This document shows, piece by piece, positions 1 through 64,000 of a DNA stretch of 64,000 nt. This DNA comes from Acidimicrobiia bacterium. GTDB lineage: Bacteria; Actinomycetota; Acidimicrobiia; Spongiisociales; ZC4RG35. How positions within the stretch are numbered: the stretch's first letter is position 1; each line of letters opens with the position of its first letter. The position numbers and the translations under genes were made by a program. The stretch is taken from the NCBI GenBank assembly GCA_041747855.1, contig JBGTEJ010000055.1, forward strand, positions 3,909 to 67,908. Reading direction: 5' to 3'. The notes beneath the pieces were generated by a model, which had not been told where the DNA came from, did no database searches, and saw only the letters and a program-made list of their open reading frames with translations.

Positions 1-150
1 GTGCGCCGACCAGACCGATCTCAGGACGCGGTTGTGGAGGTCGAGAACGTCGGTATACCGGGCCCCCAGATTGTGGAAGAGCCGGGTGGAACCTTCGATG
101 TCGCTGAAGAGAAAGCTGACTATTCCGCTGGGGAACGTTACTTCAGCCAT
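1..150 (-). CDS. adenylate/guanylate cyclase-domain protein, first 50 codons only (gene runs off left edge)
   Basis: Reverse complement of 1-150 starts with ATG (148-150) and reads MAEVTFPSGIVSFLFSDIEGSTRLFHNLGARYTDVLDLHNRVLRSVWSAH. The FLFSDIEGST motif is typical of the start of class III cyclase domains. It is absent from the ORF track because the window truncates it. Confidence 0.5.
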   Translation of the reverse strand, partial: MAEVTFPSGIVSFLFSDIEGSTRLFHNLGARYTDVLDLHNRVLRSVWSAH

Positions 151-327
151 TGTCGATTGTTCCACAGCTCCATCCCGCCCGGATCTCTGTCACATTCACA
201 ACTAGAGGAGCCGTGGTTGTGGGCGCCGGCTCGCTTGCGTTCTGGTGGATTCCTGCGAGCCGAGCCTAATCGGGAGCGACGGTCGTCGGCGGGTGAAATA
301 ATTCCAGCCGTCGGGTGGGTATTTGCG

Positions 328-375
328 GTGGAGCTGAGGGGATTTGAACCCCTGACCCCTTGACTGCCAGTCAAG
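328..375 (-). repeat. displaced copy of the 3' part of tRNA-Ala (distal att site of the island)
   Basis: 328-375 is identical base for base to 13983-14030. 47 of the 48 nt lie in the tRNA, from the discriminator back to the 5' strand of the anticodon stem. No 5' half of a tRNA follows it. Confidence 0.9.
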
Positions 376-479
376 ATCAGGGGGTTTCGACCACCTGGGA
401 GAACTTAGAAAATGGTGCTCTGAACAGGGGTTTCGTCTCTCGTTGGCTCTCGGCGTTTTCCAGCGTTTTTCATTCTCCC

Positions 480-497
480 GCGGACTTTCCGCGGACT
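480..497 (+). promoter_or_regulatory. two phased GCGGACT repeats (putative integrase arm-type sites, left arm)
   Basis: GCGGACT at 480-486 and 491-497 (11-nt spacing), about 105 nt inside the left att copy. The same heptamer recurs near the other two att copies. Confidence 0.45.
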
Positions 498-520
498 CTG
501 CCCCGACCTGTCCCGAGAGC

Positions 521-2224
521 TTAGGGACCTTCACCTGCCATCTTCGTGGCCAACTTGTACGCCTTCCGTGCCGAGGCCCCCAGTGATTTCAGTTTCCCCT
601 CATTCTTGAAGTCTTTCTTGAAGTCATCGGCCTCTCCGAGGTCGTCATGTCGCTCTGACATCGCCGCAGCTCCGATATACGCCCACCGTGACAGGACCTT
701 GCCGAGATCAGGATCCGAGAGTGCTTTCGCCGGGTCGCCGAGGATTGCGGCGCCGTCCCCCGCCGCCTCGCGGGCGATCTGACCGACCAAATAGCACGCG
801 ATTAACTTGGTCAACAACCAACTGGACCTATAGATCGCCGGAAAATGGGCCTTCTGCTGTTGAACAGCGGCGCGAATCTCGTCAGCTAGCACAATGTGGT
901 GCGCCGAGATGCGCTCGGAGAAGATGTGAGGGTGGTTCTCGGATTCGAAGAGCGATAGCTTCTTGACTGCTAGCCAGGGCCACTCATTGAAGATCGCACA
1001 TAGGATCTGTGCAGCGTCGTCGTTTCTAATGACCCTGGCGGTGCTGGGAGCTACCGAATCTGGGCGCGTCTCATAGAAGATCCCGGGGAATTCTGCCTCG
1101 AACTCGCGGAGAAGGCGCAGTTGCGGACCGCTATTCGCCATCAGGTTCCGGGGGTTCACCGCAGTCTGCGTGTTGGAGCGCCGGCTGACTTCTTTTTCGA
1201 GCAGCGGCCTTCCGGCAACTTCAACGACTTTGACCGCGACTCGAAGGGCACTGGTGAGCTGGCCATCCACGAGGCCACGTTGGAATGCGAGTACCGACTG
1301 TGCCCCGTTCACTACCGATGGATTGTGCACGCTCAGAATGTCGCCCTTGACCTCGAAGCGATCACAAATCACGGTAAGCCCGTTGTGATAGGCAAGGAAG
1401 TCCAGATGTTCGGACTCGGTCGCGATCGCTCGATCGAGACCCTTGCTTACTTTGTTCGCCCGGAGTTGGTGACGCACATTGAGGGCGAACAGCCACCGAT
1501 CGTGAATCCCCGGCCACGCGGCGATGGCCTCCGCCGTCACGGGGATGATTGCCACACGGTTGGGGGGATCACCCGAAATGAGCAGTTCAGTCTGATCCAC
1601 AAAGATCTCGATCGTCCCCTGCAGACGCTCCGGCGACCGTACCGACTCCGCCAATGGGCCCAGCTCATTGATCGTCCACACATCGAGGTAGCCGGCACCG
1701 CTTGTATCGCGGACGCTCTCCACCTTGCTAGCGGCGTCAGTGGTAAGTCGACCGCTTGTGATCAGGACCAGCCGGACGCGAATGCTCTCTGGATCGCGCT
1801 GAAGCTTCGCCTCGAGACCGAGGTCTTCAACCAATTTGCGAAGCGACGGTTCCAGCTTTGCCGCTAGCAGCCTACGCAGCGTGATAGCGTCGGTAAAGTG
1901 AGCGGCCGCACCAGCAAGACGGTCCACATCTGTATCGCCAACCCACCCGTCGGGTCCCTCGGTGTATTTCGACTGGTAGATCACAAGCGTCTCTGGTTCG
2001 TCATCGCCGGACGAAGGCTCGACAAATAGCCCGTCGATGCCTTTGTCATCATCACCATCACACACGTAGTCGTAGGCGTCGATATCGCCTATGCCTACAA
2101 CGTTCCGGAGAAACCAGAGCAGAAGTACGGACCTTGGCTTGGCCAAGCCTCCCGACTCGTCAGTAGTGGCCTGGGCGCCCAGAGTCTTGTAATAGGCCTT
2201 CTGCTTGGCGCTCGACACTTGCAT
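521..2224 (-). CDS. AIPR-family abortive-infection-like protein
   Basis: 567-aa ORF with ATG start. N-terminal VCDGDDDKGIDGLF and central NGLTVICD...VVNGAQS motifs resemble the AIPR (abortive infection phage resistance) family as I remember it. Confidence 0.6.
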   Translation of the reverse strand: MQVSSAKQKAYYKTLGAQATTDESGGLAKPRSVLLLWFLRNVVGIGDIDAYDYVCDGDDDKGIDGLFVEPSSGDDEPETLVIYQSKYTEGPDGWVGDTDVDRLAGAAAHFTDAITLRRLLAAKLEPSLRKLVEDLGLEAKLQRDPESIRVRLVLITSGRLTTDAASKVESVRDTSGAGYLDVWTINELGPLAESVRSPERLQGTIEIFVDQTELLISGDPPNRVAIIPVTAEAIAAWPGIHDRWLFALNVRHQLRANKVSKGLDRAIATESEHLDFLAYHNGLTVICDRFEVKGDILSVHNPSVVNGAQSVLAFQRGLVDGQLTSALRVAVKVVEVAGRPLLEKEVSRRSNTQTAVNPRNLMANSGPQLRLLREFEAEFPGIFYETRPDSVAPSTARVIRNDDAAQILCAIFNEWPWLAVKKLSLFESENHPHIFSERISAHHIVLADEIRAAVQQQKAHFPAIYRSSWLLTKLIACYLVGQIAREAAGDGAAILGDPAKALSDPDLGKVLSRWAYIGAAAMSERHDDLGEADDFKKDFKNEGKLKSLGASARKAYKLATKMAGEGP

Positions 2225-2453
2225 ACCTTACATTGACTTCTCAGATCGGGTTCTAAGACCATCGTATTCGGCGCAGACGGCGGGCGGACTTGTCGGATGC
2301 CAATTCCGTTCTGGCAACGGAGATGGATGATCTCAGGAGTCCCGCTATGGCAGGGAATTCCGGTCAGGGAGACCCTGCTGAGATCGAATAGGGTGATCAC
2401 TTCCATTTTTGACGTACGAAGAAGCGGACGTGCTGACACAATCCCATCTCAGA

Positions 2454-3329
2454 TTACGCACGAGGGTCCTCCTGATTAGCAAGGCTTCGCAGTTCCAGGC
2501 AGGCCTTGTACAAGACGCGCTCGAGTTCGAGCTCGGTGGGAATGCCGTCTCGCCGTCGGTATGCAGTCGTGGTGCCAGCGATCGGCTCGTAACAGTAAAG
2601 GCCGACCGCGTCGACGATCTGCTGGGCCGTATGCGCCCAGCGCACGGTCGCGGCGAAATCTGAGTCGCTCAGGACCCGGACGGCCAAGAACACATAGATC
2701 GTCGGAGGGTTTGCCCGCAACCATGTCGTCAGGTCGGACCCACCAGCGCCTCCACCGGCTGGCAGGTTTCCCTCAATCGTCTGTCGCCGGCTGTACTCGC
2801 CCTTAAGATCGATCGACTTGAATGCCAGTTCCTTGACTCGCTTCCCCACGTCCGCCGATCCACGTCGCCCTACTGGCTTCTGTTTTGGACTCAGCGCATG
2901 GCGGGGTGTGCCCATCATCTTCGCTTCAAGCAAGAAGCGGATCGGGCCCTCGGCCGGGTAGACACCATCCAGGTTGTGCTCAGGCACGATCAGCCCGGGA
3001 ACCTTGTTGCGTGTGTACAACCTGCCGATCTCGGAGCAATTCTCCAACAGTAAGGCAAGCAAGTCGTTGAAGAAATCCCCCTTGCCGTTCTGGATATCAG
3101 CGGAGAGCGCGGTCCGTTCGGAGTCCGTCAGAGAGGTGTCGGCTGTGGCCGCAAGATCTGTATCGAAGGCTGACATCGCGGCTAGGAAGCCCGACTCCAC
3201 TTGGTTCCAGCTAGCTGCGTTCGATGCGGCAGCAGCCGAGTAAAGCTCCCGCTGCGGCAGACAGCGCGGACTCGTGGCCACGACGTCGCTGATCTTTCGG
3301 GGCTGGCTTATCGGTTGCGCCACACTCAT
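2454..3329 (-). CDS. putative type II restriction endonuclease (PD-(D/E)xK-like)
   Basis: 291-aa ORF starting 22 nt downstream of the methyltransferase stop, same strand. NLDGVY ... LLEAKMMG fits a D...ExK nuclease core. No family recognised. Confidence 0.45.
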   Translation of the reverse strand: MSVAQPISQPRKISDVVATSPRCLPQRELYSAAAASNAASWNQVESGFLAAMSAFDTDLAATADTSLTDSERTALSADIQNGKGDFFNDLLALLLENCSEIGRLYTRNKVPGLIVPEHNLDGVYPAEGPIRFLLEAKMMGTPRHALSPKQKPVGRRGSADVGKRVKELAFKSIDLKGEYSRRQTIEGNLPAGGGAGGSDLTTWLRANPPTIYVFLAVRVLSDSDFAATVRWAHTAQQIVDAVGLYCYEPIAGTTTAYRRRDGIPTELELERVLYKACLELRSLANQEDPRA

Positions 3330-3351
3330 CCTTCGTTCGGCTCGGCACAGC

Positions 3352-5043
3352 CTAAGTCTCTAGCGACAACGCCACCAGCGACGGATCGAGGTCGAAGACA
3401 GATGAGGCTAGGTCAGTGGCAGCCTTCCGGTCACGGGTTCTAAATGCTTCGATCAACCCATGACGAGTTGGACCATTGATATCCGTGGGATCTGGAACTC
3501 TCATCCTTCGGATGTATTGCGCCTGGAAACGATAGGTTCCACCCCGCATCTTGACGCAATAGGCGCCTATCAAGGCATTCGCCACATCCGAGAGCAGGAG
3601 GCCACCGAGAACCTCGAGATCCCATTCTTCCGACACGATGAAGTACAGGTTGTGATGCGGGTAGCGATCACCTTTGTCGAGCACAGGATTGGAGCGAGCT
3701 TTGATGTCTGGCAGCACCAGCTTCTCACGCATCTGCAAGGTCGGATCGACCTTATCGATCGTGCGGTACCAAGAGTGTGGTCGTCGCCTCGCCACGTGGC
3801 GGCCCCGAAGTCTCTCCTCGTTGGCTTCGAAGTAGGCCCTCAGCCGTGGATAGTCCGCAAGGTCAACCAGGTCGTCATCCTTCCACGGGTTCACCAGGAA
3901 GTGTCCGGCCCAGTCTGCCCTTCCTCCGGCCGTGTCACGTGCAAGCAAGAGTGGTAGCAATCGATCTTCCTCGACAAGAGAGGTGTCCGAAGTGATGTAC
4001 ACCTCGTCGCAGCCAGTTGCCACACCAATTCCCACTCGGGTTGCCGTATTTCTGCTCTCGAGCAGTGGAAATCGACTTTCGAGTTCGGCGACCAGCGCCT
4101 GCCGTGCCGGGTTACCCGATGGCCACGATGCTTTGCCGGAGAACCACCTCTTGAGTCGAACACCATCGGCGGCACTGCGACTTATGGCTGGTGACTCTTC
4201 CTCGATCCAAGTACTCACGGCCTTAGCATCCACGGGACCGAATCCCGCGCGGGCGTCCACGACATTTACGCCTTCCTGGCTTCCTTGGCGGAGTACCACG
4301 ATCGCCGGGTAGGCGGACACCTCGTCCTCAAAGGCATCGACATCGTGCATGCTCACGACAGAGTCGATGGCGTAGCGTGAAGCAATAAGTTCCCGCAGCG
4401 CACCGCCGTACTGGTTATGCATCCACCGGTCGGCACAGATGAAGCCCAGTCTCCCACCGTCACCCAGCATCCGGAGGCCGACCTCGATGAACCCCACGTA
4501 GATGTCGCTGCGGCCCCGCATCGTCGGACAAGCGCGCCGGTATTCATCGGTAAGCGGGCGAGGCACATCCTCAAGTCGGATGTACGGCGGATTGCCCACG
4601 ACGAAGTCGGCACAAGCAATTGGATGAGGGTGGAGGAGAAAGTCGGCTGTCGTCACCCACCTCGAGGCGAGATTCTCCGAGAGGTCAATCGAGTAGCCCA
4701 GATCAGTAAGCTGCTGTATCACAGCCTTTCGAGCGAGCTCGACATTGGACTCCAGTAGGTCGAAGGCTCGAATGGCGCCACCAGTGGTCGCAAGATCCCT
4801 GTTGTTTCGATCACAGGCTTCAACGAGACGACTGACCATCGGATTGAGGAAGGCTCCGGTTCCGCAGGCGGGCTCGACGATGATCCGCCCACCGAGGTCC
4901 TCGTCAGGTCGATACCCGACAAGGTCCAAGATGAACTCGACCACCCAATGGCGGGTGAACACTTCACCGTAGTTGGACTGACCCAGCTCGTCGGCCGGGA
5001 GGACTACCGTCGGCAGGAGACTGAGCTGTGATGTGGCTTTCAT
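3352..5043 (-). CDS. N6-adenine DNA methyltransferase (gamma class, Eco57I/TaqI-like, with C-terminal specificity domain)
   Basis: 563 aa. SAM motif VEPACGTGAFL lies upstream of catalytic VVGNPPYIRLED. The C-terminal half (VGIGVATGCDEVYI) looks like a TaqI-type target recognition domain. Confidence 0.8.
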   Translation of the reverse strand: MKATSQLSLLPTVVLPADELGQSNYGEVFTRHWVVEFILDLVGYRPDEDLGGRIIVEPACGTGAFLNPMVSRLVEACDRNNRDLATTGGAIRAFDLLESNVELARKAVIQQLTDLGYSIDLSENLASRWVTTADFLLHPHPIACADFVVGNPPYIRLEDVPRPLTDEYRRACPTMRGRSDIYVGFIEVGLRMLGDGGRLGFICADRWMHNQYGGALRELIASRYAIDSVVSMHDVDAFEDEVSAYPAIVVLRQGSQEGVNVVDARAGFGPVDAKAVSTWIEEESPAISRSAADGVRLKRWFSGKASWPSGNPARQALVAELESRFPLLESRNTATRVGIGVATGCDEVYITSDTSLVEEDRLLPLLLARDTAGGRADWAGHFLVNPWKDDDLVDLADYPRLRAYFEANEERLRGRHVARRRPHSWYRTIDKVDPTLQMREKLVLPDIKARSNPVLDKGDRYPHHNLYFIVSEEWDLEVLGGLLLSDVANALIGAYCVKMRGGTYRFQAQYIRRMRVPDPTDINGPTRHGLIEAFRTRDRKAATDLASSVFDLDPSLVALSLET

Positions 5044-5187
5044 TGATCTGTTCCAAGTTACACGAGTGTGATCTTGGAGACGACCCTATCGCGGCACACC
5101 GACACATTCCCCGCGTAGGCGTTCGCGTTGGGCGGGATCGCAGCAATTGGGCTGAATCGGTCACAGTCGCCTGGGACAATCCCGGGC

Positions 5188-5949
5188 ATGGAACCGACTC
5201 GTTTCGCAATTGTTGGAGACATCCATGGCGAATTCCGAGCATTAGTCGAAGGTCTGGACGGCGCGCGGGAACTGTTCGGCCCCCTGGATTTCGTCCTGTC
5301 GGTGGGCGACGTGGAGGCAAACCGCACTCCCGAAGATGCCCAAGGCGTGGTCAGTCCAGAGAGGTACCGCAAGGTCGGAGACTTTCCCGAGGTGGTTTCG
5401 GGAAACCTCATACTCGGGTCGCCCTTCTACTTCATCGCCGGCAACCACAATCCGTACCCAGCCCTAGATGAACACGGACCTGGCCACTGGGTCGCAGACT
5501 GTCATTGGCTCGGCCGGTGGGGAGTAACGACCATCCACGGGATCCGGATCTCGTTCCTCTCAGGTATTCGGTCTCCGAAATACTCCGATACCTCCAAGCC
5601 CATCCGGACCGGTCCGAAGGTCAGGACCTACTGGCATCGATCTGAACTGGACGCCCTCATCAGGAAGTCATCGGAGGCTGGACCTATCGACGTGCTGCTG
5701 ACTCACGAATGGCCCGAAGGAATCGGAACGACTCGGCGTGGGCAGGAGGCCGGTCAGTCCGAAATCCGGCGGCTCGTCGAGACTGTGCGTCCGAAGGTCC
5801 ATGCCTGTGGACATATCCATCATCCGCTGCAGGCCACTATCGGGGGAACAACCGTCGTCTGCCTCGCCAAGGTGTCAAACCGCATCGGCGGCATCGCCGT
5901 GTTCGAGACGTGGAATGACGGGCTTCGGCGCCTCGACGACGCCCCTTGA
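5188..5949 (+). CDS. calcineurin-like metallophosphoesterase
   Basis: Motifs IVGDIHGE, VGDVEA, GNHNPY, THEWP and ACGHIHH in canonical order. The ORF track starts at TTG 5128; ATG 5188 (MEPTRFAIVGDIHG) is the more likely start. Confidence 0.75.
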   Translation: MEPTRFAIVGDIHGEFRALVEGLDGARELFGPLDFVLSVGDVEANRTPEDAQGVVSPERYRKVGDFPEVVSGNLILGSPFYFIAGNHNPYPALDEHGPGHWVADCHWLGRWGVTTIHGIRISFLSGIRSPKYSDTSKPIRTGPKVRTYWHRSELDALIRKSSEAGPIDVLLTHEWPEGIGTTRRGQEAGQSEIRRLVETVRPKVHACGHIHHPLQATIGGTTVVCLAKVSNRIGGIAVFETWNDGLRRLDDAP

Positions 5950-5989
5950 AGGAATGCTTCCAGCGGAATAGTCTCAGAATGTCAAGGAG

Positions 5990-6439
5990 TTAGCCCACCG
6001 CTCCGTGGCAGCGCTTGTACTTCGAGCCCGATCCACACGGGCACGGATCGTTCCGGCCGACCTTGACAACCGCAGATGCCGGCCGTGGCATGACTGGGGT
6101 GGGCTGCGTCTGAGTCACCACCCTCAGCCGTTGCTCCATGATCTCGATGTTGCGCTCCCTGGCATCGAGCATCCGTTGTCGCTTGGCGAACTCGACCTCA
6201 AGCTCGGCTAGGAACACCGGGCCATCGCCGAGGTCATCTACGACCGAGCGGAGCTCGTGCTGGATCAGGGCGGCGATCCCTCGACCCATTGAGACGCCGA
6301 GGGAGTCGCAATAGCTCTTCCACGCCGCCCACGTCGCTTCGGCTGCGGGAACTCGCACCATTTGCCAGATCTCGTCGTGGCCAAGACCGGAAAAGATCCT
6401 GCGATCGATCTTGGCGAGCGTACCGCGGTCAAAGTCCAT
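5990..6439 (-). CDS. SEC-C motif protein (C-terminal CPCGSG...C.H zinc knuckle), N-terminal part unknown
   Basis: 149 aa ending [24 protein letters not shown] start preceded by GGGGAGAGG. Confidence 0.6.
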
Positions 6440-6451
6440 CAGCCTCTCCCC

Positions 6452-6467
6452 TGTCTACATGTAGACA
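6452..6467. promoter_or_regulatory. perfect 16-bp palindrome TGTCTACATGTAGACA (putative operator)
   Basis: Self-complementary 16-mer directly upstream of the RBS and ATG of the SEC-C gene. Confidence 0.4.
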
Positions 6468-6860
6468 TGCCGCAACTTGTTGCATGTGCGTGTGTCTTTT
6501 GAGGGGGTCGGTACGCGAGGCGCGTGAGCCTCGCGACAGACCGGTTCCGGATCGGTTCGGCGAGAACAATCAAATCTCGATTCGATGTTTGGATGGTTCG
6601 TTCCACATCCGCTCGCTGGTAGGTTCTCGTAAGCTGAGACGCCTCCATGTCTCCCCAAGGCGAATCGGACTTCTGCTTGCTGCGAAACCCCGCCCAGGAA
6701 CGACCGTCCGAGCCAGCCACCACACCTTCTGGCCGGTCTCATCGAACGCCCGGCCCGATCACAGCCTGCATTCCGGGCATGTGAGCCCAGCCGCAGAGGC
6801 TGATTCGGTAGTTGGAGATCCTGAGACACCGGTCATCAACCATTCCGATAGTCGGTCACC

Positions 6861-6903
6861 CTCCCAAACCACTCCCAGAACCGCTCCCAAACGACTCCCA
6901 ACC
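6861..6903 (+). repeat. four phased CTCCCA direct repeats (iteron-like)
   Basis: CTCCCA at 6861, 6872, 6884 and 6895 (spacing 11, 12, 11 nt) with similar flanks (aac/gaac/aac/acc), inside an ~870-bp stretch without convincing coding potential. Confidence 0.5.
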
Positions 6904-7313
6904 TGGCAGGGGGCCCGATCGAAGACTCATGGGAGCGAGGATGACGAAGAACCTCTGCCAGCGTGCGCAGACCCTTGTGGGAACCCCTTTCAGATCTCCC
7001 TGAGCGGGCCGGAAAGTCAAGGGTGATCGACGACATAGGGTGCGATCGACACGTGAGTTTCGACGCCGTACGTTCCGGCCGATGTTCGGAGATTCGGGTC
7101 GATAAGTCACCGGATCAAGAAGACCAGATCAACCTGTCAACCGAGTGTCAGAAACTCTCCCATGCTTCTCTGACCAGGCCCGATAAGGCATTCTCCAAGT
7201 CGACGGCATCAGACGCGATCACGTCGACCAGCCTGTTGTCTTTCCACAGCCGATCACCTACTGGGAGGGTGAATGAGAGTGAGTTGAGAGGGTGCCGACC
7301 CATCATCACGGGC

Positions 7314-7517
7314 ATGGAACACGACAATCGGCTCCTCACCGTCGAGGAACTCGCCGAGTACCTCGGTGTGCCGGTGACCACGCTCTACCAATGGCGGTAT
7401 CGAAGAGAGGGACCTCCAGGCTTCCGGGTCGGACGGCATCTCCGTTACCGGTGGAGCGACGTGCAGCGCTGGATCGAGAGTCGTCTTGAGGTTGGTCGCT
7501 CGGGTCGAGTGTCGTAG
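7314..7517 (+). CDS. xis: excisionase-family helix-turn-helix DNA-binding protein
   Basis: MEHDNRLLTVEELAEYLGVPVTTLYQWRYRREGPPGFRVGRHLRYRWSDVQRWIE matches the excisionase/MerR-type HTH pattern. It is the first gene of a plus-strand string ending in int. The ORF-track N-terminal extension (6963-) does not look coding. Confidence 0.7.
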   Translation: MEHDNRLLTVEELAEYLGVPVTTLYQWRYRREGPPGFRVGRHLRYRWSDVQRWIESRLEVGRSGRVS

Positions 7518-7574
7518 GCGTGATGTAGGGTGGCTTCCGAGAGCCACAACCCGCATCGTGGTGGAGGTCTATTG

Positions 7575-7814
7575 ATGCCAGGTCGAATATCTAGCTCCCT
7601 GCTTGAACAGCTCGTTGGTGTGAACTGTCCCGCTTGCCAATTCGGGTTCGAAGTCGAGGTGGCCGATGCAGCTTGTCAGGTCTGGCGGTGGTGCCCATGT
7701 TGCAGGTCACGGATTCGTCTTATGGAGCCCGGTGGTGAGGTACATGGAGCCATGGAAGAGGTCGAATCGGCGATGAGGGAGTTCCAGAAGAACCTCGGGA
7801 GGATGTTCAGATGA
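7575..7814 (+). CDS. small zinc-ribbon protein (CxxC ... CxCC)
   Basis: CPACQ...(20 aa)...CPCC. GGAGG lies 8 nt before ATG 7575. The stop overlaps the next start (ATGA at 7811-7814). Confidence 0.5.
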   Translation: MPGRISSSLLEQLVGVNCPACQFGFEVEVADAACQVWRWCPCCRSRIRLMEPGGEVHGAMEEVESAMREFQKNLGRMFR

Positions 7815-8770
7815 GGTTCAGGGAGGCCCTCCAGGTTCAATTACAGGAGAGATACCGGCGCCTCTACAAAAGTGAGTGGACCACATTCGAAGTCAACGTC
7901 AGATTCTTCCTGCAGTGGATTGACCGGGTCGCAGCGCTTCGATCAATCGTTGACTCACTTCGAAAGAGCCATCCCGATCTCGACCCCACGGAGTGGTGGG
8001 GTGAGGTACAAAAGCGCAGGGCCTACGAAACACCTGAGACAGAGGAAGCAAGGGCCAAGCTCGTTCTGCATGCGCTCCATGACATCGCATTCACCGAGGG
8101 AGTCGATTTCACCAAACTGGTCTGGCCTCTAACCAGAGAGAGCAATTACAACGACTCCATTCGACAATTCTGTTCGCAGTGGGTCGAACCAGTTGTCGAA
8201 TATCTACAAGAGCGGCTCGGTGCCGAGAGTGACATGCTCTACCTGCTCGAGAGGTATCGGCGCCGCCTTGCGTGGTTCGAACGGGATCGGCTCTATGAGT
8301 TGTACCAGGCGGACACCTCGAAGGGCGAGGCCGTGTACGACCGAGATCTACGCATGTTCCTCTTCGAACAAGGCGTTGACTACCCATTCTCCCAACCCGA
8401 AGGACCGTCGGGGAAGGCTGACGTTATTGCCTTGGTCGATTCGGACGACCCGCTCACCTGCGAAGTGAAGCTGTTTGACGGAGATCGATACGGAGTCTCG
8501 TACCTGGCAAAAGGGGTCGGTCAGGCCGTCCGCTACGCGGAAGACTATGGCAAAACCGCGGCTCACCTCGTCATGTTCAACCTGACCGGGCATGCTCTGC
8601 AGCTCCCGTCTGACGATCTAGACGCTGGTTGGCCCCCTCGCATTGACATTGCTGGCGTGACCGTCTTCCTCGTCGTGGTCCAGGCTGCTCCGCGGCCCTC
8701 CGCGAGCAAATCTGGCAAGGCAAAGGCGGTCGAAGTCATCCGGTCAGATCTCGTGGCCGACATCCCATGA
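7811..8770 (+). CDS. hypothetical protein with C-terminal PD-(D/E)xK-like nuclease motif
   Basis: 319 aa. GKADVIALVDSDDPLTCEVKLFDG gives a D...ExK arrangement followed by a conserved-looking QAVRYAEDYG helix. The N-terminal ~190 aa look helical and have no recognisable family. Confidence 0.45.
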   Translation: MRFREALQVQLQERYRRLYKSEWTTFEVNVRFFLQWIDRVAALRSIVDSLRKSHPDLDPTEWWGEVQKRRAYETPETEEARAKLVLHALHDIAFTEGVDFTKLVWPLTRESNYNDSIRQFCSQWVEPVVEYLQERLGAESDMLYLLERYRRRLAWFERDRLYELYQADTSKGEAVYDRDLRMFLFEQGVDYPFSQPEGPSGKADVIALVDSDDPLTCEVKLFDGDRYGVSYLAKGVGQAVRYAEDYGKTAAHLVMFNLTGHALQLPSDDLDAGWPPRIDIAGVTVFLVVVQAAPRPSASKSGKAKAVEVIRSDLVADIP

Positions 8771-8797
8771 AGACCTAGCTGGCGAAAGGAGTCGACG

Positions 8798-9925
8798 ATG
8801 GCGCATATGAGAAGGAAGGGTTCGGGTCAGTGGCAGGTTCGGTACCGGGACCCATCCGGCATTGAGCGAGCCCGAAACTTCCACCGGAAAGCGGATGCCG
8901 AGAAGTTCCTGGTGACCGTCGAGGCGGACAAAGTACGAGGGATGTGGGCGGATCCTCGCCTGGCAAAGATCACCGTTGCCGAGTGGTTGCCTACGTGGCA
9001 GGAGAGCAGGGTCCACCTTCGACCTTCGACGCGTGCGATGTCGGAGTCACTTCTGCGGAATCACGTGATCCCCTACTTCGGTGACCGGCGTCTCGGCTCG
9101 GTGACTCCAACGGTCGTCCAGGGGTTTGTTGCTCACCTCGAGGAGAAGGGTCTGGCGCCGTCGACGATCCGCCAGTCCTACCTGCTGGTCGGGGGCCTAT
9201 TCTCCTCGGCGCTCGAATCCGACCTCATCGTCCGCTCTCCCTGCCGTGGGATCAAGCTGCCGAAGAGCTCTCAGACCGAGGTGCGTTTTCTCACCACTGA
9301 AGAGGTGACCGATCTCGCAGAGGTGATCGATGACCGCTATCGAGCCCTTGTGCTGACAGCCGCGTACGCCGGCTGTCGGTTCGGAGAGCTTGCCGGTCTA
9401 AAGACACACCGTCTGGATCTGCTCAGGCGAAGTCTCACAGTCGCCGAAGCGCTCTCCGAGGTGCGTGGACAAGTTCGGCTCGCTCCTCCTAAGACCGCGG
9501 CAGCTCGGCGCCAGCTAGCGTTGCCCAAGTTCCTAACTGAAGAACTGAATCACCACTTGGCTACATGGCCACCCAGTGCGGAGGGGTTCGTGTTTACAGC
9601 ACCTCAAAGTGGCCCACTTCTTCGCCGCAACTTCCGGAGGCGCACGTGGCTACCTGCAGTGAGAGCCTCGGTTCGCGAGCCTTTGCGATTCCACGACCTG
9701 CGGCACACTCATGCAGCGATGCTGATCGCCCAAGGCGAGCACCCGAAGGTCATCCAGAATCGACTCGGACACTCTTCGATCAAGGTAACGCTGGACACCT
9801 ATGGCCACCTCTTTGAGGGGCTCGATGAGGCCGCAGCCGAGCGTCTCGATGCGACATTCCTTCGGACGCCTGCGGAAGTTGCGTTGACTGCAAACCGAGG
9901 GGAAGTTCGACAGGTTCGTCAGTAA
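8798..9925 (+). CDS. int: tyrosine recombinase / phage-type integrase
   Basis: 375 aa. AAGGAG RBS before the ATG. C-terminal RFHDLRHTHAAMLIAQG...LGHSSIKVTLDTYGHL carries the R..HxxR..Y catalytic signature, and there is an N-terminal SAM-like arm-binding region. Confidence 0.9.
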   Translation: MAHMRRKGSGQWQVRYRDPSGIERARNFHRKADAEKFLVTVEADKVRGMWADPRLAKITVAEWLPTWQESRVHLRPSTRAMSESLLRNHVIPYFGDRRLGSVTPTVVQGFVAHLEEKGLAPSTIRQSYLLVGGLFSSALESDLIVRSPCRGIKLPKSSQTEVRFLTTEEVTDLAEVIDDRYRALVLTAAYAGCRFGELAGLKTHRLDLLRRSLTVAEALSEVRGQVRLAPPKTAAARRQLALPKFLTEELNHHLATWPPSAEGFVFTAPQSGPLLRRNFRRRTWLPAVRASVREPLRFHDLRHTHAAMLIAQGEHPKVIQNRLGHSSIKVTLDTYGHLFEGLDEAAAERLDATFLRTPAEVALTANRGEVRQVRQ

Positions 9926-9980
9926 GAGCCTGCAGCCCTCCACATCGATTGGATCTTCGTGTTCGTGGCGACCTCGACGG

Positions 9981-10820
9981 CTACGACGGAAAGATCTTGG
10001 CTCGCTGGATACCGAACAGGATGCCGGGACCGCCCACGTGGATGACCGTGGCCTCGCCTTGTCCCTCGATTGATATGGGCCGAAGGGCCTGGGGGTTAGT
10101 CATGAATATCAGTGCTCGATCGGTAATCACGACAGAACCTCCCCAGCCTGACCAGATGCCGGCGACACGAACAACACCGGTCCGAACGACCGCTATGTCA
10201 AAGACGGGAAGACCATCAGCCACGGCCCGAGGAGAGTGCCTCAGCAGCTGGTTGTATGCCCACAAAGGGAGGAGACGCTGCCAACCTGAAAGGTTGACAC
10301 GTAGGCGGCCGGGTCGTTGCTCATGTTCGACCTCGCCAGCGATGTAGGTCGTCGTATTGTGACGGATCTCCAGCAGCTTGTGGCCCCGCAGATCGTGGAT
10401 GTCAGCGTTGACCATCAACAATCGACCGCTCTCGTCGAGGTTAAAAGACAAGCTCTGGAGCGAATCGAAGTCGAATATCGCGAACGGCGCCTCACTGGTA
10501 GTTGAAATCGAACCGACGAGAAGCTTATTGAGTGAGGACGGGGGGACCTGGACACCGCCCCACTGCTGCGGTTCCGCAGTCTTCCACTCATACAGCGCGG
10601 TGTCGGTCAGTCTCAATTGACCACGGGTCACGGCGTCATGGCACGCCGGGCACAGAGCGATCATGTGTGCCTGGTCATGAGTCTGATAGATCGCCCATTC
10701 CCTGATGTGGTGCAGCTCGATGAGCGTATTAGGGCATGCGGGGTTCGAGCATTGGCCCGCGGCCTCATCAAGTAGCGCTGACTTAACCGAAGTCGGTACT
10801 GCTGGGCGATGCTGAGCCAT
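9981..10820 (-). CDS. HNH endonuclease-domain protein with ~190-aa uncharacterised C-terminal domain
   Basis: CSNPACPNTLIELHHIREW...HMIALCPACHDAV (Cys4 plus HH..N/H pattern) in the first 80 aa. The remainder has no recognisable motif. Confidence 0.65.
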   Translation of the reverse strand: MAQHRPAVPTSVKSALLDEAAGQCSNPACPNTLIELHHIREWAIYQTHDQAHMIALCPACHDAVTRGQLRLTDTALYEWKTAEPQQWGGVQVPPSSLNKLLVGSISTTSEAPFAIFDFDSLQSLSFNLDESGRLLMVNADIHDLRGHKLLEIRHNTTTYIAGEVEHEQRPGRLRVNLSGWQRLLPLWAYNQLLRHSPRAVADGLPVFDIAVVRTGVVRVAGIWSGWGGSVVITDRALIFMTNPQALRPISIEGQGEATVIHVGGPGILFGIQRAKIFPS

Positions 10821-10954
10821 ACGAAGGATTCTGCTCCCACCCGAGATTCATCCAGAATCCACCCGGCCTCCGCTGTCACGGACCTTGGGCTCCTACGGCA
10901 CTTCCTGGAGGGTGGCGACGGGCCCTCCGAGGAGCACTTCGACACCGGCTCTCC

Positions 10955-10982
10955 GCGGACTCCCGCGGATTTTCCTCGAACT
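10955..10982 (+). promoter_or_regulatory. three phased GCGGACT-type repeats (putative arm-type sites, module A right arm)
   Basis: GCGGACT 10955, GCGGATT 10965, TCGAACT 10976. The first repeat starts exactly 101 nt before the att core at 11056, the same distance as in module B. Confidence 0.5.
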
Positions 10983-11055
10983 CTGGTCCGAACCATAGGC
11001 TCGAAGTCCAAAAGCGAGACGGCGACACCCCAGGTAGGTGGGGGTTTTATGGGGA

Positions 11056-11100
11056 TGGAGCTGAGGGGATTCGAACACCTAACCCCTAGACTGCAAGTCA
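11056..11100 (-). repeat. diverged tRNA-Ala 3' fragment (internal att copy separating modules A and B)
   Basis: 40 of 45 nt identical to 13984-14028. One mismatch changes the anticodon position from GGC to TGC. No tRNA 5' half is present. Confidence 0.8.
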
Positions 11101-11497
11101 TTGGAGCGGTTTCGCTGCATGTTCCCGACAGCCCTGCAGTACCTGTGCTCGCCGAGTACTCTGCGGTTATAACTGTTCAGATAGACGTTGAGCTCCAGCG
11201 GGACGCCGCTCTGCGCGGAGTTGTCGGTTCTGTGGGCAAGCAAACTGGCGGCCATATCGCTGTCGCGATCCTCGACTCCGACTGGGCAACGAGCGGCCGC
11301 GGTGAATATGTGGACCCATCAGATCCGGTCGTTCGCATGGCAGCTCACCTGGCCATCAACGAGCATGACGGCGAGTATCCGTGGCCACTAGTCCAGGCAA
11401 AGGGACTACAGCACTATCGGATCGATTCATCCTTTTTCGAGATGGCAGAACGGCGGCTTGGCAGGAAGTGACTGAGTTGCACTAACCGGGGAAGTCG

Positions 11498-11746
11498 TCA
11501 GCAAGATGGTGCCACTTCTCGCCTCGTTTGGGCGTGGTAGCGCTGTAGTAGCTCAGCGTGCTTCGGCGAGATCAAAGCGGTCGACCGCATGTTTTGGAAC
11601 AACTCGTATCGTTCAGCCAACGGCAAGAACTTCTCGTATTCCGCGGCGAACTTGTTGTGCCTGAGCACGGCGAGTTCTTCGGACGAGAGCTGCGCCCTAA
11701 CGAGCCCGGTGTAGGTGTCCGGATGGGGAATCGTCGCTTCGTCCAC
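11498..11746 (-). CDS. hypothetical 82-aa ORF (weak)
   Basis: GTG start only and no recognisable motif. It may be a gene fragment. Confidence 0.25.
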   Translation of the reverse strand: MDEATIPHPDTYTGLVRAQLSSEELAVLRHNKFAAEYEKFLPLAERYELFQNMRSTALISPKHAELLQRYHAQTRREVAPSC

Positions 11747-11926
11747 CTACTTGACGATTCAGTAGGGGTTGCGGAAGTAGTGCCTCAGAAGAGGCTCCCA
11801 TTTCGGGTACTGAAGCTAGTAGATGTATGCAATCTCTCTGACCTGCTTGTGGAGCTTCTCGAGTCATCGGCAGCTAACGGGTCTTCGTTGATCGGGAGGC
11901 GCTTACCGACCCGTCCTGCCGACAAT

Positions 11927-12724
11927 TCATTCGAGGATGCGACGATGGTCGAGCTGACCGACTCGCTCTCCTTGTCGAGCCAAGTAGCGGCGTTGAGTCA
12001 CGCCCCACGCGTCTTCAATGAGGTTGCCTATCGCGAACGCCATATCTTGTTGGAATCCATCGTCTGGTACCTGGTCGAGTTCGAAGTGCCAGAGCAGATT
12101 GTCGTCAGCGCAGCCTCCTACGGAGTTGTCCCACGAACCCGGCTCAGCCCAGCCTTCAGCAACGTTGCCAAGAAATGCGCCCTTGGTTGAGACGAGACCG
12201 ATAGTCAACTGCCAAGGAGTCGGAAGGCCAACGCGGCGGTGAAGCTGGACTGTGAACTTCAGCATCGCCCAGGTGTAGGTAACGATGGAGGCAAGGGCGA
12301 AGGTCCGGACGGTTTCGCCCCGATCATCCTGGTACTCACGCGCGCCGCTACTTCCAAGACCGAGCTCGATGGCGCCAGAGCGGTGAACACCAAGGAATCT
12401 CCTCCATGCCCCATCCCTGCCGTGATCATTAACCACGACCGCGGCATGAGCTGTGGGGAATGTCTGGTAGCCAAACCTCACACCTCGACCTTCCACTTTC
12501 ATTTCCTGTTCCGCTTTGAACCAGTCCCAAAAGTCTCCATCGAACCACAAAGCATCTCGTTCTGGGTCAGCGGGGAGCAATACGGCTTGCACGGTGAGTG
12601 ATTCGAGCCGTGTTGCCAATCCAACGCCGCCGAAGTCCGATCGTCGAACGTTATCGAGACCGTGGCGGTCGAGAGTCCTACGCCAACGGGCTCGGATTAG
12701 CTCGGTGTCGGCGAGAGACGTCAT
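11927..12724 (-). CDS. hypothetical protein, 265 aa, no recognisable domain
   Basis: ATG 12722-12724 overlaps the TGA of the upstream gene (ATGA). Composition looks protein-like and Trp-rich (WFDGDFWDWF). Confidence 0.6.
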   Translation of the reverse strand: MTSLADTELIRARWRRTLDRHGLDNVRRSDFGGVGLATRLESLTVQAVLLPADPERDALWFDGDFWDWFKAEQEMKVEGRGVRFGYQTFPTAHAAVVVNDHGRDGAWRRFLGVHRSGAIELGLGSSGAREYQDDRGETVRTFALASIVTYTWAMLKFTVQLHRRVGLPTPWQLTIGLVSTKGAFLGNVAEGWAEPGSWDNSVGGCADDNLLWHFELDQVPDDGFQQDMAFAIGNLIEDAWGVTQRRYLARQGERVGQLDHRRILE

Positions 12725-13848
12725 TGCGTCATCTGGCGGCGAAGCCGTACTGTGAAGTCTTCCGCCAGTTCGTTGGTCTGTTGGAGAAGAGCGGCTCGTC
12801 TGCGGACCGGCGGGGACAGCACGACCACGGCCTGGTCGTTATTCCTAAAGCCCATCGTTGCCATGTTTGGGTTGCGCTCTTGTTCGATGCGCGTCCGCCA
12901 AGGCATGTACCCCGCGCCCCGGAGGGCGATTACAGGAGCAGCGTGGCTCAACCGCTCAGCTGAGTCGACATGGTTGAGGAGTCGAGCACAGAAGCGAAGA
13001 CCACTGGCGATTCGGTTCGAGACGTCCTCCTCGATCACAGATCTGATGCCCGACGCCCAGGTGCTCTGATCCACGGCAGGCTGAACGATCAGGAGGTTGG
13101 CAGTCTCGTCGATCGACACCAGACCCGAGCCTCGCTCCTGAGTCAATTGAATCGCGTCCCCCTTGACCGAAACCTCAGTGCCGACCGCCGACGAAAGCAC
13201 CGAATCACTGCCGGTGAGGGCCTCGGACAGAAGAAACCTTCCCAACACATCCTCATCGAGTTCGGCCGGCCGTAGTACCGAGCGCAGCGGTCCGCTTGCG
13301 ACCGCCAGTATGAGGTCAGGGCCACCAGAATGGAGCTCCGTTGGTAGCAGGCCTCGAGCCCGATCAACAAGCTCGGCATGGTCTAGGGGAGCCGCCTCGT
13401 TTGCGAGCGCAAATTCGTAGATGGCACGCATGACTTTGTCGCGTAGCTCAGATGCGTCACTGAATCCGGCAGTGAAGTGCCCACGTTCCCATCCCCTCAC
13501 TTCGCGTATGAACTCTGCCTGCTGCTCCTCGGGGTCAATGCCATCCTGTATGAACACAAGGACCGGTGTCGCATCACGAGCCTCGCGATACTCCTCGTGA
13601 GTTGCCGAGAGTCCAGATGCTTGAACTGCGCCGTACTCAGCACCAAGAATCAGCAGAAGGACGTCCGCATCGCGAACTTCAGCCAGACAGGCTTGCTGTG
13701 GGGTATTTGAAGTCGCGCTGAAGTCTTCGGCCCGAACTGGCGTGTGGCGAAGGTTGGCAACCGCAGACGCGGCGGCGTCTCGAAGGGCTTCCTGGCCACG
13801 GATGAGAGAACTTATGAACACCTGCATCGGACCCATTATCTCTCGCAC
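12721..13848 (-). CDS. DUF4062-like (TIR / nucleoside 2-deoxyribosyltransferase-like fold) N-terminal domain protein with unknown C-terminal half
   Basis: QVFISSLIRGQEALRDAA...PVRAEDF...DADVLLLILGAEYG...SATHEEYREA...PVLVFIQD follows my recollection of the DUF4062 consensus (VFISS..., acidic residue, GxxYG, S.T..EY, hydrophobic strand). The GTG at 13848 is doubtful; ATGs at 13836 or 13827 are likelier starts. Confidence 0.6.
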   Translation of the reverse strand: MREIMGPMQVFISSLIRGQEALRDAAASAVANLRHTPVRAEDFSATSNTPQQACLAEVRDADVLLLILGAEYGAVQASGLSATHEEYREARDATPVLVFIQDGIDPEEQQAEFIREVRGWERGHFTAGFSDASELRDKVMRAIYEFALANEAAPLDHAELVDRARGLLPTELHSGGPDLILAVASGPLRSVLRPAELDEDVLGRFLLSEALTGSDSVLSSAVGTEVSVKGDAIQLTQERGSGLVSIDETANLLIVQPAVDQSTWASGIRSVIEEDVSNRIASGLRFCARLLNHVDSAERLSHAAPVIALRGAGYMPWRTRIEQERNPNMATMGFRNNDQAVVVLSPPVRRRAALLQQTNELAEDFTVRLRRQMTQ

Positions 13849-13882
13849 CTATGACAGAACCGCGGTCAATTGGGGCCGTTCC

Positions 13883-13910
13883 TCGGACTCCTGCGGACTC
13901 TTCGCGGACT
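13883..13910 (+). promoter_or_regulatory. three phased GCGGACT repeats (putative arm-type sites, module B right arm)
   Basis: TCGGACT 13883, GCGGACT 13893, GCGGACT 13904. The first starts exactly 101 nt before the tRNA 3' end at 13984. Confidence 0.5.
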
Positions 13911-13983
13911 CCTGGCCAAGACAGCGTCCGCGAGATCATCCGTCGGGACAGCAAACCCCCAGGTAGAAGAGGGTTTTTAGGAG

Positions 13984-14057
13984 TGGAGCTGAGGGGATTT
14001 GAACCCCTGACCCCTTGACTGCCAGTCAAGTGCTCTGCCAGGCTGAGCTACAGCCCC
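13984..14057 (-). tRNA. tRNA-Ala (anticodon GGC)
   Basis: Reverse complement is GGGGCTGTAGCTCAGCCTGGCAGAGCACTTGACTGGCAGTCAAGGGGTCAGGGGTTCAAATCCCCTCAGCTCCA. It has a 7-bp acceptor stem with G3:U70, anticodon loop CTGGCAG and a TTCAAAT T-loop. CCA is not encoded. Confidence 0.92.
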
Positions 14058-14108
14058 TTTCGGGATTCGGCATTTTAGCTGGAACCACGGTCTCGGAGAA
14101 TCTGGGCA

Positions 14109-15071
14109 CTATTCGGACTCTGCCGATTTCCCATACCCGGTCACCAGCGCACGCCCGAGATCGGCGAGGACTCCACGCAGGTCACTCGGATCCTCGACTT
14201 CGAACGAGAAAGGCAGGCTAACCAGGTAGCGGGCAAGCCAACCCAGGTCGTCGGCCCCGATCAAGAGCCGAGTGCGCACGGGCCCGGCACCTTCCAACGA
14301 CCCTACCGACGGTGGTATCGATCGACGGACGATCTCGATAGGGGCGTCGAGCATGATCACCGCCCGAATGCTGTATGCGTTCACGGCAACACCCGTGGTC
14401 ACCATTTCGACGGGGTCGGGGGCGGGACGCCTGGTAGAACGAATGCCGGTCGCTCGGGCTCCTGACAGCCGGTCCATCCGAAAGCTTCGCCAGTCGTCCC
14501 GGTCGAGGTCGTAGCCGGCGAGGTACCAACGTCGTCCCAGATGAACCACCTGGAGCGGTTCCACGTGCCGTTCGGTCTGTCGGCCAGCGGAGTCCACGTA
14601 CCCGAACCGCAACCTGATCCGACTCCTGGCGGCACCAGAAACGACGGCCAGTTCGGCCGGGTCGATCATGACATTGCCGAAGGGCACCGTCACCGTCGAT
14701 TCGGCGATGTCGTTGAGACGGTCACGCAACTTCGGTGGCAGCACTTGTTCAAGTTTGGCCATAGCCGAGAGCGAGGAGTCCTCGATGCCAGCCACCGCCG
14801 AGGTAGCCGCAATCCTGAGCCCGACCGCGACAGCGAGCGCCTCATCGTCGTCGAGAAGAAGGGGAGGGAGCTTGCCACCCGCCCCTAACCGGTACCCGCC
14901 CCCTGGACCGGCCAGCGCCTCCACCGGGTATCCCAACGAACGCAACCGGGCGATGTCTCTCCGGATCGTCCTGGGAGTGACTCTGAGCCGATCCGACAAC
15001 TGGTCCGATGTCCAGTCGACCCTGCCCTGCAACAGGGCGAGAAGCTTGAGTAATCGTTCTGCGGTGTCCAC
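14109..15071 (-). CDS. HTH-WYL domain transcriptional regulator (YafY-like)
   Basis: N-terminal LLKLLALLQGRVDWTSDQLSDRLRVTPRTIRRDIARLRSLGYPV and a central HLGRRWYLAGYD WYL motif. Confidence 0.8.
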   Translation of the reverse strand: MDTAERLLKLLALLQGRVDWTSDQLSDRLRVTPRTIRRDIARLRSLGYPVEALAGPGGGYRLGAGGKLPPLLLDDDEALAVAVGLRIAATSAVAGIEDSSLSAMAKLEQVLPPKLRDRLNDIAESTVTVPFGNVMIDPAELAVVSGAARSRIRLRFGYVDSAGRQTERHVEPLQVVHLGRRWYLAGYDLDRDDWRSFRMDRLSGARATGIRSTRRPAPDPVEMVTTGVAVNAYSIRAVIMLDAPIEIVRRSIPPSVGSLEGAGPVRTRLLIGADDLGWLARYLVSLPFSFEVEDPSDLRGVLADLGRALVTGYGKSAESE

Positions 15072-15358
15072 GGGGACATCATCCTAAATATTCAGGACAG
15101 ACGCTGTCCGCTATGCCCCATATATTCGAGGATGTGAACTGCAAAGACGGCAGATAAAGAAGGGACCGAAGTGATCATGTTCATCGGATACGAGGAAGCG
15201 AAGAACCTGCAAAGGGAGCGCGTCGAACGATCCCTCCACCGCTACCAGTTGATCACTGCACTCTCCGTCGGCCACCCGGCCGTACCATCGGCCGAAGCCG
15301 AGGTCGTGGAGCTGCCACATGCCGAAGCGTGTGAGTGCGCCGAGCAGATAGGTGCCTG

Positions 15359-15949
15359 ATGAACGAATGGTCGACAACGGTGCGAATTGAAGGGGGGGTC
15401 CTTGCCTGTCACCCGGCAACACCCAACCGGTTCGCCGACCTAGAGGGGTGCTCGGATCCTCCGCCGTCTCCAAGAAGTGCTTCTGCATGTGGTGGCGCCG
15501 AGAACCAGGGAGCGGATACGGTGAGACCGGGAACAGAGACCGGTTCTCCCGGGTCGTCGAAGCCGGGCCTCCGCCCGGGCTCATCGGTTATCTCGAAGGT
15601 GAGCCCGTCGGATGGGTCCAGGTAGGCCCGAGAGACGACTTTCCCGGACTTGATCGCTCCCGGCTCCTTGCCAGAGTTGACGACAAGCCAGTGTGGACGA
15701 TCAACTGCTTCGTGGTCCGATCAGGTCAGACGCCGAGGCGTCGGCTCGGCGATGGCCCTGGCTGCTGTCGAGTTCGCGGCCCATCAAGGAGCGGAAACCG
15801 TCGAGGCCTACCCATACGAGGACACCAAGTGGGCGGCGGTCAACTTCTACACGGGAACCGTCGGGATGTTCGAAGAGCTGGGTTTCGAAGAAGTCGCCAG
15901 ACGTAAACCGACACGGCCGATAGTCCGCCTCGAGGTAGAAACCGGCTAG
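15359..15949 (+). pseudogene. GNAT-family N-acetyltransferase disrupted by two opposite-sign frameshifts
   Basis: Homology-like sequence runs frame 2 (MNEWSTTVRIE..PATPNRFADLEG), then frame 1 from ~15448 (VLGSSAVSKKCFCMWWR...GYLEGEPVGWVQVGP...TINCFVVRS), then frame 2 from ~15720 (QVRRRGVGSAMALAAVEFA...EAYP...FEELGFEEV). Frame 2 has a TAG at 15623. Confidence 0.6.
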
Positions 15950-16296
15950 CTCTCGGTAACCAACGGCTCGGCCCAATCGACACGTTTGGAATCGCCCCAC
16001 AGCCGTTCCAGCGAATAGAAATCACGGGGTTCGGCCTGGAACAGGTGAACGATGATGTCGCCGTAGTCCATGAGCAGCCACTCCCCCTCGGTCTTGCCCT
16101 CCAGCCTGAGGGGCTTGAGTTGGAAGGCTTCTCCGAGCTTCTCCTCGACATGTTCGGCGAGGGCCTGGACATGGGGTCGGGAGGTTCCAGTTGCTAGGAC
16201 GAAAACGTCAGACAGGAAGAACACCTTCTCCACATCGAGCAGGACAATGTCGAGCCCTTTCTTGCTGAAGATGGCATCCGCTGCCACCCGGGCCAC
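15946..16296 (-). CDS. rsfS: ribosome silencing factor RsfS
   Basis: 116 aa with KKGLDIVLLDV...FVLATGTS..H..A......WLLMDYGDIIVHLF..E.R.FY.LE.LW. Confidence 0.9.
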   Translation of the reverse strand: MARVAADAIFSKKGLDIVLLDVEKVFFLSDVFVLATGTSRPHVQALAEHVEEKLGEAFQLKPLRLEGKTEGEWLLMDYGDIIVHLFQAEPRDFYSLERLWGDSKRVDWAEPLVTES

Positions 16297-16310
16297 TTCG
16301 ACACTGTGCT

Positions 16311-16931
16311 CTACGACGATTCCTCCATCTCAGGTTGGCTCTGAAGAGTATCGCCTTTTAGCCCCTTCGTGTAGAGACCATGATCCACGATGTATCTGTG
16401 GACCTCGTCGGTGACCAGATACCGGAAAGGTCCACCGGCTGCGACAAGTCGGCGGATGCCGGTCGCACTCATATCCAGAAGTCCCATGTCAAGAAAGCGC
16501 GCCTGAGGTACGACGGCTTCAACTGATGAGACGTTGGTCCCCGGTCGGGGTATCACCAGGACGGTCACCCGATCTAGGACATCCTCCACCCGGTGCCAGG
16601 TGGGAAGTGACAATGCGGCATCGGCACCGAGGATAAGGAACAGGTCCTCGTCGTCTGGAAACGTGGCCAGGGTGTCGACGGTGTAGGTGGGACCGTCGCG
16701 GTCGACTTCTCTCGAATCGGCTTCCAGACCAGGAACACCTTGAATCGCGACCCTGACCATCTGGAGCCGGTGGCGACCGGGCGAGATGTTCACCCCCTCC
16801 TTCTGCCAAGGGTCACCCGCCGGAATGAAGAGAACCCTGTCCAACTCTGCCTGAGCGAGGGCGACCTCTCCAGCATGGAGATGGGCAATATGGATCGGGT
16901 CGAAGGTTCCGCCGAGTATCCCGGTGCGCAC
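16311..16931 (-). CDS. nadD: nicotinate-nucleotide adenylyltransferase
   Basis: GILGGTFDPIHIAHL motif. The ORF track extends to 17081, but GTG at 16931 (VRTGILGGTFDPIH) gives the usual N-terminus. Confidence 0.8.
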   Translation of the reverse strand: MRTGILGGTFDPIHIAHLHAGEVALAQAELDRVLFIPAGDPWQKEGVNISPGRHRLQMVRVAIQGVPGLEADSREVDRDGPTYTVDTLATFPDDEDLFLILGADAALSLPTWHRVEDVLDRVTVLVIPRPGTNVSSVEAVVPQARFLDMGLLDMSATGIRRLVAAGGPFRYLVTDEVHRYIVDHGLYTKGLKGDTLQSQPEMEESS

Positions 16932-17385
16932 GGGACCGAGGATAGGGCTCCCGAGGTGGGGGCAGAAGGCGGAGACCACGGCTGATGTCCGTTTCCCTGC
17001 ACCCGATCTGAGGTAGCGGGTCGACATATACCCCGCCGATCCGAAGTGACATGTGCACCCCTGGCTCGCCATGCGGCGCACCCGCGGTGGCTATCCGGTC
17101 TCCACGGGTGACCTGATCGCCAACGAACACCTCGATGTACTCGAGATAGGAGACCGATACCTTGAACCCGGCCACAGGCTCGATGGTGATACTCCTCATC
17201 CCGGCGACGCTGCCGGCGAAGGTGACACGGCCGGTTACCGGAGCCCGCACCGTGTCGCCGACATCGGCTGCGAAGTCCACGCCCCAATGACCGGCGTACT
17301 GGCCGATGGGGAAGAACGGGGCGATCACCGGGCCGGAGACCGGAGGACTCAGGCACACCGCGGCGATGGCAAAGACAGCGAACAT
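16813..17385 (-). CDS. M23-family metallopeptidase (LytM-like), secreted
   Basis: HWGVDFAA...G.V.FAG......I.I.H......Y.H........G..V..G..IA..G layout and an N-terminal hydrophobic leader. The C-terminal ~70 aa are Arg/Pro-rich and overlap nadD in another frame. Confidence 0.65.
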   Translation of the reverse strand: MFAVFAIAAVCLSPPVSGPVIAPFFPIGQYAGHWGVDFAADVGDTVRAPVTGRVTFAGSVAGMRSITIEPVAGFKVSVSYLEYIEVFVGDQVTRGDRIATAGAPHGEPGVHMSLRIGGVYVDPLPQIGCRETDISRGLRLLPPPREPYPRSRAHRDTRRNLRPDPYCPSPCWRGRPRSGRVGQGSLHSGG

Positions 17386-17457
17386 CTCAACCTCCCATTG
17401 CGAACGTAATGACCGCCGATGACAAGTTCCAGGGGGTCGCGACTAAGTTCTCTATGG

Positions 17458-19475
<2,018 letters not shown>

Positions 19476-19478
19476 CCG

Positions 19479-19853
19479 CTACCAGTAGACCTCGACGTCG
19501 TACCCGCTCAGCGACCGATCCTTGGACACGAGTGCCGCCCTCTCCTGCCTTGCCTGTGCGACCAGCATCCGATCGAATGGGTCTCCGTGAAGAGGTGGCA
19601 AAGCGGATAGCGACACAATGTGGGATGGTCGGACGTCGAGAAGCTCGAGGCCCTGGATCCTTGCCACTCGGTCCATGACTTCAGCGGTGTCGACCTCGAA
19701 CCCGATCCGTCCTCGCTTGATCTCAATCTCCCACAGCGACACGACACTGATGACGACATCCGCTTCTCGAATCAATTCATGCGCACCCTTGCTCAGCCGA
19801 CGGTCGTCGGCCAGCCACCACAAGAGAGTGTGGGTGTCGAGAAGAGCTTTCAA
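19479..19853 (-). CDS. vapC: PIN-domain toxin (VapC family)
   Basis: 124 aa. LLDTHTLLWW..., later conserved D in FDRMLVAQA, and a 4-nt overlap with the upstream antitoxin gene. Confidence 0.8.
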   Translation of the reverse strand: MKALLDTHTLLWWLADDRRLSKGAHELIREADVVISVVSLWEIEIKRGRIGFEVDTAEVMDRVARIQGLELLDVRPSHIVSLSALPPLHGDPFDRMLVAQARQERAALVSKDRSLSGYDVEVYW

Positions 19854-20077
19854 ATCGGGCCCGTCCAGAACTCCTCGGGTAGAGGGTCGTCGAAGTCATC
19901 GGGCACAACGATCTTCCCCTTCAGGTGGCCAGGAACCTTGGGCAGCTTCTCTTTCACCGAGACGAGTCGCGCCACCGGTTTGCCAGCCCGGGAAATGACG
20001 ACCTCTTCACCGGCTTCGACCAACTTAAGAAGTCGCGAGAGGTGGGTTTTCGCTTCATGCACACTCACCATGCTCAT
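19850..20077 (-). CDS. Phd/YefM-type antitoxin
   Basis: 75 aa. VSVHEAKTHLSRLLKLVEAGEEVVISRAGKPVARLV. Confidence 0.8.
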   Translation of the reverse strand: MSMVSVHEAKTHLSRLLKLVEAGEEVVISRAGKPVARLVSVKEKLPKVPGHLKGKIVVPDDFDDPLPEEFWTGPI

Positions 20078-20135
20078 CTACAGGAAGTTACCTCCGACTT
20101 CTAGTTAGTCAACCAGTTGACTAACTACCCGCTGG

Positions 20136-21311
20136 CTATCTCGTGTCAGGCGAACGGAGTAGCCCCGCCGAAAGGAGTGCCAGCACTCCCGCGGCGACCA
20201 CCGGGATCGCCCGGGATCCAGTCGACACCGCCAGCCATCCGGCGAGAGGAGGGCCGGCGGCGCCGACCGCCATGAACACCAGGCTGACCATTCCCATCGA
20301 AGTTCCCAGGCTGGCGGCGCCGAAGACGTCCCTGGAGAACATCCCGATCAGCGGAGACACCGCGCCGATCCCGAATCCGGCCACCACCGCATAGAGGGCT
20401 GCTATCCAGGGCTGGCCGGCGAAGGCCAGGATGACGGTGCCAAGACCGATCGCCACATATGCGATACGCATCGAGCGGACCACCCCGAACCTGTTCACCA
20501 GAGGCAACAGCGGGAGCCTGCCGAGGAGCTGGGAGAAGCCCCGGACCCCAGCCCAGAAAGAGGCGGCCGCCAAGGGCAACCCGGCCGCGGTCATTACCGG
20601 AACCTGATAGGCGAGGACCACACCCATGACGATCCCCATCGATGCCTGCGACACCAGGAACCATCTGGCAGCGGGTGCGCGCATGGCGTTCCTGATCTCA
20701 CCAAGCACGTGACGCACCTTGGGCATCTCCCCGCTGCGAGTGTCGATGACCAGCGCGGCCATGGCCAGGGTCAACACGGCGGACGCGGTGATGATGATCA
20801 GCGTGACCCGCCACCCGAACTCCCCGACGAGAAGGGCTGTCGCCGGCATGTAGACGGCGGAAGCGAACGCGCCCCACACCGTCAGCACCGCGATCGCCTT
20901 CGTCGAAGAAGCGGGACTGATCCGGACCGCCACTGTCTGGGTGATGTGATAGAACCCGAGCGCCGCCATCGCACCACCCCCTAATGCGGTAGCTACGGCG
21001 AACAGCGACTGAGACGTCGTGGAGACGGCCAAGCCGAAGCCCAACAGGCCTACGACAGCTGCCAGTCCGAAAACGAATCGGCTCCCGAACCTGTCGAGCA
21101 GCCATCCCCCTCCCATGGATGCCGCGCCGCCGACGAGAATGGAGGCTCCAAACGCCGACGTCAGGAAAGGCTCACTCCAACCGGTGTCTTCGATGATCGG
21201 GTCGAGAAGGACACTGAAGGCGTAGTGCCACGACCCGTAGACGGCGATGGTGACCAGACCGAGGACTCCGACCTTGAGGCGCGGGATGCGTCTGGTGGGG
21301 TCGCTGGTCAC
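20136..21311 (-). CDS. MFS transporter
   Basis: 391 aa with ~12 hydrophobic segments and a GGWLLDRFGSR loop motif. Confidence 0.75.
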   Translation of the reverse strand: MTSDPTRRIPRLKVGVLGLVTIAVYGSWHYAFSVLLDPIIEDTGWSEPFLTSAFGASILVGGAASMGGGWLLDRFGSRFVFGLAAVVGLLGFGLAVSTTSQSLFAVATALGGGAMAALGFYHITQTVAVRISPASSTKAIAVLTVWGAFASAVYMPATALLVGEFGWRVTLIIITASAVLTLAMAALVIDTRSGEMPKVRHVLGEIRNAMRAPAARWFLVSQASMGIVMGVVLAYQVPVMTAAGLPLAAASFWAGVRGFSQLLGRLPLLPLVNRFGVVRSMRIAYVAIGLGTVILAFAGQPWIAALYAVVAGFGIGAVSPLIGMFSRDVFGAASLGTSMGMVSLVFMAVGAAGPPLAGWLAVSTGSRAIPVVAAGVLALLSAGLLRSPDTR

Positions 21312-21361
21312 GGGGGCAGGTTAGGTTCGGAGAGGTGAGAAAAGGGCGAGGCTCCGCCTCG

Positions 21362-21548
21362 CACCCCCCTCGCCCGGCCCTACCGGGCCGTGCGGTCCCC
21401 CCGCTTCGCAGGGTGACACAAGAACACCCCTCGGACAGGACTTGGTCTGTGCCGCCCCCCCACTTCGCAGGGTGACACCAGCTGCGCATCCCCGTCGCTC
21501 GGCCCTAAGGGGCCGTGCGGTCCCCCGCAAGTTGGCGTGACACAAGAA
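21362..21548. repeat. intergenic repeat family: two ~62-nt copies plus one half copy, each full copy with a conserved CGGCCC-N4-GGGCCG hairpin
   Basis: Copy A at 21362-21424, half copy at ~21454-21480 (cttcgcagggtgacac shared with A), copy B at 21487-21548. Shared blocks are cggccctaNNgggccgtgcggtcccc and gtgacacaagaa. Confidence 0.7.
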
Positions 21549-21603
21549 GGGGGGGGTGCCGAACGCGGTCCGGCCCGTCAACCACCGTCGGCTGGTCGCC
21601 GCC

Positions 21604-21969
21604 CTACTCGAGGAGTGAGAGGACAGTGGAGCGGAAGTCGTTGGGCTGGAAAGGTTTGGTGACGAAAGCGTCGGCGCCACCCTCGTTGGCCCTGCGCCGA
21701 GACTCCTCCTCGGCATGGGCGGTCAGCACGACAACGGGGATGTTCTTGGTGGCCTCATCCCGACGGATGCGGTCGAGGACCTCCCACCCGTCCATCCCGG
21801 GAAGACCGATGTCTAGAACGACGAGGTCGGGAGACTCAGAGCTGACGGCATGAAGTCCGCTCTTACCGTCGTCTCGAGTGATGATCTCGAGATCGGCAGC
21901 ACGCAGACAGACCTCGATCAGCCTACGAATGACTGCCGAGTCCTCCACTACCAGAATGCGTGAGCCCAT
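21604..21969 (-). CDS. stand-alone response-regulator receiver protein (CheY-like)
   Basis: 121 aa. ILVVEDS, VVLDIGLPGMDG, VVVLTAH and FVTKPF motifs, with no output domain. Confidence 0.85.
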   Translation of the reverse strand: MGSRILVVEDSAVIRRLIEVCLRAADLEIITRDDGKSGLHAVSSESPDLVVLDIGLPGMDGWEVLDRIRRDEATKNIPVVVLTAHAEEESRRRANEGGADAFVTKPFQPNDFRSTVLSLLE

Positions 21970-22052
21970 TCAGAGTCCCCTAAAAGCAAAGTGGTCAGGG
22001 CTTTCCAGACCATGAAAGTACATCGGCAGATCGGGGGTCAGGGTTTAATCGG

Positions 22053-23459
22053 TTAGCTCGAACGCGTATAGGTCGGAAGGGCTAGTTCTTCGACGAACTG
22101 CTCGAGCTGCCGCAAGGTCCGAACCTCATGTACCGACGTGCAGTGTCGTCCATACTGGAACATCGCAGAATCTCCTGTGTCCCAATAGGCATGTGGTTCC
22201 GGGTTCAGCCAAATAAGGGCACGCGAAGCCCTGGCAACGTCCTTCAAGACCCCGTCCCTCGAAGGGCGATAGTTGTTGCGAGCGTCCCCGGTGATGATGA
22301 CGGTGGTCTTGGATGTCAACTGGCGTCCGTATCGCTCGAAGAACTTCTCCAAGGAATTGCCGTAGTCGGAGTGACCGTCCAACCAGACCACTTCTGCCTC
22401 AGAGGCAATCCTGCTGACCGCGGAACCAAAGTCCACACCCGGACCGAAGAATTCGGTCACCTCGTCGACAGTGTCTACGAAGGCGAAGGAGCGCAGTCGA
22501 GAGAAGTGGGTTGCCATGGCGTGTGTGAACTGGAGGGTGAATCTGGAGAAAGTGGCCATGGAACCTGAGATGTCACACAGAAGCCATACCTCAGGCCGAC
22601 TCGGTCGAGGATGTTTGAACTGGGGTTCCACCGGGACACCACCGGTTGCAAGCGATCTTCTCACGGTCCGACGGAAGTCGAGGCGCCCCACTCGCTTCTT
22701 CCGACGACGGGCGAGACGGGCCGCAAGTTTTCGAGTGAGCGGCCCGATGGCGTCCTCGATCTCGGCCATGTCGCTCGAACTGGCGTGCATCAGGTCGACA
22801 TCCTCTACCAAAGGCCGACGCAGGGTCCGGGCCATTGCCTCGCGTCCTCTGTCGGCGACGAGACGTCTCCGTATCTCCTCCTCGATCTCCTCCTTCAGCA
22901 GTTCGAGACGAGCCTGGACGTCCTCCAAAGCCAGTCGACGCTCGAATTCAGAAAGACCGTCGGCGACAAGTAGGTCTGCGAGTTGTGCCTCCAACGCCGC
23001 CATATCGAGACGTCGCATGGTTCGATACATGTAGTAGGTGCCCCCCACGGGTCTGCCCGGCTCCATCCCTGCGAGACGATCAACAGCTTGTCTCACGGCG
23101 GCGCGGAGGGCGTCGTCGTCCAGTTCGGCGAGTGCCCGAAGAATCAGGTTGGCCAGATCGTCCTGATCGGGTCCACTCCCACCGGCACCCCCGGGACCTC
23201 CAGGTGGTGACTCCAGTTCGGAGTCCCCGTCATCTTTCAGCGAGGGCAGCATCGAGAAGTAGACGTCGAAGGCGGTATCGAAGGCCCGCTCGTGACGCAA
23301 GTTCTTGACCAGTGTTGCTCGAAGTGCCTCACGGAGGGCAGCGCGATCCCCTAGCTCAGTCACCTCCAGGGCTCCCATGGCGTCGATGGTCTCGACCATT
23401 GACACGGGGACACCAGCCTGGCGGAGCTCATCGATGAACCCGGTGACGACCCCGAGCAT
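22053..23459 (-). CDS. VWA-domain protein (CoxE-like)
   Basis: 468 aa. The C-terminal LLCDISGSM...ITGDARNN matches a MIDAS-type VWA domain. It is immediately downstream of the MoxR-type ATPase. Confidence 0.75.
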   Translation of the reverse strand: MLGVVTGFIDELRQAGVPVSMVETIDAMGALEVTELGDRAALREALRATLVKNLRHERAFDTAFDVYFSMLPSLKDDGDSELESPPGGPGGAGGSGPDQDDLANLILRALAELDDDALRAAVRQAVDRLAGMEPGRPVGGTYYMYRTMRRLDMAALEAQLADLLVADGLSEFERRLALEDVQARLELLKEEIEEEIRRRLVADRGREAMARTLRRPLVEDVDLMHASSSDMAEIEDAIGPLTRKLAARLARRRKKRVGRLDFRRTVRRSLATGGVPVEPQFKHPRPSRPEVWLLCDISGSMATFSRFTLQFTHAMATHFSRLRSFAFVDTVDEVTEFFGPGVDFGSAVSRIASEAEVVWLDGHSDYGNSLEKFFERYGRQLTSKTTVIITGDARNNYRPSRDGVLKDVARASRALIWLNPEPHAYWDTGDSAMFQYGRHCTSVHEVRTLRQLEQFVEELALPTYTRSS

Positions 23460-23461
23460 GA

Positions 23462-24361
23462 TCAGATCACTGGGCTGGAGACCAGCTCTTTGGCGGTCTT
23501 CTCGATGTCGCTCTGATACTTGAGCAGGACATGCAAAGTCTCGCCCAACGCATTCTCGTCGATCTCCTCGATGGACAAGGCGATGAGGGTTCGTGCCCAG
23601 TCGATGGTTTCAGACACCGACGGGGCCTTCTTCAGGTCGAGGTTGCGTATCGAGCGGGCAACCCTTGCGACCTGCTCGGCCAGGTGGGCCGACAGACCCG
23701 GGACCCTGGCGGTCAGGATCAGAGCCTCTCTCTGCGGGTCTGGATAGTCGATGTGTAGGAACAGACACCGACGTTTGAGGGCCTCGCTGAGCTCACGTGT
23801 GTTGTTCGACGTGAGGAAGACCAGGGGATGACTACTCGCCTCTATGGTCCCCAACTCCGGGATCGACACCTGGAAGTCGGAGAGGATCTCCAACAGGAGT
23901 GCCTCGGTCTCCACCTCCACCCGATCGACTTCGTCGATCAGGAGAACAACTGGCTCCGGCGATCTGATCGCCTCGAGAAGGGGACGCTCCAACAGGAACT
24001 CCTCGGAGAAGATGTCATGACTGATCGTGTCCCATTCGTGGTCAGTGTCGGCCTGGATACGGAGCAGCTGCTTCTTGTAGTTCCACTCGTAGAGGGCCTT
24101 GGCCTCATCCAGGCCTTCGTAACACTGGAGCCGGATCAGCCTCCGACCCGTGGTGGCCGCCATCGCCTTGGCCAGCTCGGTCTTCCCAACACCCGCGGGA
24201 CCCTCCACCAATACCGGCTTCTCCAGCCGGACTGCGAGATAGACGACCTGAGAGATCCTGTTGTCAGGGAGGTATCCGACGTCGCGTAGGGCGTCGGCGA
24301 CCGAACCTGGGTCGGGGAAATCCATGTCGCACATTCTAGGTATCGATTCAACTTCCCCCAC
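23462..24361 (-). CDS. MoxR/CoxD-like AAA+ ATPase
   Basis: Walker A at VEGPAGVGKTELAK, Walker B at VLLIDEVDR, about 300 aa. Confidence 0.85.
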   Translation of the reverse strand: MGEVESIPRMCDMDFPDPGSVADALRDVGYLPDNRISQVVYLAVRLEKPVLVEGPAGVGKTELAKAMAATTGRRLIRLQCYEGLDEAKALYEWNYKKQLLRIQADTDHEWDTISHDIFSEEFLLERPLLEAIRSPEPVVLLIDEVDRVEVETEALLLEILSDFQVSIPELGTIEASSHPLVFLTSNNTRELSEALKRRCLFLHIDYPDPQREALILTARVPGLSAHLAEQVARVARSIRNLDLKKAPSVSETIDWARTLIALSIEEIDENALGETLHVLLKYQSDIEKTAKELVSSPVI

Positions 24362-24457
24362 TCGACGCCCTCCTGTTCACGAATCTCTGAGGAATGTCAT
24401 CCGCATCCCATCACGGCAACGAACAAGAAGCAACCCCACCAAAAAAGGAGAAGGGTT

Positions 24458-24802
24458 ATGAGCAAAAAGTTCACGACGATGGCGACTGCGATCGCTCTGA
24501 TCATGGCGATGGCTATCCCGGCGATGGCCGCTCCTCCAGCAGGGGCTGGAGGAAAGGGCAAGCCGGCAGGGATCGAGTGTCAGCAGGACGGGATCGCCAC
24601 CCTGCAATCGCTCGGTCTGCTGGCGAGTGTGGCAAGGAACGGAGTCGAGACAAACGTTGGTTCGTTCGATTTCAAGACGGTGCTTTCGCTGCACCGCTCC
24701 AACCCGGAGCTGTTCCAGACCGGCACACCCGTTCGGATCACCCGAGTGGGCAATGTCGACACCAGCGCCGACGGTGGATTGATACCGACCTGGTGCGACT
24801 GA
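24458..24802 (+). CDS. small secreted protein, unknown function
   Basis: AAAGGAGAAGGG RBS, signal peptide MSKKFTTMATAIALIMAMAIPAMA/AP, and two Cys residues. Confidence 0.6.
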   Translation: MSKKFTTMATAIALIMAMAIPAMAAPPAGAGGKGKPAGIECQQDGIATLQSLGLLASVARNGVETNVGSFDFKTVLSLHRSNPELFQTGTPVRITRVGNVDTSADGGLIPTWCD

Positions 24803-24818
24803 CCGTCCGCTGGGCGCA

Positions 24819-24854
24819 GACGATGGCCCCTTTCCTCCGCAGGGGGCCATCGTC
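24819..24854 (+). terminator. 12-bp GC-rich hairpin after the secreted-protein gene
   Basis: gacgatggcccc (24819-24830) pairs with ggggccatcgtc (24843-24854) around a 12-nt loop. There is no T tract, which is common in high-GC actinobacteria. Confidence 0.5.
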
Positions 24855-24947
24855 GCGTCCGGGGACAATTCAGGCCTTCCTCAGGAGGTACGACTCCCTG
24901 ATCGGGTGCCCAACGGCCAAAGCCGGAGGGTCTAACCTCTACCTGTT

Positions 24948-26279
24948 GTGCGCATAATCATCGTCGGTGCCGGTGCGGTCGGCTCCTACCTCGCCGAGCG
25001 TCTCTCCGCGGAGGGCCAGGACGTTGTCGTCATCGATCATGACGAGAAGAGGGTGGCCGAGCTCCAGGACAACATCGACGCCCTGGTTCTGGTCGGCAAC
25101 GGGGCGACGGAACGGGTCCTGGAACATGCCGGGGCTGCCGCTGCCGATCTCTTGATCGCAGTGTCCAACTCCGATGGCGCAAATGTCCTCTCCTGTCATA
25201 CCGCCACCGAGCTGGGCACCAAGACCACCATCGCCCGGATAGAGGATCCAGGAATCAAAGAGGGGGCGGATCGACTCGGAGTCGACTTCGTCATCGACCC
25301 TTCGGCGACCGCCGCTCAGGGACTCGCCGACCTGGTGGGGGCGGGCGGGGCCTCCGAGGTAATCCCATTCGCCCATGGCGAACTGGTTATGGTCGGGGGC
25401 CCGGTTGCGGCCGGGGCGCCCCTCACCAGGGGCCTACTGAAGGACTTGCGGATCAGGAGCGCCGAGTGGGGCTGGGTGGTTGCCGCCCTGGTCCGGGATG
25501 GCAAGACGACTGTCGCCCATGGTGATACAGAAGTCCGCGCCGGGGACCACGCACTTCTGATGACAACCAAGGGCAGAGTGAAGGATGCGGGCAGGCTGAT
25601 CGGTCTGAAGAGGTTCAGCTTCGACCGGGCGGTGATCATGGGTGGCACCCGACTCGCCGAGCTCACCGCGGACGTGATGAGCCGTGCCAACCTCGACGTG
25701 GTCATCGTCGACGACGACCCGGAGCGCAGCAACCGTCTTGCCTCGAGCCACGCCGAAGCCCTTGTCATTTCAGGCGACCCGACCGACCCCGTTGTAATAT
25801 CCGAGCTCGGTCTCGGTCCTTCAGATGTGGTCCTCGCGTTGAGCGGATGGGACGAGGTGAACGTTCTCTCCTGCCTGGTGGCAAAGGCGATGGGTGCGGG
25901 GATGGTGATCGCCCGTTTCAACCGGATTCCCTACGTCAAACTCCTGGGCGGTGTAGGTATCGACGCCGCCATCTCATCCAGGCTCATGGCGGCAAGCACG
26001 ATCCTCAGATTCGTCCGACAGGGTCGGGTCGAGCAGGTCGCCACTTTCTCGGACACAGACGCAGAGGCGATCGAGATCGAAGTGAGCCAGGGCTCAGAGG
26101 CCGTTGGCAAGAGCCTCCTGGACCTGAATCTCCCAATAGGGGTCATCATCGGCGGCATCTCCAGGAATGGGACAACCTTCGTCCCGGATGGCTCTTCGGT
26201 GGTACGGGAGGGAGATCACATCATCTTCTTTGCATTGCCCAGGGACATCGCCACATCCACCGCCCTGTTCGGCGCATGA
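24948..26279 (+). CDS. trkA: Trk potassium-uptake NAD-binding subunit TrkA
   Basis: Two RCK_N/RCK_C repeats. IIVGAGAVGSYLAERL at the N-terminus and IMGGTRLAE in the second half. GTG start. Confidence 0.88.
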   Translation: MRIIIVGAGAVGSYLAERLSAEGQDVVVIDHDEKRVAELQDNIDALVLVGNGATERVLEHAGAAAADLLIAVSNSDGANVLSCHTATELGTKTTIARIEDPGIKEGADRLGVDFVIDPSATAAQGLADLVGAGGASEVIPFAHGELVMVGGPVAAGAPLTRGLLKDLRIRSAEWGWVVAALVRDGKTTVAHGDTEVRAGDHALLMTTKGRVKDAGRLIGLKRFSFDRAVIMGGTRLAELTADVMSRANLDVVIVDDDPERSNRLASSHAEALVISGDPTDPVVISELGLGPSDVVLALSGWDEVNVLSCLVAKAMGAGMVIARFNRIPYVKLLGGVGIDAAISSRLMAASTILRFVRQGRVEQVATFSDTDAEAIEIEVSQGSEAVGKSLLDLNLPIGVIIGGISRNGTTFVPDGSSVVREGDHIIFFALPRDIATSTALFGA

Positions 26280-27766
26280 GTCCTGACAACGCGGCGCGTC
26301 GGATACCGGGGTGGAGGCTGCTGAACACAGTCGCCTACATACTCGGGGCAGTCCTACTGTTCGTAAGTCTGGCCATGCTGGCCACGGCCGTAGTCTCACT
26401 CGGATACGGCGAACTTGCAACGGGGCGTGGAATCGCGATCAGCGCGGCCATCACAGGTCTGTGCGGCATCATCATGCGCCGAGCCACCAAACGTCCCGAA
26501 GGACTGACACTGAAGGAGGGATTCGCCACCGTCGGGCTCTCCTGGGCGGTGTTCGCACTTTTCGGGGCACTCCCCTACCTGTTCACCGGCTCAGTGGCTA
26601 CCCCGATCGACGCCATTTTCGAGTCCACATCCGGCTTCACCACGACCGGGTTCTCGTCGATTCCCGACCTCTCCCTGGTCCCCACCGGGATCCTGGTCTG
26701 GCGAGGGCTCACCCAGTGGATGGGCGGCATGGGGGTGATCGTTCTCGGTGTGATAGTCCTCCCGCTACTCGGGACGGGTGGGGCCAAGCTCGCCCAGGCC
26801 GAGTCATCCGGTCCAACCATCGAACGCCTGGCTCCCAGGTTTCGGCAGACGGCGCTGAGACTCCTACTCGTCTACCTTACGATCACCGCGGTTCAGACCC
26901 TCCTGTTGGCACTGGGAGACATGACCCTCCTGCAAGCGGTCCTGCACAGTTTCGCAACCGTGGCCACCGGCGGCTTCGGAACGGAGAACTCCTCAGTGGC
27001 CGGATTCAGCGCCTACACCCAATGGGTGATCACAGGCTTCATGGTGATAGCAGCAACCTCGTTCGCCCTTCACTTCAGGGCATTCAAACGTCCTGCCTTG
27101 TACGTCAGAAACTCCGAGTTCAGGCTTTACGTAGCCATCCTCCTGGTTGCGAGCGCGATCGTTGTAGGAGGTCTGTGGGCGGAGAGAGGCTCGAGCGAGG
27201 CAATCCGACTCGGGGTGTTCAACACCGTCTCGGTAGCCACCGGGACCGGGTTCACCACGGATGACATCGCAGTCTGGAGACCGACTCTGCAGATCGTCAT
27301 CATTGGTCTGATGTTCCTTGGCGGCATGGTGGGGTCGACGTCCGGGGCGATCAAGACCTTCCGGATAGCGGTTCTTTCCAAGGCAGCCTTTGCTGATGTC
27401 CGGAGAGTGGTGAGACCGCGGGGTGTCTTTGTCACACGGATCGGCGGTGAGACCGTCAAGTCCGAAGTAGTCGAAGCAGTCCAGTCGTTCTTCCTGTTCT
27501 ACATCATGATCTTCATGGGTGCTACGTTCCTCCTCGCCTTCATCGATGCCAATGTGACCGAGGAAATCGACCTGATAACCACGGCCAGCGCGGTAGCTTC
27601 GTCGATGGGAAATGTTGGTGCGGGACTGGGTCAGATCGGTCCGACAGGCGGGTTCTCGCACTTCCCGGGGCTAGCCAAGCTCCTTCTCTCGGGTCTGATG
27701 ATCGTGGGCCGTCTCGAATTGTTCCCAGTGCTGGTCCTGTTCACCAAGGACCTTTGGAAACGGTAA
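26276..27766 (+). CDS. trkH: Trk potassium transporter membrane subunit TrkH
   Basis: ATG 26276 overlaps the trkA stop (ATGA). It is polytopic with TTGF/GTGF selectivity-like motifs. The ORF-track start at 25847 is an out-of-frame run through trkA. Confidence 0.85.
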   Translation: MSPDNAARRIPGWRLLNTVAYILGAVLLFVSLAMLATAVVSLGYGELATGRGIAISAAITGLCGIIMRRATKRPEGLTLKEGFATVGLSWAVFALFGALPYLFTGSVATPIDAIFESTSGFTTTGFSSIPDLSLVPTGILVWRGLTQWMGGMGVIVLGVIVLPLLGTGGAKLAQAESSGPTIERLAPRFRQTALRLLLVYLTITAVQTLLLALGDMTLLQAVLHSFATVATGGFGTENSSVAGFSAYTQWVITGFMVIAATSFALHFRAFKRPALYVRNSEFRLYVAILLVASAIVVGGLWAERGSSEAIRLGVFNTVSVATGTGFTTDDIAVWRPTLQIVIIGLMFLGGMVGSTSGAIKTFRIAVLSKAAFADVRRVVRPRGVFVTRIGGETVKSEVVEAVQSFFLFYIMIFMGATFLLAFIDANVTEEIDLITTASAVASSMGNVGAGLGQIGPTGGFSHFPGLAKLLLSGLMIVGRLELFPVLVLFTKDLWKR

Positions 27767-27799
27767 ACCGCGGGCATATGTCTGCCGCAGTCGCCTGAG

Positions 27800-29047
27800 T
27801 CACTCCTCTTCAGGGACCGAGTACTCGAAAACAAGTTCTCCAATGCGGACTTCGTCACCTTCGTTGGCGCCTGCATCTGCAAGTGCCCTATCCAGTCCGA
27901 TTGACGACAAGCGGCGGGCAGCAATGTCGACGGCCTCGGGGAAGGTGAGATCTGCAAGTCTGACGGCCCGCTCGGCGACCCGTCCCTCGACCCGCCAGCC
28001 GCCTCCCTCCCTGCGAATGAGGAAGTCGGGGCCAAGCGGACGATGGAGCAGAAATCCCTGTCGGTCGGGGGCCGAACGCTCCGCCAGATCCACCGTGTCC
28101 GCGATTGCGTGTAGTGCTGGCTCGAGACCCTCACCTGTCACGGCAGACACCACGAAAGCGTGATCCGGGACCTCCGCACCTATCAACCCGGTGACATCCA
28201 GCGCATCGGATTTGTTGAGCAGAATTACCCGGGGTCGAGCAGCCAGCTCTGGCGAGTATCGGGTGATCTCGTTGTCGAGGATCCGCAACTGTTCGCCAGG
28301 GCCGACCTCTTGGGTCGGATCGAGGACCATGACCAACACCCTGGCCCGCTCAGTGTGTCGGAGAAACTCATGGCCCAGACCCCTCCCTTCGGATGCACCT
28401 TCGATGAGACCCGGGATGTCGGCAATCACGAGTTCCCGATTCCCGATCGTGGCGACCCCCAGATTGGGCTCCAGTGTGGTGAACGGATAGTCGGCGATCT
28501 TTGGCTTGGCCGCGGAGACCCGGGATATCAGGGTGGATTTCCCAGCATTGGGAAACCCGACCAAGGCAGCGTCGGCCAAGAGTTTGAGTTCCAAGGTCAG
28601 CCAAGCGTTCTCCCCAAATTCGCCCTGCTCGGCAACGGAAGGTGCCCGGTTGGCGGGAGTGACGAATCCAGCGTTGCCGAGACCCCCCCTTCCACCCTCG
28701 ACGGCGACGACCTGTTGTCCAGGCTCGACCAAGTCAGCGATCATCACACCGTCGTCGTCGAGTACGACTGTCCCAAGCGGAACCAGGAGTACAAGGTCGT
28801 CGCCGCTTCGCCCATGACGGAGGTCGCCCTGACCATGGGAGCCCGAACCGGCCGCGTGATGGGCATTCCTCTTGTATCTGAGCAGCGACGCTACTGAAGG
28901 GTCGGCGCGAAGGATCACTGACCCGCCGGGACCGCCACTTCCGCCAATAGGCTTACCTTTGGGCCTGCCTTTGGCTCTCACGAACGCGGCAACACCTGCC
29001 CCACCGTTCCCGGCGCGGAGGTTGACACGAACCCTGTCTATGAACAT
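27800..29047 (-). CDS. obgE: GTPase Obg/CgtA
   Basis: MFIDRVRVNLRAGNGGAGVAAF Obg fold, G1 GFPNAGKST, G3 DIPGLIEGA, and a C-terminal TGS-like/OCT domain. Confidence 0.92.
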   Translation of the reverse strand: MFIDRVRVNLRAGNGGAGVAAFVRAKGRPKGKPIGGSGGPGGSVILRADPSVASLLRYKRNAHHAAGSGSHGQGDLRHGRSGDDLVLLVPLGTVVLDDDGVMIADLVEPGQQVVAVEGGRGGLGNAGFVTPANRAPSVAEQGEFGENAWLTLELKLLADAALVGFPNAGKSTLISRVSAAKPKIADYPFTTLEPNLGVATIGNRELVIADIPGLIEGASEGRGLGHEFLRHTERARVLVMVLDPTQEVGPGEQLRILDNEITRYSPELAARPRVILLNKSDALDVTGLIGAEVPDHAFVVSAVTGEGLEPALHAIADTVDLAERSAPDRQGFLLHRPLGPDFLIRREGGGWRVEGRVAERAVRLADLTFPEAVDIAARRLSSIGLDRALADAGANEGDEVRIGELVFEYSVPEEE

Positions 29048-29094
29048 CAGGGGCTCCGATATCCGCCTAGGTCCCGAAGGAGGACCTGCGAGAT

Positions 29095-29346
29095 CTACTC
29101 GGGAAGGATTGAAACCTGGCGACGGCTGCCGCGAACACCGTACTTGACGGTCCCAGCAGCCGTGGCAAAGAGGGTGTCGTCGTTACCCCGGCCCACGTTC
29201 TCACCGGGATGAATCCTGGTCCCGCGCTGACGAACGATGATGGCACCGGCGTCGACGAACTGGCCGTCGAACACCTTGGCACCGAGACGCTGCGCATGTG
29301 AGTCGCGGCCGTTCTTCGAAGAACCGCCTGCCTTGGTCTTTGACAT
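29095..29346 (-). CDS. rpmA: 50S ribosomal protein L27
   Basis: [27 protein letters not shown]...[13 protein letters not shown]. Confidence 0.95.
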
Positions 29347-29349
29347 GGT

Positions 29350-29715
29350 CTACTCCTCCTCGGCCGCAGCCGCAGCCTCAGCCGCAGTCTTCTTGGTGGC
29401 ACCGGCAGGGAGCTTTATCCCAGTGATCTCGATCTGGGTGTACTTCTGACGGTGGCCCTGTCTGCGACGATAACCGGTCTTGTTCTTGTACTTGAAGATA
29501 TCGATTTTGGGCCCCGCTGACTCGCCGAGCACCTTTGCGGTGACGGTCGCCTTGGCCAGTGCGGACCGATCGGAGACAGTGTTTCCCTTGTCGTCGACGA
29601 CCAAAAGTGGAACGAACGACAACTTGCCGTCGTCGCTCTTCAATCGTTCGACTTCGATGACATCGCCCGACTGGACTTTCGTCTGCTTACCGCCGGTGCG
29701 GATGATGGCGTACAT
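29350..29715 (-). CDS. rplU: 50S ribosomal protein L21 (with Ala/Glu-rich C-terminal tail)
   Basis: MYAIIRTGGKQTKVQSGDVIEVERL from ATG 29715. The ORF-track start at 29778 adds 21 unlikely residues. Confidence 0.93.
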   Translation of the reverse strand: MYAIIRTGGKQTKVQSGDVIEVERLKSDDGKLSFVPLLVVDDKGNTVSDRSALAKATVTAKVLGESAGPKIDIFKYKNKTGYRRRQGHRQKYTQIEITGIKLPAGATKKTAAEAAAAAEEE

Positions 29716-29810
29716 GGTGAAACCTCTGTGAAGGGGGAGTCCGAGCATGAATGGTACCGGCGCCCCGCGATTGAGCAAAGTTGTTGTGTAAAGGGACGTC
29801 TATCGGCGTC

Positions 29811-31352
29811 CTAGTCGGCGTCGTAGTCGGCGCCGACCGATTCCACTTCGGCGCTGGGCCTCAACGAGTTATCGATGATCACACCACGACCAGCGCAATG
29901 TTCACACTTGTGAGAGAACTGCTCGAGGAGGCCGGCAGACACGTTCTTCCTCGTCATCTCGACGAGGCCCAGCTCTGATACATCGAAGACCTGCGTCCTC
30001 GTCTTGTCCTTGGCAAGTGTCTCCTTGAGACGTCGGAGCACCTTCTGCTGGTTCTCCAATGACTCCATGTCGATGAAGTCGATGACGATTATCCCGCCGA
30101 TGTCGCGCAGCCGCAGTTGTCGACCGATCTCTTCAGCCGCCTCGAGGTTGTTGTGCAAGACGGTTTCTTCGAGGTTGCTCGAGCCGACGAACTTGCCGGT
30201 GTTGACATCGATGACGGTCAACGCTTCGGTCCTGTCGATGACCAGATGTCCACCTGAAGGCAGGTAGACCTTTCGCTCCAATGCCTTCTTCAATTGGTCG
30301 TCGACGTGATAACGATCGAACACCGGGATCTCGTCTTCGTAAAGAGAGACTTTCGAGACCAGGTCGGGGGCTGTCGACTGGAGATAAGAGATGACGGTGT
30401 CGTGCGCCCGGCGATCGTCGATTAGCAACTTCCGGAAGTCGGCGGTGAAGTGCTCCCTGATCACCTTTATCAGCAGTTCAGGCTCCTCATGAACCAGTCT
30501 CGGAGCACCTCCGTGACCGGCCTCGATCTGGATCTGTTCCCACACTTTGGAGAGCCGGGAGATATCGGTGGCGATTTCCTCGGCTGACGCGTACTGGGCG
30601 GCAGTTCGAACGATCACGCCGAACCCCGGCGGCCGGACACTGTTGATCACCTCGCGGAGACGGGTCCTGTCATCGTCGGGAAGACGCCTACTGATCCCGA
30701 TGCTGTCGGACTCGGGCACCAATACCAGGTAGCGGCCCGGAACCGACGGGATCCCGGTCAAACGGGCGCCCTTGGCGCCCATCGCGTCCTTGGTGACCTG
30801 GACCAGAACCTCGTCGCCCTCCTTCAGGATCTGCTCGATACGCTTCTGACCCTTCGCCGACCCAGCCTGTGCAGCCACGTCCGAGGCATAGAGGACACCG
30901 TTCTTGGACGCTCCGAAGTCGAGGAAGGCGGCCTCCATCCCCGGAAGGACATTGCGGACCAGGGCAAGGTAAATGTTCCCCGCAACCGACCCCGAATCCT
31001 CCCTGGCCACATAGTGTTCGACCAAAACGGGGCCCTCGAGGATGACGATCTGGGTCTGGTTCCTACTGACACTCACCAGCATCTGCTTGCGGGACGACTC
31101 GACGGGAACGATGATCTCGTCGTCGGACGGACGTCTGGCTTGGGTCCTCGAAGTGGAGACACCGTTGCGGGTCCGGGGCTTCTCCTGCTTGTGACGCTTG
31201 GGCTTTTCGGTCCTGGGTTGGGATGGAGTGGCCTGGACCCGGCGCACCTCCACCTTCTGTCCTCTTACGTTGACAGTCTTGGTTTCCTCGACAGTCCCCT
31301 CTGATGAGGACTTGCGGACAATCTCGGGGCCCTTCTTGCGGAACAGAGCCAT
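29811..31352 (-). CDS. ribonuclease E/G family endoribonuclease
   Basis: 513 aa. Basic ~90-aa N-terminal extension, S1 domain (GNIYLALVRNVLPGMEAAFLDFG), and DNase I-like and Zn-link regions (VIDVNTGKF, CEHCAGRG). Confidence 0.88.
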   Translation of the reverse strand: MALFRKKGPEIVRKSSSEGTVEETKTVNVRGQKVEVRRVQATPSQPRTEKPKRHKQEKPRTRNGVSTSRTQARRPSDDEIIVPVESSRKQMLVSVSRNQTQIVILEGPVLVEHYVAREDSGSVAGNIYLALVRNVLPGMEAAFLDFGASKNGVLYASDVAAQAGSAKGQKRIEQILKEGDEVLVQVTKDAMGAKGARLTGIPSVPGRYLVLVPESDSIGISRRLPDDDRTRLREVINSVRPPGFGVIVRTAAQYASAEEIATDISRLSKVWEQIQIEAGHGGAPRLVHEEPELLIKVIREHFTADFRKLLIDDRRAHDTVISYLQSTAPDLVSKVSLYEDEIPVFDRYHVDDQLKKALERKVYLPSGGHLVIDRTEALTVIDVNTGKFVGSSNLEETVLHNNLEAAEEIGRQLRLRDIGGIIVIDFIDMESLENQQKVLRRLKETLAKDKTRTQVFDVSELGLVEMTRKNVSAGLLEQFSHKCEHCAGRGVIIDNSLRPSAEVESVGADYDAD

Positions 31353-31600
31353 GTGGTTTCACTCCTCTGGATTTCACTTGTATGACCGCCCCTGGGCTCA
31401 TTCCTGGTGGGCAAAGGGGCGACGAACTTCGACGTGGACGCACGGGAACCCGCCTGCTCCAGGCAGGTCGGGTCGAACCTCAAAACGGTCGTCTGAAACG
31501 ACCGGAAATCATTGGCGAATAACACCCGATGACACTCCAGGAAAGGGAATGTGCGACGTCCGGTGGACAGGTGAAGGGTACCAGAGGAACCGGATTTGAC

Positions 31601-32191
31601 CTACTCACTGTCCGGAACAAGACGCGGCTGCTCCGGTTCAGTCGGGTCGTAACACATGCGGCATCGGGCCTCATAGGCATCCTGAGCCCCAAGCACGACC
31701 AGTTGGTCCGAACGGACCATGCGCTGCGTGTAGAGGGCCGGGCCACCACACCGGTGGCACACAGCAAGCATCTTGGTCACATACTCGGCTCGGTCGCTGA
31801 GCGTCGGGATCGGTTCGAAGGGTCGTCGCAGATAGTCGGTGTCGAGCCCGGCGACGATGACCTGGATGCCAGTGGCGGCGAGATTGTCGACGATATCAAC
31901 GAGACCAGCGTCGAAGAATTGACCTTCGTCGATCCCAATGACCCGGGTGGAGTCCTTGATCTGTTTGAGCATGTGAGTCGAGCCTTCGACCGGAGTGGCC
32001 TCGATCTTCAATGCGGAGTGGGAGACGACCTCGGATTCTGCGTAGCGATCATCGATCTTGGGTTTGAAGACCTGGACGGGGATCCGGGCAATCTTGGATC
32101 GGGTCACTCGACGTATGAGTTCCTCGCTCTTTCCCGAGAACATCGGGCCGCAGATCACCTCGACCCATCCGTCATGACTTGGTCTTCGCAT
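31601..32191 (-). CDS. tdk: thymidine kinase
   Basis: GPMFSGKSEELIRR P-loop, IGIDEGQFF, and C-terminal CxxC...CxxC zinc site. Confidence 0.92.
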   Translation of the reverse strand: MRRPSHDGWVEVICGPMFSGKSEELIRRVTRSKIARIPVQVFKPKIDDRYAESEVVSHSALKIEATPVEGSTHMLKQIKDSTRVIGIDEGQFFDAGLVDIVDNLAATGIQVIVAGLDTDYLRRPFEPIPTLSDRAEYVTKMLAVCHRCGGPALYTQRMVRSDQLVVLGAQDAYEARCRMCYDPTEPEQPRLVPDSE

Positions 32192-32221
32192 CGGGTGCGA
32201 GCGTAGTAGCGGCTCGCGCAG

Positions 32222-33379
32222 CTAGATCAGCTGGTTCTCTGAAGGGACCGGCGTCCGCATCAGCCAGACCGAGTTTGCTATGCCCAGACCGATCGCCATT
32301 GCCATGTAAAACGATCCACCCTGACTGAGGAACGGCAAGGGCAGACCGGTGATTGGCATGATCCCGATCGTCATCCCGACGTTCACGAATACATGGAACA
32401 CGATCATCGCGGCGACTCCGACCGCGATCAGAGCACCGAAACGGTCTCTCGCATTGGTGGCGATGACCAGCAGGCGCCAGACGATGATGGCAAAGAGCGC
32501 AAGGACAACCAGTCCCCCGACCAATCCGAGCTGTTCTCCGACTGCCGTGAAGATGAAGTCTGTCCCCTGCTCGGGGACATACTCGAAATGGGTCAAGGTC
32601 CCATCGCGAAACATGCCCTTGCCGAAGATCTGCCCAGAACCGATCGCCCTCTTGGATTGGGAGAGCTGATAGCAGAGATCGAGAGGGTCGCTGTCCGGTT
32701 GGACCAAGCAACGGAGACGGTCCATCTGGTAGCTCGAGAGGAGGTTGAGCTCGAGCACCGCGACGATGGAGAGGACTCCCCCTCCGAAGAGGGCAGCCAT
32801 CTGACGCCAGGAGCCCCCGGCAGCGAACAGGAGGGTGATCAGGATGAACCCGAACACCAGGGTGGTGCCGAGGTCAGGTTGGCGGTAGATCAGGATCCCG
32901 GGCACCGCTGTGATCAAGATGGCGATGCCGATCTTTCGCCAGGTCACCTTGCGTTGGAGAGGATCCTCGTCTCGGCTCGATGGAGCCAGAAGACTGGCGA
33001 GGACGATGATCACTGCCACCTTGGCAAACTCGGCTGGTTGGAGATTGAAGAAGCCCAGGGGTATCCAACGGTTCACATCGTTCACCGGGTCGAAGAAAAA
33101 GACGGCGACGAGGAGAAGGAGGATCACACCCGAGAATATCGGGATCATGCTCCGGTACTCGCGGTAGTCGATGTTCGAGAAGATCATGAACATGAGAAAG
33201 CCAGCGGCGACAAAGATCATCTGGCGCTCCATCGAGAAGGTCCCAGTGTTTCGAGTCGCGGAGAGAATCATGACCAACCCGATGGCCGACAGGGCGATCA
33301 TCGTGAGTAGGAGGATCCAGTCGGAACGGTTGCCCCGTCTAACTACAGCGACCTCACGGACACGGCTGAGAACGGTCAT
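32222..33379 (-). CDS. rodA: rod shape-determining SEDS protein RodA
   Basis: FtsW/RodA family with 10 TM segments and the PITGLPLPFLSQGGS motif. It follows mrdA with a 1-nt overlap. Confidence 0.88.
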   Translation of the reverse strand: MTVLSRVREVAVVRRGNRSDWILLLTMIALSAIGLVMILSATRNTGTFSMERQMIFVAAGFLMFMIFSNIDYREYRSMIPIFSGVILLLLVAVFFFDPVNDVNRWIPLGFFNLQPAEFAKVAVIIVLASLLAPSSRDEDPLQRKVTWRKIGIAILITAVPGILIYRQPDLGTTLVFGFILITLLFAAGGSWRQMAALFGGGVLSIVAVLELNLLSSYQMDRLRCLVQPDSDPLDLCYQLSQSKRAIGSGQIFGKGMFRDGTLTHFEYVPEQGTDFIFTAVGEQLGLVGGLVVLALFAIIVWRLLVIATNARDRFGALIAVGVAAMIVFHVFVNVGMTIGIMPITGLPLPFLSQGGSFYMAMAIGLGIANSVWLMRTPVPSENQLI

Positions 33380-35346
33380 CAGTCGGTGTCGTCCCCGGCG
33401 ACGATGGGTGTGATCGGGTTGCCCATCAAGAATTGGAGAACCTGGCGTCCGACTGGGGCGGCAATACGACCTCCGGAACCACCTTCGTCGATCAACACCA
33501 CAACCACGTACCTTGGGTTGTCGATCGGGGCCACTCCAACAAACCAGGCATGATTGTCCCGGGTCGCGGTCGACTCGCCGGTCCCGGTTTTGCCACCCAC
33601 CTGGTTGAGTCCTTCACCAAAGCTGGCAAATGCACCACGCGCGGTTCCTGTGGCGACGACGCGGCCCAGGTCGGTGAGAAGGTTTCGGCGCGTCTCTTCG
33701 CTGATGTCGAGGGTTCGAACCAGGTCACCCACGACACGGGTCCTCTCCCCGTTCGGGCCGACTATCTCCTTAACTACCCGGGGCTCGTAGACCCGACCGC
33801 CGTTGATGAGAGCGGCGTAGGAAACCGCAACCTGAAGGGGGGTGGCGGTGAAGGCGCCCTGGCCAATGGCGAAGTCCATGAGGTCGCCGCCCTGCCAGGG
33901 GCTGGCAAAGGTGAGCCGGCCCGGGTCGAGCCGTGGGGGCCGGTCCGGATTGGCGAGCTGAAACTCTTTCCACTCCTCGAACAGTTCCCTCGTCGGGACA
34001 ATCCCGGCCGCCTCACTCACCAGATCGATGCCGGTGTGCGATCCGTAGCCAAGCTGTTTGGCCCAGTCCTGGATGACTGTCTCGTCCGGATGTCCCGCAG
34101 GGAAGGCCCGGTAGGTTCCCAGGCCGGCGGACCAGAAGTACATGTTGCAAGAGTTCACCAGGGCCTGGTGGATACTGAACCAACCCAGGTTTCTCGGGTA
34201 GTACCAGTCGAATTTGATCTGCGCCGAGCCGTCAGCGAGGGTCGGCAGCTCCAGCGAACCGGAACAATGCACCTGCCTGGTTGTCGGGTCGATCCCTTCG
34301 GTGTCTTCAGGAAACGGGAGGTTCTCCTCCTCGATGACGGTGTACGTGATTGCCTTGAACGTGGACGCCGGTGGATATAGACCGTTGATCGCGAGATTGT
34401 TGAATGCTCGTGCCTCGTTGAGGGCCGAGAACGTCTCCGAGTCGAGTCCGGCGACGAACAGTTGCGGGTTGAAATCGGGGAGGGAAACGGAAGCCAGGAC
34501 CTCGAAGTTCTGGGCGTCGAGGACCACTACAGCGCCACGCTGAGTCACGTTGAAGACTTCCTGCCCGGCGGCCCGGTCCTTGTCCTTCTCCTGGTTGGAC
34601 AGGGCTATTCCGTCGGTCAGCGCTTGTCGGACAAGTTCTTGCAACTCCAGATCGAGAGTGAGGGTCACAGAACTCCCCTGGAGTGCACTGATCGACGGTC
34701 GACTGTCGATGATCTCCCCGCGTCGGGCCCGGTACTCGAAGTAGCCCGGGGTGCCACGTAGATACTGTTCGTAGGCCTTCTCCACTCCGAGCTTCCCGAT
34801 TCGAATGGTCGGGTCGATCGCTTCGTCCTGCTCCATATCGGTTGCATCAGGCAAGCCCAGGTGCCCCATGACATGGGCAAGGGTCGGGCCCGATAGGTAG
34901 ATACGTTCAGGAACTCTCACGACCTCCACACCTGGTAGGAACGCGAGGCTCTCATTGACCCGCTGGGCGATCTCGACAGACACAGTGGTCACCTGGAACC
35001 GACCGTTGATACCCGCTGCTTCGTAGGAGGTCTCGAGTTCGGCCCGGTCCAAGGCCAGGAGCGCCGAGAGCCTGTCCAACATGGGAATCTTCCAGTCTGG
35101 CTGAACGAAAGTCCGGTCGATCCACACGGCTGGCACCACCCTGGTGGTGGCCAAGATGACACCGTTGCGGTCGTAAATATCGCCTCGTGGCGCTTGGACA
35201 GACTTGCGGATCCATGTCTGTTCGACGGCTGCCTGAGCTATGGCGGGGCCCTCGGCAACCTGGACGAACCACAGCCGCAGCCCGATGAGAGAGAACATGG
35301 ATATGAACACCAGCCCGATGACGCTGAGACGGACGGCAAATCTCAT
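33379..35346 (-). CDS. mrdA: penicillin-binding protein 2 (elongasome transpeptidase)
   Basis: MRFAVRLSVIGLVFISMF anchor from ATG 35346, with STFK, SCN and KTGT motifs. The upstream ORF extension overlaps mreD and is not credible. Confidence 0.88.
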   Translation of the reverse strand: MRFAVRLSVIGLVFISMFSLIGLRLWFVQVAEGPAIAQAAVEQTWIRKSVQAPRGDIYDRNGVILATTRVVPAVWIDRTFVQPDWKIPMLDRLSALLALDRAELETSYEAAGINGRFQVTTVSVEIAQRVNESLAFLPGVEVVRVPERIYLSGPTLAHVMGHLGLPDATDMEQDEAIDPTIRIGKLGVEKAYEQYLRGTPGYFEYRARRGEIIDSRPSISALQGSSVTLTLDLELQELVRQALTDGIALSNQEKDKDRAAGQEVFNVTQRGAVVVLDAQNFEVLASVSLPDFNPQLFVAGLDSETFSALNEARAFNNLAINGLYPPASTFKAITYTVIEEENLPFPEDTEGIDPTTRQVHCSGSLELPTLADGSAQIKFDWYYPRNLGWFSIHQALVNSCNMYFWSAGLGTYRAFPAGHPDETVIQDWAKQLGYGSHTGIDLVSEAAGIVPTRELFEEWKEFQLANPDRPPRLDPGRLTFASPWQGGDLMDFAIGQGAFTATPLQVAVSYAALINGGRVYEPRVVKEIVGPNGERTRVVGDLVRTLDISEETRRNLLTDLGRVVATGTARGAFASFGEGLNQVGGKTGTGESTATRDNHAWFVGVAPIDNPRYVVVVLIDEGGSGGRIAAPVGRQVLQFLMGNPITPIVAGDDTD

Positions 35347-35846
35347 GTGTACCCGAAGATCCCTGAGTCTCGGTCGACCACCCTGACCACGAGACCGGAG
35401 AGGAGTGCGGCCAGGATCATGTTGGCCAGCGGGACCACAATCAACCTCTGCCCAATCTCCGGGCCCACCAGGTTTGTCTGACCAAACAACGTTCCGATCA
35501 CCACAAGCAGCACCAGACCGATGAAAGTGAGCAGACCCGCCCAGATCGTGGTGGCAAACCGCCCGATCTCGGCCTGGGAACGGGTTCGCACCGCGATGTA
35601 GGCGACACAAGCGAAGACCAGGGCACGCAGACCGATCAGCGAGGAGCCCAGAAGATCGACGATCAACCCTGATCCGAAGGCAACCACCAAAACCAACTCA
35701 CCCCGGGTGCGAGTCAGGGCCAGCAGGATGACCACCAGCAGGGTTAGATCAGGCACTACCACACGCAAGCGCCCGAATAGCGTGGTCTGGACAACTATGG
35801 CCATGACGACGAGCGTTGCGACCACGAGGCCCCTCGGGACTCTCAT
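35343..35846 (-). CDS. mreD: rod shape-determining protein MreD
   Basis: About 167 aa of hydrophobic helices. ATG 35846 overlaps the mreC stop, and the gene sits between mreC and mrdA. Confidence 0.75.
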   Translation of the reverse strand: MRVPRGLVVATLVVMAIVVQTTLFGRLRVVVPDLTLLVVILLALTRTRGELVLVVAFGSGLIVDLLGSSLIGLRALVFACVAYIAVRTRSQAEIGRFATTIWAGLLTFIGLVLLVVIGTLFGQTNLVGPEIGQRLIVVPLANMILAALLSGLVVRVVDRDSGIFGYT

Positions 35847-36772
35847 CCACCCCCTCCTGTCGTCGAGGTGTCCCCGGGAAGTGTCGTCGAGCCATCCTCG
35901 GGCACCGTGGTGGTAGTCGTCGTTGGCTCGGCTCCGGCAGTGACCGGATCCGGTGGCCAAGCCAGCACCACCACGAGTCTGAGGATCTCCGGATTGACAA
36001 AAGGTCTGACCAGCAACGTGAGCCCGTCGAGTGTCGGCACTCCATCATCCACGACTTCACCCACGGGCCAGCCGGACGGGAAACGGAGAGACCCGGCGGA
36101 GGTCAGAACACGGTCCCCTGCCAGTACCGGCTCCCGGGCACTGAATGAGTCGAACCGCATGAGAATCGAACCGGTCTGGGCGACCAATGAACCTTCTTGC
36201 TCCCCCACGATCACAGTAAGCCCTTGTCGGTTGGCGGTGATCGGCACCACCGTGGCGGTCCACCGGGTAACCGACCTGATGGTCCCGACCACGTTGCCGT
36301 AGGGGTCGACAACAGGTTGGTTCATAGCGATCCCGTGGGCAGTCCCCTTGTCGATGATCAACGCTCCATCGATTGCGTCAGGGCGACCGATGACGTTGGC
36401 CACCGTCCTGCCAAGGTCGCTTCCTGCAGCTCGCAGATCGAAGATCTTCTCGAATAGCTCCACACGGACCGCCAGGTCTCTCATGGCGTTCAACTCAGCA
36501 CGCGCCTCCAGAAGTTCCTGGCGGAGAGCCTCGTTCTCCTGACGCATGTTGGCGACGTTGGCGAGGGAGTTGATCAGGTCGACAACGGGCGTAACGACGA
36601 ACGCTGCCGTTTTCTGAAGTGGCGCTGCCAGGGTCTGAGTCCCTGTCCTCAGGACGGCGACAAGACCGGTCCCCTGGCTACGTACGTCGTAGGTCATCAT
36701 GAGGATACCGACGACCATCAAAGTCACCAGTGTGGCGAGGGTGCGACGGCCGGGGGGCTCTCGGTTCAGCAT
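35843..36772 (-). CDS. mreC: rod shape-determining protein MreC
   Basis: N-terminal TM, coiled coil (ENEALRQELLEARAEL), beta-rich core and a Thr/Gly-rich tail. Located downstream of mreB. Confidence 0.85.
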   Translation of the reverse strand: MLNREPPGRRTLATLVTLMVVGILMMTYDVRSQGTGLVAVLRTGTQTLAAPLQKTAAFVVTPVVDLINSLANVANMRQENEALRQELLEARAELNAMRDLAVRVELFEKIFDLRAAGSDLGRTVANVIGRPDAIDGALIIDKGTAHGIAMNQPVVDPYGNVVGTIRSVTRWTATVVPITANRQGLTVIVGEQEGSLVAQTGSILMRFDSFSAREPVLAGDRVLTSAGSLRFPSGWPVGEVVDDGVPTLDGLTLLVRPFVNPEILRLVVVLAWPPDPVTAGAEPTTTTTTVPEDGSTTLPGDTSTTGGGG

Positions 36773-36794
36773 TGGCCGAGACGGATGACGGGGC

Positions 36795-37826
36795 TCACGG
36801 CCGGGCCGACGACACCAGCACCTGGTGCAAGGTGTCGAATTCCTCCAGGCATTTCCCCGAGCCGAGCACCACCGAGTGCAGCGGGTTGGCTGCGGTCACG
36901 ATGGGCATCCCCGTCTCGTGGGCCAGACGTAAATCCAGCCCGATCAATAGTGCCCCTCCACCGGTCAGCACAATCCCACGCTCGACGATGTCAGCAGCCA
37001 GCTCGGGTGGTGTCTTGTCAAGTGTGTACTTGACGGCATCAACAACCGCCTGGGTGGGCTCCTCCAGTGCTTCTCTTACCTCCGAACTGGAGATCTGGAT
37101 CGTCTTGGGCAGACCACTCACCAGGTCGCGCCCCCTCACTTCAGCAAACGGCTCGTCGGCATATGGCCAGGCCGAACCTATCTTCATCTTGATCTGCTCG
37201 GCGGTACGTTCTCCCACGAGAACGTTGTGCTCCTTCTTGATCCAGGCGATCAATGCGGTGTCGAGTTCATCACCTGCGATCTTGATCGAGCGAGACTCCA
37301 CGATCCCACCAAGAGAGATAACGGCTACTTCGGTCGTGCCACCCCCGATGTCGACGACCATAGACCCTGACGGCTCTGCGATCGGCAAACCACACCCGAT
37401 GGCCGCTGCCATTGGTTCCTCGATGGTGTAGGCACGTCTGGCACCGGCGTGGTAGGCGGCCTCCTCGACCGCACGACGTTCCACCGGGGTGATCCCTGAG
37501 GGCACACAGACCACGATCCTGGGTCTTGCCCACTTCCTCCGGTGAACCTTCTGAATGAAGTATCGGAGCATCTTCTCAGTCACATCGAAGTCGGCGATCA
37601 CGCCGTCGCGAAGGGGGCGGATGGCGGTGATGTACTCAGGGGTCCGCCCGATCATCCGTTTGGCCTCGGTTCCGACGGCAAGCGCCTTACCTGTCCGCTG
37701 ATTGATCGCGACAACCGAAGGCTCATTGAGGACGATGCCACGACCCCGGACATAGACCAGTGTGTTGGCCGTGCCAAGGTCGATGGCCATGTCCTGGCCG
37801 GCGAAAGACAATAGGGTTTCAGCCAT
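36795..37826 (-). CDS. mreB: actin-like rod shape-determining protein MreB
   Basis: [32 protein letters not shown] and [11 protein letters not shown] motifs. Confidence 0.95.
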
Positions 37827-37895
37827 ATGCAGGTGACTCCCTGAGAGACCTGCCGATTCTAGGTGCCGACCGTGAGTTGTGCCATAGGCGCCCCC

Positions 37896-38300
37896 CTAAC
37901 CGAAGAAGATCCCCAGTTCGCGGACTGCGCTCTCTGGCCCATCCGAACCGTGAACCAGGTTCGTGGTCACCACCAGCCCGAAGTCGGCGCGGATTGTCCC
38001 CGGAGCAGCCTGGTTGGGGTCGGTGGCACCCATCAGACTTCTGGCCACGGAGATCGCTGACTCGCCAGACCACTCCATGGCCACCACCGGTCCCGACGTG
38101 ATGAATTCGAGAAGCTCGGGAAAGAAGGGCTTCTCGACGTGCTCGGCGTAGTGATGTCTCGCCAGAGCTTCGTCGAACGTCAGCATCCTGATCCGCTGAA
38201 GCTCCAGACCCTTGCGCTCGAACCTGCCGATGATTTCACCAACCAAACCACGGGCCACACCGTCCGGCTTGATCATCACGAATGTGCTTTCGATTGCCAT
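37896..38300 (-). CDS. ndk: nucleoside diphosphate kinase
   Basis: [29 protein letters not shown] and NLVHGSD containing the catalytic His. Confidence 0.95.
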
Positions 38301-38339
38301 ATCGACTTACGGTATCCAACCTGAGGGCGGAGGCGAAGC

Positions 38340-39626
38340 TCAGTCCTTCAAAAGGCCCCTGGCTTCACCCACGAGATAAAGCGAACCGGCGACGAGGGTT
38401 GAGCCACCAGGCCCCGCCTGTGCCCTAGCCAAATCCAACGCATCTCGAGTCGACCGCGCCGCCACGACGGGCACATCTAGCCGCCCGGAAATCCGCTCTG
38501 CGAGCTCATCGGCCGGAACGGAGCGCTCCGAGCCAACCGAGGTGGTGACGACACCGCTGATCAGTGGGGCCAACCGGTCGATCATGCCGTCGATGTCCTT
38601 ATCGGCCATGACCGCGATGACCAACTGCCACTTGGTGGTGGGGAACTCTTCGGCAAGGGCATCGACGAGGACAGTTACCCCGTCCGCATTGTGTGCCCCG
38701 TCAACGATGAGAAGGGGACGGGTGCCTATCCGTTCCATCCGTCCGGGAAGGGTGACGATCGATACTGCGTGGCGCACCGCCTCCTCGTCGAGCGGCTCTC
38801 CGAGAAGCGCCTCGGCTGCTGCGATGGCGAGGGCTAGGTTGGTCAACTGATGACGCCCATGAATGGGCAGGAAGAGGTCCTCGTAGCTGGCCTCAGCCCC
38901 TCGAATAGTCGTCAGCCATCCGCCGATACCCACTTCGGCTTCCTCGACTCCAAAGTCGGGACCAAAACGCCGATGGTGGATCCCAAGTTCGCGGGCCTTG
39001 GCGGATACCACCTCAAGGGCAGGTACCGGCATCGGTCCGCTGATCAGCACCGACCCGGGGTTGGCGATGGCGACCTTCTCCGCTGCGATCGAAGCCAGAT
39101 CGGGTCCAAGGAACGCGGTGTGGTCGAGGCCTATGGAAGTGACCACACACACCTCAGCGTCGACAACGTTGGTCGCATCGAGGCGCCCTCCAAGGCCCAC
39201 CTCGACCACTGCAGCCTCAACCGCCTGATCGGCAAAGAAGGCAAAGGCGGCGGCCGCGGTGAGTTCGAAATACGTGTTGGGAACCCCTCCCCGGGCCTCC
39301 CGTAGGTCGGCAAAGGCAGCGACATCTGCCACCGCTCGTGCGAATTCGGCTCTCGTCGCATCACGACCGTGTATTGCCAGTCTCTCTTCCACATACTGGA
39401 GGTGGGGCGAAGTATGTGTACCTGTAGTCAGGCCGTGGGCGGTCAGCAGGAACGAGGTGAGCCGTGCTGTTGATGTCTTGCCGTTGGTGCCGGCCACATG
39501 GATGATGGAGTACCCCTGCTCCGGGTGGCCCATGAACTCAATCAACTCCCGCATACGCTCCAGACCGGGTTTTCCGCCGAGGCCGATGTGGGCGTCTAGG
39601 TAGGCAACGGCTTGGGTGTAGTCCAT
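38340..39626 (-). CDS. folC: bifunctional folylpolyglutamate synthase / dihydrofolate synthase
   Basis: HVAGTNGKTST P-loop and Mur-ligase layout, 428 aa. Confidence 0.88.
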   Translation of the reverse strand: MDYTQAVAYLDAHIGLGGKPGLERMRELIEFMGHPEQGYSIIHVAGTNGKTSTARLTSFLLTAHGLTTGTHTSPHLQYVEERLAIHGRDATRAEFARAVADVAAFADLREARGGVPNTYFELTAAAAFAFFADQAVEAAVVEVGLGGRLDATNVVDAEVCVVTSIGLDHTAFLGPDLASIAAEKVAIANPGSVLISGPMPVPALEVVSAKARELGIHHRRFGPDFGVEEAEVGIGGWLTTIRGAEASYEDLFLPIHGRHQLTNLALAIAAAEALLGEPLDEEAVRHAVSIVTLPGRMERIGTRPLLIVDGAHNADGVTVLVDALAEEFPTTKWQLVIAVMADKDIDGMIDRLAPLISGVVTTSVGSERSVPADELAERISGRLDVPVVAARSTRDALDLARAQAGPGGSTLVAGSLYLVGEARGLLKD

Positions 39627-39630
39627 GAGA

Positions 39631-39656
39631 AAGCCCCGGGAGATTACTCCCGGGGC
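39631..39656 (-). terminator. 9-bp GC hairpin followed on the minus strand by TTCTC
   Basis: agccccggg (39631-39639) pairs with cccggggct (39648-39656) around an 8-nt loop, 30 nt downstream of the LPXTG-protein stop. Confidence 0.5.
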
Positions 39657-39686
39657 TCCTCTAGCTCTGTTTTCAGGGCTTGCGGT

Positions 39687-40553
39687 CTACTCGTCTTCGA
39701 ACCTTCTGGTCATGGTCAGGGTGGCCAGACCAAGGCCGAGAAGGACGACAGCCATCCCGAACATGATGTCAGCCCTTGCCCCGGTGAGGGGAAGGTTGGT
39801 GCCGGAGATGGTCGTGGTGGTCACCACCGTACCCAGCACGTCATCACCCGCCTCTGCCCCAGTCGTCGTGGTCGAATCCGCCACAGTCGTCGTGGTCGAA
39901 TCCGCCACAGTCGTCGTGGTCGAATCCGCCACAGTCGTGGTAGTCGAATCCGCCACAGTCGTCGTGGTCGAATCCGCCACAGTCGTCGTGGTCGAATCCG
40001 CCACAGTCGTCGTGGTCGAATCCGCCACAGTCGTCGTGGTCGAATCCGCCACAGTCGTCGTGGTCGAATCCGCCACAGTCGTGGTCGAATCCGGCACAGT
40101 CGTGGTCGAATCCTCCATTGACGTCGTGGTCGAAGGTGTCCCTGTCAAACAGAAGATCACGTGGCTTATCGCCGCGTTGCCCTCCTGTGTTACCGGGCTG
40201 GTGCTACCGCTTGCAGTCACAGTCTGCCCGACGTATATATCCCAACTAATCATCTGAGAGCCACTGAGGCCGACAACGGTGTAGTCGAGTGTCATCCACT
40301 CGCCTTCACCCTCCTCACCATCTTTCTCAGTACCACCAGTGATCGTGAGTACTACCCCACCACCGAAGTCGATAACGATGGGAAAGTCGTCTTCAACGAT
40401 CTCGCCCACCTCATCGAGCTTGATACAGCCCCCGCCCTCATCGCCAATGGTGACATCACCGAATGCGAAGAGGGGCAACATGCCCATGATCAACGCCGTC
40501 AGTATGGCGATGCCACCCAATCGGCTCCTACCGCCAAGTAATGGCGTCTTCAT
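39687..40553 (-). CDS. sortase-anchored (LPxTG) surface protein with Thr-rich 8-aa tandem repeats
   Basis: Signal peptide, nine VADSTTTT repeats, then NLPLTGA, a hydrophobic helix and an RRFEDE tail. Confidence 0.8.
   Translation of the reverse strand: MKTPLLGGRSRLGGIAILTALIMGMLPLFAFGDVTIGDEGGGCIKLDEVGEIVEDDFPIVIDFGGGVVLTITGGTEKDGEEGEGEWMTLDYTVVGLSGSQMISWDIYVGQTVTASGSTSPVTQEGNAAISHVIFCLTGTPSTTTSMEDSTTTVPDSTTTVADSTTTTVADSTTTTVADSTTTTVADSTTTTVADSTTTTVADSTTTTVADSTTTTVADSTTTTVADSTTTTGAEAGDDVLGTVVTTTTISGTNLPLTGARADIMFGMAVVLLGLGLATLTMTRRFEDE
39861..40115 (-). repeat. 24-nt in-frame tandem repeat array (9 full units plus 2 shortened units)
   Basis: Unit agtcgtcgtggtcgaatccgccac at 39861, 39885, 39909, 39933 (variant gtggtagtc), 39957, 39981, 40005, 40029 and 40053. 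Eight are identical. Degenerate 21- and 18-nt units follow. Confidence 0.9.
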
Positions 40554-40727
40554 AAATTCCTATCCCCTTCAATCGTGGGATAGGTAGGTCTCACCACTAG
40601 CTCCACCAGACCGAGGTGACCGATTTACAGGTCTGGTTTCAACGCCTCCCTATTTGCCCTTGTAATTCATACCACCCTGAGTGGCTTGTGACCACACAGT
40701 GTGCCCGCAACGGTTGCCCGTGTCAAC

Positions 40728-40765
40728 CCGGCAATTACCCGTCGGACCGGCAATTACCCGTCGGA
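40728..40765. repeat. perfect tandem duplication of a 19-mer (ccggcaattacccgtcgga x2)
   Basis: 40728-40746 equals 40747-40765. It is intergenic between the clpX stop and the LPXTG-protein start. Confidence 0.85.
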
Positions 40766-40834
40766 GCTGCATGATAAACACCTATTCGATGTCGAGGGGC
40801 CTGGAAGCTAGGCCTTCCGACTCAATCGGCAGCC

Positions 40835-42100
40835 CTATGCGCTACGTTCGGTTGGCTCGGGGACATCCCGGATCGGGACCAGGGTGGGGTTTACCTTCTT
40901 CTCGACCACATCACGGTCGATCAAGACCTGCTCCACATCGTCACGGGATGGGAGGTCATACATGGTGTTGAGGAGGACTTCTTCCATGATCGCCCTCAAA
41001 CCACGGGCCCCCGTCGAGCGACGTAGGGCTTGTTCGGCGATCGCGACAAGTGCATCCGGAGTGAACACGAGGGACACATTGTCCATCTCGAACATCCGTG
41101 CGTACTGCTTGGTGAGAGCGTTCTTCGGTTCGGTCAGGATCTGCACCAGGGCTTCCTGATCGAGGTCCTCCACAGTGGCCATGACGGGTAGGCGGCCAAT
41201 GAACTCGGGGATCAGCCCGTACTTCATCAGGTCCTCGGGCAGCACCTGGGCCAGGATCTCGCCGGGCCTACCTTCTTTGCGCGACCTGACCTCGGCCCCG
41301 AACCCAACACCCCGGTTGCCGACCCGGCTACTGATGATGTCCTCGAGTCCGCCGAAGGCACCACCGCAAATGAACAGGATGTTGGTGGTATCTAGTTGGA
41401 TGAACTCCTGGTGGGGATGCTTACGGCCACCCTGCGGAGGAACCGACGCGACCGTGCCTTCGAGAATCTTGAGCAGGGCTTGCTGCACACCCTCCCCGGA
41501 CACATCCCGGGTGATCGACGGGTTCTCGGCCTTGCGCGAGACCTTGTCGATCTCGTCGATGTAAATGATCCCCTGCTGGGCCCTGTTGACGTCATAGTCG
41601 GCGGCCTGGAGCAGTTTCAGGAGAATGTTCTCTACATCCTCGCCCACGTAGCCAGCCTCGGTCAAACTCGTGGCGTCAGCGATAGCGAAGGGAACGTTGA
41701 GCTGGCGGGCGAGTGTCTGGGCGAGGAGTGTCTTCCCACTTCCTGTGGGCCCGACGACCATGATGTTCGACTTCTGGAGCTCGACGTCCCGCTGCGAGTT
41801 GTCGCTGGAACGGATCCGCTTGTAGTGGTTGTAGACCGCTACCGACAGCTTCTTCTTGGCCTCCTCCTGCCCGACTACATAGTCGTCTAGATAGGCCCTG
41901 ATCTCGGCCGGCTTCGGAAGCTCGGAAAAGACGAAGTCCTCTACGGAGACCGCCTCTTCCTCCATGATCTCATTGCAGAGATCAATACATTCGTCGCAGA
42001 TGTAAACACCTGGGCCGGCGATCAGTCGCTTGACCTGTTTCTGGGACTTCCCGCAGAAACTGCACTTGAGCAGCTCGCCGCCCTCGCCGAGTTTTGCCAT
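40835..42100 (-). CDS. clpX: ATP-dependent Clp protease ATP-binding subunit ClpX
   Basis: N-terminal zinc finger CSFCGKSQ...CDEC, Walker [12 protein letters not shown], and IYIDEIDK. Confidence 0.96.
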
Positions 42101-42115
42101 AAGGGTGTTGACCTC

Positions 42116-42733
42116 CTAGGAGGAGGCTACCGCGGTCAACCCCTGACGGCTGAGCACTCCGTCGATTACACCGTAGGTCTTGGCCTCGTCGGCAAGCATC
42201 CAGTAGTCGCGTTCGGTGTCGTGAGCGATCTTCTCCAGTGGCTGGCCGGTGTGATCGGCCAGGATTTGGTTGAGCTGTTCGCGCATCTGTATGATCAAAC
42301 GCGCCTGGATCTCTATGTCCGATGCCTGGCCCTGCGCACCTCCGTGCGGCTGGTGGAGCATGACTCTGGCGTGGGGCAATGCATACCGTTTGCCTTTGGC
42401 GCCGCCAGCAAGCAGAACAGCGGCCGCCGACGCCGCCATCCCCATGCAAACAGTGTTCACATCGGGCTTGATGTACTGCATGGTGTCGTATATGGCAAAC
42501 AGCGATGTGATCGAACCACCCGGAGAGTTGATGTAGAGGAAGATGTCCTTGTCGGGGTCTTCCGACTCGAGGTGGAGCAACTGCGCCATCACGAGGTTGG
42601 CGATGTTGTCGTCAATGGGCGTGCCCAGGAAGATGATCCTGTCCTTGAGCAAACGACTGTAGATATCGAAGTAGCGCTCTCCCCGGCTGGTCTGTTCGAA
42701 GACCGTTGGGATCACATAGTTCTCGGCTCTCAT
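42116..42733 (-). CDS. clpP: ATP-dependent Clp protease proteolytic subunit
   Basis: [11 protein letters not shown], the [11 protein letters not shown] serine site, and MLHQPHGG. Confidence 0.95.
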
Positions 42734-44130
42734 TCCTCTTCCTCCAGGATTGCTGCCACGACCTCGCCGTAGCTCAAGTCACCGTCGTCTTCATCTAGAA
42801 CCTCAGCCTGGACCTCAGACATGTTCAACTGCAAGTCGACTGGCTCGCCGTTCTCATCAACCGGTGTTGCATTGGTGAGGATCACGTCCAGCGCTCTGTT
42901 CCTGAGAATATCACTGGCCAGGGCCAACTCTTGACCGCTCTGAGCAAAGGCTTTCAGATAAGCAACTGGGTCCTCGGATCGTGCAGCCATTGCTTGGAGG
43001 GTCCGCGACAGGTCTTCCTCAGTCACGTCGATCTCCTCGGTCAACGCCACAGCCTCTAACAGCAGACGGTTCCTCAACGCAGTTTCCGCCTGGCCCCGCA
43101 GGTCCTCGACAAAGACTTCCTGGGTTATCCCGGTGGCTTTGAAGTAGTCCTCCAGGTTGACCTCCGCCTGCTCGAGGCGATGCAAGAAGTTGTGAAGATG
43201 ATTGTCCATCTCGGCCCTGACCAGGGCCTCCGGCAGTTCGACGTCCAGTTGGTCTCGGAGCGTGCTGAGAGCCCGTTCAGCGAACTCGCGGGACACGGCG
43301 CGCAGCTTTGCGTCTTCGAGTCTTTCCCTGAGGGCGTCCATCATCTCCTCGGCCGTGTCGAACTCGGTGTTGTCGTCGACCCAGCCGTCCGTCAGTTCGG
43401 GGAGAATCCGTTCCTTGACCTCGTTGACCTTTACCTCGAATGTGGCGACCGTCCCCCCAAGTTCGCCGAACCCGGGGGGCAACGGAGCGTCGAATGAAAA
43501 ACTGTCACCTGCTTCGAGCATGGTCAGTTCGTCGTCGATGCCCTCGACAAGCAGACCCGACCCCACTTCGTAGAGAAGATCGGCAAAACGCGCATCTTCA
43601 ACCGGCTCCCCGTCGATCGACGCTTCAAGGTCGATCGATACGAAGTCTCCGGCTCGGGCCGCTCGCCCGACTTCTTCTACCGTTGCGAACTGCTCGAGCA
43701 TGCGGGTGAGATTCGCCTGTAGCTCCTCGTCCGACACATGTGGATTGGTGACCTCGACCTTCCGGTCCCTGTAGTTGGGAAGGTCGATCTTGGGCCACAA
43801 CGTGACACGCACGCCGACCTCCACTCCACCCTCGACCTCGTCAAGTCTTTCCAGTTCGGGGGTAACAGCAGGTCGGATGTCTTCCTCCCCGAGAACCTCG
43901 TTGAGCACCGGGGCAACCAGGTCATCGATAGCTTCCCTCCTCACCCTTTCCGGGCCCAGAGTGGCTTCGATCACCGGCAAGGGCGCCTTTCCCGGGCGGA
44001 ATCCATGGATTTTGACCTCGTTGGCCAGCTTGCGGGCGGCCGATTTCTTGGCCTCGTTGATCTGGCTCTCGGTCAGATGGAAAGTGACCAGACGCTCGAA
44101 CGGGCCGGTCTCTGTGATGGTGGTGCTCAT
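42730..44130 (-). CDS. tig: trigger factor
   Basis: [19 protein letters not shown] from ATG 44130, with an FKBP-type middle domain and an acidic C-terminus. The ORF-track extension to 44388 runs through tRNA-His. Confidence 0.9.
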
Positions 44131-44235
44131 GTGTTCCTTGTACGTCGATATGCGAGAGACGAGTTCGCTAGCGCTCACGCCCCCCTCGCCCTCACCGGGT
44201 TCGGGCGGTCCCCCACCAGTGGGGGGACAATGCTG

Positions 44236-44261
44236 GTGGCCGCCCGCAAGCGAGCGGCCAC
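44236..44261 (-). terminator. 8-bp GC hairpin 5 nt downstream of the last tRNA of the minus-strand tRNA cluster
   Basis: gtggccgc (44236-44243) pairs with gcggccac (44254-44261) around a 10-nt loop. Confidence 0.4.
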
Positions 44262-44265
44262 GTGA

Positions 44266-44340
44266 GGGTGACCGACGGGACTTGAACCCGCGACTTCCTG
44301 GACCACAACCAGGTGCTCTACCAGGCTGAGCTACGGCCAC
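44266..44340 (-). tRNA. tRNA-His (anticodon GTG), with encoded G-1
   Basis: Reverse complement is G-GTGGCCGTAGCTCAGCCTGGTAGAGCACCTGGTTGTGGTCCAGGAAGTCGCGGGTTCAAGTCCCGTCGGTCACC. Confidence 0.9.
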
Positions 44341-44360
44341 CATGTGTGAATGGGACACCG

Positions 44361-44434
44361 GCGCCCTCGGGAGGACTCGAACCCCCAACCTACGGATTAG
44401 AAGTCCGCCGCTCTATCCACTTGAGCTACGAGGG
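44361..44434 (-). tRNA. tRNA-Arg (anticodon TCT)
   Basis: Reverse complement is GCCCTCGTAGCTCAAGTGGATAGAGCGGCGGACTTCTAATCCGTAGGTTGGGGGTTCGAGTCCTCCCGAGGGCG. The acceptor stem pairs fully. Confidence 0.9.
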
Positions 44435-44471
44435 CCGTGGTTCCGGTACCGCCCCGAGAGGCGACCCATTC

Positions 44472-44542
44472 GAGCGGGTGAAGGGAGTCGAACCCTCGCC
44501 ACCAGCTTGGAAGGCTGGAGCTCTACCGTTGAGCTACACCCG
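44472..44542 (-). tRNA. tRNA-Gly (anticodon TCC)
   Basis: Reverse complement is GCGGGTGTAGCTCAACGGTAGAGCTCCAGCCTTCCAAGCTGGTGGCGAGGGTTCGACTCCCTTCACCCGCT. Confidence 0.9.
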
Positions 44543-44571
44543 CGATTTGAACGGACATTCTAGATGACCGG

Positions 44572-44645
44572 TCGGGCTGGTCGGACTTGAACCGACGACC
44601 TCCTGCTCCCAAAGCAGGCGCGCTACCAAGCTGCGCCACAGCCCG
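44572..44645 (-). tRNA. tRNA-Pro (anticodon TGG)
   Basis: Reverse complement is CGGGCTGTGGCGCAGCTTGGTAGCGCGCCTGCTTTGGGAGCAGGAGGTCGTCGGTTCAAGTCCGACCAGCCCGA. Confidence 0.9.
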
Positions 44646-44694
44646 GATCAGGGGTAATGGTACCGCCGCCTCTGGCTTCAGCCAGATTCGTTGA

Positions 44695-45039
44695 TCACCC
44701 CAGCGCCATGAGGATGACGAATATCACCGTCGCAACAAGTGGAGGCCCCAGAAGCGCGGCCACTATCTGACCGTTCCTGGTGGCGATCAGACCACGAATG
44801 ACTAGGGCGGAAACACCGATGGCGATGATCGCCACCACCGCAAAGGCTATGTAGATGGCTGCGACCAGATCCTCCCATCCGTCGAGGTCGCGACCGGAGA
44901 AGATGCCCAATCCGGCCAGTCCGAGCACTACAACGGCCCAGACCAGCAGGATTGTCCGAGCAGTTCGATCGAGCGTCTTCTTGGGCGGTTCGGGTGGGGT
45001 TCCTTCTGTCCACGTCATGGCATCGATCCTATCGGACAT
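44695..45039 (-). CDS. small membrane protein (3 predicted TM helices), unknown function
   Basis: 114 aa with hydrophobic runs ILLVWAVVVLGLAGLGIF, AIYIAFAVVAIIAIGVSALVI and VAALLGPPLVATVIFVILMAL. Confidence 0.5.
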   Translation of the reverse strand: MSDRIDAMTWTEGTPPEPPKKTLDRTARTILLVWAVVVLGLAGLGIFSGRDLDGWEDLVAAIYIAFAVVAIIAIGVSALVIRGLIATRNGQIVAALLGPPLVATVIFVILMALG

Positions 45040-45089
45040 TGCTCCTCGGGTGCGGCGAATCTGTCACAGCCCCCACGTATCTTCCAATC

Positions 45090-45794
45090 ATGGAACTCGA
45101 GGCGATCTTCCTCGAGCGGGTGAGGAATTGGGACAATCTGTCGAGATGGGAACGGTCGGAACTCGGCCGGGACCTCAGGCGCAGCGGACTGGCGTACAGC
45201 GAGATCATGGAGATGATCCCGGTCCAGAAGTCGACCCTCGCTACCTGGTGCCGGGACGTCCAACTGACCGAAAGTCAAACTGCGGCTATCAAGGTCCGGA
45301 AACCGTCCACTCAGCGCGGCATACCTCGGGACACTCAGCGCAAAAGGCACCGAATGATCGAACTCATTCAGGCCCAAGCTGCGCTCGAAGCCATCCACCT
45401 GCAGGATGAACCACTTTGGACAATGGGAGTCGCGATGTATTGGGCCGAAGGGACCAAGTCTTCGAGACGACTTGAACTCTCTCACTCAGAACCCGAAGCG
45501 CTCCGGCTCTTCATGGAATGGTCTCGCCGATACCACCGACCTAACGCCACCTTCGCCGGAGCAATCAACCTCCATGCAGACAACGACGAACAGTGGGCAA
45601 AGTCGTTTTGGTCGACGCAACTTGCGATCGACCTCTCAGATTTCACCAAGACGTTCGTCAAGCCAGATGGGACCGGTCATCGTAAGAACCACCTCCCCTA
45701 CGGCGTGGCAAGGGTCACGATGAGGCGCAGCACCGACGCCTTCATCACCACCATGGCCTGGATCGACTTCGTCAAGGAGGGCTTCGCAAAGTAG
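45090..45794 (+). CDS. hypothetical protein with N-terminal HTH-like segment and C-terminal LAGLIDADG-like segment (tentative)
   Basis: From ATG 45090. GLAYSEIMEMIPVQKSTLATWCRDV resembles a resolvase-type HTH. GVAMYWAEGTKSS..LELSHSEPEALRLFMEW resembles a degenerate LAGLIDADG helix-strand unit. Confidence 0.4.
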   Translation: MELEAIFLERVRNWDNLSRWERSELGRDLRRSGLAYSEIMEMIPVQKSTLATWCRDVQLTESQTAAIKVRKPSTQRGIPRDTQRKRHRMIELIQAQAALEAIHLQDEPLWTMGVAMYWAEGTKSSRRLELSHSEPEALRLFMEWSRRYHRPNATFAGAINLHADNDEQWAKSFWSTQLAIDLSDFTKTFVKPDGTGHRKNHLPYGVARVTMRRSTDAFITTMAWIDFVKEGFAK

Positions 45795-45804
45795 AATTCG
45801 AGAG

Positions 45805-45878
45805 GGCCGCTAGCTCAATTGGCAGTAGCAGGAGCCTCTTAAGCTCAAGGTTCCGGGTTCAAGTCCCGGGCGGCCCAC
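45805..45878 (+). tRNA. tRNA-Lys (anticodon CTT)
   Basis: GGGCCGCTAGCTCAATTGGCAGTAGCAGGAGCCTCTTAAGCTCAAGGTTCCGGGTTCAAGTCCCGGGCGGCCCA. Confidence 0.88.
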
Positions 45879-45921
45879 CCCTCATATCGATCTCCCTGAT
45901 GACACAATCTGTCCGGTCAAC

Positions 45922-46005
45922 GCGGGTGTGGCGGAACTGGCAAACGCGCAGGGTTTAGGTCCCTGTGGGGTAACACCCTTGGAGGTTCGAATCCTCTCAC
46001 CCGCA
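45922..46005 (+). tRNA. tRNA-Leu (anticodon TAG), long variable arm
   Basis: GCGGGTGTGGCGGAACTGGCAAACGCGCAGGGTTTAGGTCCCTGTGGGGTAACACCCTTGGAGGTTCGAATCCTCTCACCCGCA. Confidence 0.9.
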
Positions 46006-46294
46006 CTCGCCCTGCTCTAGTGCCGGAGGCGTCATGTCGGGCTTCGGAAGGAGGGGGTCCGCAACTACGCACCCCCTCCCAACAGGCAGGCGCCCAAAGA
46101 CCTGCCCTCTCCGCTTGGCCCGTATCTCAAGTGACCGGAGTCAGTGCCCCGCTTCTACCCCTACCCCGCAGTTCGCAAACCCTCAGGAGTAGCGCTATCA
46201 CAATCTGGAAGAGCGAACCTTCCCTAACGACGTGGCGAGCTTCCAAGGGGCCCGTCGATCGGCCCCGCTGCCTCTAATGGACGGGTCCGCCTGC

Positions 46295-47584
46295 TCAGAG
46301 GCCAAGCCGCACTCGGGTGATCTTTCTCCCCTGAACCTCCTCGACGATGAGCTGACGGCCTTGCACCGTGAAGGTGGCACCGACCTCGGGCACGGTGCCA
46401 TGCTCAGCGAGGACCAACCCAGCAACGGTCACCACCTCCGGATGCTCAAACGAGAGCCCATGGTGGGCTTCGAGTTCGGCGAGGGTGGTTTCACCGTCGA
46501 CCGAGATAGAGCCGTCCTCGTTGCGGATGACTTCGATGGAGCCGCCGGCGACTCCATCATCCATCACCTCGGCGATGATGTCGTCGAGAGTGACCAGACC
46601 AAGGGTGCTGCCGAACTCGTCGACAACCAGGCTTGCATGGGTCCGATCACGCTTGAACTGTTCGAGCAGGTGCTCTGCGTTGGCGGTTGCTGCCACTGCA
46701 GGCAGTGGTCGTACCAGGTCTCTCAAGTCGAGCGACGAGTCCTGTTGTTTCGCCCGGATGAAGTCCTTTATGTGAATCAACCCAACCACATGATCGAGAT
46801 CGCCATCCACCACCGGGTAGCGACTACGAGATGAGCCGCCAATGCGCTCGATCACCTCTTCTGGCGACGCGGTCACATCCAGTGTCACGACCCGACTCCT
46901 CGAAGTCATCAACTCCTCGGCTGTCCGCTCGTCGAGGTCGAAGATGTTGGTGATCAATCCTCGCTGCATGGCACCAAGCTGGCCGCTCTCAGCGGTCTCG
47001 TCGGTGACAATGGCGAGCTCGGCGCTGGTGTAGAGGGCAAAACGGCGATCGGGTTCGGGAATGCGCAGCAGCCTCATCAAGGCGAACGCGGTCGCGTTCA
47101 GCGCAGTCACCATCGGTCGGAACAGCCAAGCGAAGACCCGCATCACCGGGTTGACACGAAGAATCACTGGCTCAGGGGCCTGAAGGGCGAGGGCCTTGGG
47201 AATCATTTCCCCGAGGACGACATGCAGCGCGGTGATACCGCTCAGGGCCACCACGAAGCCGATCGTGTGGGCTGCGGCGTTCGAGAGTCCCCACCCCTCC
47301 AAAGGACCGTACAACCACATGGCCACGGCCGGTTCGCCATACATGCCCAGACCAATGCTCGCAAGGGTGATGCCCAGCTGAGCGACAGCGATGTACGCGT
47401 CCTTGCCCGCTGGCCGGTCGAACACGCCGAGCAGCCACCGGGCGGCTCGACTCCCCCCATCTGCCCATGTCTTGATGCGGCTGCGCCGCGACCCCACTAG
47501 GGCGAACTCGGCAGCCACGAACAACCCGTTGATGGCGACCAGGACGAGAATGACAACGATTGGGAGAACGACCGTCTGTATCAC
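46295..47584 (-). CDS. HlyC/CorC (CNNM) family transporter: DUF21 membrane domain, CBS pair, CorC_HlyC domain
   Basis: 429 aa. LVAINGLFVAAEFALVGSRRSRI is a DUF21 signature, and the C-terminal transporter-associated domain is present. Confidence 0.85.
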   Translation of the reverse strand: MIQTVVLPIVVILVLVAINGLFVAAEFALVGSRRSRIKTWADGGSRAARWLLGVFDRPAGKDAYIAVAQLGITLASIGLGMYGEPAVAMWLYGPLEGWGLSNAAAHTIGFVVALSGITALHVVLGEMIPKALALQAPEPVILRVNPVMRVFAWLFRPMVTALNATAFALMRLLRIPEPDRRFALYTSAELAIVTDETAESGQLGAMQRGLITNIFDLDERTAEELMTSRSRVVTLDVTASPEEVIERIGGSSRSRYPVVDGDLDHVVGLIHIKDFIRAKQQDSSLDLRDLVRPLPAVAATANAEHLLEQFKRDRTHASLVVDEFGSTLGLVTLDDIIAEVMDDGVAGGSIEVIRNEDGSISVDGETTLAELEAHHGLSFEHPEVVTVAGLVLAEHGTVPEVGATFTVQGRQLIVEEVQGRKITRVRLGL

Positions 47585-49029
47585 TCGGACCCCCCGAGAA
47601 GACGAAAGCTCGATCTCTCGACGTAGCGCCCGTTCACTTCGTCGACCCGGATCACGATTCCATCCGGCTCCAGGTGGACCTCATCGCCGACAATTGGGGC
47701 GCGCCCTAGCTTGTGCCAGATGAGTCCGCTGACGGTGTCGACTTCTGCAGCTGGCAGCCCCAGACCAAATCGATCGTTGAGGACATCGAGCAGAACGTCA
47801 CCGCGCACCGAGACCCGTCGCCCCGTCGTGCTGATCGGGTCGTCCTCGACGTCGAACTCGTCGTGGACTTCACCGAAGATCTCCTCAATAGCGTCCTCCA
47901 GGGTGATCAGACCGGCGACGGAGCCGTATTCGTTGATCACCAATGCGCAGTGTTGTGATTCCTCTCGCAGTCTGCGCCAAAGACCGGGGACCGTGAGAAA
48001 CTCCGCCACCGACAGCACGGGGCGCGTGATCTCTGAGACCGTCGACTTCGGGGCTTGCTGGACCTGGTTGAAGAGGTCCCGCAGATGGACGATGCCGACA
48101 ACGTCCTCTCCCTGATCGTCGATCACAGGGAATCTCGAATGGGCACTGCCAGCCACCACGGAGAGGGCCTCCTCCACTGACATCGGGGCGTTCAAGGTGT
48201 CGAGTCGGAGACGGGGAGTCATGATCTCCCGCACCAAGCGCTCTTCGACGTTGAGGACACCGGCCAACATGTCTCTCTCTGACGCATCGATCAGTCCTCC
48301 CTCTGCGCTCGCCTGGTACAGACCAGCCAACTCTTCGGGAGAATGAACGTGGGCGTGGCTGTGGTCGATGCTGAGACGCAGGATTCTCATCAAGGCGAAT
48401 GCCGAGCCGTTGAACACCTTGACCAAGGGAGTGAACACCCACTGGCTGACACGCATCGCTGGAAGTGTGGCGATTGCCAGTCGCTCGGGATAGCGAAGCG
48501 CAGCCGTTTTAGGAAGCAACTCGCCGAGTACGACCTGGACCCCGGTGATGGCGACCAAAACTATGAGTACGGCCACCGCCCGCCCCGCCGCCCCGAAGAA
48601 GGGCTCGAGGAGAGGAGTCAACGCTGCCTGCCCGTACGCACCGGCCACCAAACTGCTCAGGGTGATCCCGATCTGACAAGCGGCGACGTAGTTGTCGAGG
48701 AGTTTCGGATCCTTCAGGATTACCAATAGACGCCTGGCGCCGACGCTCCCGCCCGCAGCCGACTCCTGGACCCGCGATCGCCTCGATCCCACGGTTGCGA
48801 ACTCGGCCGCCACGTACAAGGCATTGACCGACACCATCACCAAGATCACCAGTACGGGGATGAGGACGCTCACAAGGGGAGCGGCCGCAGAGATATCCGC
48901 CTGCTGGAACCGCACCTGATCACCCTCTGGAGGGTACACGGTGCCTTGCTCAAGTGGTTGAGGTGGTCTTGATGCGACAGGGTGTCCCCCACCAGTGGTT
49001 GAATGTGTCCAACTCATGACTCCCGCCAA
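47581..49029 (-). CDS. HlyC/CorC (CNNM) family transporter, paralogue of the downstream gene
   Basis: MVSVNALYVAAEFATVGSRRSRV and the same three-domain layout. The true start is probably downstream of 49029. There is a 4-nt overlap with the next gene. Confidence 0.8.
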   Translation of the reverse strand: MAGVMSWTHSTTGGGHPVASRPPQPLEQGTVYPPEGDQVRFQQADISAAAPLVSVLIPVLVILVMVSVNALYVAAEFATVGSRRSRVQESAAGGSVGARRLLVILKDPKLLDNYVAACQIGITLSSLVAGAYGQAALTPLLEPFFGAAGRAVAVLIVLVAITGVQVVLGELLPKTAALRYPERLAIATLPAMRVSQWVFTPLVKVFNGSAFALMRILRLSIDHSHAHVHSPEELAGLYQASAEGGLIDASERDMLAGVLNVEERLVREIMTPRLRLDTLNAPMSVEEALSVVAGSAHSRFPVIDDQGEDVVGIVHLRDLFNQVQQAPKSTVSEITRPVLSVAEFLTVPGLWRRLREESQHCALVINEYGSVAGLITLEDAIEEIFGEVHDEFDVEDDPISTTGRRVSVRGDVLLDVLNDRFGLGLPAAEVDTVSGLIWHKLGRAPIVGDEVHLEPDGIVIRVDEVNGRYVERSSFRLLGGSE

Positions 49030-50113
49030 CCCTGATACCGAGAGACATTCCCGGGAACAACGACTACGGGTCTGGGGTCAATCGTCTTGGGACTTGTTAC
49101 GGATTCTGGCTTTGGCCGCCGTCGCGGTGTGGTTGCTCTACCAGGTGAAGCTGGTGGTAATCCCTCTGATGCTCGGAGCTTTCGCCGCCAGCCTCGGCAC
49201 ACCACTGGTCGCCCGTCTGGATCGCCGCAGATGGCCACGCCTCCTGTCCACGTGGGTGGTTGGTTTGACGGTCGGGGGAGTCGCCTTCCTAGTCGGATGG
49301 TTCGTCGTCACCGAGATCCAGAGCGCAGCGGACCAGATGGCGGTCGCATTGGGAGAGGCTTGGGAGCAACTGCAGCTATGGCTCACGTCCGGCCCGTTCG
49401 GCGCGCAGATCCTCGAAGCAGTGGATCGGTTCCTGGAAGGTCTCGGTGAGGGTGATGGTGGCCTGGGTAGGTGGCTCACGGCCGGTCTCGGTACAGTCAC
49501 AGAAGCAATCGCCGGACTGGTTCTCACCGTCGTAGTCGCCTTCTTCATCGTAAAGGACGGGGACCGCTTCTGGGGGTGGGTCCTTTCCAAGGTCCGCCCC
49601 GATGACCGTGAACAGTTCGCCGAGGCCGGAGTCGCCGCCTGGGCAACTCTCCGACGCTACCTGTTCGGCACCTCGCTGGTCGGAGTGGTCAACGCCACCG
49701 CGTTGGCTATCACCCTGCTCATCCTCGGGGTCCCATTGATCATCCCACTCGCCATCCTCATGTTCCTCGGCGCCTTCTTCCCACTGCTCGGGGCGCTGGC
49801 CTCGGGATCAGTGATCGCTCTGACCGTTCTCGCCACCAACGGACTCCGCGATGCGGTGATAGTCATCCTCGTGGTCATTGCCGTCCAACAGCTCGAGGGA
49901 GACCTCATATCCCCCATAGTCCTAGGCAAGACCATGGCCCTGCACCCGCTTCTGATTCTGTTCGGGGTGACAATCGGTTTCATAGTCGGGGGCCTGGTCG
50001 GGGCATTCGTCGCCGTGCCCTTCATCGCGATCGCCGCCCAGGTCACTCGCACCGTATACCCAGGGTTCCTGGAGACCGGTCGAGCCTCGACCACACCACG
50101 TCGCCCTGCCTAG
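48995..50113 (+). CDS. AI-2E family transporter (PerM/UPF0118)
   Basis: 372 aa with 8 TM segments and VVAFFIVKDGDRFW, VAVQQLEGDLISPIVLGK motifs. The start could be ATG 49016. Confidence 0.8.
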   Translation: MVECVQLMTPANPDTERHSREQRLRVWGQSSWDLLRILALAAVAVWLLYQVKLVVIPLMLGAFAASLGTPLVARLDRRRWPRLLSTWVVGLTVGGVAFLVGWFVVTEIQSAADQMAVALGEAWEQLQLWLTSGPFGAQILEAVDRFLEGLGEGDGGLGRWLTAGLGTVTEAIAGLVLTVVVAFFIVKDGDRFWGWVLSKVRPDDREQFAEAGVAAWATLRRYLFGTSLVGVVNATALAITLLILGVPLIIPLAILMFLGAFFPLLGALASGSVIALTVLATNGLRDAVIVILVVIAVQQLEGDLISPIVLGKTMALHPLLILFGVTIGFIVGGLVGAFVAVPFIAIAAQVTRTVYPGFLETGRASTTPRRPA

Positions 50114-50148
50114 TCAGATCCCGGCTGTGGCGGTCCTACGATTGAAGG

Positions 50149-51002
50149 ATGTCTCGGGATCACTCAGCAGCGATCGAAGCCAACCGCAAGAACTGGGATC
50201 AGAGAGCCCCTGTCCATGCGGCGTCGCAGACCTATGACCTCGACGGATTCGTGGCCGACCCAACGCGGATTTCCACGGTTGCAAAGGACGATCTGGCGAT
50301 CCTCCTGCCCCACTTACCGGAGGGATCGGTCGATGGTCTCGAGGTATTACATCTTCAATGTCACATCGGAACCGACACGCTGTCGTTGGCGCGACTGGGC
50401 GCCAAAGTCACCGGAGTCGACTTCTCGAGCGAGAGCCTGAAAGTGGCGAGAGATCTCGGCAGCAAAACTGGATTGGAGGCGACTTTCGTCGAGTCCGAAG
50501 TGTCCGGGCCCAAGAGGTGGTCGAGGGCCCCTTCGACCTGGTCTACACCAGCATCGGGACGATCGGGTGGCTCCCATATCCACTGGTGGCATGGGCCAAA
50601 ACCATCGACGCCCTGCTCAAACCGGGCGGGACCTTCTTCATTCGCGACGGTCACCCTATGCTCTTCTCAATTGACGTGGACAACCAGGATGGACTCGTAA
50701 TCGGCTACCCCTATTTCCCCACGGGTGAACCCATCGCATAGGACGAGCCAGGGACCTACACCGACGGCGACCACTCCGGAATCACCGACATTCGGACCTA
50801 CGAGAGTGAGCACCCCATCAGCGAGATCATCACCGCCCTCCTGGAAGTCGGGCTCACATTGGTCCACTTTGGAGAGCGTCAGGACCTGCCATGGGAGGCC
50901 CTACCCCAGATGATCGAAGAGAATGATCGATTCGTCCTTCCCCCCGACGAGCGGGATCTTCTTCCCCTGGCCTTCTCACTGGTGGCGCGAAAGCCTGGCT
51001 GA
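50149..51002 (+). pseudogene. class I SAM-dependent methyltransferase with one frameshift and one in-frame TAG
   Basis: Frame 1 reads to ...LEATFVESEVSG. Homology-like sequence continues in frame 0 from ~50505 (AQEVVEGPFDLVYTSIGTIGWLP...YFPTGEPIA), hits TAG at 50739-50741, then continues in the same frame (DEPGTYTDGDHSG...LAFSLVARKPG) to TGA at 51000-51002. Confidence 0.65.
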
Positions 51003-51009
51003 CACGGCG

Positions 51010-51756
51010 TCAGGAGATACGGGCCCGGTAAACGTGTGTGGTATACGGGAGGTCGATGATCCCTCTATCGGACAAGCCGGGCAATGAGGTGAACAACTCC
51101 GCCAACTCCGACTCGATCCGCAATCGGGTATCCACGTCGGCGGTGATCACGTAGCTGCGCGATCTCGCCATCTCCAGCAGATCGGTTGCGGACATGACAC
51201 GGACCCACTCGAACGTGGCCTCCTCAACAGGTCCAAAGGGGTCTCCGATGACGACCCCATCGTCGGCGATCAGTTTCTCGGCTGCACTGTTCTTCATGAT
51301 CCCCGAAATCCTGCGGACCCAGGGAGTGGTCTCATCCCGAATGTTCCATATGAGACCGATCGTCCCACCCGGTCGCAGCACCCTGGCCGCCTCCGCCGAA
51401 GCGGTCACGGGGTCGACCCAGTGCCACATCTGACCCCCGACAACCGCATCAGCACTGGCGTCCGGCAAGGGCAAGCTCTCGGCTGTCCCCGGATATACCG
51501 CGATGTTGGGATTCTGTTCGCTGAGCTTGGCAAGCATCTCAGGATCAGGGTCGATACCTATGACCTCCCTACCGGTGGCCGCGACCACACGGGTCAGCTT
51601 GCCGGTTCCAGCGCCAATGTCGACTACTGTCCCGCTCTCCGCCACACCCTCGAGCATCCAAACAACAGCTTCGACCGGATAGTCGGGTCGGCCCCGCTCG
51701 TAGCTGCCTGCCTCACGTCCGAAGGATGTCGCCAAACCTTCACGATCAGAATCCAT
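51010..51756 (-). CDS. class I SAM-dependent methyltransferase
   Basis: VVDIGAGTGKLTR motif I and GGTIGLIW post-II region. Start taken at ATG 51756 (MDSDREG); the ORF-track start overlaps ndh. Confidence 0.75.
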   Translation of the reverse strand: MDSDREGLATSFGREAGSYERGRPDYPVEAVVWMLEGVAESGTVVDIGAGTGKLTRVVAATGREVIGIDPDPEMLAKLSEQNPNIAVYPGTAESLPLPDASADAVVGGQMWHWVDPVTASAEAARVLRPGGTIGLIWNIRDETTPWVRRISGIMKNSAAEKLIADDGVVIGDPFGPVEEATFEWVRVMSATDLLEMARSRSYVITADVDTRLRIESELAELFTSLPGLSDRGIIDLPYTTHVYRARIS

Positions 51757-51776
51757 CCCAACAGAATATTGGTGTC

Positions 51777-53009
51777 TCAGGGGGCTGGAGGCACTCCCGT
51801 GATGATCCGCGCCCCCCGGCGAAACGTCAGATAACTCCATGCCCAGGAGAGCAGGACCAGCAGACGGTTGCGAAATCCGATCAGGTAGAAGATGTGGACC
51901 ACCAACCAGGCGGCCCAGGCAAGGAACCCACCGAATCGCAACCAACCAAAATCCGCAACCCCTTTAGCCCTTCCTATGGTGGCCAGGGACCCCTTGTTCC
52001 GGTATCGAAACGGTGTCCTCTCTTCCCCGGTCAGGTCGGAGCTGATCATCTTCGCGGTGTGTCTTCCCATCTGGATCGCGGCCGGAGCTACTCCAGGCAC
52101 CCCAGGAACCATGGCGAGGTCTCCGATCACGAAGATGTTCCGGGATTCGGGGAGGGATAGGTCGGATCCGACTACTACCCGACCGTTCCTGTCGGTCTCG
52201 GCACCCAAACCGGCTCCCAACGGTGAGGCCTGAACACCCGCCGCCCACAGCACAGTGGCGGCATCGATCCGGGTACCGCTATTCAGCGTCACACCGTCCT
52301 CGTCAACAACCGATACGACGTCTCCCGTAATCACCTCAACACCCATTCCCTCCAACTGGCTTCGGGCGCTGAGCGACAACGCCTCCGGATATACGGGGAG
52401 CACATGGGAAGCACCCTCGATGAGGATCACCCGTGCCTTGGTGGGGTCCACGGCCCGGAACTCCCGACCCATCGCATGAACCGCTATTTCGACCAGGGCA
52501 CCGGCCAGCTCGACCCCGGTCGGGCCTGCTCCCACCACCACGAACGTGAGCAGTTGACCGGCCCGTTCCGGGTATCTCTCAGCCTGCTCGAAAGCGCTGA
52601 GAATCCGTTGCCGCATCAGGATCGCGTCCTCGAGTGTCTTCAAGCCAGGGGCAAGCTCCTCCCATTGTTCCTGTCCGAAGTACGAGTGGGTAGCACCGGC
52701 CGCCACCACCAGGTAGTCGAACCCGACCTCTTCACCACCGTCGAGATGGACCAAGCGTCGTTCCGGATTGACGCCGGTGACATCGGCAAGGAGGACCCGG
52801 GACACGTTCATCTGTCTCCGAAACACCGAACGGATCGGATAGGCGATGTCGCTCGGATTGATGGCCGCAGTCGCCACCTGATAGAGCAGCGGCTGGAACA
52901 GATGGAAGTTGCGTCGATCGATGATCGTTATCTCGACCGGTACCCGGCGGAGACTCTTGGCCGCGTTCAGCCCGGCGAACCCGGCCCCAACGATGACAAC
53001 ACGGGTCAT
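51777..53009 (-). CDS. ndh: type II NADH dehydrogenase (NDH-2)
   Basis: Two dinucleotide folds (VVIVGAGFAGLNAA and FVVVGAGPTGVELAG) and a C-terminal membrane-anchoring helix. Confidence 0.88.
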   Translation of the reverse strand: MTRVVIVGAGFAGLNAAKSLRRVPVEITIIDRRNFHLFQPLLYQVATAAINPSDIAYPIRSVFRRQMNVSRVLLADVTGVNPERRLVHLDGGEEVGFDYLVVAAGATHSYFGQEQWEELAPGLKTLEDAILMRQRILSAFEQAERYPERAGQLLTFVVVGAGPTGVELAGALVEIAVHAMGREFRAVDPTKARVILIEGASHVLPVYPEALSLSARSQLEGMGVEVITGDVVSVVDEDGVTLNSGTRIDAATVLWAAGVQASPLGAGLGAETDRNGRVVVGSDLSLPESRNIFVIGDLAMVPGVPGVAPAAIQMGRHTAKMISSDLTGEERTPFRYRNKGSLATIGRAKGVADFGWLRFGGFLAWAAWLVVHIFYLIGFRNRLLVLLSWAWSYLTFRRGARIITGVPPAP

Positions 53010-53611
53010 GGTACGAGCCGCTCCAGGGGTACTGGGTCCGCACCCAAGCCCCTTGCCAATGCCCTGAGGGCGAGCGAACGATGCGAAAGCGAGTTCTTCT
53101 CGGCGGCGCTCATCTCGGCCAGGGTCCTCCCGTTGACGTCGAACACCGGGTCATATCCGAAGCCGCCATCACCCCGAGATTCCAGTGCGATCGATCCTTC
53201 AACCGAGCCTTCAGCGGTGAACTCGAGCCCATCCGGAAAGACGAGGGCAACCACGGTCCTGAAGCGGGCCCGTCTGTCCTGGACTCCATCGAGCCGCTCC
53301 AGCAGGAGGTTCACATTGTCTTGGTAAGTGGCATCCTCCCCGGCGAAACGTGCCGAATGAACACCTGGGGCACCGTCCAATGCCGCCACTTCGAGACCGG
53401 TATCGTCAGCGATCGCGGGTAGCCCGGTTGCATCCACAACCGCCCGTGCCTTGAGGAGCGAGTTGGCCTCGAGGGTTGCACCCACTTCTTCCACATCCTG
53501 CCAGTCGAGACCCTTGACCACCTCGGCAACGAGACCGGTCCCGGAAAGAACAGCCTCGATCTCAAGGATCTTGTCCTGGTTCTTGGTGGCCAGGACGAGA
53601 CGGGGAATCAC
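53006..53611 (-). CDS. rdgB: non-canonical purine NTP pyrophosphatase (RdgB/HAM1)
   Basis: LVLATKNQDKILE, ADDTGLEVAALDGAPGVHSARF and GFGYDPVF. Confidence 0.9.
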   Translation of the reverse strand: MIPRLVLATKNQDKILEIEAVLSGTGLVAEVVKGLDWQDVEEVGATLEANSLLKARAVVDATGLPAIADDTGLEVAALDGAPGVHSARFAGEDATYQDNVNLLLERLDGVQDRRARFRTVVALVFPDGLEFTAEGSVEGSIALESRGDGGFGYDPVFDVNGRTLAEMSAAEKNSLSHRSLALRALARGLGADPVPLERLVP

Positions 53612-54309
53612 GACTCGACCGCCCTCCGTTGCAGATCGTGGAGCTCGGTGATGCCCTGGGCTGCGAGGTCGAGAAGCCCATCGAGCTCCTCTCTGGTGAA
53701 GGGGGCGCCCTCTGCGGTGCCCTGGACTTCGACCAGCAGTCCCCTACCAGTCATCACCACATTCATATCCACCTCGGCGGCGACATCCTTGTCGTAGTCC
53801 AGGTCGAGCCAGGCAACACCGTCGACGATCCCGACAGAAACGGCTGCTATCTCGTCGATGATCGGACTCCTCTCCAGGACCCCACGGCTGACGGCGTCCG
53901 TGAGAGCCTGATGCATCGCCACCCAGGCGCCGGTCACGGCTGCAGTTCGCGTCCCACCATCTGCCTCTATCACGTCGCAGTCGACCCGGACCAATTGCTC
54001 GCCAAGGGCACTCAGATTGACCCCGGCGCGGAGAGCCCGGCCGATCAAGCGTGATATCTCTTTCGCCCTGCCGCCCGTGTAGTCGTCGCGGCGAATCCGC
54101 TCACTCGAAGACCCGGGCAACATGCCGTACTCAGCAGTCACCCATCCCTTGCCGCCACCCAACATCCACCGTGGGACGGTGTCCTCGAGCGTCGCGGTAC
54201 AGAGAACCCGGGTGCGGCCCATGGCGATCAGCACCGATCCTGGTGTGGCCTCGGTGAACCCGAGTTCCATGCTGACAGGTCTGAGTTCATCGGGTGAGCG
54301 ATCGGTCAT
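53608..54309 (-). CDS. rph: ribonuclease PH
   Basis: GSVLIAMGRTRVLCTA, WVTAEYGMLPGSS and CDVIEADGGTRTAAVTGA. Confidence 0.93.
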   Translation of the reverse strand: MTDRSPDELRPVSMELGFTEATPGSVLIAMGRTRVLCTATLEDTVPRWMLGGGKGWVTAEYGMLPGSSSERIRRDDYTGGRAKEISRLIGRALRAGVNLSALGEQLVRVDCDVIEADGGTRTAAVTGAWVAMHQALTDAVSRGVLERSPIIDEIAAVSVGIVDGVAWLDLDYDKDVAAEVDMNVVMTGRGLLVEVQGTAEGAPFTREELDGLLDLAAQGITELHDLQRRAVES

Positions 54310-54327
54310 GATCCCAACGGTACCGGC

Positions 54328-55071
54328 CTAGACCTCGAAGCTGGTACCTGGTGTGGCGAAGGCGACAGGACGCCCGAAGGCGACTTCGGCCTCATGGACC
54401 GAAAGGGCTACGTCCAGGTATGGGGGGATGTGGGTCAGAACGAGTCGTCCCACACCGAGTTGGCGGGCGACGTCGCCGGCCTCTTCGGCGCTCATGTGCA
54501 TCGGATACTCCGGGTTCTTGGTCGACTCCTGGTAGGCGGCCTCAGCGACCAGCACATCCACTCCCCTGGCAAGCTCATGCCATTCCCCTTCAGGCCCAGT
54601 GTCGCCGGTGTAGAACAGGCTCCGGTTGTTCACCTCCCACCGGCTTCCGACGGTCGGGACCGAGTGGTTCATGGTGGTGAACTCGACCGCTACTTCTCCA
54701 ATGGTGATGCGATCTCCTCCATCCACTGGAGTGAAGTCGAAGGTCTCTTCGAGGACCGAGCCTTGGCCCTTGTCCACAAAGCCGCTCACACGATCCCACA
54801 CCGACTGCGGACCGAACACCGCGACGCCGGTACGAGGGTCCGGTCGGTAGGTCCAGGCGTGGAAGGCGGTGAAGAGGTCGGTGCAGTGGTCGGGATGCTG
54901 GTGTGAGATGACGATGGCATCGACCATGTCGGGGTCTACCGGCAACGCCACGTAAGTCCCGGGGCCGGCATCACACCAGACACGAGTCGTCCCCTGCTCG
55001 ATCAGCAAGCCAGCACCGGGTCGGCCAGGCGCGGGAAACGTCCCGGAGGAGCCGATCACATGAACCCTCAC
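54328..55071 (-). CDS. MBL-fold metallo-hydrolase
   Basis: ISHQHPDHCTD (HxHxDH) plus downstream His and Asp ligands. Confidence 0.8.
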   Translation of the reverse strand: MRVHVIGSSGTFPAPGRPGAGLLIEQGTTRVWCDAGPGTYVALPVDPDMVDAIVISHQHPDHCTDLFTAFHAWTYRPDPRTGVAVFGPQSVWDRVSGFVDKGQGSVLEETFDFTPVDGGDRITIGEVAVEFTTMNHSVPTVGSRWEVNNRSLFYTGDTGPEGEWHELARGVDVLVAEAAYQESTKNPEYPMHMSAEEAGDVARQLGVGRLVLTHIPPYLDVALSVHEAEVAFGRPVAFATPGTSFEV

Positions 55072-55136
55072 GGGGTCACCCTACCGGTCGACAAGCCGGA
55101 GTCGAAGTATCAGGGCAAGCGTGCGAGCCAGGTTTC

Positions 55137-55556
55137 ATGGTGGTGATCGGCGGACGATACCCTCAGCAAGTGACGTCGAACACCCCCAGGTCGGTCGCTA
55201 TCGGACGCGCCTTTCGCCGTCGCTGCCCCAACTGTGGAACGAAGGCGTTCCGCACGTGGTTCACCATGTTCGAAGTCTGCCCGGGGTGTCGGCTGAGGTT
55301 CGAAAGGGAGCCGGGTTACTGGGTGGGTGCCGTCACCATCAACACGACGGTCACCTTCGCCTCTTTTGCCGGACTGTTCGTGGCGATGACGATCCTCGCC
55401 TGGCCAGACCCGCCCTGGGGCCTGATCATGGCGGTGGTAGTGGGGGTCAATGTCCTACTGCCCGTGTTCTTCTATCCGATCTCGAAGACTCTGTGGGCGG
55501 CGTTGGAGCACTCATGGCATCCTCTCGAACCGGAAGAGTTCCAGTTGGGTCGATAA
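55137..55556 (+). CDS. DUF983-type small membrane protein with N-terminal zinc ribbon
   Basis: CPNCG...CPGC followed by two TM helices. Confidence 0.65.
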   Translation: MVVIGGRYPQQVTSNTPRSVAIGRAFRRRCPNCGTKAFRTWFTMFEVCPGCRLRFEREPGYWVGAVTINTTVTFASFAGLFVAMTILAWPDPPWGLIMAVVVGVNVLLPVFFYPISKTLWAALEHSWHPLEPEEFQLGR

Positions 55557-55559
55557 CGG

Positions 55560-56702
55560 TCAGAGTCTCTTGGCCACCTCGTCGAGCATGACCTCGGTGG
55601 CCCCACCGCCGATCGAGTTGATCCGCACATCGCGATACATCCGTTCGATGGCGGTCTCGGCGACATAACCCATCCCGCCATGGAACTGGACACAGTCGTA
55701 GAGGACACGGTTGGTGAGCTCACCCACCAGTGCCTTCACCTCCGACACTTCGCGGACGGCGTCCATCCCCTCGTCGAGCATCCACGCCGTCTTGTAAACG
55801 AACTCACGGGCGGCGTCTACTTCGGCCTGCCGCATCGCCATCCTCTGGCGTATCGCCTGCTTCTCCCAGAGCGGCGCCCCGAATGCGTGACGGTTCTTGA
55901 CGTAGTCGAGGGTCAGTTCGAGGGCCTTTTGGCACTCGCCGATTGAGGCCGCCATGATCGCCAGCCTCTCGTTCTGGAAGTTCTCCATGATGTAGTAGAA
56001 ACCGCGGTTGACCTCACCGATCAGATGGTCGTCACCAACCCAGGTGTTGTCGAGGACCAGTTCGGCAGTGTTGGAGGCATGCCAACCCATCTTCTTGAGG
56101 GAGCGGCTGGCAGTGAACCCGTCGGTCCCCTTCTCGACGGCGAACACCGAAAGACCCCGAGACGCTTTGGTATCGGAATCAGTACGCGCCGCGATGAACA
56201 CGATGTCGGCGAAGCCACCGTTGGTGATGAACATCTTGGTCCCGTTGAGACGCCATCCGTCGCCGTCGCGACGCGCACTGGTGCGGAGACCGGCGACGTC
56301 GGAACCTGCGTCGGGTTCTGTCACTCCTATGGCCGTGATCAACTCACCGGAGACACATGCGGGCAGCCACTTCTCCTTCTGATCCTGTGAGCCAAAACGG
56401 TTCAGGTAGGGAATGGCGAGGTCGGTGTGAACCAGGACGGTGATTGCAGTACCGCCCGACGTCGACCGCCCCAACTCCTCGGCGAACACCACGGTGGCGA
56501 TGTGCCCGAGCCCTATGCCCCCATACTCCTCCGGCACCCTGAGACCGAAGAATCCCAACTTGCCCATCTCGTCGAGCAGAGATCGGGGGACCTGTCCTTC
56601 GGCCTCCCACTCCTCGACGTTCGGGACGATCTCACGCTCGACGAACTCCCTGACCGAGTTCCGGATCGCCTCGAGATCACTATCGACGTAAACCGACCTC
56701 AC
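55560..56702 (-). CDS. acyl-CoA dehydrogenase
   Basis: 380 aa with ACAD N, middle and C domains. AIGVTEPDAGSD, and catalytic base region FHGGMGYVAETAIERMYRD. Confidence 0.88.
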   Translation of the reverse strand: MRSVYVDSDLEAIRNSVREFVEREIVPNVEEWEAEGQVPRSLLDEMGKLGFFGLRVPEEYGGIGLGHIATVVFAEELGRSTSGGTAITVLVHTDLAIPYLNRFGSQDQKEKWLPACVSGELITAIGVTEPDAGSDVAGLRTSARRDGDGWRLNGTKMFITNGGFADIVFIAARTDSDTKASRGLSVFAVEKGTDGFTASRSLKKMGWHASNTAELVLDNTWVGDDHLIGEVNRGFYYIMENFQNERLAIMAASIGECQKALELTLDYVKNRHAFGAPLWEKQAIRQRMAMRQAEVDAAREFVYKTAWMLDEGMDAVREVSEVKALVGELTNRVLYDCVQFHGGMGYVAETAIERMYRDVRINSIGGGATEVMLDEVAKRL

Positions 56703-57658
56703 GTTTCCTCCTCCGACGCCAGCATGGCCCTACCTGCCTTGCTGTTGTAGGTCAGATTGTGATCGGTGCAGAACCGTTCGGCCACCCGGGCCACGGCCAG
56801 ACCGTCGACATCATGCTCGATTCCGAGGCCGTCGAGGAGATAGACGATGTCTTCGGTGGCGACGTTGCCGGTGGCCCCGGGGGCGTATGGGCACCCTCCG
56901 AGACCTCCGGCGGAGGAGTCCATTCGCATCACCCCATGGTCGAGGGCGGTCATAGTGTTGGCGATGGCCTGTCCGTAGGTGTCATGGAAATGGACTCCGA
57001 GTTGTTCGACCGGCACAGAGTCGAGCACCTCGCCGAGGAGGCGCTCGACATGATACGGGGTTGCCTTCCCGATGGTCTCCCCCAGATAGACATAGTCGAC
57101 ACCCCACTCCAGCAACGTCTCGCAGAGGTGAGCCACCCAGTCGGGGTCCTGCTCGCCTTCGAAGGGGCAATGGGTGGCGGTGGACACATACCCGCGGAAG
57201 GTGATACCTCCCGGGGCCTCGGTGAGGATCCGTCTGATCCGATGCATCGACTCGTCGACGGTGGCGTTGATGTTCCGTTGGCTGAAGGTCTCCGATGCCG
57301 ACGTGATCACACCGAAGTGGGTGAGTCCTGCGGCGAGGCCTCCCTCGAGACCCTGCATATTGGGCACAAGGCCGCCGAGCGTCACACCTTGAGCCTTCAC
57401 CGCGGCGACCACCTCGGCCCCGTCTGCCATCTGGGGCACCCATTTCGGACTGACAAAGGACACCGCATCGAACTCCCTGAGTCCGGCGTCAGCCAGGTCG
57501 TCGATGAGACGGGCCTTCGCCTCGGTGGGAATGAAGACTCCCAGGGACTGAAGTCCGTCTCGCGAGGAAGATTCGGTTATCGAAACCCTCTCCGGAAGAT
57601 TCACAACGCCAACGGTACCCGGCGCCGGGCACTTGGTACGGGGACTCCGACCTACCAT
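56699..57658 (-). CDS. hydroxymethylglutaryl-CoA lyase
   Basis: GVHFHDTYGQAIANTMTALDHGV...GGLGGCPYAPGATGNVATED. The start is possibly internal (VNLPERVSITE). Confidence 0.85.
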   Translation of the reverse strand: MVGRSPRTKCPAPGTVGVVNLPERVSITESSSRDGLQSLGVFIPTEAKARLIDDLADAGLREFDAVSFVSPKWVPQMADGAEVVAAVKAQGVTLGGLVPNMQGLEGGLAAGLTHFGVITSASETFSQRNINATVDESMHRIRRILTEAPGGITFRGYVSTATHCPFEGEQDPDWVAHLCETLLEWGVDYVYLGETIGKATPYHVERLLGEVLDSVPVEQLGVHFHDTYGQAIANTMTALDHGVMRMDSSAGGLGGCPYAPGATGNVATEDIVYLLDGLGIEHDVDGLAVARVAERFCTDHNLTYNSKAGRAMLASEEET

Positions 57659-57666
57659 CCTCGGCG

Positions 57667-57996
57667 ATGACCGAGCATTGCCTGGTGCTGATCACGTGTG
57701 GTGGGGACGGCGAAGCCCGGTCGATAGCCAGACGACTCGTAGAGGATCGTCTCGCCGCGGGTGTCCAGATCATCCCTATCCAGAGCATCTATGCCTGGGA
57801 CGATCAGATAGTCGAGGACGACGAGGTACTTTTGATCGCCAAGACCCGGGCCGACAAGTTCGAGACCATCCGCGATCTCGTCGTCGAGCTGCACTCGTAT
57901 GAGATTCCCCCAGTCATCCGGATCGACATCGGCGGAGCCCATCTCCCCTATCTCGAGTGGATTGACCAGAACGTGGAGGGGTTTAAGACCGGCTGA
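57667..57996 (+). CDS. cutA: divalent-cation tolerance protein CutA
   Basis: 109 aa. SIYAWDDQIVEDDEVLLIAKT...ELHSYEIPPVI. Confidence 0.85.
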   Translation: MTEHCLVLITCGGDGEARSIARRLVEDRLAAGVQIIPIQSIYAWDDQIVEDDEVLLIAKTRADKFETIRDLVVELHSYEIPPVIRIDIGGAHLPYLEWIDQNVEGFKTG

Positions 57997-59185
57997 ATCG
58001 CGCCGCTTCGTCCGAACCCTTGGTGGCATCCCCCTCCGTGTAGGAGTGGGCACCGGCACCCGCCAGATGGCCCGAGTCGACGATCAGATACTCATCCCGG
58101 ATCGGTCGTCCCTCCAACCAGCATTCGAGGATCTCCCGTGTACCTGCGGCATACCGGGCCTGGGCGGAAAGACTGGTGCCAGAAGTGTGCGGGGTCATGC
58201 CATGGTTGGGCATGGTCCGCCACGGGTGGTCCTGAGGGGCTGGTTGGGGGAACCAGACGTCCCCGGCATAACCAGCCAGTTGACCCGACTCCAATGCCCG
58301 TACCACGGCGTCACGATCGCAGATCTTGCCCCGGGCCGTGTTCACCAGGAACGCGCCCCGCTTCATCTTCGAGATCAGCCCATCGTTGAACAGGTGCTCG
58401 GTCTCGGGGTGGAGTGGAGCATTGATGGTGACCACGTCGCAGACCGCAACCATCGACTCGACGTCAGGGTGGAAGGTGACACCAAGTTCCTCCTCGACTT
58501 CTCCCGGCAAGCGGTGCTTGTCGGTGTAGTGCAGACCAACCTCGAAGGGCTTGAGGCGACGCAGGACCGCCGACCCGATCCGTCCTGCGGCCACGGTTCC
58601 AACCTGCATTCCCTCGAGGTCGTAGGACCGTGACACCGCGTCGGCGATGTTCCAACCACCGTCGACCACGATCTGATACGACGGGATGTAGTTGCGGACC
58701 AACGCCAGGATCATCATGACCACGTGCTCGGAGACACTGATGCTGTTGGAGTAGGTGACCTCTGCGACGGTGACACCGTGTGCCATGGCAGCCTGGAGGT
58801 CGGTGTGGTCGGAGCCGATCCCGGCCGTGATGACAAGTTTCAGGTTCGGGGCCTTGGCGAACCTCTCGGCCGTCATGTACGCCGGCCAGAAGGGCTGTGA
58901 GATGACCACGTCGGCGTCATGGAGGTTGCGTTCGAACTCGGAGTCGGGGCCGTCCTTGTCGGAGGTCACGACCAGGGCGTGACCGCCACCTTCCAGGAAG
59001 TCTCGGAGCCCGAGGGCACCCGACACCGAGCCCAAGAGCTCGCCAGGGGTGAAATCGATCGCCGACGGTGACGGAGTGGTCTGCCCGTCGTGATAGGTCT
59101 CGATTCGGGGAATATCGTCCCGTGCGTAGTCGGGCGGATACCCGTCCATCGGATCGTCGTACAGGACACACAGCACTTTCGCCAT
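57983..59185 (-). CDS. NAD-dependent formate dehydrogenase
   Basis: MAKVLCVLYDDPMDGYP... from ATG 59185. It has a D-2-hydroxyacid dehydrogenase fold with GTVAAGRIG. The ORF-track N-terminal extension is discarded. Confidence 0.88.
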   Translation of the reverse strand: MAKVLCVLYDDPMDGYPPDYARDDIPRIETYHDGQTTPSPSAIDFTPGELLGSVSGALGLRDFLEGGGHALVVTSDKDGPDSEFERNLHDADVVISQPFWPAYMTAERFAKAPNLKLVITAGIGSDHTDLQAAMAHGVTVAEVTYSNSISVSEHVVMMILALVRNYIPSYQIVVDGGWNIADAVSRSYDLEGMQVGTVAAGRIGSAVLRRLKPFEVGLHYTDKHRLPGEVEEELGVTFHPDVESMVAVCDVVTINAPLHPETEHLFNDGLISKMKRGAFLVNTARGKICDRDAVVRALESGQLAGYAGDVWFPQPAPQDHPWRTMPNHGMTPHTSGTSLSAQARYAAGTREILECWLEGRPIRDEYLIVDSGHLAGAGAHSYTEGDATKGSDEAARFSRS

Positions 59186-59257
59186 CTCGAACCTCCTGAG
59201 GGCGAAACATAGCCCCGGGTGGGACCGGGAGAGGGAGAGGGATAGGGTTCGGTTCCA

Positions 59258-60061
59258 ATGACCCGCACGAGGTGGATCAGTTGGGTCGGTGGCCTGGGCA
59301 TCGCCATTGGACTGTGGATCGCATTCGCCTACCTGGCAGGGGACTTCAACATGTCTCACTGGTGGTGGGACAGGTCAGGGCTGCTTTGGTCGTCGCTCGG
59401 CTTCGTTGTGGCAGGAGCCGTGGTCGTTGCTCTGGCGCGGGTCAAGTCTGGTAACTGGATGCTTGCGATGATCCCGGCAGTGTTGCTCGGTGTCGCATAC
59501 ACCTTGGGGCGCCCGCTCGGCCCAGGGGGTCGCCCAATCTGGGATTGGCTCGACAACGGATTCGACCTGGTCACACCGGTTGTAGTCGGAGCGCTGGTCG
59601 CAGTAGCACTCTGGCTCATCTGGAAGGCTGGCGCTGACCACTCGGACTACGCGCCTCGACCCGGAAGAACCCGATCGGCTTTGCTTCTCGTCGGGGGCGC
59701 ACTTCTGGCCCTCGTCTTCCTGGTGACTTTCGACCGCCTACAGCGCGCCTACTTCAGCAACACCAATCTCGAGGAGTTCGCGTACGCCCGCTGGCAGGTG
59801 TCGGGACTCGTCATCCTGGGAGGAGTCTTCGCTGGAGTGTTCCTGGTGACCCGACGAGCCCCGCTCCTCCACCTCGGGGCACTGGTCATGCTGAGCCTCA
59901 TGTTCCTGGCATATCCTCGCGTTTTCGGAGCAACCAGCGAATGGGCTTCGCGTCTGTTCGTCCTCGCAGAGGATGCGGAGGCGTCTCCAGCGATACCACT
60001 CGCAGTAGGAGTGCTGCTTGGGATCCTGGCGTCCCGACCCGGCCGCGATCCATCCTCGTAG
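59258..60061 (+). CDS. polytopic membrane protein, unknown function
   Basis: 267 aa with about 8 hydrophobic segments and no motif recognised. Confidence 0.5.
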   Translation: MTRTRWISWVGGLGIAIGLWIAFAYLAGDFNMSHWWWDRSGLLWSSLGFVVAGAVVVALARVKSGNWMLAMIPAVLLGVAYTLGRPLGPGGRPIWDWLDNGFDLVTPVVVGALVAVALWLIWKAGADHSDYAPRPGRTRSALLLVGGALLALVFLVTFDRLQRAYFSNTNLEEFAYARWQVSGLVILGGVFAGVFLVTRRAPLLHLGALVMLSLMFLAYPRVFGATSEWASRLFVLAEDAEASPAIPLAVGVLLGILASRPGRDPSS

Positions 60062-60158
60062 GGCATCGTCCCTTCGAGCTCCGAGTACCGTCGAGCTCGC
60101 GCGGGGTCCCTCGCGCGTCAGTGGCTTGGACTCTGACAGCTTTCGAAGGGAGTTCGCG

Positions 60159-60830
60159 ATGGGCGAGTCAACGAGCGGATCAGACTTGATCTCCGCGGCC
60201 GGGTTCCACCGGGCGCGGGGTGTCTCCGACTGGCGGGTCACAGGGACAGGCCCGCAGGCCGTCTTCACCGCGACCTCTCTCTCGCACGCGGCAGACCTCA
60301 TCGCCCCTGTCGTCGCCGCTGCTGAGCGATTCGGCATTCTGCCCGACGTTGACATTCGACCCGAGGGAGTCGTCGTGCGTATCCCCTACCGCAGCCCGGA
60401 TGGCATCCCCGCAGCCGCCGGGGAGTTCGCGGCGGCTGTGTCCCGGGCAGCCGCCCAGCTGCAGCTGCCCGCCGATCCCTCACTAGCGCAGTCGATCGGC
60501 ATCTACGTCGCCCAGCACTCCCGGGCCGACGTGCGACCGTTCTTCAACGCCGCACTCGGTTATGAAGCGTTCGGCGACACGGATGCCGTCGATCCGCTGC
60601 GCTGCGGGCCGCAGCTCGCCTTCAACCCGATCACCGGCGACTCTCCGGCGAGAGGCCGGACGCACATCGATGTCTTCGTGCCGGCCGACCAGGCTCGGGC
60701 GCGGGTGGAGGCCGCCCTCGCCGCCGGAGGGAGACTCGTCGATGACTCGCGCGCCCCCGCCTGGTGGTCGCTCGCGTCGACCGACAACCACGGCGTGGAC
60801 ATCGCGTCCTGGACCGACACGTACGACTGA
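60159..60830 (+). CDS. pterin-4a-carbinolamine dehydratase-like domain fused to a glyoxalase/VOC-like domain (tentative)
   Basis: From ATG 60159. W-V....A.F.F.SF..A..L...VA layout at the N-terminus, and HIDVFVP...A.AAGG.L at the C-terminus. Confidence 0.45.
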   Translation: MGESTSGSDLISAAGFHRARGVSDWRVTGTGPQAVFTATSLSHAADLIAPVVAAAERFGILPDVDIRPEGVVVRIPYRSPDGIPAAAGEFAAAVSRAAAQLQLPADPSLAQSIGIYVAQHSRADVRPFFNAALGYEAFGDTDAVDPLRCGPQLAFNPITGDSPARGRTHIDVFVPADQARARVEAALAAGGRLVDDSRAPAWWSLASTDNHGVDIASWTDTYD

Positions 60831-60935
60831 CACGCTTTCCCTGTACGTCGTTGATGTCACCATGATCTGGCCCATCAGCACCCGTGGAGTCGCTGAGCAC
60901 CCTCGAGGCGGATCCGAGCATCGAACACGACAAAA

Positions 60936-60970
60936 CCCGCCCCTCTCACCGTGGTGGTGATCGGGGCGGG
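60936..60970. terminator. bidirectional intrinsic-terminator-like hairpin (AAAA-stem-loop-stem-CTTT)
   Basis: cccgcccc (60936-60943) pairs with ggggcggg (60963-60970), with inner pairing tcacc/ggtga. It is flanked by aaaa upstream and cttt downstream, and lies between convergent 60159-60830 (+) and ssrA (-). Confidence 0.55.
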
Positions 60971-61012
60971 CTTTCCGTCTATTCAAGGGCCCACTATCTC
61001 GTTAGCACCTGG

Positions 61013-61364
61013 TGGTGGAGGTGCGGGGAGTCGAACCCCGGTCCGTTGAGTCGTCAGCGAAGGCATCTCCGAGCGCAGTCGTCAGCGAGCTTCGAGAGCA
61101 GGAACCCTGACGACGAGTTTTCCTACCTCTATTCGGAGTTGGTCTTAGCCGTCAGGTCCCGAAATCCCTGACGGAGCATCCCGCATTGCGGCGCCCTGGC
61201 CCGACCCGGCGGGTACGGGTCGGCAGGACGGGCTGTTTATTTAGGCAGCCAGTGCGAAGTTATCTTCGGCACTTGTTTTGTTTTTCCGGTTTGTTAACGA
61301 GGCCCCGGAGACCTCGGCTCGCTTCCAACGCCTCAACACTCAACGTCGAAACCGTTTCACCCCC
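61013..61364 (-). ncRNA. ssrA: tmRNA (ssrA)
   Basis: 5' GGGGGTGAAACGGTTTCGAC and 3' GGTTCGACTCCCCGCACCTCCACCA form an alanine-type acceptor stem with G3:U. The internal tag reading frame GCC GAA GAT AAC TTC GCA CTG GCT GCC TAA (stop at 61241-61243) follows an A-rich tract. Confidence 0.92.
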
Positions 61365-61412
61365 TGGTGATAGAGTCCATTCTACTCCAAACCGAACGAG
61401 GGGCCAGCCGTC

Positions 61413-61796
61413 TCAGGGGAGGAACTGGACTCCGACCATCGCCCCGACGATGGTGACCAGGAGGACGATCATCCAGTTGGAGACAGTTTTCTGGAGCTCG
61501 CCTATCCGGACATGCACATCACTGATGCGTTCGTGGGTCTCACCGATTCGAGTAGCCATCTCGGCCGAGAGCTCAGCACGCAGCAGCTGGAGATCCCATT
61601 TGGTGGCCACTTCGTCGAGGTTGTGGAGTGGGATGGCAGTCATCAGGGTCTCAGTAGCGTCAGGACCGATGGTACTGGTCAGGGCGTTGTAGAGGTCGGC
61701 CCGGGCTGCCTCAGAGATCGGCATTCCGGTAGAACTACTGGGTGCCCCCCACCACGTCAAGGGGTTCGTCCCGAGTCGTGGGACGAGATCGGTCAA
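61413..61796 (-). CDS. coiled-coil protein with C-terminal TM anchor, unknown function
   Basis: 127 aa. TTG start overlapping the smpB stop. Heptad-like region LQLLRAELSAEMATRIGETHERISDVHVRIGELQ, then WMIVLLVTIVGAMVGVQFL. Confidence 0.4.
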   Translation of the reverse strand: MTDLVPRLGTNPLTWWGAPSSSTGMPISEAARADLYNALTSTIGPDATETLMTAIPLHNLDEVATKWDLQLLRAELSAEMATRIGETHERISDVHVRIGELQKTVSNWMIVLLVTIVGAMVGVQFLP

Positions 61797-62263
61797 CGCT
61801 TTCGACGCTGGACCTTCTCCATTTCGCGTTTGGCGTCGCGCTCCTTGAGGCTCTCCCGTTTGTCATAACTAGTCTTCCCCTTGGCGAGGCCGAGCTCCAC
61901 CTTGGCCTTGCCATCCTTGAAGTAGACCCGCAACGGCACCAAGGTCAGGCCCTTCTGTGCGATCTGCCCGGCGAGACGATCTATCTCCCGTCGATGCATG
62001 AGCAGCTTGCGGGATCGCTCGGGCTCATGACCACCCTCCCGGGCGAAGTCATAAGGAGCGATGTGCGCCCCCACGAGAAAGGCCTCACCCTTCTCGACCA
62101 ATCCGTAAGAGTCTTTGAGTTCCATCCGGCCGGCCCTCATCGACTTCACCTCAGATCCCATGAGGACAAGACCAGCCTCGACAGTGTCGACGATCGCGTA
62201 GTCGTGGCGGGCCCGTCGGTTGCTGGCGATGACTTTGAGCCGGCCGGTCTCACCGGTGGTCAT
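61793..62263 (-). CDS. smpB: SsrA-binding protein SmpB
   Basis: IASNRRARHDYAI, GSEVKS, LLMHRREI and a basic C-terminal tail. Confidence 0.94.
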   Translation of the reverse strand: MTTGETGRLKVIASNRRARHDYAIVDTVEAGLVLMGSEVKSMRAGRMELKDSYGLVEKGEAFLVGAHIAPYDFAREGGHEPERSRKLLMHRREIDRLAGQIAQKGLTLVPLRVYFKDGKAKVELGLAKGKTSYDKRESLKERDAKREMEKVQRRKR

Positions 62264-62266
62264 GGC

Positions 62267-63193
62267 TCAGAACCCGGTCGGGACGTCTGCGCCGGTGCCG
62301 TCGGCGTCCCGCAAGTATCTGCTGAGACCCAGAAGAGAACCAACCACGCCGGCGAGAGCTCCGAATATGAGGAAGAGGACACCCCAACGGAAGAACCAGG
62401 TCGGAGCTATGTCGAGCCGGAACAGTGCGAAGCCGGATCCGGCACGGGCCAGATTGGTGGCCCCAACCCACACTGCGAACACCGCCAGGGCGGCGCCAAC
62501 CAAACCTTCGATCAGGCCCTCCAATAGGAAGGGGACTCTGATGAACCAGTTGGAAGCCCCGACCGCCTTCATGATCCCGACTTCGTCACGTCGGGCATAG
62601 ATGGCAAGACGGATGGTGTTGGCGATCAGGACCACTGCCGCCAGGCCGAGCACCAGGGCCATCCCGAGACCAAGCACGTTGAGAACATTCGACAAGTTCT
62701 GAAGCTGTTCGATCTGTTCAGCTGCCGTTGCAACCAATCGCACCACCTGTTGCTGGGCCTCCAGCCGAAACCTCACGGTGGAGTGGAGCGCGATGTCCTG
62801 GAGCTCGATGCGAAGCGAAGCAGGCAGGACAGTTTGATCGATGTTGAGCATCTCTGGCTGATTGGCGAAGATCTCCTGATACTCGATCCACGCCTCGGCC
62901 TTGCTCACATAAGTAACGGGGGCCTTGACCTCTTCCCAGCTCTCGACTTGGGCGACGAGTGTCTGGTGGGCGTCGGCCGAGACACCATCGCTTCCTGTGT
63001 CGTGTAGAAAGGCGATGACATGCACACCCTCCTGCCAGGCGATGGTGTTGACCCTCAAGACCTCGTTGACCACTAAGGCACCGAAGGCAAGGCTCAGAGA
63101 GATGAAAACGGCGAGAATCGCCCCCACGACGATCAGCAGATTCCTGCGCAGGCTGTTGAACGCTTCCCGGAGCAGATAGAAGACCCGGCTCAC
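62267..63193 (-). CDS. ftsX: cell division permease-like protein FtsX
   Basis: 308 aa, 4 TM segments, large periplasmic loop, GASNWFIRVPFLLEGL motif, downstream of ftsE. Confidence 0.88.
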   Translation of the reverse strand: MSRVFYLLREAFNSLRRNLLIVVGAILAVFISLSLAFGALVVNEVLRVNTIAWQEGVHVIAFLHDTGSDGVSADAHQTLVAQVESWEEVKAPVTYVSKAEAWIEYQEIFANQPEMLNIDQTVLPASLRIELQDIALHSTVRFRLEAQQQVVRLVATAAEQIEQLQNLSNVLNVLGLGMALVLGLAAVVLIANTIRLAIYARRDEVGIMKAVGASNWFIRVPFLLEGLIEGLVGAALAVFAVWVGATNLARAGSGFALFRLDIAPTWFFRWGVLFLIFGALAGVVGSLLGLSRYLRDADGTGADVPTGF

Positions 63194-64000
63194 TCTTCCT
63201 CCACCGCAGGTGACGTGTATGGATCCAAACGGTCGGTTCGCCCCTCCACCGGTTCAGCAAGCTCGGCCAAAGGTGCCACCACCGAGGCGGGTGCAGCATG
63301 TCTCGGGGCCTTCGTGCCATCCTCTGAAGACTCGGGGAAGCTTTCGTATCGTCCCGTCTCTTCGTCGCGTGTCACCCGACCACCTTCGAGGGCGACGACA
63401 CGACGCTTCATGGCGTCGACGATCGCGTGATCATGGGTGGCCATGACGATGGTGGTGCCGGTCCGGTTGATACGGTCGAGCAGCTTCATTATCCCCACCG
63501 ATGTCTTCGGGTCGAGGTTCCCGGTCGGCTCGTCGCAGAGCATGATGGGGGGACGGTTGACGAAGGATCGGGCCACGGACACGCGCTGCTGTTCACCACC
63601 GGAGAGCTGACGCGGGTATCTGTCTCCCTTGTCTTCCAAACCAACGAGTTCGAGGACCTGATCAACCTGCGGTGCGATCACAGAGCGTGGTCGCCCGAGG
63701 ACTTCCAGGGCGAATGCCACATTCTCTGTAACTGTCTTGTTGGGCAGCAGCTTGTAGTCCTGAAAGACGGTCCCGACCGACCGGCGGAGGTAAGGAATCT
63801 TCCATTTGGGGAGGGCGGTTATGTCTTTACCGGCCACCCAGATCGTGCCCCGGGTGACCGGCTCATCACGGAGCAGCAGACGGATCACGGTCGACTTGCC
63901 CGATCCGGACGCGCCAACGAGGAAAACAAATTCACCTTTCTGGATGTTGAGGGACACGTCGTTGACGGCGACCGTGCCGCCTTCATAGACCTTGGTGACG
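63190..64000 (-). CDS. ftsE: cell division ATP-binding protein FtsE (5' end beyond window)
   Basis: The reading frame stays open to the window edge (..VTKVYEGGTVAVNDVSLNIQKGEFVFLVGASGSGKST). LSGGEQQR signature and Walker B IMLCDEPTGNLD. The internal M at 63957 is not the true start. Confidence 0.9.
   Translation of the reverse strand, partial: VTKVYEGGTVAVNDVSLNIQKGEFVFLVGASGSGKSTVIRLLLRDEPVTRGTIWVAGKDITALPKWKIPYLRRSVGTVFQDYKLLPNKTVTENVAFALEVLGRPRSVIAPQVDQVLELVGLEDKGDRYPRQLSGGEQQRVSVARSFVNRPPIMLCDEPTGNLDPKTSVGIMKLLDRINRTGTTIVMATHDHAIVDAMKRRVVALEGGRVTRDEETGRYESFPESSEDGTKAPRHAAPASVVAPLAELAEPVEGRTDRLDPYTSPAVEEE

Follow-up and report, generated by a model that had tools for sequence, protein, structure and literature searches.

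A composite island in tRNA-Ala(GGC) of an Acidimicrobiia bacterium: probable site-specific accretion of a complete element and a decayed remnant of one integrase family

Anatomy of the island

The stretch of DNA analysed (the window, 64,000 nt) carries close to its left end an island of 13.7 kb, integrated at an intact tRNA-Ala(GGC) gene and bounded by att copies derived from that gene (Table 1). The sequence-only reading had described the outer copies as identical. This was borne out by a repeat search and by ARAGORN, with zero mismatches between the distal copy C3 and the copy C1 inside the tRNA. The bases bordering the two differ on either side (327 G versus 13982 A; 376 A versus 14031 T), so the perfect outer repeat is exactly 48 nt, starting at the 3′ end of the tRNA and reaching the 5′ strand of the anticodon stem. 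A third copy, C2, had been read as 11056-11100 with five mismatches. These were found at 11072, 11077, 11081, 11088 and 11096, and the alignment extends further, with three edge mismatches at 11055, 11101 and 11102. The substitutions in C2 affect both stems as well as the anticodon loop and T loop. The resemblance is not due to chance, since the ~110 nt to the left of C2 and of C1 are also homologous. The left flank inside the window is 327 nt only, and another att copy could lie further left.

Table 1. Features of the composite island, with positions in the window.
Feature	Position	Strand	Description or evidence
Distal att copy C3	328-375	.	displaced 48-nt 3′ part of tRNA-Ala(GGC); host DNA to left
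Module 1 P arm	376-520	+	two CGCGGACT repeats, 479-486 and 490-497; putative integrase arm-type sites
AIPR / AbiU-like abortive-infection protein, cargo	521-2224	-	Pfam AIPR 7e-23; PADLOC AbiU 1e-22
Candidate type II restriction endonuclease, cargo	2454-3329	-	PADLOC REase_II 7e-10
Type II N6-adenine DNA methyltransferase, cargo	3352-5043	-	Pfam Eco57I, N6_Mtase; PADLOC MTase_II 2e-186
Calcineurin-like metallophosphoesterase, cargo	5128-5949	+	Pfam Metallophos 4e-15; PADLOC PDC-S10 9e-12
SEC-C motif protein, conserved family core	5990-6439	-	Pfam SEC-C
Conserved core ORF	6289-7026	+	47-95% aa identity in relatives
HTH_17 excisionase-like protein	6963-7517	+	Pfam HTH_17 5e-15; phrog_66 excisionase
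Two inserted genes (94 aa, 319 aa) between excisionase-like gene and integrase	7530-8770	+	weak PDC-M14B match (PADLOC)
Tyrosine integrase	8798-9925	+	Pfam Phage_integrase 2e-18, SAM_3; phrog_1 5e-70
HNH nuclease, cargo beside integrase	9981-10820	-	Pfam HNH 2e-4
Module 1 P′ arm	10934-11054	+	repeats at 10954, 10964, 10975 with 0, 1, 2 mismatches
Doubtful 140-aa ORF	11049-11471	+	
Inner att copy C2	11055-11102	.	40/48 match; decayed; joins modules 1 and 2
Decayed left part of module 2	11103-11926	.	doubtful ORF and AbiC-like pseudogene
AbiC-like pseudogene	11498 to ~11830	-	putAbiC match
265-aa gene, partner in DUF4062 cassette	11927-12724	-	81.5% identical in L085
DUF4062 (TIR-like NADase family) protein, predicted defence-type	12721-13848	-	Pfam DUF4062 7e-22, residues 9-90
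Module 2 P′ arm	13862-13982	+	repeats at 13882, 13892, 13903
Intact tRNA-Ala(GGC)	13983-14057	-	ARAGORN; 3′ 48 nt (13983-14030) = att copy C1

Searches with Pfam, PADLOC and PHROGs confirmed that the genes between the outer copies are of the accessory type described earlier (integrase, excisionase, restriction-modification, AIPR, HNH and hypotheticals). The right flank also agreed with its earlier description as a WYL regulator followed by rsfS-nadD: a WYL gene and a cytidylyltransferase-family gene, read as nadD, were found, and RsfS adjoins nadD in public gene calls of the same sequence. The left-flank gene had been called a cyclase-domain gene; just 50 of its codons lie inside the window, and its motif FLFSDIEGST appears cyclase-like by eye, but Pfam scores nothing in these codons.

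Module 1 (376-11054) is a complete element of an integrase family that is common among Acidimicrobiia. In the fixed layout of the family, to which it conforms, att is followed by P arm, cargo, SEC-C protein, excisionase-like protein, integrase, more cargo, P′ arm and tRNA. Its integrase is the sole recombinase of the island. The reading frame is intact, the R, H-x-x-R, H and Y motifs are in their usual places in the translation read by eye, and the protein is 90-93% identical to many other copies. Homologues of the SEC-C protein lie upstream of the integrase in L089, L091-L094 and L113-L115 (these and similar labels denote related loci). Family-profile searches with the core ORF gave no match. 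The real start of the excisionase-like gene is probably later than 6963. In relatives this gene directly precedes the integrase, and nucleotide homology to them ends at 7489. Over its full length the P arm is 85-89% identical to those of L085 and L102 (89% for L085, with perfect repeats), and with L089 and L099 mostly the repeat stretch matches. The integrase-HNH order is also present in L117 (82% aa identity); since HNH follows the integrase there too, the right end of module 1 is native to that element. The P′ arm ends in a hairpin and T run (~11026-11048), and its repeats, beside C2, are the most degenerate in the family.

Module 2 (11103-13982) is a 2.9-kb piece with its own P′ arm. Neither an integrase nor an excisionase nor a P arm was found in it, and no arm-repeat pair lies to the right of C2. 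Reading through three in-frame stops raises the putAbiC score of its pseudogene from 31.7 bits, for the ORF alone, to 50.8 bits. The cassette of the DUF4062 and 265-aa genes is intact, and the latter always lies directly downstream of the former with a 4-nt overlap (L085, L111, L112). In L085-L088, L096 and a JGI contig, the same cassette genes (81-89% identity) closely follow the integrase; the sequence to the right of C2 and the corresponding place in L085 show no conservation. The P′ arm runs on from the DUF4062 upstream region, as it does in L085, carries one imperfect repeat and ends in a hairpin and T run (~13955-13978). Module 2 is a truncated remnant of another family member, comprising its tRNA-proximal end and having lost the P arm, excisionase and integrase.

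The element family and occupancy of its site

Of 11 right-hand ends scored, 10 have a triple CGCGGACT repeat with 10-11-nt spacing that begins 101 nt before att, both window ends among them; the sole departure is 103 nt, in L099. On the other side, five elements (module 1, L085, L102, L089 and L099) have a CGCGGACT pair whose start lies 151 nt after that of the left att copy. Across the window, repeat pairs occur only in the three arms of the island, apart from one isolated pair on the other strand. The repeats would serve as integrase arm-type sites. The two P′ arms of the window share 58% identity, inside the 48-74% range between different family members, and each is at least as close to an arm elsewhere, the C1 arm to that of L114 (66%) and the C2 arm to that of L103 (61%). 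No earlier description was found of this arm motif (three in P′, two in P, at 101/151 nt) or of the core of SEC-C protein and ORF, and both are, as far as checked, specific to the Acidimicrobiia family and undescribed.

In L102 and L085 the left att copy departs from the tRNA sequence at the 5′ strand of the anticodon stem and nowhere else; therefore the crossover lies 3′ of that point, and we infer that it takes place in the anticodon loop. C2 is altered in both candidate strand-exchange regions, which are this loop and the T loop.

Comparison of the tRNA-Ala(GGC) locus among relatives, proposed in the sequence-only reading along with composition profiles, revealed both empty and single-element states, all in other species: four related loci are empty (L006, L007, L013, L028) and at least four relatives carry single elements with different cargo (L089, L099, L102, L114). 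No empty site from the same species was found. The island tRNA is 100% identical to that of L006, L007 and L028, where the site is empty in all three. Both element ends are visible in L089, L099 and L102, while L114 adjoins rsfS-nadD and shows its right end. Public contigs end inside the shared tRNA sequence and are thus uninformative about junctions. The two-module composite was found in no other genome, and in 90%-identity clusters of the HNH, 140-aa ORF, 265-aa, DUF4062 and AIPR proteins the window's own protein stands alone in each. L085 has a decayed P′ arm relic directly upstream of DUF4062, lacking an att copy. Towards the tRNA it has another segment that lacks an integrase and bears a P′ arm of its own; L085 also carries a TrwC-like relaxase as cargo. 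The composition of the island departs from that of the host, both in GC (59.2% versus 60.0-62.5% in host windows of equal size) and in tetranucleotide distance to the host profile (0.171 versus 0.062-0.090).

The locus thus has the properties of a tRNA-integrated island, namely a tRNA whose 3′ part is repeated, a tyrosine integrase, variable occupancy and distinct composition, and those of an accretion array, in which three direct att copies bound two modules from distinct elements of the same site specificity. No relaxase, type IV secretion or FtsK-like translocase gene was detected among the larger ORFs of the window with Pfam, PHROGs, NCBIfam and PADLOC, and on these searches the island does not qualify as an ICE, IME or AICE. 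PHROGs matches in the island are confined to integrase, excisionase, HNH and families of unknown function (the DUF4062 protein), and IMG/VR held no relatives by protein or by att/P-arm junction. With no capsid, packaging or phage replication genes and no viral-contig relatives found in these searches, the island does not qualify as a prophage or phage satellite.

Origin and mobility of the composite

Two members of one tyrosine-integrase family, whose target is the 3′ half of tRNA-Ala(GGC), probably gave rise to the composite by site-specific accretion, with C2 since decayed; if mobile, the composite would move as a 13.7-kb unit. Module 1 would be the complete element and module 2 the remnant of a second family member, joined at C2, which would represent a decaying scar. 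Since C2 differs from the outer copies in each of the two candidate strand-exchange regions, functional recombination most likely relies on the outer sites, namely C3 with the module 1 P arm and C1 with the module 2 P′ arm. In an island that is still mobile, the integrase and the excisionase-like protein would release a single circle of 13.7 kb, and the captured DUF4062 cassette would travel along. Judging from the perfect outer repeats and the preserved outer arms, movement of the array as one unit, if it moves at all, appears most likely. The sequence-only reading had proposed two related elements at one tRNA, with an inner copy allowing excision of either module. The first proposal holds in so far as the pieces come from two family members, each with its own P′ arm at a fixed distance from att; it does not hold for two complete elements, as one integrase and one excisionase-like gene are present, both in module 1, and module 2 is a remnant. 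Separate excision of either module is doubtful because C2 is mutated in the anticodon and T loops; its adjoining arm repeats are degenerate and the arm sites of module 2 are one-sided.

The decayed piece lies next to the tRNA and the complete piece is distal. Had module 1 integrated in situ into the old distal copy, a crossover in the anticodon loop would be expected to leave the older sequence in C3, not C2. Contrary to this expectation C3 is pristine, which speaks for the composite having arrived as a unit or for C2 having decayed later.

A very different origin, in which a single element had its right end (P′ arm and att, ~160 bp) duplicated internally with no second element involved, would account for the single integrase, and also for the 265-aa and DUF4062 genes being internal cargo in L085 and L096, where no att separates them from the integrase. 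The two P′ arms are, however, no closer to each other than to those of other members, which as good as rules out such a duplication; in L117 an HNH gene and then a P′ arm form a native element end, and DUF4062 with a P′ arm is a separate ancestral end, kept as a relic in L085. We regard it as very improbable. Module 2 could instead be an integrase-less mobile element in its own right, integrated later at the tRNA-proximal site by the module 1 integrase in trans and excising alone via C2 x C1. Its att copies on both sides and good P′ arm are in keeping with this, there are known cases of elements that lack an integrase and are mobilised in cis or trans (PMC5704250), and L085 has an integrase-less, P′-arm-bearing segment in the same tRNA-proximal position. 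Such an origin is nevertheless unlikely, given that P-arm repeats are absent to the right of C2, that both C2 loops are mutated, that the left part of the module consists of a pseudogene and a doubtful ORF, that the sequence right of C2 is not conserved in L085, and that the same cassette is ordinary internal cargo at other loci.

There is also a slight chance that the whole array is an immobile fossil decaying in place. The module 2 pseudogene, the decayed C2, the imperfect repeats in both P′ arms, the insertion between the excisionase-like gene and the integrase, and the want of a composite copy elsewhere would all agree with decay. Against it, the outer 48-nt repeats have stayed perfect although C3 is free of tRNA selection, the integrase is intact in its catalytic motifs and 90-93% identical to many other copies, and the P arm is conserved with L085 down to its perfect repeats.

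More tentatively, and with perhaps one chance among several, the window could represent an intermediate in a recurrent route by which the family gains tRNA-proximal cargo, L085 being a later stage. A resident element would be reduced to a remnant of cargo, P′ arm and tRNA; the cut may have been integrase-mediated, between the distal att and a pseudo-site inside the cargo, leaving an arm-less att abutting the cargo. A newcomer would then enter the naked distal copy, because the P′ arm of the remnant occupies the true tRNA site. Finally, the inner att would decay and the defence cassette of the remnant would become permanent cargo. L085 would fit the later stage by its att-less P′ arm relic and its further integrase-less segment with a fresh P′ arm.

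Current concepts are unchanged by these results. Their value is that of an annotated, clearly bounded case of accretion from the Acidimicrobiia, a class with few studies and mostly without cultured members, which supplies att sites and candidate defence genes for testing. Base-level boundaries are available for the att core, for both arms and for the arm-site motif. A whole family of tRNA-Ala(GGC) elements shuttling defence genes is defined with them, with cargo comprising restriction-modification, AbiU-like, HNH or Mrr nuclease and DUF4062 NADase cassettes, and the island shows a way in which a newcomer may take over the defence cassette of an integrase-less remnant.

Comparison with known systems

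Accretion with a decayed remnant is a well-known route of island growth, and the island is of this known kind. In tRNA-integrated islands with lambda-like tyrosine integrases, attP carries the 3′ part of the tRNA from the anticodon loop (the tRNA sublocation class). The present island resembles these in its 48-nt identity block from the 3′ end to the anticodon stem, in an integrase close to the tRNA-proximal end, preceded by an excisionase-like gene, and in arm motifs flanking the core. It differs from them in the CGCGGACT arm motif at 101/151 nt and in the core of SEC-C protein and ORF.

The tandem-accretion model, in which an integrative element is joined to a decayed one that lacks an integrase (CIME), comes from ICESt1/ICESt3 of Streptococcus thermophilus (PMC5704250). 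In both systems three att copies lie in direct orientation at the 3′ end of a target gene, recombination genes are present in one module and lost from the other, and the modules derive from related elements of the same site specificity. By analogy, the expected outcome would also be similar, with capture of the genes of the decayed module and movement as one unit. Unlike ICESt1/ICESt3, the island belongs to an uncultured Acidimicrobiia bacterium and uses tRNA-Ala(GGC) as its target, no conjugation or mobilisation genes were detected in it, and its inner att is diverged. In the strict definition a CIME retains both attL and attR in functional form (PMC5704250). Module 2 has arm sites on one side only and sits next to the tRNA; it is not a strict CIME, because P-arm repeats are missing to the right of C2 and the C2 loops are mutated. 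The order of the modules in the Streptococcus agalactiae example (PMC5704250) is the reverse of that in the island, where the decayed module is tRNA-proximal.

From its sequence, the DUF4062 protein of module 2 is placed in the TIR-like NADase family, as a predicted defence-type protein. Its DUF4062 domain aligns to residues 6-89 of KpSwz, with a weak match to the KpSwz structure; outside this domain, the C-terminal region included, there was no sequence match. Like Swarozyc and Evangelion (bioRxiv 10.64898/2026.05.01.722283, 10.64898/2026.06.25.731849), the protein has an N-terminal DUF4062 and a long C-terminal region, and its gene lies among defence-type genes on a mobile element. Those systems are described as single-gene, whereas DUF4062 of the island family is always paired with the 265-aa gene.

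Att copies and the insert at tRNA-Ala(GGC)

The outer att copies, C3 and C1, were identical at 48/48 nt in a repeat search, as the sequence-only reading had reported. The neighbouring bases differ on both sides, so the perfect repeat is exactly 48 nt, spanning the tRNA (located by ARAGORN) from its 3′ end through the 5′ strand of the anticodon stem. The inner copy, C2, matches at 40/48 positions, and alignment gave the same five mismatches that had been counted inside 11056-11100. C2 is no chance match, because the ~110 nt to its left and the ~110 nt to the left of the tRNA copy are homologous too. In tRNA orientation C2 reads AATGA CTTGCAG TCTAG GGGTT AGGTG TTCGAAT CCCCT CAGCTCCA; the anticodon loop and the T loop each carry one substitution, and the stems are broken. 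The possibility that C2 comes from the 3′ part of another functional tRNA was rejected: the loop reads TGC, yet both stems are broken.

Features of the island and its surroundings, with predicted recombination junctions (window positions)
Feature	Position	Strand	Remark
att copy C3	328-375		
AIPR/AbiU-like gene			between outer att copies
Type II restriction enzyme and methylase			between outer att copies
Metallophosphoesterase			between outer att copies
SEC-C protein			between outer att copies
Conserved ORF	6289-7026		no assigned function
HTH_17 excisionase-like gene			between outer att copies
Two genes, 94 and 319 aa	7518-8797 interval		319-aa product: weak PADLOC PDC-M14B match
Tyrosine integrase	8798-9925		sole one in island; catalytic motifs intact
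HNH nuclease gene			directly after integrase
Hairpin with T run	~11026-11048		GC-rich; points to tRNA
140-aa ORF	11049-11471	+	doubtful; right of C2; public gene calls
att copy C2	11055-11102		
82-aa ORF		-	right of C2; tail of AbiC-like gene
AbiC-like (PF16872) pseudogene	11498-~11830	-	
265-aa gene and DUF4062 gene (~368 aa)	11927-13848	-	right of C2
Hairpin with T run	~13955-13978		GC-rich; points to tRNA
att copy C1	13983-14030		
tRNA-Ala(GGC)	13983-14057	-	
WYL regulator and 157-aa gene	14109-15584	-	
Six-tRNA cluster	44266-46006	-/+	His, Arg, Gly, Pro minus; Lys, Leu plus
tmRNA	61013-61364		tag peptide AEDNFALAA
Predicted empty-site junction		+	GGGTGGGTATTTGCG + 48-mer + TGCTCTGCCAGGCTGAGC
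Predicted whole-array circle junction		+	...AGAGGGTTTTTAGGA + 48-mer + ATCAGGGGGTTTCGACC
Predicted module 1-only circle junction		+	...GGGGGTTTTATGGGG + C2/C3 hybrid + ATCAGGGGG
Predicted module 2-only circle junction		+	...TTTTTAGGA + C1/C2 hybrid + GGAGCGGTTTCGC

The island has a GC content of 59.2%, and same-size windows over the remaining 50 kb are higher in every case (60.0-62.5%). Measured by tetranucleotides, it lies 0.171 from the host profile; host windows lie at 0.062-0.090. For the WYL regulator adjoining the tRNA, the closest proteins (59-67% identity) come from Acidimicrobiia metagenome-assembled genomes. In four of these genomes (L006, L007, L013, L028), tRNA-Ala(GGC) comes next after the WYL gene; the tRNA is 100% identical in 3/4 and directly abuts ordinary genes (DUF6855, Na/H exchanger, chloride channel), with no integrase, second tRNA fragment or arm motif beside it. 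These empty-site relatives are different species in which the genes downstream of the tRNA differ from those of the window. Single elements occupy the site in L089, L099 and L102, so both empty and single-module states of the locus were recovered. The deviating composition and the empty sites together indicate that the island is a real foreign insert. An exact empty site with the window's left flank was not found; the nearest species in the genome collection share 59-67% WYL identity, and the 327 nt of left flank in the window are too short as a probe. In Logan, four contigs from this strain (L001-L004) break off at 14028 or 14010. These ends were rejected as alternative junctions, as they are explained by 31-mers common to other tRNA-Ala genes and to further elements of the family in the metagenome, and they therefore do not bear on excision.

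Variation extends to the 5′ side of the tRNA, since presence of the WYL and 157-aa genes, which in the window lie between the tRNA and rsfS-nadD, differs among loci. Both are absent from L114, where the tRNA lies ~20 nt from rsfS (L114 15402-15785). The gap from tRNA to nadD is only ~1.2 kb in L099 (8554-10585), and L005, L013 and L028 do have the WYL gene. L089 carries a second, unrelated integrase (29% identity) immediately past the 5′ side of the tRNA-Ala that its family element occupies; with the Prim-Pol, capsid, S78 protease and small-terminase genes that go with it, this region (12678-20917) looks like a phage satellite or small prophage.

The element family and the two modules

Homologues of the integrase at 70-93% identity are numerous in Acidimicrobiia contigs, and ~30 such loci were retrieved for comparison. 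A common anatomy was observed. At the left end, a 48-nt tRNA fragment is followed by a P arm carrying two copies of CGCGGACT, 151 nt from the fragment start. Variable cargo is then followed by the SEC-C protein, the conserved ORF of no assigned function, the excisionase-like gene, the integrase and 0 to 5 kb of further cargo. At the right end, a P′ arm carries three copies of CGCGGACT at 10-11-nt spacing, the first 101 nt before att (103 nt in L099), and a hairpin with a T run precedes the intact tRNA-Ala(GGC). Both ends are visible in L089 (9.6 kb), L102 (6.1 kb) and L099 (7.6 kb), the last having nadD on the far side of its tRNA. In L114 (integrase 93% identical) the element ends at a tRNA directly adjoining rsfS-nadD, a host neighbourhood as in the window. 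Altogether, counting the window, the element adjoins tRNA-Ala(GGC), intact or as its 48-nt 3′ part, at nine loci. In the 64-kb window paired copies of the arm motif are found at 479/490, 10954/10964 and 13882/13892/13903, and otherwise only as one isolated opposite-strand pair.

From these sequence patterns we infer that the repeats are putative integrase arm-type sites. The hairpin, found in the same place in L085, L102, L103, L106, L108 and L114, looks like a terminator that would keep element transcription from antisense entry into the tRNA. One member, L107 (329-376; integrase 78% identical, same P arm), lies beside a 3′ part reading as tRNA-Pro(GGG), which shares with the Ala site only the start of the anticodon loop (CTGG), the TCAAG stem strand and the T loop. 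This suggests a target switch within the family.

Module 1 (376-11054) is a complete family member. A P′ triple starts 101 nt before C2, the usual spacing, and the HNH gene (82% identity) follows the integrase directly and precedes the P′ arm in L117 as well; both arms and all core genes are therefore held between C3 and C2. In relatives the excisionase-like gene lies directly 5′ of the integrase; nucleotide homology of the window ends at 7489, and the 94-aa and 319-aa genes are inserted.

Module 2 (11103-13982) is what remains, after truncation, of a different family member. Homologues of its 265-aa and DUF4062 genes (81-89% identity) follow shortly after the integrase in L085-L088, L096 and a JGI contig. 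The L085 DNA upstream of DUF4062 retains three decayed arm repeats, continuous with upstream sequence common to the window, and DUF4062 with its P′ arm was therefore once an ancestral element end. No P-arm repeats were found in module 2 to the right of C2. The sequence there had no P-arm match, and it is not conserved with the sequence to the right of the tRNA-less L085 att copy; both readings of it were rejected. Reading through three in-frame stops raises the Pfam match of the AbiC-like pseudogene from 31.7 to 50.8 bits and widens its model coverage from positions 33-76 to 5-76. The 140-aa protein has its first codons within the tRNA-like C2, and its N-terminus is probably spurious; a homologue exists for the C-terminal part only (54% identity, opposite strand, in L103 cargo).

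In L085 (13580-13640, 16593-16638; integrase 82% identical) a DEAD-box helicase gene comes after the decayed P′ arm relic that lies upstream of DUF4062, and then a well-preserved P′ arm and an att copy of 46 nt. No tRNA 5′ half follows this copy, and the next 4.5 kb contain no tRNA. L085 may represent a further composite, or else an element integrated into a tRNA fragment.

Origin, crossover and order of events

The sequence-only reading had proposed two related elements integrated in succession. Pieces of two different family members are indeed present, but only one integrase was found and module 2 is truncated and without a P arm. An internal duplication of the right end was rejected on the arm identities: the two window arms are 58% identical, within the 48-74% seen between different family members, and each is closer to another locus, the C1 arm to L114 (66%) and the C2 arm to L103 (61%). 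Among the ORFs between the outer att copies there was no second integrase, relaxase, translocase or phage structural gene. A prophage or phage-satellite reading of the island was rejected on profile and viral-contig searches.

In L102 and L085 the left att copy departs from the tRNA sequence at a single place, the 5′ strand of the anticodon stem, which reads CCTGT and not CTTGA; the crossover therefore lies 3′ of that strand. The identity block ending at the anticodon stem and the symmetry of this stem about the 7-nt loop, taken with what is usual for tRNA-targeting integrases, point to a probable crossover in the anticodon loop. No other set in the family has arm repeats as poor as those of C2 (0, 1 and 2 mismatches). 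The arm next to C1 has a single imperfect repeat, provided that T counts as a match in the first position of the repeat, which it also occupies in L099 and L103. From these repeats and its loop and stem changes, we consider C2 a putative decaying scar and the outer sites the likely working recombination pair.

Two routes fit the data. By route (a), a resident element would have decayed to module 2, and module 1 would next have integrated into its distal, arm-less copy. By route (b), the composite would have formed earlier and arrived at the tRNA as a unit. With an anticodon-loop crossover, route (a) would leave the older sequence in C3, not C2. C3 is pristine and C2 mutated, which favours route (b) or a later decay of C2, as judged from the att sequences. 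The composite was not found in other genomes; the 90%-identity clusters of module-specific proteins hold the window's own protein alone. If the composite moves as a unit, only the empty-site and whole-array circle junctions are expected. A module 1-only or module 2-only circle junction would favour the earlier view that either module can be excised through C2.

Cargo and comparison with known systems

DUF4062 has recently been shown to be a TIR-like NADase in phage defence (bioRxiv 10.64898/2026.05.01.722283, 10.64898/2026.06.25.731849). The window protein shows a weak match (E 0.045) to the KpSwz structure, in its DUF4062 part. Together with the restriction-modification, AbiU-like and HNH genes, it marks the island, by predicted gene content, as a defence island. 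The 6289-7026 ORF and the 265-aa protein had no functional match in Pfam, PHROGs, NCBIfam, PADLOC or a PDB sequence search. The DUF4062 gene is followed by the 265-aa gene with a 4-nt overlap every time, in the window and in L085 (11656-13556), L111 (6001-7901) and L112 (6001-8090), and copies of the pair (64-89% identity) turn up in unrelated neighbourhoods of defence type (Abi_C, AbiJ, HEPN_Apea, CHAT, NYN). The published DUF4062 systems Swarozyc and Evangelion are described as single-gene, whereas the DUF4062 gene of the window is paired; the pair may be a two-gene variant.

Accretion in tandem, in which an incoming element joins a decayed integrase-less one and the whole array possibly moves, is an established model (PMC5704250). 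The island differs from it in host, in that transfer genes were not detected, and in the tRNA-proximal position of its remnant. It also departs from the strict definition of a cis-mobilizable element, as module 2 has lost one arm. The tandem of an incoming element and a decayed integrase-less remnant is shared, and the island is thus another instance of this already known accretion type.

What the first reader, a model, noticed from the sequence alone, without database searches (positions are those of the whole stretch)
7575..8770. Zn-ribbon + PD-(D/E)xK-like gene pair embedded inside the xis-int operon
Seen: xis (7314-7517), a 79-aa CxxC...CxCC protein (7575-7814), a 319-aa protein (7811-8770, ATGA-coupled) and int (8798-9925) are co-directional with gaps of 57, -4 and 27 nt. 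The 319-aa protein ends in GKADVIAL...CEVKLF, a D...ExK nuclease-like core, after a ~190-aa helical region of unknown family. Inference: placing cargo between xis and int is unusual and implies co-expression with excision. The pair could be a defence or exclusion module switched on when the island is induced, or an accessory recombination or replication nuclease. I recognise neither protein as a described family.
Basis: partly seen in the sequence, partly recalled or inferred. Interest (0 to 1): 0.65.

Follow-up and report, generated by a model that had tools for sequence, protein, structure and literature searches.

The report
Zinc-ribbon plus nuclease-like defence-candidate cassette
The two genes are a self-contained, widely spread but uncharacterised gene pair, most likely a nuclease-based defence cassette, that was recently dropped into the gap between the excision and integration genes of a small genomic island and is not a part of the island's recombination machinery.

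Summary

The pair is a conserved two-gene cassette:
- The zinc-ribbon gene lies directly upstream of the large gene in 54 of 69 species-level loci from several phyla.
- The two genes usually overlap by 4 or 1 nt, and they co-diverge (Mantel r 0.87).
- No other neighbour is conserved. A tyrosine recombinase lies within 6 kb in only 6 of 69 loci.
- Neighbours are often defence genes, and in at least six loci the pair sits inside type I restriction-modification operons.

The only library matches are partial hits to PADLOC's untested candidate PDC-M14.

Three sibling islands with a near-identical integrase are 88-89% identical in DNA on both sides but have xis abutting int. The cassette is therefore a ~1.25-kb window-specific insertion.

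E173, D204, E218-x-K220 and Q238-xxx-Y242 are invariant across 105 homologues. However, two AlphaFold models leave the D204 segment unmodelled, and Foldseek, PDB profiles and hhalign give no significant nuclease match.

Verdict: a plausible, untested defence (or addiction) cassette, and a new variant of a candidate kind. Interest is moderate.

The parts
7575..7814 (+). Gene for the 79-aa zinc-ribbon partner. It has a four-Cys ribbon (C18, C21, C40, C43) followed by a C-terminal amphipathic helix.
   Evidence: ORF, with GGAGG at 7563-7567. Homologous gene directly upstream of the large gene in 54 of 69 loci. Four Cys invariant in 50 of 50. Sub-threshold generic Zn-ribbon Pfam hits in up to 29 of 41 members. 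Distant members hit PDC-M14A. The C-terminal helix weakly matches designed coiled coils.
7811..8770 (+). Gene for the 319-aa protein: an N-terminal all-helical domain (residues 1-186) and a C-terminal alpha/beta domain carrying nuclease-like motifs.
   Evidence: ORF, with GGGAGG at 7797-7802 and an ATGA overlap with the upstream gene. 192 and 466 homologues found in two searches. 1080 clusters at 50% identity. AlphaFold2 pLDDT 85.5 and 89.5. PDC-M14B hit on residues 16-136 only.
8327..8536 (+). Codons of the invariant putative catalytic residues: E173 (8327-8329), D204 (8420-8422), E218 (8462-8464), K220 (8468-8470), Q238 (8522-8524), Y242 (8534-8536).
   Evidence: Invariant in 105 sequences down to 24% identity. 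Codon positions read. Order and spacing match RecB/HsdR-type PD-(D/E)xK motifs (established knowledge; by-eye comparison with HsdR sequences).
7514..8785 (+). The inserted cassette as a whole, about 1.24-1.27 kb, lying in the xis-int spacer.
   Evidence: blastn: window 6252-7489/7513 and 8786-9849 are 87-89% identical to L081, L082 and L083, which have only 63-85 nt between these blocks. Junction alignments. No direct or inverted repeats of 7 nt or more at the borders.
7314..7517 (+). xis (excisionase-type HTH), the upstream flank of the insertion.
   Evidence: HTH_17 E 6e-16 and TIGR01764 E 4e-10. 71% identical at protein level (tblastx) to the L077 xis.
8798..9925 (+). Tyrosine integrase, the downstream flank of the insertion. 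It keeps its own AAGGAG ribosome-binding site.
   Evidence: Phage_integrase E 2e-18 and phrog_1 E 5e-70. Its cluster holds 10 members at >=90% identity. Right junction alignment.
328..375 (.). Distal att repeat: an exact 48-nt copy of the 3' half of tRNA-Ala(GGC).
   Evidence: the repeat finder family D1, alignment, and no tRNA gene there.
11044..11102 (.). Degenerate internal copy of the tRNA-Ala 3' half (76% identical). It is probably the relic att site on the integrase side of the 10.7-kb island.
   Evidence: It is 84% identical to the region overlapping the real tRNA-Ala next to the sibling island in L082.
13983..14057 (-). tRNA-Ala(GGC), the integration target of the island.
   Evidence: ARAGORN. 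Its 3' 48 nt are repeated at 328-375.

Best explanation
The two genes are an autonomous, horizontally mobile two-gene cassette. It is most likely a nuclease-based anti-phage or anti-mobile-element defence module, distantly related to the untested PADLOC candidate PDC-M14.

Proposed mechanism (inferred, not shown):
- The genes are translationally coupled, so the two proteins are made together and form a complex.
- The 319-aa protein is the effector. Its C-terminal domain would be a Mg2+-dependent PD-(D/E)xK-type nuclease using E173, D204, E218, K220, Q238 and Y242. Its N-terminal helical domain, with a 55-residue helix, would serve assembly or sensing.
- The 79-aa zinc-ribbon protein, docked through its C-terminal helix, would either restrain the nuclease or supply the nucleic-acid or trigger contact.
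- Infection, or loss of the partner, would release nuclease activity against invading or host DNA.

In this window the cassette is cargo. It was inserted, as a ~1.25-kb block, into the xis-int spacer of a ~10.7-kb defence-laden island integrated at tRNA-Ala. There it is probably co-transcribed with xis and int, but that placement is incidental.

Shown here: pair conservation, coupling, the insertion event, invariant motif residues and the defence neighbourhoods. Inferred: complex formation, nuclease activity, the trigger and the defence phenotype.
For: - Pair conservation: the Zn-ribbon gene is directly upstream in 50 of 69 loci by phmmer and 54 of 69 by profile.
- Coupling: start/stop spacing is -4 in 17 loci, -1 in 9 and 0 to 9 nt in 18, out of 53 loci.
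- Co-divergence: Mantel r 0.87, with 0 of 999 permutations as high.
- Neighbours: no other conserved neighbour.
- Spread: Actinomycetota, Chloroflexota, Myxococcota, Bacteroidota, Cyanobacteria and a Nitrososphaera MAG; 1080 clusters at 50% identity.
- Defence context: type I RM, MADS and Gabija/OLD-like genes among the two nearest neighbours on either side. Embedding within type I RM operons in L054, L058, L065, L001, L042 and L045/L046. Next to SMODS, ThsB-TIR, CHAT and XhoI-RM genes. The window island itself carries AIPR, an RM methylase, HNH and AbiC-like genes.
- PDC-M14 relation: PDC-M14B hits at E 1e-8; PDC-M14A hits for distant partners.
- Motifs: invariant E173, D204, E218, K220, Q238 and Y242; sub-threshold hits to five PD-(D/E)xK-clan Pfam families among 105 members.
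- Not phage-borne: absent from 50,697 phage genomes and rare on plasmids.
- Insertion shown by sibling islands.
Against: - There is no experimental evidence for defence by this family, nor by PDC-M14 itself. The 145 PDCs are stated to be untested.
- The nuclease fold is not confirmed. Both AlphaFold2 models give pLDDT below 50 for residues 195/198-211, which include D204.
- Foldseek against PDB and BFVD finds nothing with E below 0.1.
- PDB sequence profiles find nothing.
- hhalign against the HsdR nuclease domain gives probability below 5%.
- Pfam, NCBIfam and PHROG give no significant hit.
- The PDC-M14B match covers only the N-terminal half, and the window's own Zn protein has no PADLOC hit.
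- 15 of 69 loci lack a recognisable Zn-ribbon gene.
- The defence-neighbourhood evidence is descriptive and was not tested against a background rate.
Confidence: 0.55

Rival explanations
1. Toxin-antitoxin-like addiction module. The small zinc-ribbon protein is a labile antidote to the nuclease toxin, and the cassette mainly stabilises the elements that carry it (post-segregational killing after island loss) rather than fighting phages.
For: The architecture is like a type II TA pair: a small upstream gene overlaps a larger downstream gene by 4 nt. The pair is co-inherited strictly. It lies on integrative islands, ICE-like elements and a few plasmids. Here it is inserted in the excision/integration operon, where a stabilising function would make sense.
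Against: The small protein has no recognisable antitoxin DNA-binding fold, and the large one matches no known toxin family. 15 of 69 loci have the large gene without a recognisable partner, which is hard to reconcile with an indispensable antidote. Embedding inside type I RM operons and defence islands is more typical of defence genes. Many TA systems are themselves abortive-infection defences, so this rival overlaps the best explanation.
Confidence: 0.2
2. Solitary, constitutively active restriction-type endonuclease (for example modification-dependent, Type IV-like). The helical N-terminal domain gives target recognition, and the zinc-ribbon protein is merely an assembly or DNA-clamping subunit. 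There is no trigger and no abortive infection.
For: D/ExK/QxxxY-type invariant residues. One UniRef record names a homologue 'Restriction endonuclease' (P0204). The pair is frequently adjacent to RM and MADS methylation-based systems. It is absent from phages.
Against: No match to any Type II or Type IV REase model in PADLOC, Pfam or NCBIfam. No recognisable modified-base reader domain such as SRA, YTH or winged helix; the N-terminal domain is purely helical with no structural neighbour. The source name is automatic and unsupported.
Confidence: 0.1
3. Accessory factor of the island's own life cycle, such as a recombination directionality, replication-initiation or end-processing nuclease working with Xis and Int.
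For: In this window the genes lie between xis and int with no intervening terminator-like site. In L077 and L005 the cassette is next to an integrase.
Against: Sibling islands with >=90%-identical integrase and 88-89% identical flanking DNA lack the cassette entirely, so it is dispensable for that integrase. Only 6 of 69 loci have a tyrosine recombinase within 6 kb. Many loci are inside RM operons with no mobile-element genes.
Confidence: 0.03
4. The large protein is not a nuclease at all. The conserved acidic, lysine and Q...Y residues serve another role (ligand or nucleotide binding, or protein-protein contacts), and the pair is a regulator or sensor of unknown type.
For: No significant structural or profile match to any nuclease. 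The segment carrying D204 is not modelled as a strand. Further invariant residues with no role in the PD-(D/E)xK template exist: R181, P275, A298 and S299.
Against: The order, spacing and predicted secondary-structure placement (helix, D-segment, ExK strand, Q...Y helix, hydrophobic strand) fit the PD-(D/E)xK template closely. 5 of the 46 weak Pfam hits fall in that clan. PD-(D/E)xK families are notoriously hard to detect by sequence (established knowledge).
Confidence: 0.12

Closest known systems
PADLOC phage defence candidate PDC-M14 (cassette CAS_00078, FAM_02625>>FAM_00494; Payne et al., bioRxiv 10.1101/2024.01.29.577857)
   Same: It is a two-gene cassette with the small gene first. The N-terminal helical half of the large protein matches PDC-M14B models (E 1e-8 for the window; E 3e-7 to 2e-5 for distant homologues). 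Zn-ribbon partners of distant homologues match PDC-M14A (E 7e-6 and 2e-4). The family is also found embedded in type I RM operons, which is how PDCs were discovered.
   Different: Matches cover only profile positions ~4-150 of 261-275 for B and 17-92 of 152 for A. The C-terminal nuclease-like domain is not covered. The window's Zn protein has no PADLOC hit. PDC-M14 itself is untested and has no described mechanism. The same small-gene family is listed with a second partner family (CAS_00300, FAM_02625>>FAM_00644, 14 instances). That could be this family, but I could not check it.
PrrC anticodon nuclease embedded in the type Ic RM locus prr (analogy of context only)
   Same: It is a latent nuclease gene nested co-directionally inside a type I RM operon between hsd genes, as seen for this pair in L054, L058 and L065. 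PrrC is cited as the archetype of RM-embedded defence.
   Different: There is no sequence relationship. PrrC is an ABC-ATPase/HEPN-type RNase, and no PADLOC PrrC hit was obtained. Most members of the present family, including the window copy, are not inside type I RM operons.
Shedu (SduA, DUF4263): single-protein defence with a variable N-terminal domain and a C-terminal PD-(D/E)xK nuclease
   Same: The overall logic matches: an N-terminal regulatory or sensor domain followed by a C-terminal D...ExK nuclease-like domain. The description of Shedu is from my own knowledge.
   Different: No Pfam DUF4263 or PADLOC Shedu hit. Shedu is a single gene without a Zn-ribbon partner.
HsdR / RecB / Cas4-type PD-(D/E)xK nuclease domains with a QxxxY motif
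   Same: The motif string has the same order and similar spacing. The acidic residue lies on the preceding helix. D and E are 14 residues apart, as in the HsdR sequences. The string runs ExK and then Q-x-x-x-Y, 18 residues after K here and 15 in those HsdRs.
   Different: There is no statistically significant similarity: hhalign probability below 5%, no Pfam hit above threshold and no Foldseek hit. There is no helicase or Fe-S module.
Lar (restriction alleviation) and other small stand-alone zinc-ribbon proteins
   Same: It is a small (~75 aa) four-Cys zinc ribbon. 25 of 41 family members give sub-threshold Lar_restr_allev hits (best E 5e-4).
   Different: Equally good sub-threshold hits occur to many unrelated Zn-ribbon families (DUF7836, Elf1, LysW and others), so the match reflects the generic ribbon only. 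There is no evidence for restriction alleviation.

Membership tests
PADLOC candidate system PDC-M14 | Two adjacent co-directional genes, a small A gene followed by B | tested here: met
   Window 7575-7814 then 7811-8770. The same arrangement occurs in 54 of 69 loci.
PADLOC candidate system PDC-M14 | The large protein matches a PDC-M14B model over most of its length | tested here: not met
   The best hit, PDLC04449 (E 1.1e-8), covers protein residues 16-136 and profile positions 20-137 of 267. Coverage is equally partial in seven of eight distant homologues tested.
PADLOC candidate system PDC-M14 | The small protein matches the PDC-M14A model | tested here: not met
   The window protein has no PADLOC hit at E<=1. 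Homologous partners in L022 and L036 hit PDC-M14A weakly and partially (E 7e-6 and 2e-4, profile 17-92 of 152).
PADLOC candidate system PDC-M14 | Recurrent embedding inside type I RM, BREX or DISARM operons | tested here: met
   Met for the family: hsdM-hsdS-Zn-nuc-hsdR in L054, L058 and L065, with related layouts in L001, L042 and L045/L046. The window copy itself is not embedded in such an operon.
PADLOC candidate system PDC-M14 | Anti-phage activity | not testable with these tools
   The PDCs are described as untested. No paper text mentions PDC-M14.
PD-(D/E)xK nuclease superfamily (RecB/HsdR-like, with QxxxY) | Conserved D ... (D/E)xK catalytic motif in canonical order and spacing, plus Q-x-x-x-Y | tested here: met
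   E173, D204, E218, K220, Q238 and Y242 are invariant in 105 sequences of 24-84% identity. The D-to-E spacing of 14 equals that in the HsdR sequences.
PD-(D/E)xK nuclease superfamily (RecB/HsdR-like, with QxxxY) | alpha-beta-beta-beta-alpha-beta core fold | tested here: inconclusive
   The models give helix 169-186, an unmodelled segment 198-211 (pLDDT below 50, contains D204), strand 217-222 (ExK), helix 229-245 (Q...Y) and strand 250-257. Foldseek finds no nuclease with E below 0.1 in PDB or BFVD.
PD-(D/E)xK nuclease superfamily (RecB/HsdR-like, with QxxxY) | Significant profile similarity to a family of the clan | tested here: not met
   Only sub-threshold Pfam hits: PDDEXK_3 in 4 members (best E 0.022), and PDDEXK_9, Vsr, Hjc and HSDR_N in one each. 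PDB profiles found nothing. hhalign against HsdR_N gave probability below 5%.
PD-(D/E)xK nuclease superfamily (RecB/HsdR-like, with QxxxY) | Metal-dependent nuclease activity | not testable with these tools
   This needs biochemistry.
Zinc-ribbon proteins | Two CxxC knuckles, about 18 residues apart, on beta hairpins | tested here: met
   C18-x2-C21 and C40-x2-C43 are invariant in 50 of 50 and 41 of 41. Consistent sub-threshold hits to many Zn-ribbon Pfam families. No structure was predicted for this protein.
Type II toxin-antitoxin systems | Small antitoxin gene overlapping a toxin gene, with membership of known toxin and antitoxin families | tested here: inconclusive
   The architecture is met. 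There is no match to any known toxin or antitoxin family in Pfam, NCBIfam or PADLOC. Toxicity is not testable here.
Recombination directionality or integrase accessory factors | Consistent co-occurrence with a site-specific recombinase | tested here: not met
   A tyrosine recombinase lies within 6 kb in 6 of 69 loci. Sibling islands with the same integrase lack the pair.
Shedu (DUF4263) | Match to DUF4263 or the SduA models | tested here: not met
   No such hit in Pfam or PADLOC at E<=1.

The most novel reading that the evidence does not exclude
The cassette is a distinct, undescribed defence or addiction system with a partner-gated nuclease. The most conserved segment of the protein (S-G-x-x-D204-h-h-h), which AlphaFold cannot place in the monomer, would complete the active-site sheet only when the zinc-ribbon subunit or a trigger binds. 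In this island, its insertion between xis and int would additionally make nuclease production conditional on induction of excision. That would couple island mobilisation to killing of invaders or of cells that lose the island.
Probability: 0.12. Interest if true: 0.65.

Novelty: new variant of a known kind. Interest (0 to 1): 0.42.

Why it matters
If it is active, this would add a compact (~1.2 kb), widely distributed nuclease-based immune cassette to the prokaryotic defence catalogue. It spans Actinomycetota to Bacteroidota, Cyanobacteria and an archaeal MAG. It would also give the first functional handle on the PDC-M14 group of computational candidates.

The window supplies a clean natural experiment. 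Near-identical islands exist with and without the cassette, and with the cassette on either side of int. These define the cassette's exact borders and show that defence cargo can be slotted into the recombination operon of an integrative island without a transposase or flanking repeats. That bears on how defence genes shuffle between mobile elements.

Tried and rejected
1. Whole-protein family searches (Pfam, NCBIfam, PHROGs) gave nothing significant.
2. Foldseek of two confident AlphaFold2 models against PDB (twice) and BFVD gave no hit with E below 0.1. The top hits (YqgP N-terminal domain, ribosomal uS11, YfcK N-terminal domain) are noise.
3. Deepening the alignment from 30 to 105 sequences raised pLDDT to 89.5 but did not resolve residues 198-211.
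4. PDB sequence-profile searches with the full-length and C-terminal-domain profiles gave nothing.
5. hhalign of the C-terminal domain against HsdR N-terminal nuclease-domain profiles gave probability below 5% and aligned only the first helix. One profile came from 5 locus sequences and one from 60 homologues. That HsdR subfamily has a ~100-residue insertion and low diversity, so the test is weak.
6. I looked for Zn-ribbon/nuclease fusions among the longer family members and found none.
7. I looked for repeats at the cassette borders that could explain its mobility and found none of 7 nt or more.
8. Recombination or replication accessory role: rejected on co-occurrence and the sibling islands.
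9. Phage origin: rejected, with 0 of 50,697 phage genomes and 1 IMG/VR contig.
10. Literature searches for PDC-M14 or an equivalent named system found only the PADLOC candidate list.
11. I could not establish the organism of the window. Its proteins are singletons or unnamed in the collection.
Full report
**Observation.**
- xis, 7314-7517: HTH_17 E 6e-16 and TIGR01764 excisionase domain E 4e-10.
- A 79-aa ORF, 7575-7814.
- A 319-aa ORF, 7811-8770.
- A tyrosine integrase, 8798-9925: Phage_integrase E 2e-18 and phrog_1 E 5e-70.

The gaps are 57, -4 (ATGA) and 27 nt. GGAGG (7563-7567) and GGGAGG (7797-7802) precede the two middle genes. No terminator-like site on the + strand lies between xis and int, so co-transcription is plausible in this window. 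The CxxC...CxCC and GKADVIAL...CEVKLF strings are present as described.

**The pair is a conserved unit.** The large protein has hundreds of homologues, all unnamed or 'hypothetical'. An exhaustive profile search finds 1080 clusters at 50% identity, 333 of them below E 1e-30.

In one genome per species, 69 loci were recovered. They come from Actinomycetota, Chloroflexota, Myxococcota, Bacteroidota, Cyanobacteria, Pseudomonadales and a Nitrososphaera MAG.
- A homologue of the 79-aa gene lies immediately upstream in 50 loci by single-sequence search and 54 by profile.
- The four cysteines C18, C21, C40 and C43 are invariant.
- The stop/start spacing is -4 in 17 loci, -1 in 9 and 0 to 9 nt in 18 more.
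- Pairwise identities of the two proteins are tightly correlated (Mantel r 0.87, 0 of 999 permutations).
- All-against-all clustering of neighbouring ORFs shows no other conserved neighbour.
- Fifteen loci lack a recognisable Zn-ribbon gene. Some lie at contig ends. In others (Nostoc, Polyangiaceae) different genes lie upstream.

**Context elsewhere.**
- Among the two nearest genes on each side, PADLOC models hit type I RM subunits (methylase in 7 loci), MADS components (4-5 loci) and Gabija/OLD-type ATPases (5 loci).
- In L054, L058 and L065 the pair sits between hsdS and hsdR of a co-directional type I operon. L001, L042 and L045/L046 have related layouts.
- Other copies lie next to a SMODS cyclase (Streptomyces), a ThsB-TIR gene with a PLD-helicase, CHAT and transposases, or in an integrative element with xis, int and a TrwC relaxase.
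- The family is absent from 50,697 phage genomes. It is present in one IMG/VR contig and in 5 of 72,556 plasmids, where RefSeq annotates both genes as hypothetical.
- A tyrosine recombinase is found within 6 kb in only 6 of 69 loci.

This pattern suits a self-contained defence-type cassette and does not suit a recombination accessory. It is descriptive, because I did not test it against a background rate.

**What the window's element is.** A 48-nt exact copy of the 3' half of tRNA-Ala(GGC) (gene at 13983-14057) lies at 328-375. A degenerate copy (76%) lies at 11044-11102. The region is therefore an integrated island of about 13.6 kb, probably made of two parts.
- A 10.7-kb island, 376 to about 11044. 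It carries an AIPR protein, a type II methylase with a likely partner, a metallophosphoesterase, a SEC-C protein, xis, the pair, int and an HNH protein.
- An older 2.9-kb remnant with AbiC-like and DUF4062 genes.

**The insertion.** The integrase belongs to a cluster of ten sequences at >=90% identity. Three sibling contigs carrying such integrases (L081, L082 and L083) are 87-89% identical in DNA to window 6252-7489/7513 and to window 8786-9849. They have only 63-85 nt between these blocks, where the window has about 1.27 kb.

Junction alignments place the left border just after the xis stop region. They place the right border at the integrase's own AAGGAG ribosome-binding site. In L082 the island is followed by a genuine tRNA-Ala(GGC), which matches the window's relic copy.

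A more distant syntenic island (L077) carries AIPR, an RM methylase, SEC-C, xis and int at 43-71% protein identity. It has the same cassette (84% protein identity, 76% DNA identity), but downstream of int. Homology between the two cassettes is confined to the coding region, and there are no repeats of 7 nt or more at the borders.

The position between xis and int is therefore real but recent and lineage-specific. It says how cargo moves, not what the cargo does.

**What the proteins look like.** AlphaFold2 models are confident with both alignments: 30 sequences gave pLDDT 85.5 and 105 sequences gave pLDDT 89.5 (pTM 0.77).
- Residues 2-186 are all-helical, with one 55-residue helix (113-167).
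- The C-terminal third is alpha/beta.

Across 105 sequences down to 24% identity, the invariant residues include E173, D204, E218, K220, Q238 and Y242. These map to the helix before the sheet, the unmodelled segment, strand 217-222 and helix 229-245. That is the order and spacing of the acidic/D/ExK/QxxxY motifs of RecB-, Cas4- and HsdR-type PD-(D/E)xK nucleases. The comparison rests on established knowledge and on the HsdR sequences aligned.

The statistical support is weak.
- Both models give pLDDT below 50 for residues 195/198-211, the most conserved stretch.
- Foldseek finds nothing below E 0.1.
- PDB profiles find nothing.
- hhalign against HsdR nuclease-domain profiles gives probability below 5%.
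- Pfam gives only sub-threshold hits, although five of the 46 families hit belong to the PD-(D/E)xK clan.

I rate the nuclease assignment as likely (about 0.7) but unproven.

The small protein is a generic four-Cys zinc ribbon followed by an amphipathic, coiled-coil-like helix.

**Relation to known systems.** The only library signal is PADLOC.
- The window's large protein hits three PDC-M14B models (best E 1e-8), but only over residues 16-136.
- Seven of eight distant homologues tested behave the same way. Two of three distant Zn-ribbon partners hit PDC-M14A weakly.

PDC-M14 is one of 145 untested 'phage defence candidates' derived from genes embedded in BREX, DISARM or type I RM loci. It is cassette FAM_02625>>FAM_00494, with 247 instances. 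The same small-gene family also occurs with another partner family below the authors' cutoff. No paper text mentions PDC-M14.

The window's cassette is thus a relative of that candidate. It shares the N-terminal domain and the zinc ribbon but not the full-length profile, so it is not a demonstrable member. No match was found to Shedu, Hachiman, restriction enzymes, toxins or antitoxins.

**Mechanism and verdict.** The best-supported reading (confidence 0.55) is a two-subunit latent nuclease serving defence or exclusion. Translational coupling would produce a zinc-ribbon/nuclease complex. The helical domain and the small subunit would control or target a PD-(D/E)xK-type active site. A trigger would release cleavage.
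- Shown here: the conservation of the pair, the coupling, the invariant residues, the defence contexts and the insertion event.
- Inferred: complex formation, catalysis, the trigger and the phenotype.

A toxin-antitoxin or addiction role (0.2) overlaps with this reading and cannot be separated computationally. A constitutive restriction-type enzyme (0.1) and a non-nuclease function (0.12) remain possible. A role in the island's own recombination is essentially excluded (0.03).

The finding is a sound candidate for experimental testing but not a surprise to specialists. It is a new variant of a candidate kind, with interest about 0.4.

Noticed in passing
window 328-375, 11044-11102, 13983-14057: Three copies of the 3' half of tRNA-Ala(GGC): an exact 48-nt repeat at 328-375, a 76% copy at 11044-11102, and the gene itself. 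They delimit a ~13.6-kb island that looks like a tandem accretion of a 10.7-kb island and a 2.9-kb integrase-less remnant.
   Followed up: partly
window 521-6439 and 9981-13848: The island cargo is almost entirely defence-like. It includes an AIPR protein (521-2224, -), a type II methylase (3352-5043, -; PADLOC MTase_II E 2e-186) with an unassigned 291-aa ORF downstream (2454-3329, -), and a metallophosphoesterase hitting PDC-S10 (5128-5949). It also includes an HNH protein (9981-10820, -), an AbiC-like ORF (11498-11746, -), and a DUF4062 protein (12721-13848, -) overlapping a 265-aa ORF (11927-12724, -).
   Followed up: partly
window 5990-6439 (-); L077, L081, L082, L083: A SEC-C-motif protein (PADLOC PDC-S12, E 9e-9), divergently oriented upstream of xis, is conserved in all four sibling or related islands. 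It therefore looks like backbone of this island family (possibly a regulator) rather than variable cargo.
   Followed up: no
window 8402-8443 (residues 198-211 of the 319-aa protein): The most conserved segment of the protein (P-S-G-x-A-D-V/I-h-h) is the only part that AlphaFold2 cannot place. Its pLDDT is about 36 with both a 30- and a 105-sequence alignment. This is unexplained. It could reflect a partner- or oligomer-dependent conformation.
   Followed up: partly
window 8633-8635 and 8702-8707 (P275, A298-S299): Further invariant residues lie outside the nuclease template: a W-P-P-R motif and an S-A-S-K motif near the C-terminus, both of unknown role.
   Followed up: no
window 7314-7517: The xis protein gives a sub-threshold match to MAD1, the HTH component of the methylation-associated defence system MADS (NF047737, 45 bits against a cutoff of 80). 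MADS genes (mad2, mad3, mad5, mad8) are neighbours of the cassette in 4-5 other loci.
   Followed up: no
L047, L048, L053 (Nostoc): In these cyanobacterial loci the large gene has no zinc-ribbon gene upstream. It is preceded, 115 nt away and co-directionally, by a 962-aa UvrA-like ABC ATPase.
   Followed up: partly
L070/L071 (Euzebya-like contigs) 11016-11684; window 9981-10820: An HNH endonuclease gene directly follows the cassette in the Euzebya-type element, and an unrelated HNH gene lies just beyond int in the window. This could be coincidence or a recurrent association.
   Followed up: no
L082 9166-12681 (-) versus window 9981-10820 (-): Sibling islands differ in the cargo between int and the tRNA-side att site: an 1171-aa ORF with no Pfam hit in L082 and an HNH protein in the window. 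This is a second variable cargo slot in the island family.
   Followed up: no
window 14109-15071 (-): A WYL-domain transcription regulator (HTH_11 + WYL + WCX) lies immediately outside the island, next to tRNA-Ala.
   Followed up: no
window 44266-46006 and 61013-61364: There is a cluster of six tRNA genes (His, Arg, Gly, Pro on the - strand; Lys, Leu on the + strand) and a tmRNA gene with tag peptide AEDNFALAA. Housekeeping proteins of the window are singletons in the 15-billion-protein collection, so the organism is poorly sampled.
   Followed up: no
L079 (IMGVR_UViG_2881735349_000001, 8001-8924): This is the single homologue in IMG/VR. It lies near the end of a 34-kb contig classed as viral. 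I did not examine whether it is a prophage or a misclassified island.
   Followed up: no

Follow-up and report, generated by a model that had tools for sequence, protein, structure and literature searches.

A DUF4062 (TIR-like) gene coupled to an unannotated partner on a tRNA-Ala island: a possible two-gene variant of an abortive-infection family

An overlapping gene pair on a tRNA-Ala island

Two minus-strand genes, termed here A (12721-13836/13848) and B (11927-12724), overlap one another on a genomic island beside a tRNA-Ala gene, within a 64,000-nucleotide stretch of an Acidimicrobiia bacterium contig (the whole of which is called ‘the window’ below). The relevant features, in window coordinates, are as follows.

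11927..12724, minus strand: gene B, 265 aa, an unannotated family (homologues, alignment, AF2 model)
12721..13836, minus strand: gene A, a DUF4062 (putative TIR-like NADase) domain followed by a C-terminal AUX domain (open reading frame, PF13271, homologues, AF2 model)
13399..13836, minus strand: TIR/nucleoside 2-deoxyribosyltransferase (NDT)-like catalytic domain of A, approximately residues 5-150 (the Pfam match itself covers 13579-13824)
13591..13593, minus strand: codon of the predicted catalytic Glu of A, E86 in 375-aa numbering and E82 in 371-aa numbering, within the motif S-A-T-H-E-E-Y
12724..13395, minus strand: AUX domain of A, residues 152-375, alpha/beta, family-specific (conserved positions, AF2 secondary structure)
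12721..12724, minus strand: ATGA overlap of the B start (ATG, 12724-12722) and the A stop (TGA, 12723-12721)
13849..13982, minus strand: operon upstream region, which is also the left-end flank of the island adjoining the tRNA; the promoter presumably lies here
13983..14057, minus strand: tRNA-Ala(GGC), the integration site (ARAGORN; Rfam tRNA, 67 bits)
11044..11102, no strand assigned: internal, degenerate copy of the 3' end of tRNA-Ala (59-nt repeat, 76% identity)
317..375, no strand assigned: distal copy of the 3' end of tRNA-Ala, with the 45-nt tRNA core exact

The open reading frame of A, 12721..13848(-), encodes 375 aa when read from a GTG codon, 371 aa from the ATG at 13836 and 368 aa from the ATG at 13827. 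A protein identical to the 371-aa version (P0121) is on record, and the ATG at 13827 is conserved in most A homologues. The 375-aa frame described in a first-pass annotation of this DNA thus exists, although the conserved start is probably ATG 13836 or ATG 13827 and not GTG 13848; residue numbers given below nevertheless follow the 375-aa frame unless stated otherwise. That A and B are genes, and not chance open reading frames, follows from their homologues: 796 for A (the best 120 of which are full-length, at 48-89% identity) and 135 for B, whose family comprises approximately 559 clusters at 50% identity.

The GTG at 13848 lies 135 nt from the tRNA-Ala(GGC), so that the pair does adjoin a tRNA integration site, as had been proposed. 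Within the operon upstream region, three 10-bp direct repeats, GAGTCCGNNG, are found at 13881-13912, and the same upstream block recurs after the internal att copy and after the att copy of a related element (L016). A promoter scan of this region returned no sigma-70-type consensus, a result that is uninformative for a high-GC organism. The 140-aa open reading frame that lies 3' of B in the window is unrelated to its 140-aa counterpart 3' of B in L016.

The internal copy of the tRNA 3' end forms the far boundary of a 2.9-kb module that contains A and B and is closed on the near side by the tRNA, and the distal copy ends a second, integrase-bearing module, which provides context and lies outside the A/B system. 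The original description of the island module as ‘integrase-less’ is therefore accurate for the inner module (11102-13972) only, since a tyrosine integrase, 8798..9925(+), sits in the adjoining one. The AIPR and restriction-modification neighbours that had been reported are indeed present, in the form of AIPR and Eco57I-type methylase genes nearby.

A DUF4062 domain joined to a family-specific AUX domain

The recognition of DUF4062 NADases as immune effectors dates only from 2026, when two preprints, on Swarozyc and on Evangelion, described DUF4062 as a TIR-like NADase acting in single-gene abortive infection (10.64898/2026.05.01.722283; 10.64898/2026.06.25.731849). The Swarozyc protein is KpSwz (Osinski et al. 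2026; PDB 10wc, 11cq and 11cv; 10.64898/2026.05.01.722283), and the Evangelion proteins are Eva01-04 (Ibarra-Chavez et al. 2026; 10.64898/2026.06.25.731849). In both studies DUF4062 proteins were shown experimentally to be NADases that provide abortive-infection defence, for which an AUX region is required (10.64898/2026.05.01.722283; 10.64898/2026.06.25.731849).

Protein A belongs to this superfamily. It matches Pfam PF13271 (DUF4062) with an E-value of 7.1e-22 and a score of 77.9 bits, above the gathering cutoff of 24.7 bits, and its residues 9-90 cover the full profile (1-82 of 82); the first-pass annotation had assigned A to DUF4062 by likeness to the consensus, and each of the peptide motifs that it quoted is found in the translation. 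The further expectation of a TIR/nucleoside 2-deoxyribosyltransferase-like fold is borne out by an AF2 model of A (pLDDT 84), the N-terminal domain of which matches, by Foldseek, an NDT structure (8pqt, target TM 0.56) and the RRS1 TIR domain (4c6s, target TM 0.64), as well as the RRS1/RPS4 TIR (4c6t), TIR-STING (9lmq) and TcpB (4lqc). At the sequence level, phmmer aligns residues 8-91 of A with the DUF4062 chain of KpSwz (10wc_A) at an E-value of 0.045.

The residue most probably responsible for catalysis is E86, in the motif SATHEEY. E86 and Y87 are invariant in 37 A homologues and in 27 of 27 A-type proteins (including those that lack a neighbouring B), and the FxSS and S-x-T-H-E-E-Y motifs are likewise invariant in A-type proteins. 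In the alignment with the deposited KpSwz chain, E86 falls opposite position 84; that position, judging from the offset in the printed chain sequence, appears to be the site of the E97A mutation (the deposit carries Ala). E86-Y87 corresponds to the ‘E-Y’ motif of Eva01 (E87-Y88). By this alignment E86 is the predicted catalytic Glu of A and the natural residue for mutagenesis, in place of the conserved Glu of the AEDF motif that had been suggested earlier. On the same grounds A would be expected to possess NAD+ glycohydrolase activity and to act in defence.

The remainder of A has fewer recognizable relatives. The KpSwz alignment ends at residue 91, before the AUX domain begins, and the AUX domain itself returned no match in Pfam, NCBIfam or PADLOC; a set of 14 AUX sequences yielded no recurring Pfam match at E-values up to 1, and an AUX profile matched none of the PDB chains. 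The AUX domain of A thus seems, by comparison of sequences, to be unrelated to that of Swarozyc. The earlier statement that no motif could be placed in the C-terminal ~225 aa of A, or in B, also stands against Pfam, NCBIfam and PADLOC.

Protein B and its association with A

The AF2 model of B is of high confidence (pLDDT 94.3, pTM 0.92), but a Foldseek search of the PDB with it gave no significant match (best E-value 8.5e-3, TM no higher than 0.31), the best candidates, TBP and AdoMetDC-like sandwiches, being rejected at that level of similarity, and a search of BFVD gave nothing. Sequence-based comparisons are equally silent: a profile search of the PDB was empty, Pfam, NCBIfam and PHROGs contain no match to B, 31 B homologues gave no recurring Pfam match at E-values up to 1, and in PADLOC only a chance-level match to Cas2 (E-value 0.016) was returned for B and none for the 31 homologues. 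No SIR2, SLOG, Macro, transmembrane (TM), nuclease, protease, HTH or RHH domain was found in it. B would therefore appear, from its model, to adopt a confidently predicted fold without a known relative. Its conserved motifs are RARWRR, LLPADPE, HRSGAxExGLG, GEGWAEP and EDAWG; R11, R13, R16 and E120 are invariant polar residues, and R115, R140, E194, C205 and E237 are nearly so. Such conserved Arg, Glu and Cys residues would be just as compatible with an enzyme or with the binding of a ligand.

Apparent fusions of B offer no functional clue, since one (P0278) is a deletion fusion of AUX and B, another (P0363) is an IS transposase read-through and the others are frameshifts. Distant paralogy of A and B, which had been raised as a weak possibility, is without statistical support (hhalign P 0.18-0.58): B against AUX alone gives a P of 0.58 when aligned locally and of 0.68 when aligned globally, B against full-length A gives a profile-profile probability of 0.3%, and self-comparisons of A and of B reveal no internal repeats. 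A short look-alike, LSHAAPVIALRGAGYMPWRTR in A and TAHAAVVVNDHGRDGAWRRF in B, accompanied by a similar order of secondary structure elements in the models, is not evidence of paralogy.

The two genes are conserved as a unit. Of 26 informative loci, distributed over Actinomycetota, Chloroflexota, Acidobacteriota and Gemmatimonadota, approximately 24 have an A-type gene immediately upstream of B, so that the pair co-occurs well outside the present genome. The 4-nt overlap that the first-pass annotation had seen at 12721-12724 recurs, as ATGA or GTGA, at 15 of the 20 homologous A-B junctions that were measured, and it implies translational coupling of A and B. One locus carries two diverged tandem copies of B (42% identity). 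The genes upstream and downstream vary from locus to locus, and a conserved third gene was accordingly discarded as a candidate.

All ten of the annotated contexts contain defence or mobile-element genes (among them AbiE, HEPN_Apea, NYN, Eco57I/MmeI, GmrSD, AAA_15/21, type I R-M, Mrr, ThiF/E2/JAB, DUF1156, AIPR, integrases and transposases), in agreement with the proposal that homologues reside in defence islands and not in housekeeping contexts. Phage genomes and viral contigs yielded neither A nor B, and a search with B of IMG/VR, INPHARED and PLSDB found no phage or plasmid carriage. This setting bears on a role for A-B outside anti-phage defence, in NAD or nucleotide metabolism, in inter-bacterial competition or in control of island transfer. 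Some DUF4062 proteins do work outside immunity (TEP1, of the eukaryotic vault), and the constant presence of A-B on islands would allow a part in the element's own biology. However, the pair is distributed patchily over four phyla and moves horizontally, the company that it keeps is that of known defence and mobile-element genes, its nearest characterised relatives are defence systems, and the cytoplasmic location of A and B (neither has an evident signal peptide or TM segment) argues against a secreted toxin. We regard a function of this kind as unlikely.

Exceptions to the pairing occur in both directions. A monophyletic proteobacterial clade of A-type genes (on replicons of Rhizobium, Cupriavidus and Methylobacterium), as well as one Frankiaceae MAG, possesses an intact A-type gene with no B within ~5 kb, and the B-less proteobacterial proteins keep the catalytic motif. 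B must therefore be counted as accessory, not as an indispensable half of the system, and the earlier label of ‘effector plus sensor’ has to be softened to that of an effector with a putative, dispensable partner.

The same observation weighs upon a toxin-antitoxin or immunity arrangement, in which A would be a constitutively dangerous NADase, B its stoichiometric inhibitor, and the loss of B would free A and so stabilise the island. NADase toxins with dedicated immunity proteins form an established class (SPN-IFS, Tse6-Tsi6 and TNT-IFT), and the tight translational coupling of A and B, together with their carriage on mobile islands, would suit such a scheme. Loss of an essential antitoxin should, however, forbid the catalytically intact, B-less A genes found in several genera and in the Frankiaceae MAG; at one locus (L038) it is A that is disrupted, by an IS element, with B left intact; and in KpSwz inhibition is provided by the protein's own oligomer. 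At 265 aa, B is also large for an antitoxin, and it has no DNA-binding domain (no HTH or RHH match), unlike the small, essential and often DNA-binding antitoxins of type II systems. An inhibitor role of this sort is very unlikely.

In the opposite direction, B without A was seen twice, each time beside other TIR genes. In a Longimicrobiales genome it lies directly upstream of two ThsB_TIR genes, and in Amycolatopsis it lies 39 nt upstream of a TIR_2 gene, the product of which was considered as an alternative carrier of AUX and rejected because it has no AUX domain of the A type. Such arrangements would not be expected if B were an AUX-specific subunit. They resemble thsA-thsB layouts, and so favour a ‘Thoeris-like’ signalling scheme in which A senses phage through AUX and converts NAD+ to a signal for which B is both receptor and effector; the authors of the Swarozyc study also allow that DUF4062 operons may act in more complex ways than by depletion of NAD+. 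Yet the characterised DUF4062 enzymes yield ADP-ribose and nicotinamide, and no cyclic signal; the persistence of the catalytic motif in the B-less proteobacterial clade argues that B is not the sole output of A; and B has neither a structural match nor a SIR2, SLOG, Macro, TM, nuclease or protease domain with which to act as effector. Close relatives of the A-less Longimicrobiales B are, moreover, paired with A again, and the TIR neighbours of A-less B are mutually unrelated outside the TIR domain, as would be expected if they had come to lie beside B by chance in a defence island. We consider signalling through B to be a distinctly improbable account.

The same two loci lend themselves to another account, that of B as an ancillary enzyme or binding protein that intervenes in the NADase reaction and can be used with any TIR-superfamily NADase, either by removing ADP-ribose or nicotinamide and so opposing reconstitution of NAD+ by the phage, or by countering phage inhibitors of TIR enzymes. 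B does accompany three kinds of TIR-superfamily partner (DUF4062, TIR_2 and ThsB_TIR), A can do without it, and its invariant and near-invariant polar residues are set in a compact, confidently folded protein. Against this account, no catalytic fold or motif is recognizable in B, two A-less loci form the entire basis for a general partnership, and the closer tracking of B with AUX than with the catalytic domain (described below) is left unexplained; it, too, is distinctly improbable. The broader notion, that B founds a new-fold family serving TIR-superfamily enzymes generally (DUF4062, TIR_2 and ThsB), is rather doubtful. If true, B would be either a receptor or effector for an NAD-derived signal, in which case some DUF4062 enzymes would signal and not merely deplete NAD+, or an enzyme that eliminates the products of the NADase or the counter-measures of the phage, and either role would add an extra layer to NAD-based immunity.

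What distinguishes the AUX domain from the catalytic domain, in relation to B, is the pattern of their divergence. Pairwise identities of B and of AUX are strongly correlated (r 0.93; 0 of 5000 permutations in a Mantel test), and B follows AUX more than it follows the catalytic domain (the partial correlation between AUX and B given the N-terminal domain is 0.74, and that between the N-terminal domain and B given AUX is 0.31). Mean identity is 0.40 for B and 0.44 for AUX, compared with 0.56 for the catalytic domain; faster divergence of this kind is the pattern usual for sensing parts. Correlated divergence of AUX and B can, however, arise from co-inheritance alone, without contact between A and B.

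Taken together, these observations lead us to favour the view that A and B form a two-gene variant of the DUF4062 abortive-infection family (Swarozyc/Evangelion type), with B serving as an accessory sensor or regulator; we place the probability of this view at about 0.45, or slightly short of an even chance. The pair would travel as cargo on an integrative island, at the edge next to the tRNA. The effector would be A, through a TIR-like NAD+ glycohydrolase domain (with E86 of SATHEEY) joined to its own 225-aa AUX, and its action would halt both the infected cell and the phage. B, produced in step with A by way of the overlapping stop and start codons, would most likely be an accessory subunit that contacts AUX, and it would tune either the trigger that is sensed or how tightly the NADase stays off. 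The physical contact between A and B is inferred, as is the part of B as a sensor or regulator. The function of B could reveal how TIR-like NADases are held off or activated, whether they feed a downstream component and how their range of triggers diversifies. As a sequence family, B would also make a useful marker of defence islands in phyla that current defence catalogues cover thinly (Actinomycetota, Chloroflexota, Acidobacteriota and Gemmatimonadota).

Comparison with known systems

No named defence system in PADLOC-DB v2 matches A-B, as the first-pass annotation had anticipated; that library is from 2023, and A itself, which has no match in it, belongs to a family whose role in defence was described later.

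Thoeris (ThsA plus ThsB) resembles A-B in comprising two genes, one for a TIR-superfamily enzyme and one for a non-TIR partner, and genuine ThsB_TIR or TIR_2 genes occasionally adjoin genes of the B family. A, however, is a DUF4062 protein (matching PF13271 only) and not a ThsB_TIR (PF08937) or TIR_2 (PF13676) protein, B has none of the domains of ThsA (SIR2-SLOG, TM-Macro), and A persists without B. The pair therefore combines neither a ThsB-type TIR protein nor a ThsA effector.

Evangelion is closer. It shares with A the DUF4062 core, in which both have the aromatic residue F11 near the N-terminus as well as the S-x-T...E-Y motif, and in both cases co-evolution of the core with AUX is thought likely and carriage on mobile elements is found. 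The Evangelion proteins are nonetheless encoded by single genes; their AUX region is short, and resistance plasmids of Firmicutes and Proteobacteria are enriched in them. Their Q/W/E motif (W51-E52 in Eva01), to which ‘EEQWEF’ of KpSwz would appear to correspond, is not kept in A, as judged through the KpSwz alignment and not from the Eva01 sequence: the aligned segment of A is ‘TPQQAC’, and the family consensus is S-P-Q-x-A-C with an invariant Cys. The Evangelion paper contains neither B nor an AUX of the A type, and the terms ‘operon’, ‘two-gene’ and ‘partner’ are absent from it (10.64898/2026.06.25.731849).

Swarozyc has the same general plan as A, with an N-terminal DUF4062 TIR-like domain, a catalytic Glu in an equivalent position and a helical segment followed by a C-terminal AUX, and it shares with A-B a location in defence islands and horizontal spread. 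Sequence likeness is limited to residues 8-91 of A, and by phmmer and by comparison of the AUX profile with the PDB, the AUX of A shows no homology to that of KpSwz, which would define Swarozyc in the strict sense. Swarozyc is, furthermore, a single gene whose AUX binds the phage portal, whereas A has a translationally coupled second gene; as with Evangelion, the presence of B downstream of A in most loci sets the pair apart from a single-gene system, though the proteobacterial clade is itself single-gene.

A further preprint, ‘A widespread NADase domain links bacterial immunity with human TEP1’, renames DUF4062 as NIR, and its full text has ‘two-gene system’ once and ‘operon’ once (10.64898/2026.09.04.749371); the first of these mentions makes priority for the A-B pairing uncertain. 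The claim of an ‘undescribed system’ is consequently to be divided: the effector half is of a kind already known, the DUF4062 anti-phage NADases, and only the pairing with B is new, in the sense that it is undescribed in the Swarozyc and Evangelion papers, the NIR preprint being left aside. Set beside the single-gene systems of those two papers, the locus reveals a large, mostly uncultured and actinobacteria-centred branch of DUF4062 proteins that has a different sensing domain and is almost always coupled to B.

Organization of the gene pair and its island

The two minus-strand reading frames, reported in the first-pass annotation as overlapping by ATGA near a tRNA-Ala gene, were borne out by their coordinates and by the window sequence, in which the TGA of gene A (12723-12721) is overlapped by the ATG of gene B (12724-12722). 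Because most homologues of A start with the ‘MQVF’ Met, and a recorded 371-aa protein (P0121) is identical to A, the predicted start of this gene is ATG 13836 or ATG 13827, not GTG 13848.

Features of the island
12721..13848 (-): gene A, 375 aa from the GTG start
11927..12724 (-): gene B, 265 aa
13983..14057 (-): tRNA-Ala(GGC)
11102-13972: inner module, 2.9 kb, with A, B, an 82-aa putAbiC-like C-terminal fragment and a 140-aa ORF
11498-11746 (-): putAbiC-like ORF, 82 aa (PF16872, E 2e-7, profile positions 33-76/80, C-terminal part only)
Outer module: HNH-like protein, tyrosine integrase, HTH_17, metallophosphoesterase, Eco57I-type methylase and AIPR protein
9981-10820 (-): HNH-like protein, 279 aa (weak N-terminal HNH; Pfam E 2e-4 and several PHROG HNH families)
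8798..9925 (+): tyrosine integrase
3352..5043 (-): Eco57I-type N6 methylase
2454..3329 (-): unannotated ORF, 291 aa
521..2224 (-): AIPR protein

The 3' 45 nt of the tRNA-Ala gene are repeated at 11044-11102 (degenerate) and 317-375 (tRNA core exact), and a similar block of ~130 nt with GAGTCCGNNG repeats follows the internal copy as well as the tRNA gene itself; these blocks are read as the left ends of two related tandem elements. The GAGTCCGNNG array (three 10-bp direct repeats at 13881-13912, found also at 10960-10991 and at 5900-5965 of a second contig, L016) lies just within the island beside each tRNA-like att copy, and probably serves either as arm-type recombinase sites or, upstream of gene A, as an operator.

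The earlier description of an integrase-less island holds for the inner module, but the adjoining outer module carries an integrase. In a related metagenomic element (which also encodes a DinG-like helicase, with TrwC and AbiE further along), an A-B pair 86% DNA-identical to that of the window is flanked on one side by the same att-like sequence and on the other by an integrase 77% DNA-identical to the window’s; the missing integrase is thus a local feature of this accretion, not of the pair. The neighbouring R-M/AIPR island was recovered as the AIPR protein and Eco57I-type methylase of the outer module, where 521-5043 (with the 291-aa ORF) forms the distal cargo.

The 82-aa ORF, probably the remnant of an abortive-infection gene, was left uncalled by the gene caller on the identical contig L023. 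The HNH-like gene has the internal att copy on one side and the integrase on the other, and the ~200-aa C-terminus of its product is uncharacterised. A WYL/HTH_11/WCX (PafBC-like) regulator, 14109-15071(-), stands directly on the chromosomal side of the tRNA-Ala gene, and a six-tRNA cluster (His, Arg, Gly, Pro, Lys, Leu) and a tmRNA (tag AEDNFALAA) occupy 44266-46006 and 61013-61364.

Domain content of the two proteins

The DUF4062 assignment of A was confirmed by a Pfam match over all 82 profile positions (E 7.1e-22; 77.9 bits, cutoff 24.7), as was its proposed TIR/nucleoside 2-deoxyribosyltransferase-like fold by the resemblance of a predicted structure (pLDDT 84) to structures of both kinds. 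The rest of A gave no further match in Pfam, NCBIfam or PADLOC, nor did any of B in these or PHROGs, in keeping with the lack of recognisable motifs first remarked upon; the C-terminal domain of A (AUX, residues ~152-375) likewise matched nothing in Pfam or the PDB, the chain of the Swarozyc protein KpSwz included. Residues 8-91 of A align without gaps with that deposited chain, which reads SFTEKAF at the family-consensus position of a Glu and an aromatic residue. We infer that its Ala is the authors’ E97A mutation, which would put E97 opposite E86 of A (in SATHEEY), a residue invariant in 64/64 aligned family members. The Glu of the AEDF motif, formerly proposed for mutagenesis, stands opposite ‘GMELF’ of KpSwz in this alignment and is not the catalytic one.

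B is acidic, without a transmembrane segment, and belongs to a sizeable family, itself lacking any Pfam, NCBIfam or PADLOC match (one search gave 135 matches; another gave 559 clusters at 50% identity, of which 188 have E values below 1e-30), whose members are nearly all stand-alone proteins of 250-275 aa. R11, R13, W14, R16, F31, P54, G117, E120, G124, G191 and P195 are invariant, and R115, W192, E194 and C205 are kept in at least 90% of sequences. Its AlphaFold2 model is very confident (pLDDT 94.3, pTM 0.92); Foldseek searches with it found no significant match in BFVD or the PDB (best E 8.5e-3, TM <=0.31, TBP/AdoMetDC-like sandwiches).

Linkage, separation and possible function

Scans of genomes and metagenomes, with look-ups of contigs, showed B to be immediately preceded by a full-length A-type gene (a homologue of A) with AUX in about 24 of the 26 loci open to judgement, so that the proposed co-occurrence extends to Actinomycetota, Chloroflexota, Acidobacteriota and Gemmatimonadota, at identities to the window’s proteins as low as 27% (A) and 30% (B), with a 4-nt stop/start overlap at 15 of 20 junctions. 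The 18 pairs compared have mean identities of 0.56 in the catalytic domain, 0.44 in AUX and 0.40 in B. Pairwise identities of B and AUX correlate at r 0.93 (Mantel, 0/5000 permutations); controlling for the N-domain, AUX and B have a partial r of 0.74, and for the N-domain and B, controlling for AUX, the value is 0.31. The identity of B therefore correlates more strongly with AUX than with the catalytic domain. The reading we favour, at a probability of about 0.45, is that A would be activated on infection to deplete NAD+, while B, as an accessory subunit acting through AUX, would set the trigger or threshold. It seems quite unlikely that B is an ancillary enzyme, or a binder, whose target is NADase chemistry or phage counter-defence.

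Decayed copies include one A interrupted by an IS element, one frameshifted B, and two A::B fusions (L028 423-1270 and protein P0278), in which independent in-frame deletions have left part of A joined to B’s C-terminal half. In a Chloroflexota MAG (L010 1416-2991), two overlapping B paralogues stand in tandem after A; only 42% identical and both intact, they stem from an old duplication.

Some A-type genes that share this AUX and keep the catalytic motif intact have no B within 5 kb; they are found on large replicons of Rhizobium, Cupriavidus and Methylobacterium and in one Frankiaceae MAG.

A-type genes without B in cultured Proteobacteria
L046 4569-5675: Rhizobium leguminosarum pRL9b5, WP_166472038.1
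L047: Cupriavidus p2, WP_220631944.1
L048: Methylobacterium bullatum

Since such genes persist intact, B is neither an essential antitoxin nor the sole output of A, and a toxin-antitoxin relationship is very unlikely. In a neighbour-joining tree (midpoint root) the proteobacterial genes form one clade that appears, tentatively, nested among B-linked clades; these single-gene, cultured cases would offer convenient material for studying A acting alone.

B lacks A in two cases. In Amycolatopsis (L021 10001-11823) a TIR_2 gene follows it after 39 nt, and in a Longimicrobiales genome (L013 3214-9870) the order is TIR_2, a transmembrane protein, B, two ThsB_TIR genes and a MAP3K_TRAF_bd/TPR-S gene. 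This adjacency recalls Thoeris and would suit a signal-and-effector pair of that kind, but close relatives of the Longimicrobiales B are paired with A again, the TIR neighbours are mutually unrelated, and intact A-type genes dispense with B; we consider such a pair improbable, and the adjacency may be coincidence inside defence islands.

The expected defence-island setting was found, as every annotated neighbourhood of the pair contains defence or mobile-element genes (among them AbiEi/AbiEii, HEPN_Apea, NYN, Eco57I/MmeI, GmrSD, AAA_15/21, type I R-M, Mrr, ThiF/E2/JAB, DUF1156, TIR_2, RES, integrases and transposases; AIPR and a methylase in the window itself). No B was found in viral contigs, phage genomes or PLSDB plasmids. 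A role for A-B outside phage defence is unlikely. Elsewhere the pair lies within ~0.3-0.5 kb of tRNA-Gly (L024 6490-6563) and tRNA-Val (L005 2402-2495), which indicates that it is carried by different integrative elements, each time at the edge nearest the tRNA.

Relation to described DUF4062 systems

DUF4062 was shown in two 2026 preprints to be a TIR-like NAD+ glycohydrolase, and the systems described there, Swarozyc and Evangelion, are single-gene abortive infection systems that combine a DUF4062 core with a variable AUX (10.64898/2026.05.01.722283; 10.64898/2026.06.25.731849), so that neither the effector domain nor the way it acts is new. KpSwz, with catalytic E97, is an auto-inhibited oligomer activated when its AUX binds the phage portal, and the Swarozyc operons mentioned involve only defence domains already known (10.64898/2026.05.01.722283); the Evangelion text contains no ‘operon’, ‘two-gene’ or ‘partner’ (10.64898/2026.06.25.731849). 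These two preprints describe neither the AUX type of A, nor the B family, nor the coupling between them. A third preprint on the domain, there named NIR, may cover the pair, and an earlier description is possible because ‘two-gene system’ occurs once in its text (10.64898/2026.09.04.749371).

KpSwz resembles A across its N-domain, whereas the AUX of A has no match in the KpSwz chain. Evangelion protein Eva01 is marked by F11, E87-Y88 and a Q/W/E motif (10.64898/2026.06.25.731849), whereas the A family has S-P-Q-x-A-C at the segment taken as the counterpart of that motif. Because of this substitution and the unmatched AUX, A is, judged by its sequence, a member of the DUF4062 superfamily that stands outside both named lineages.
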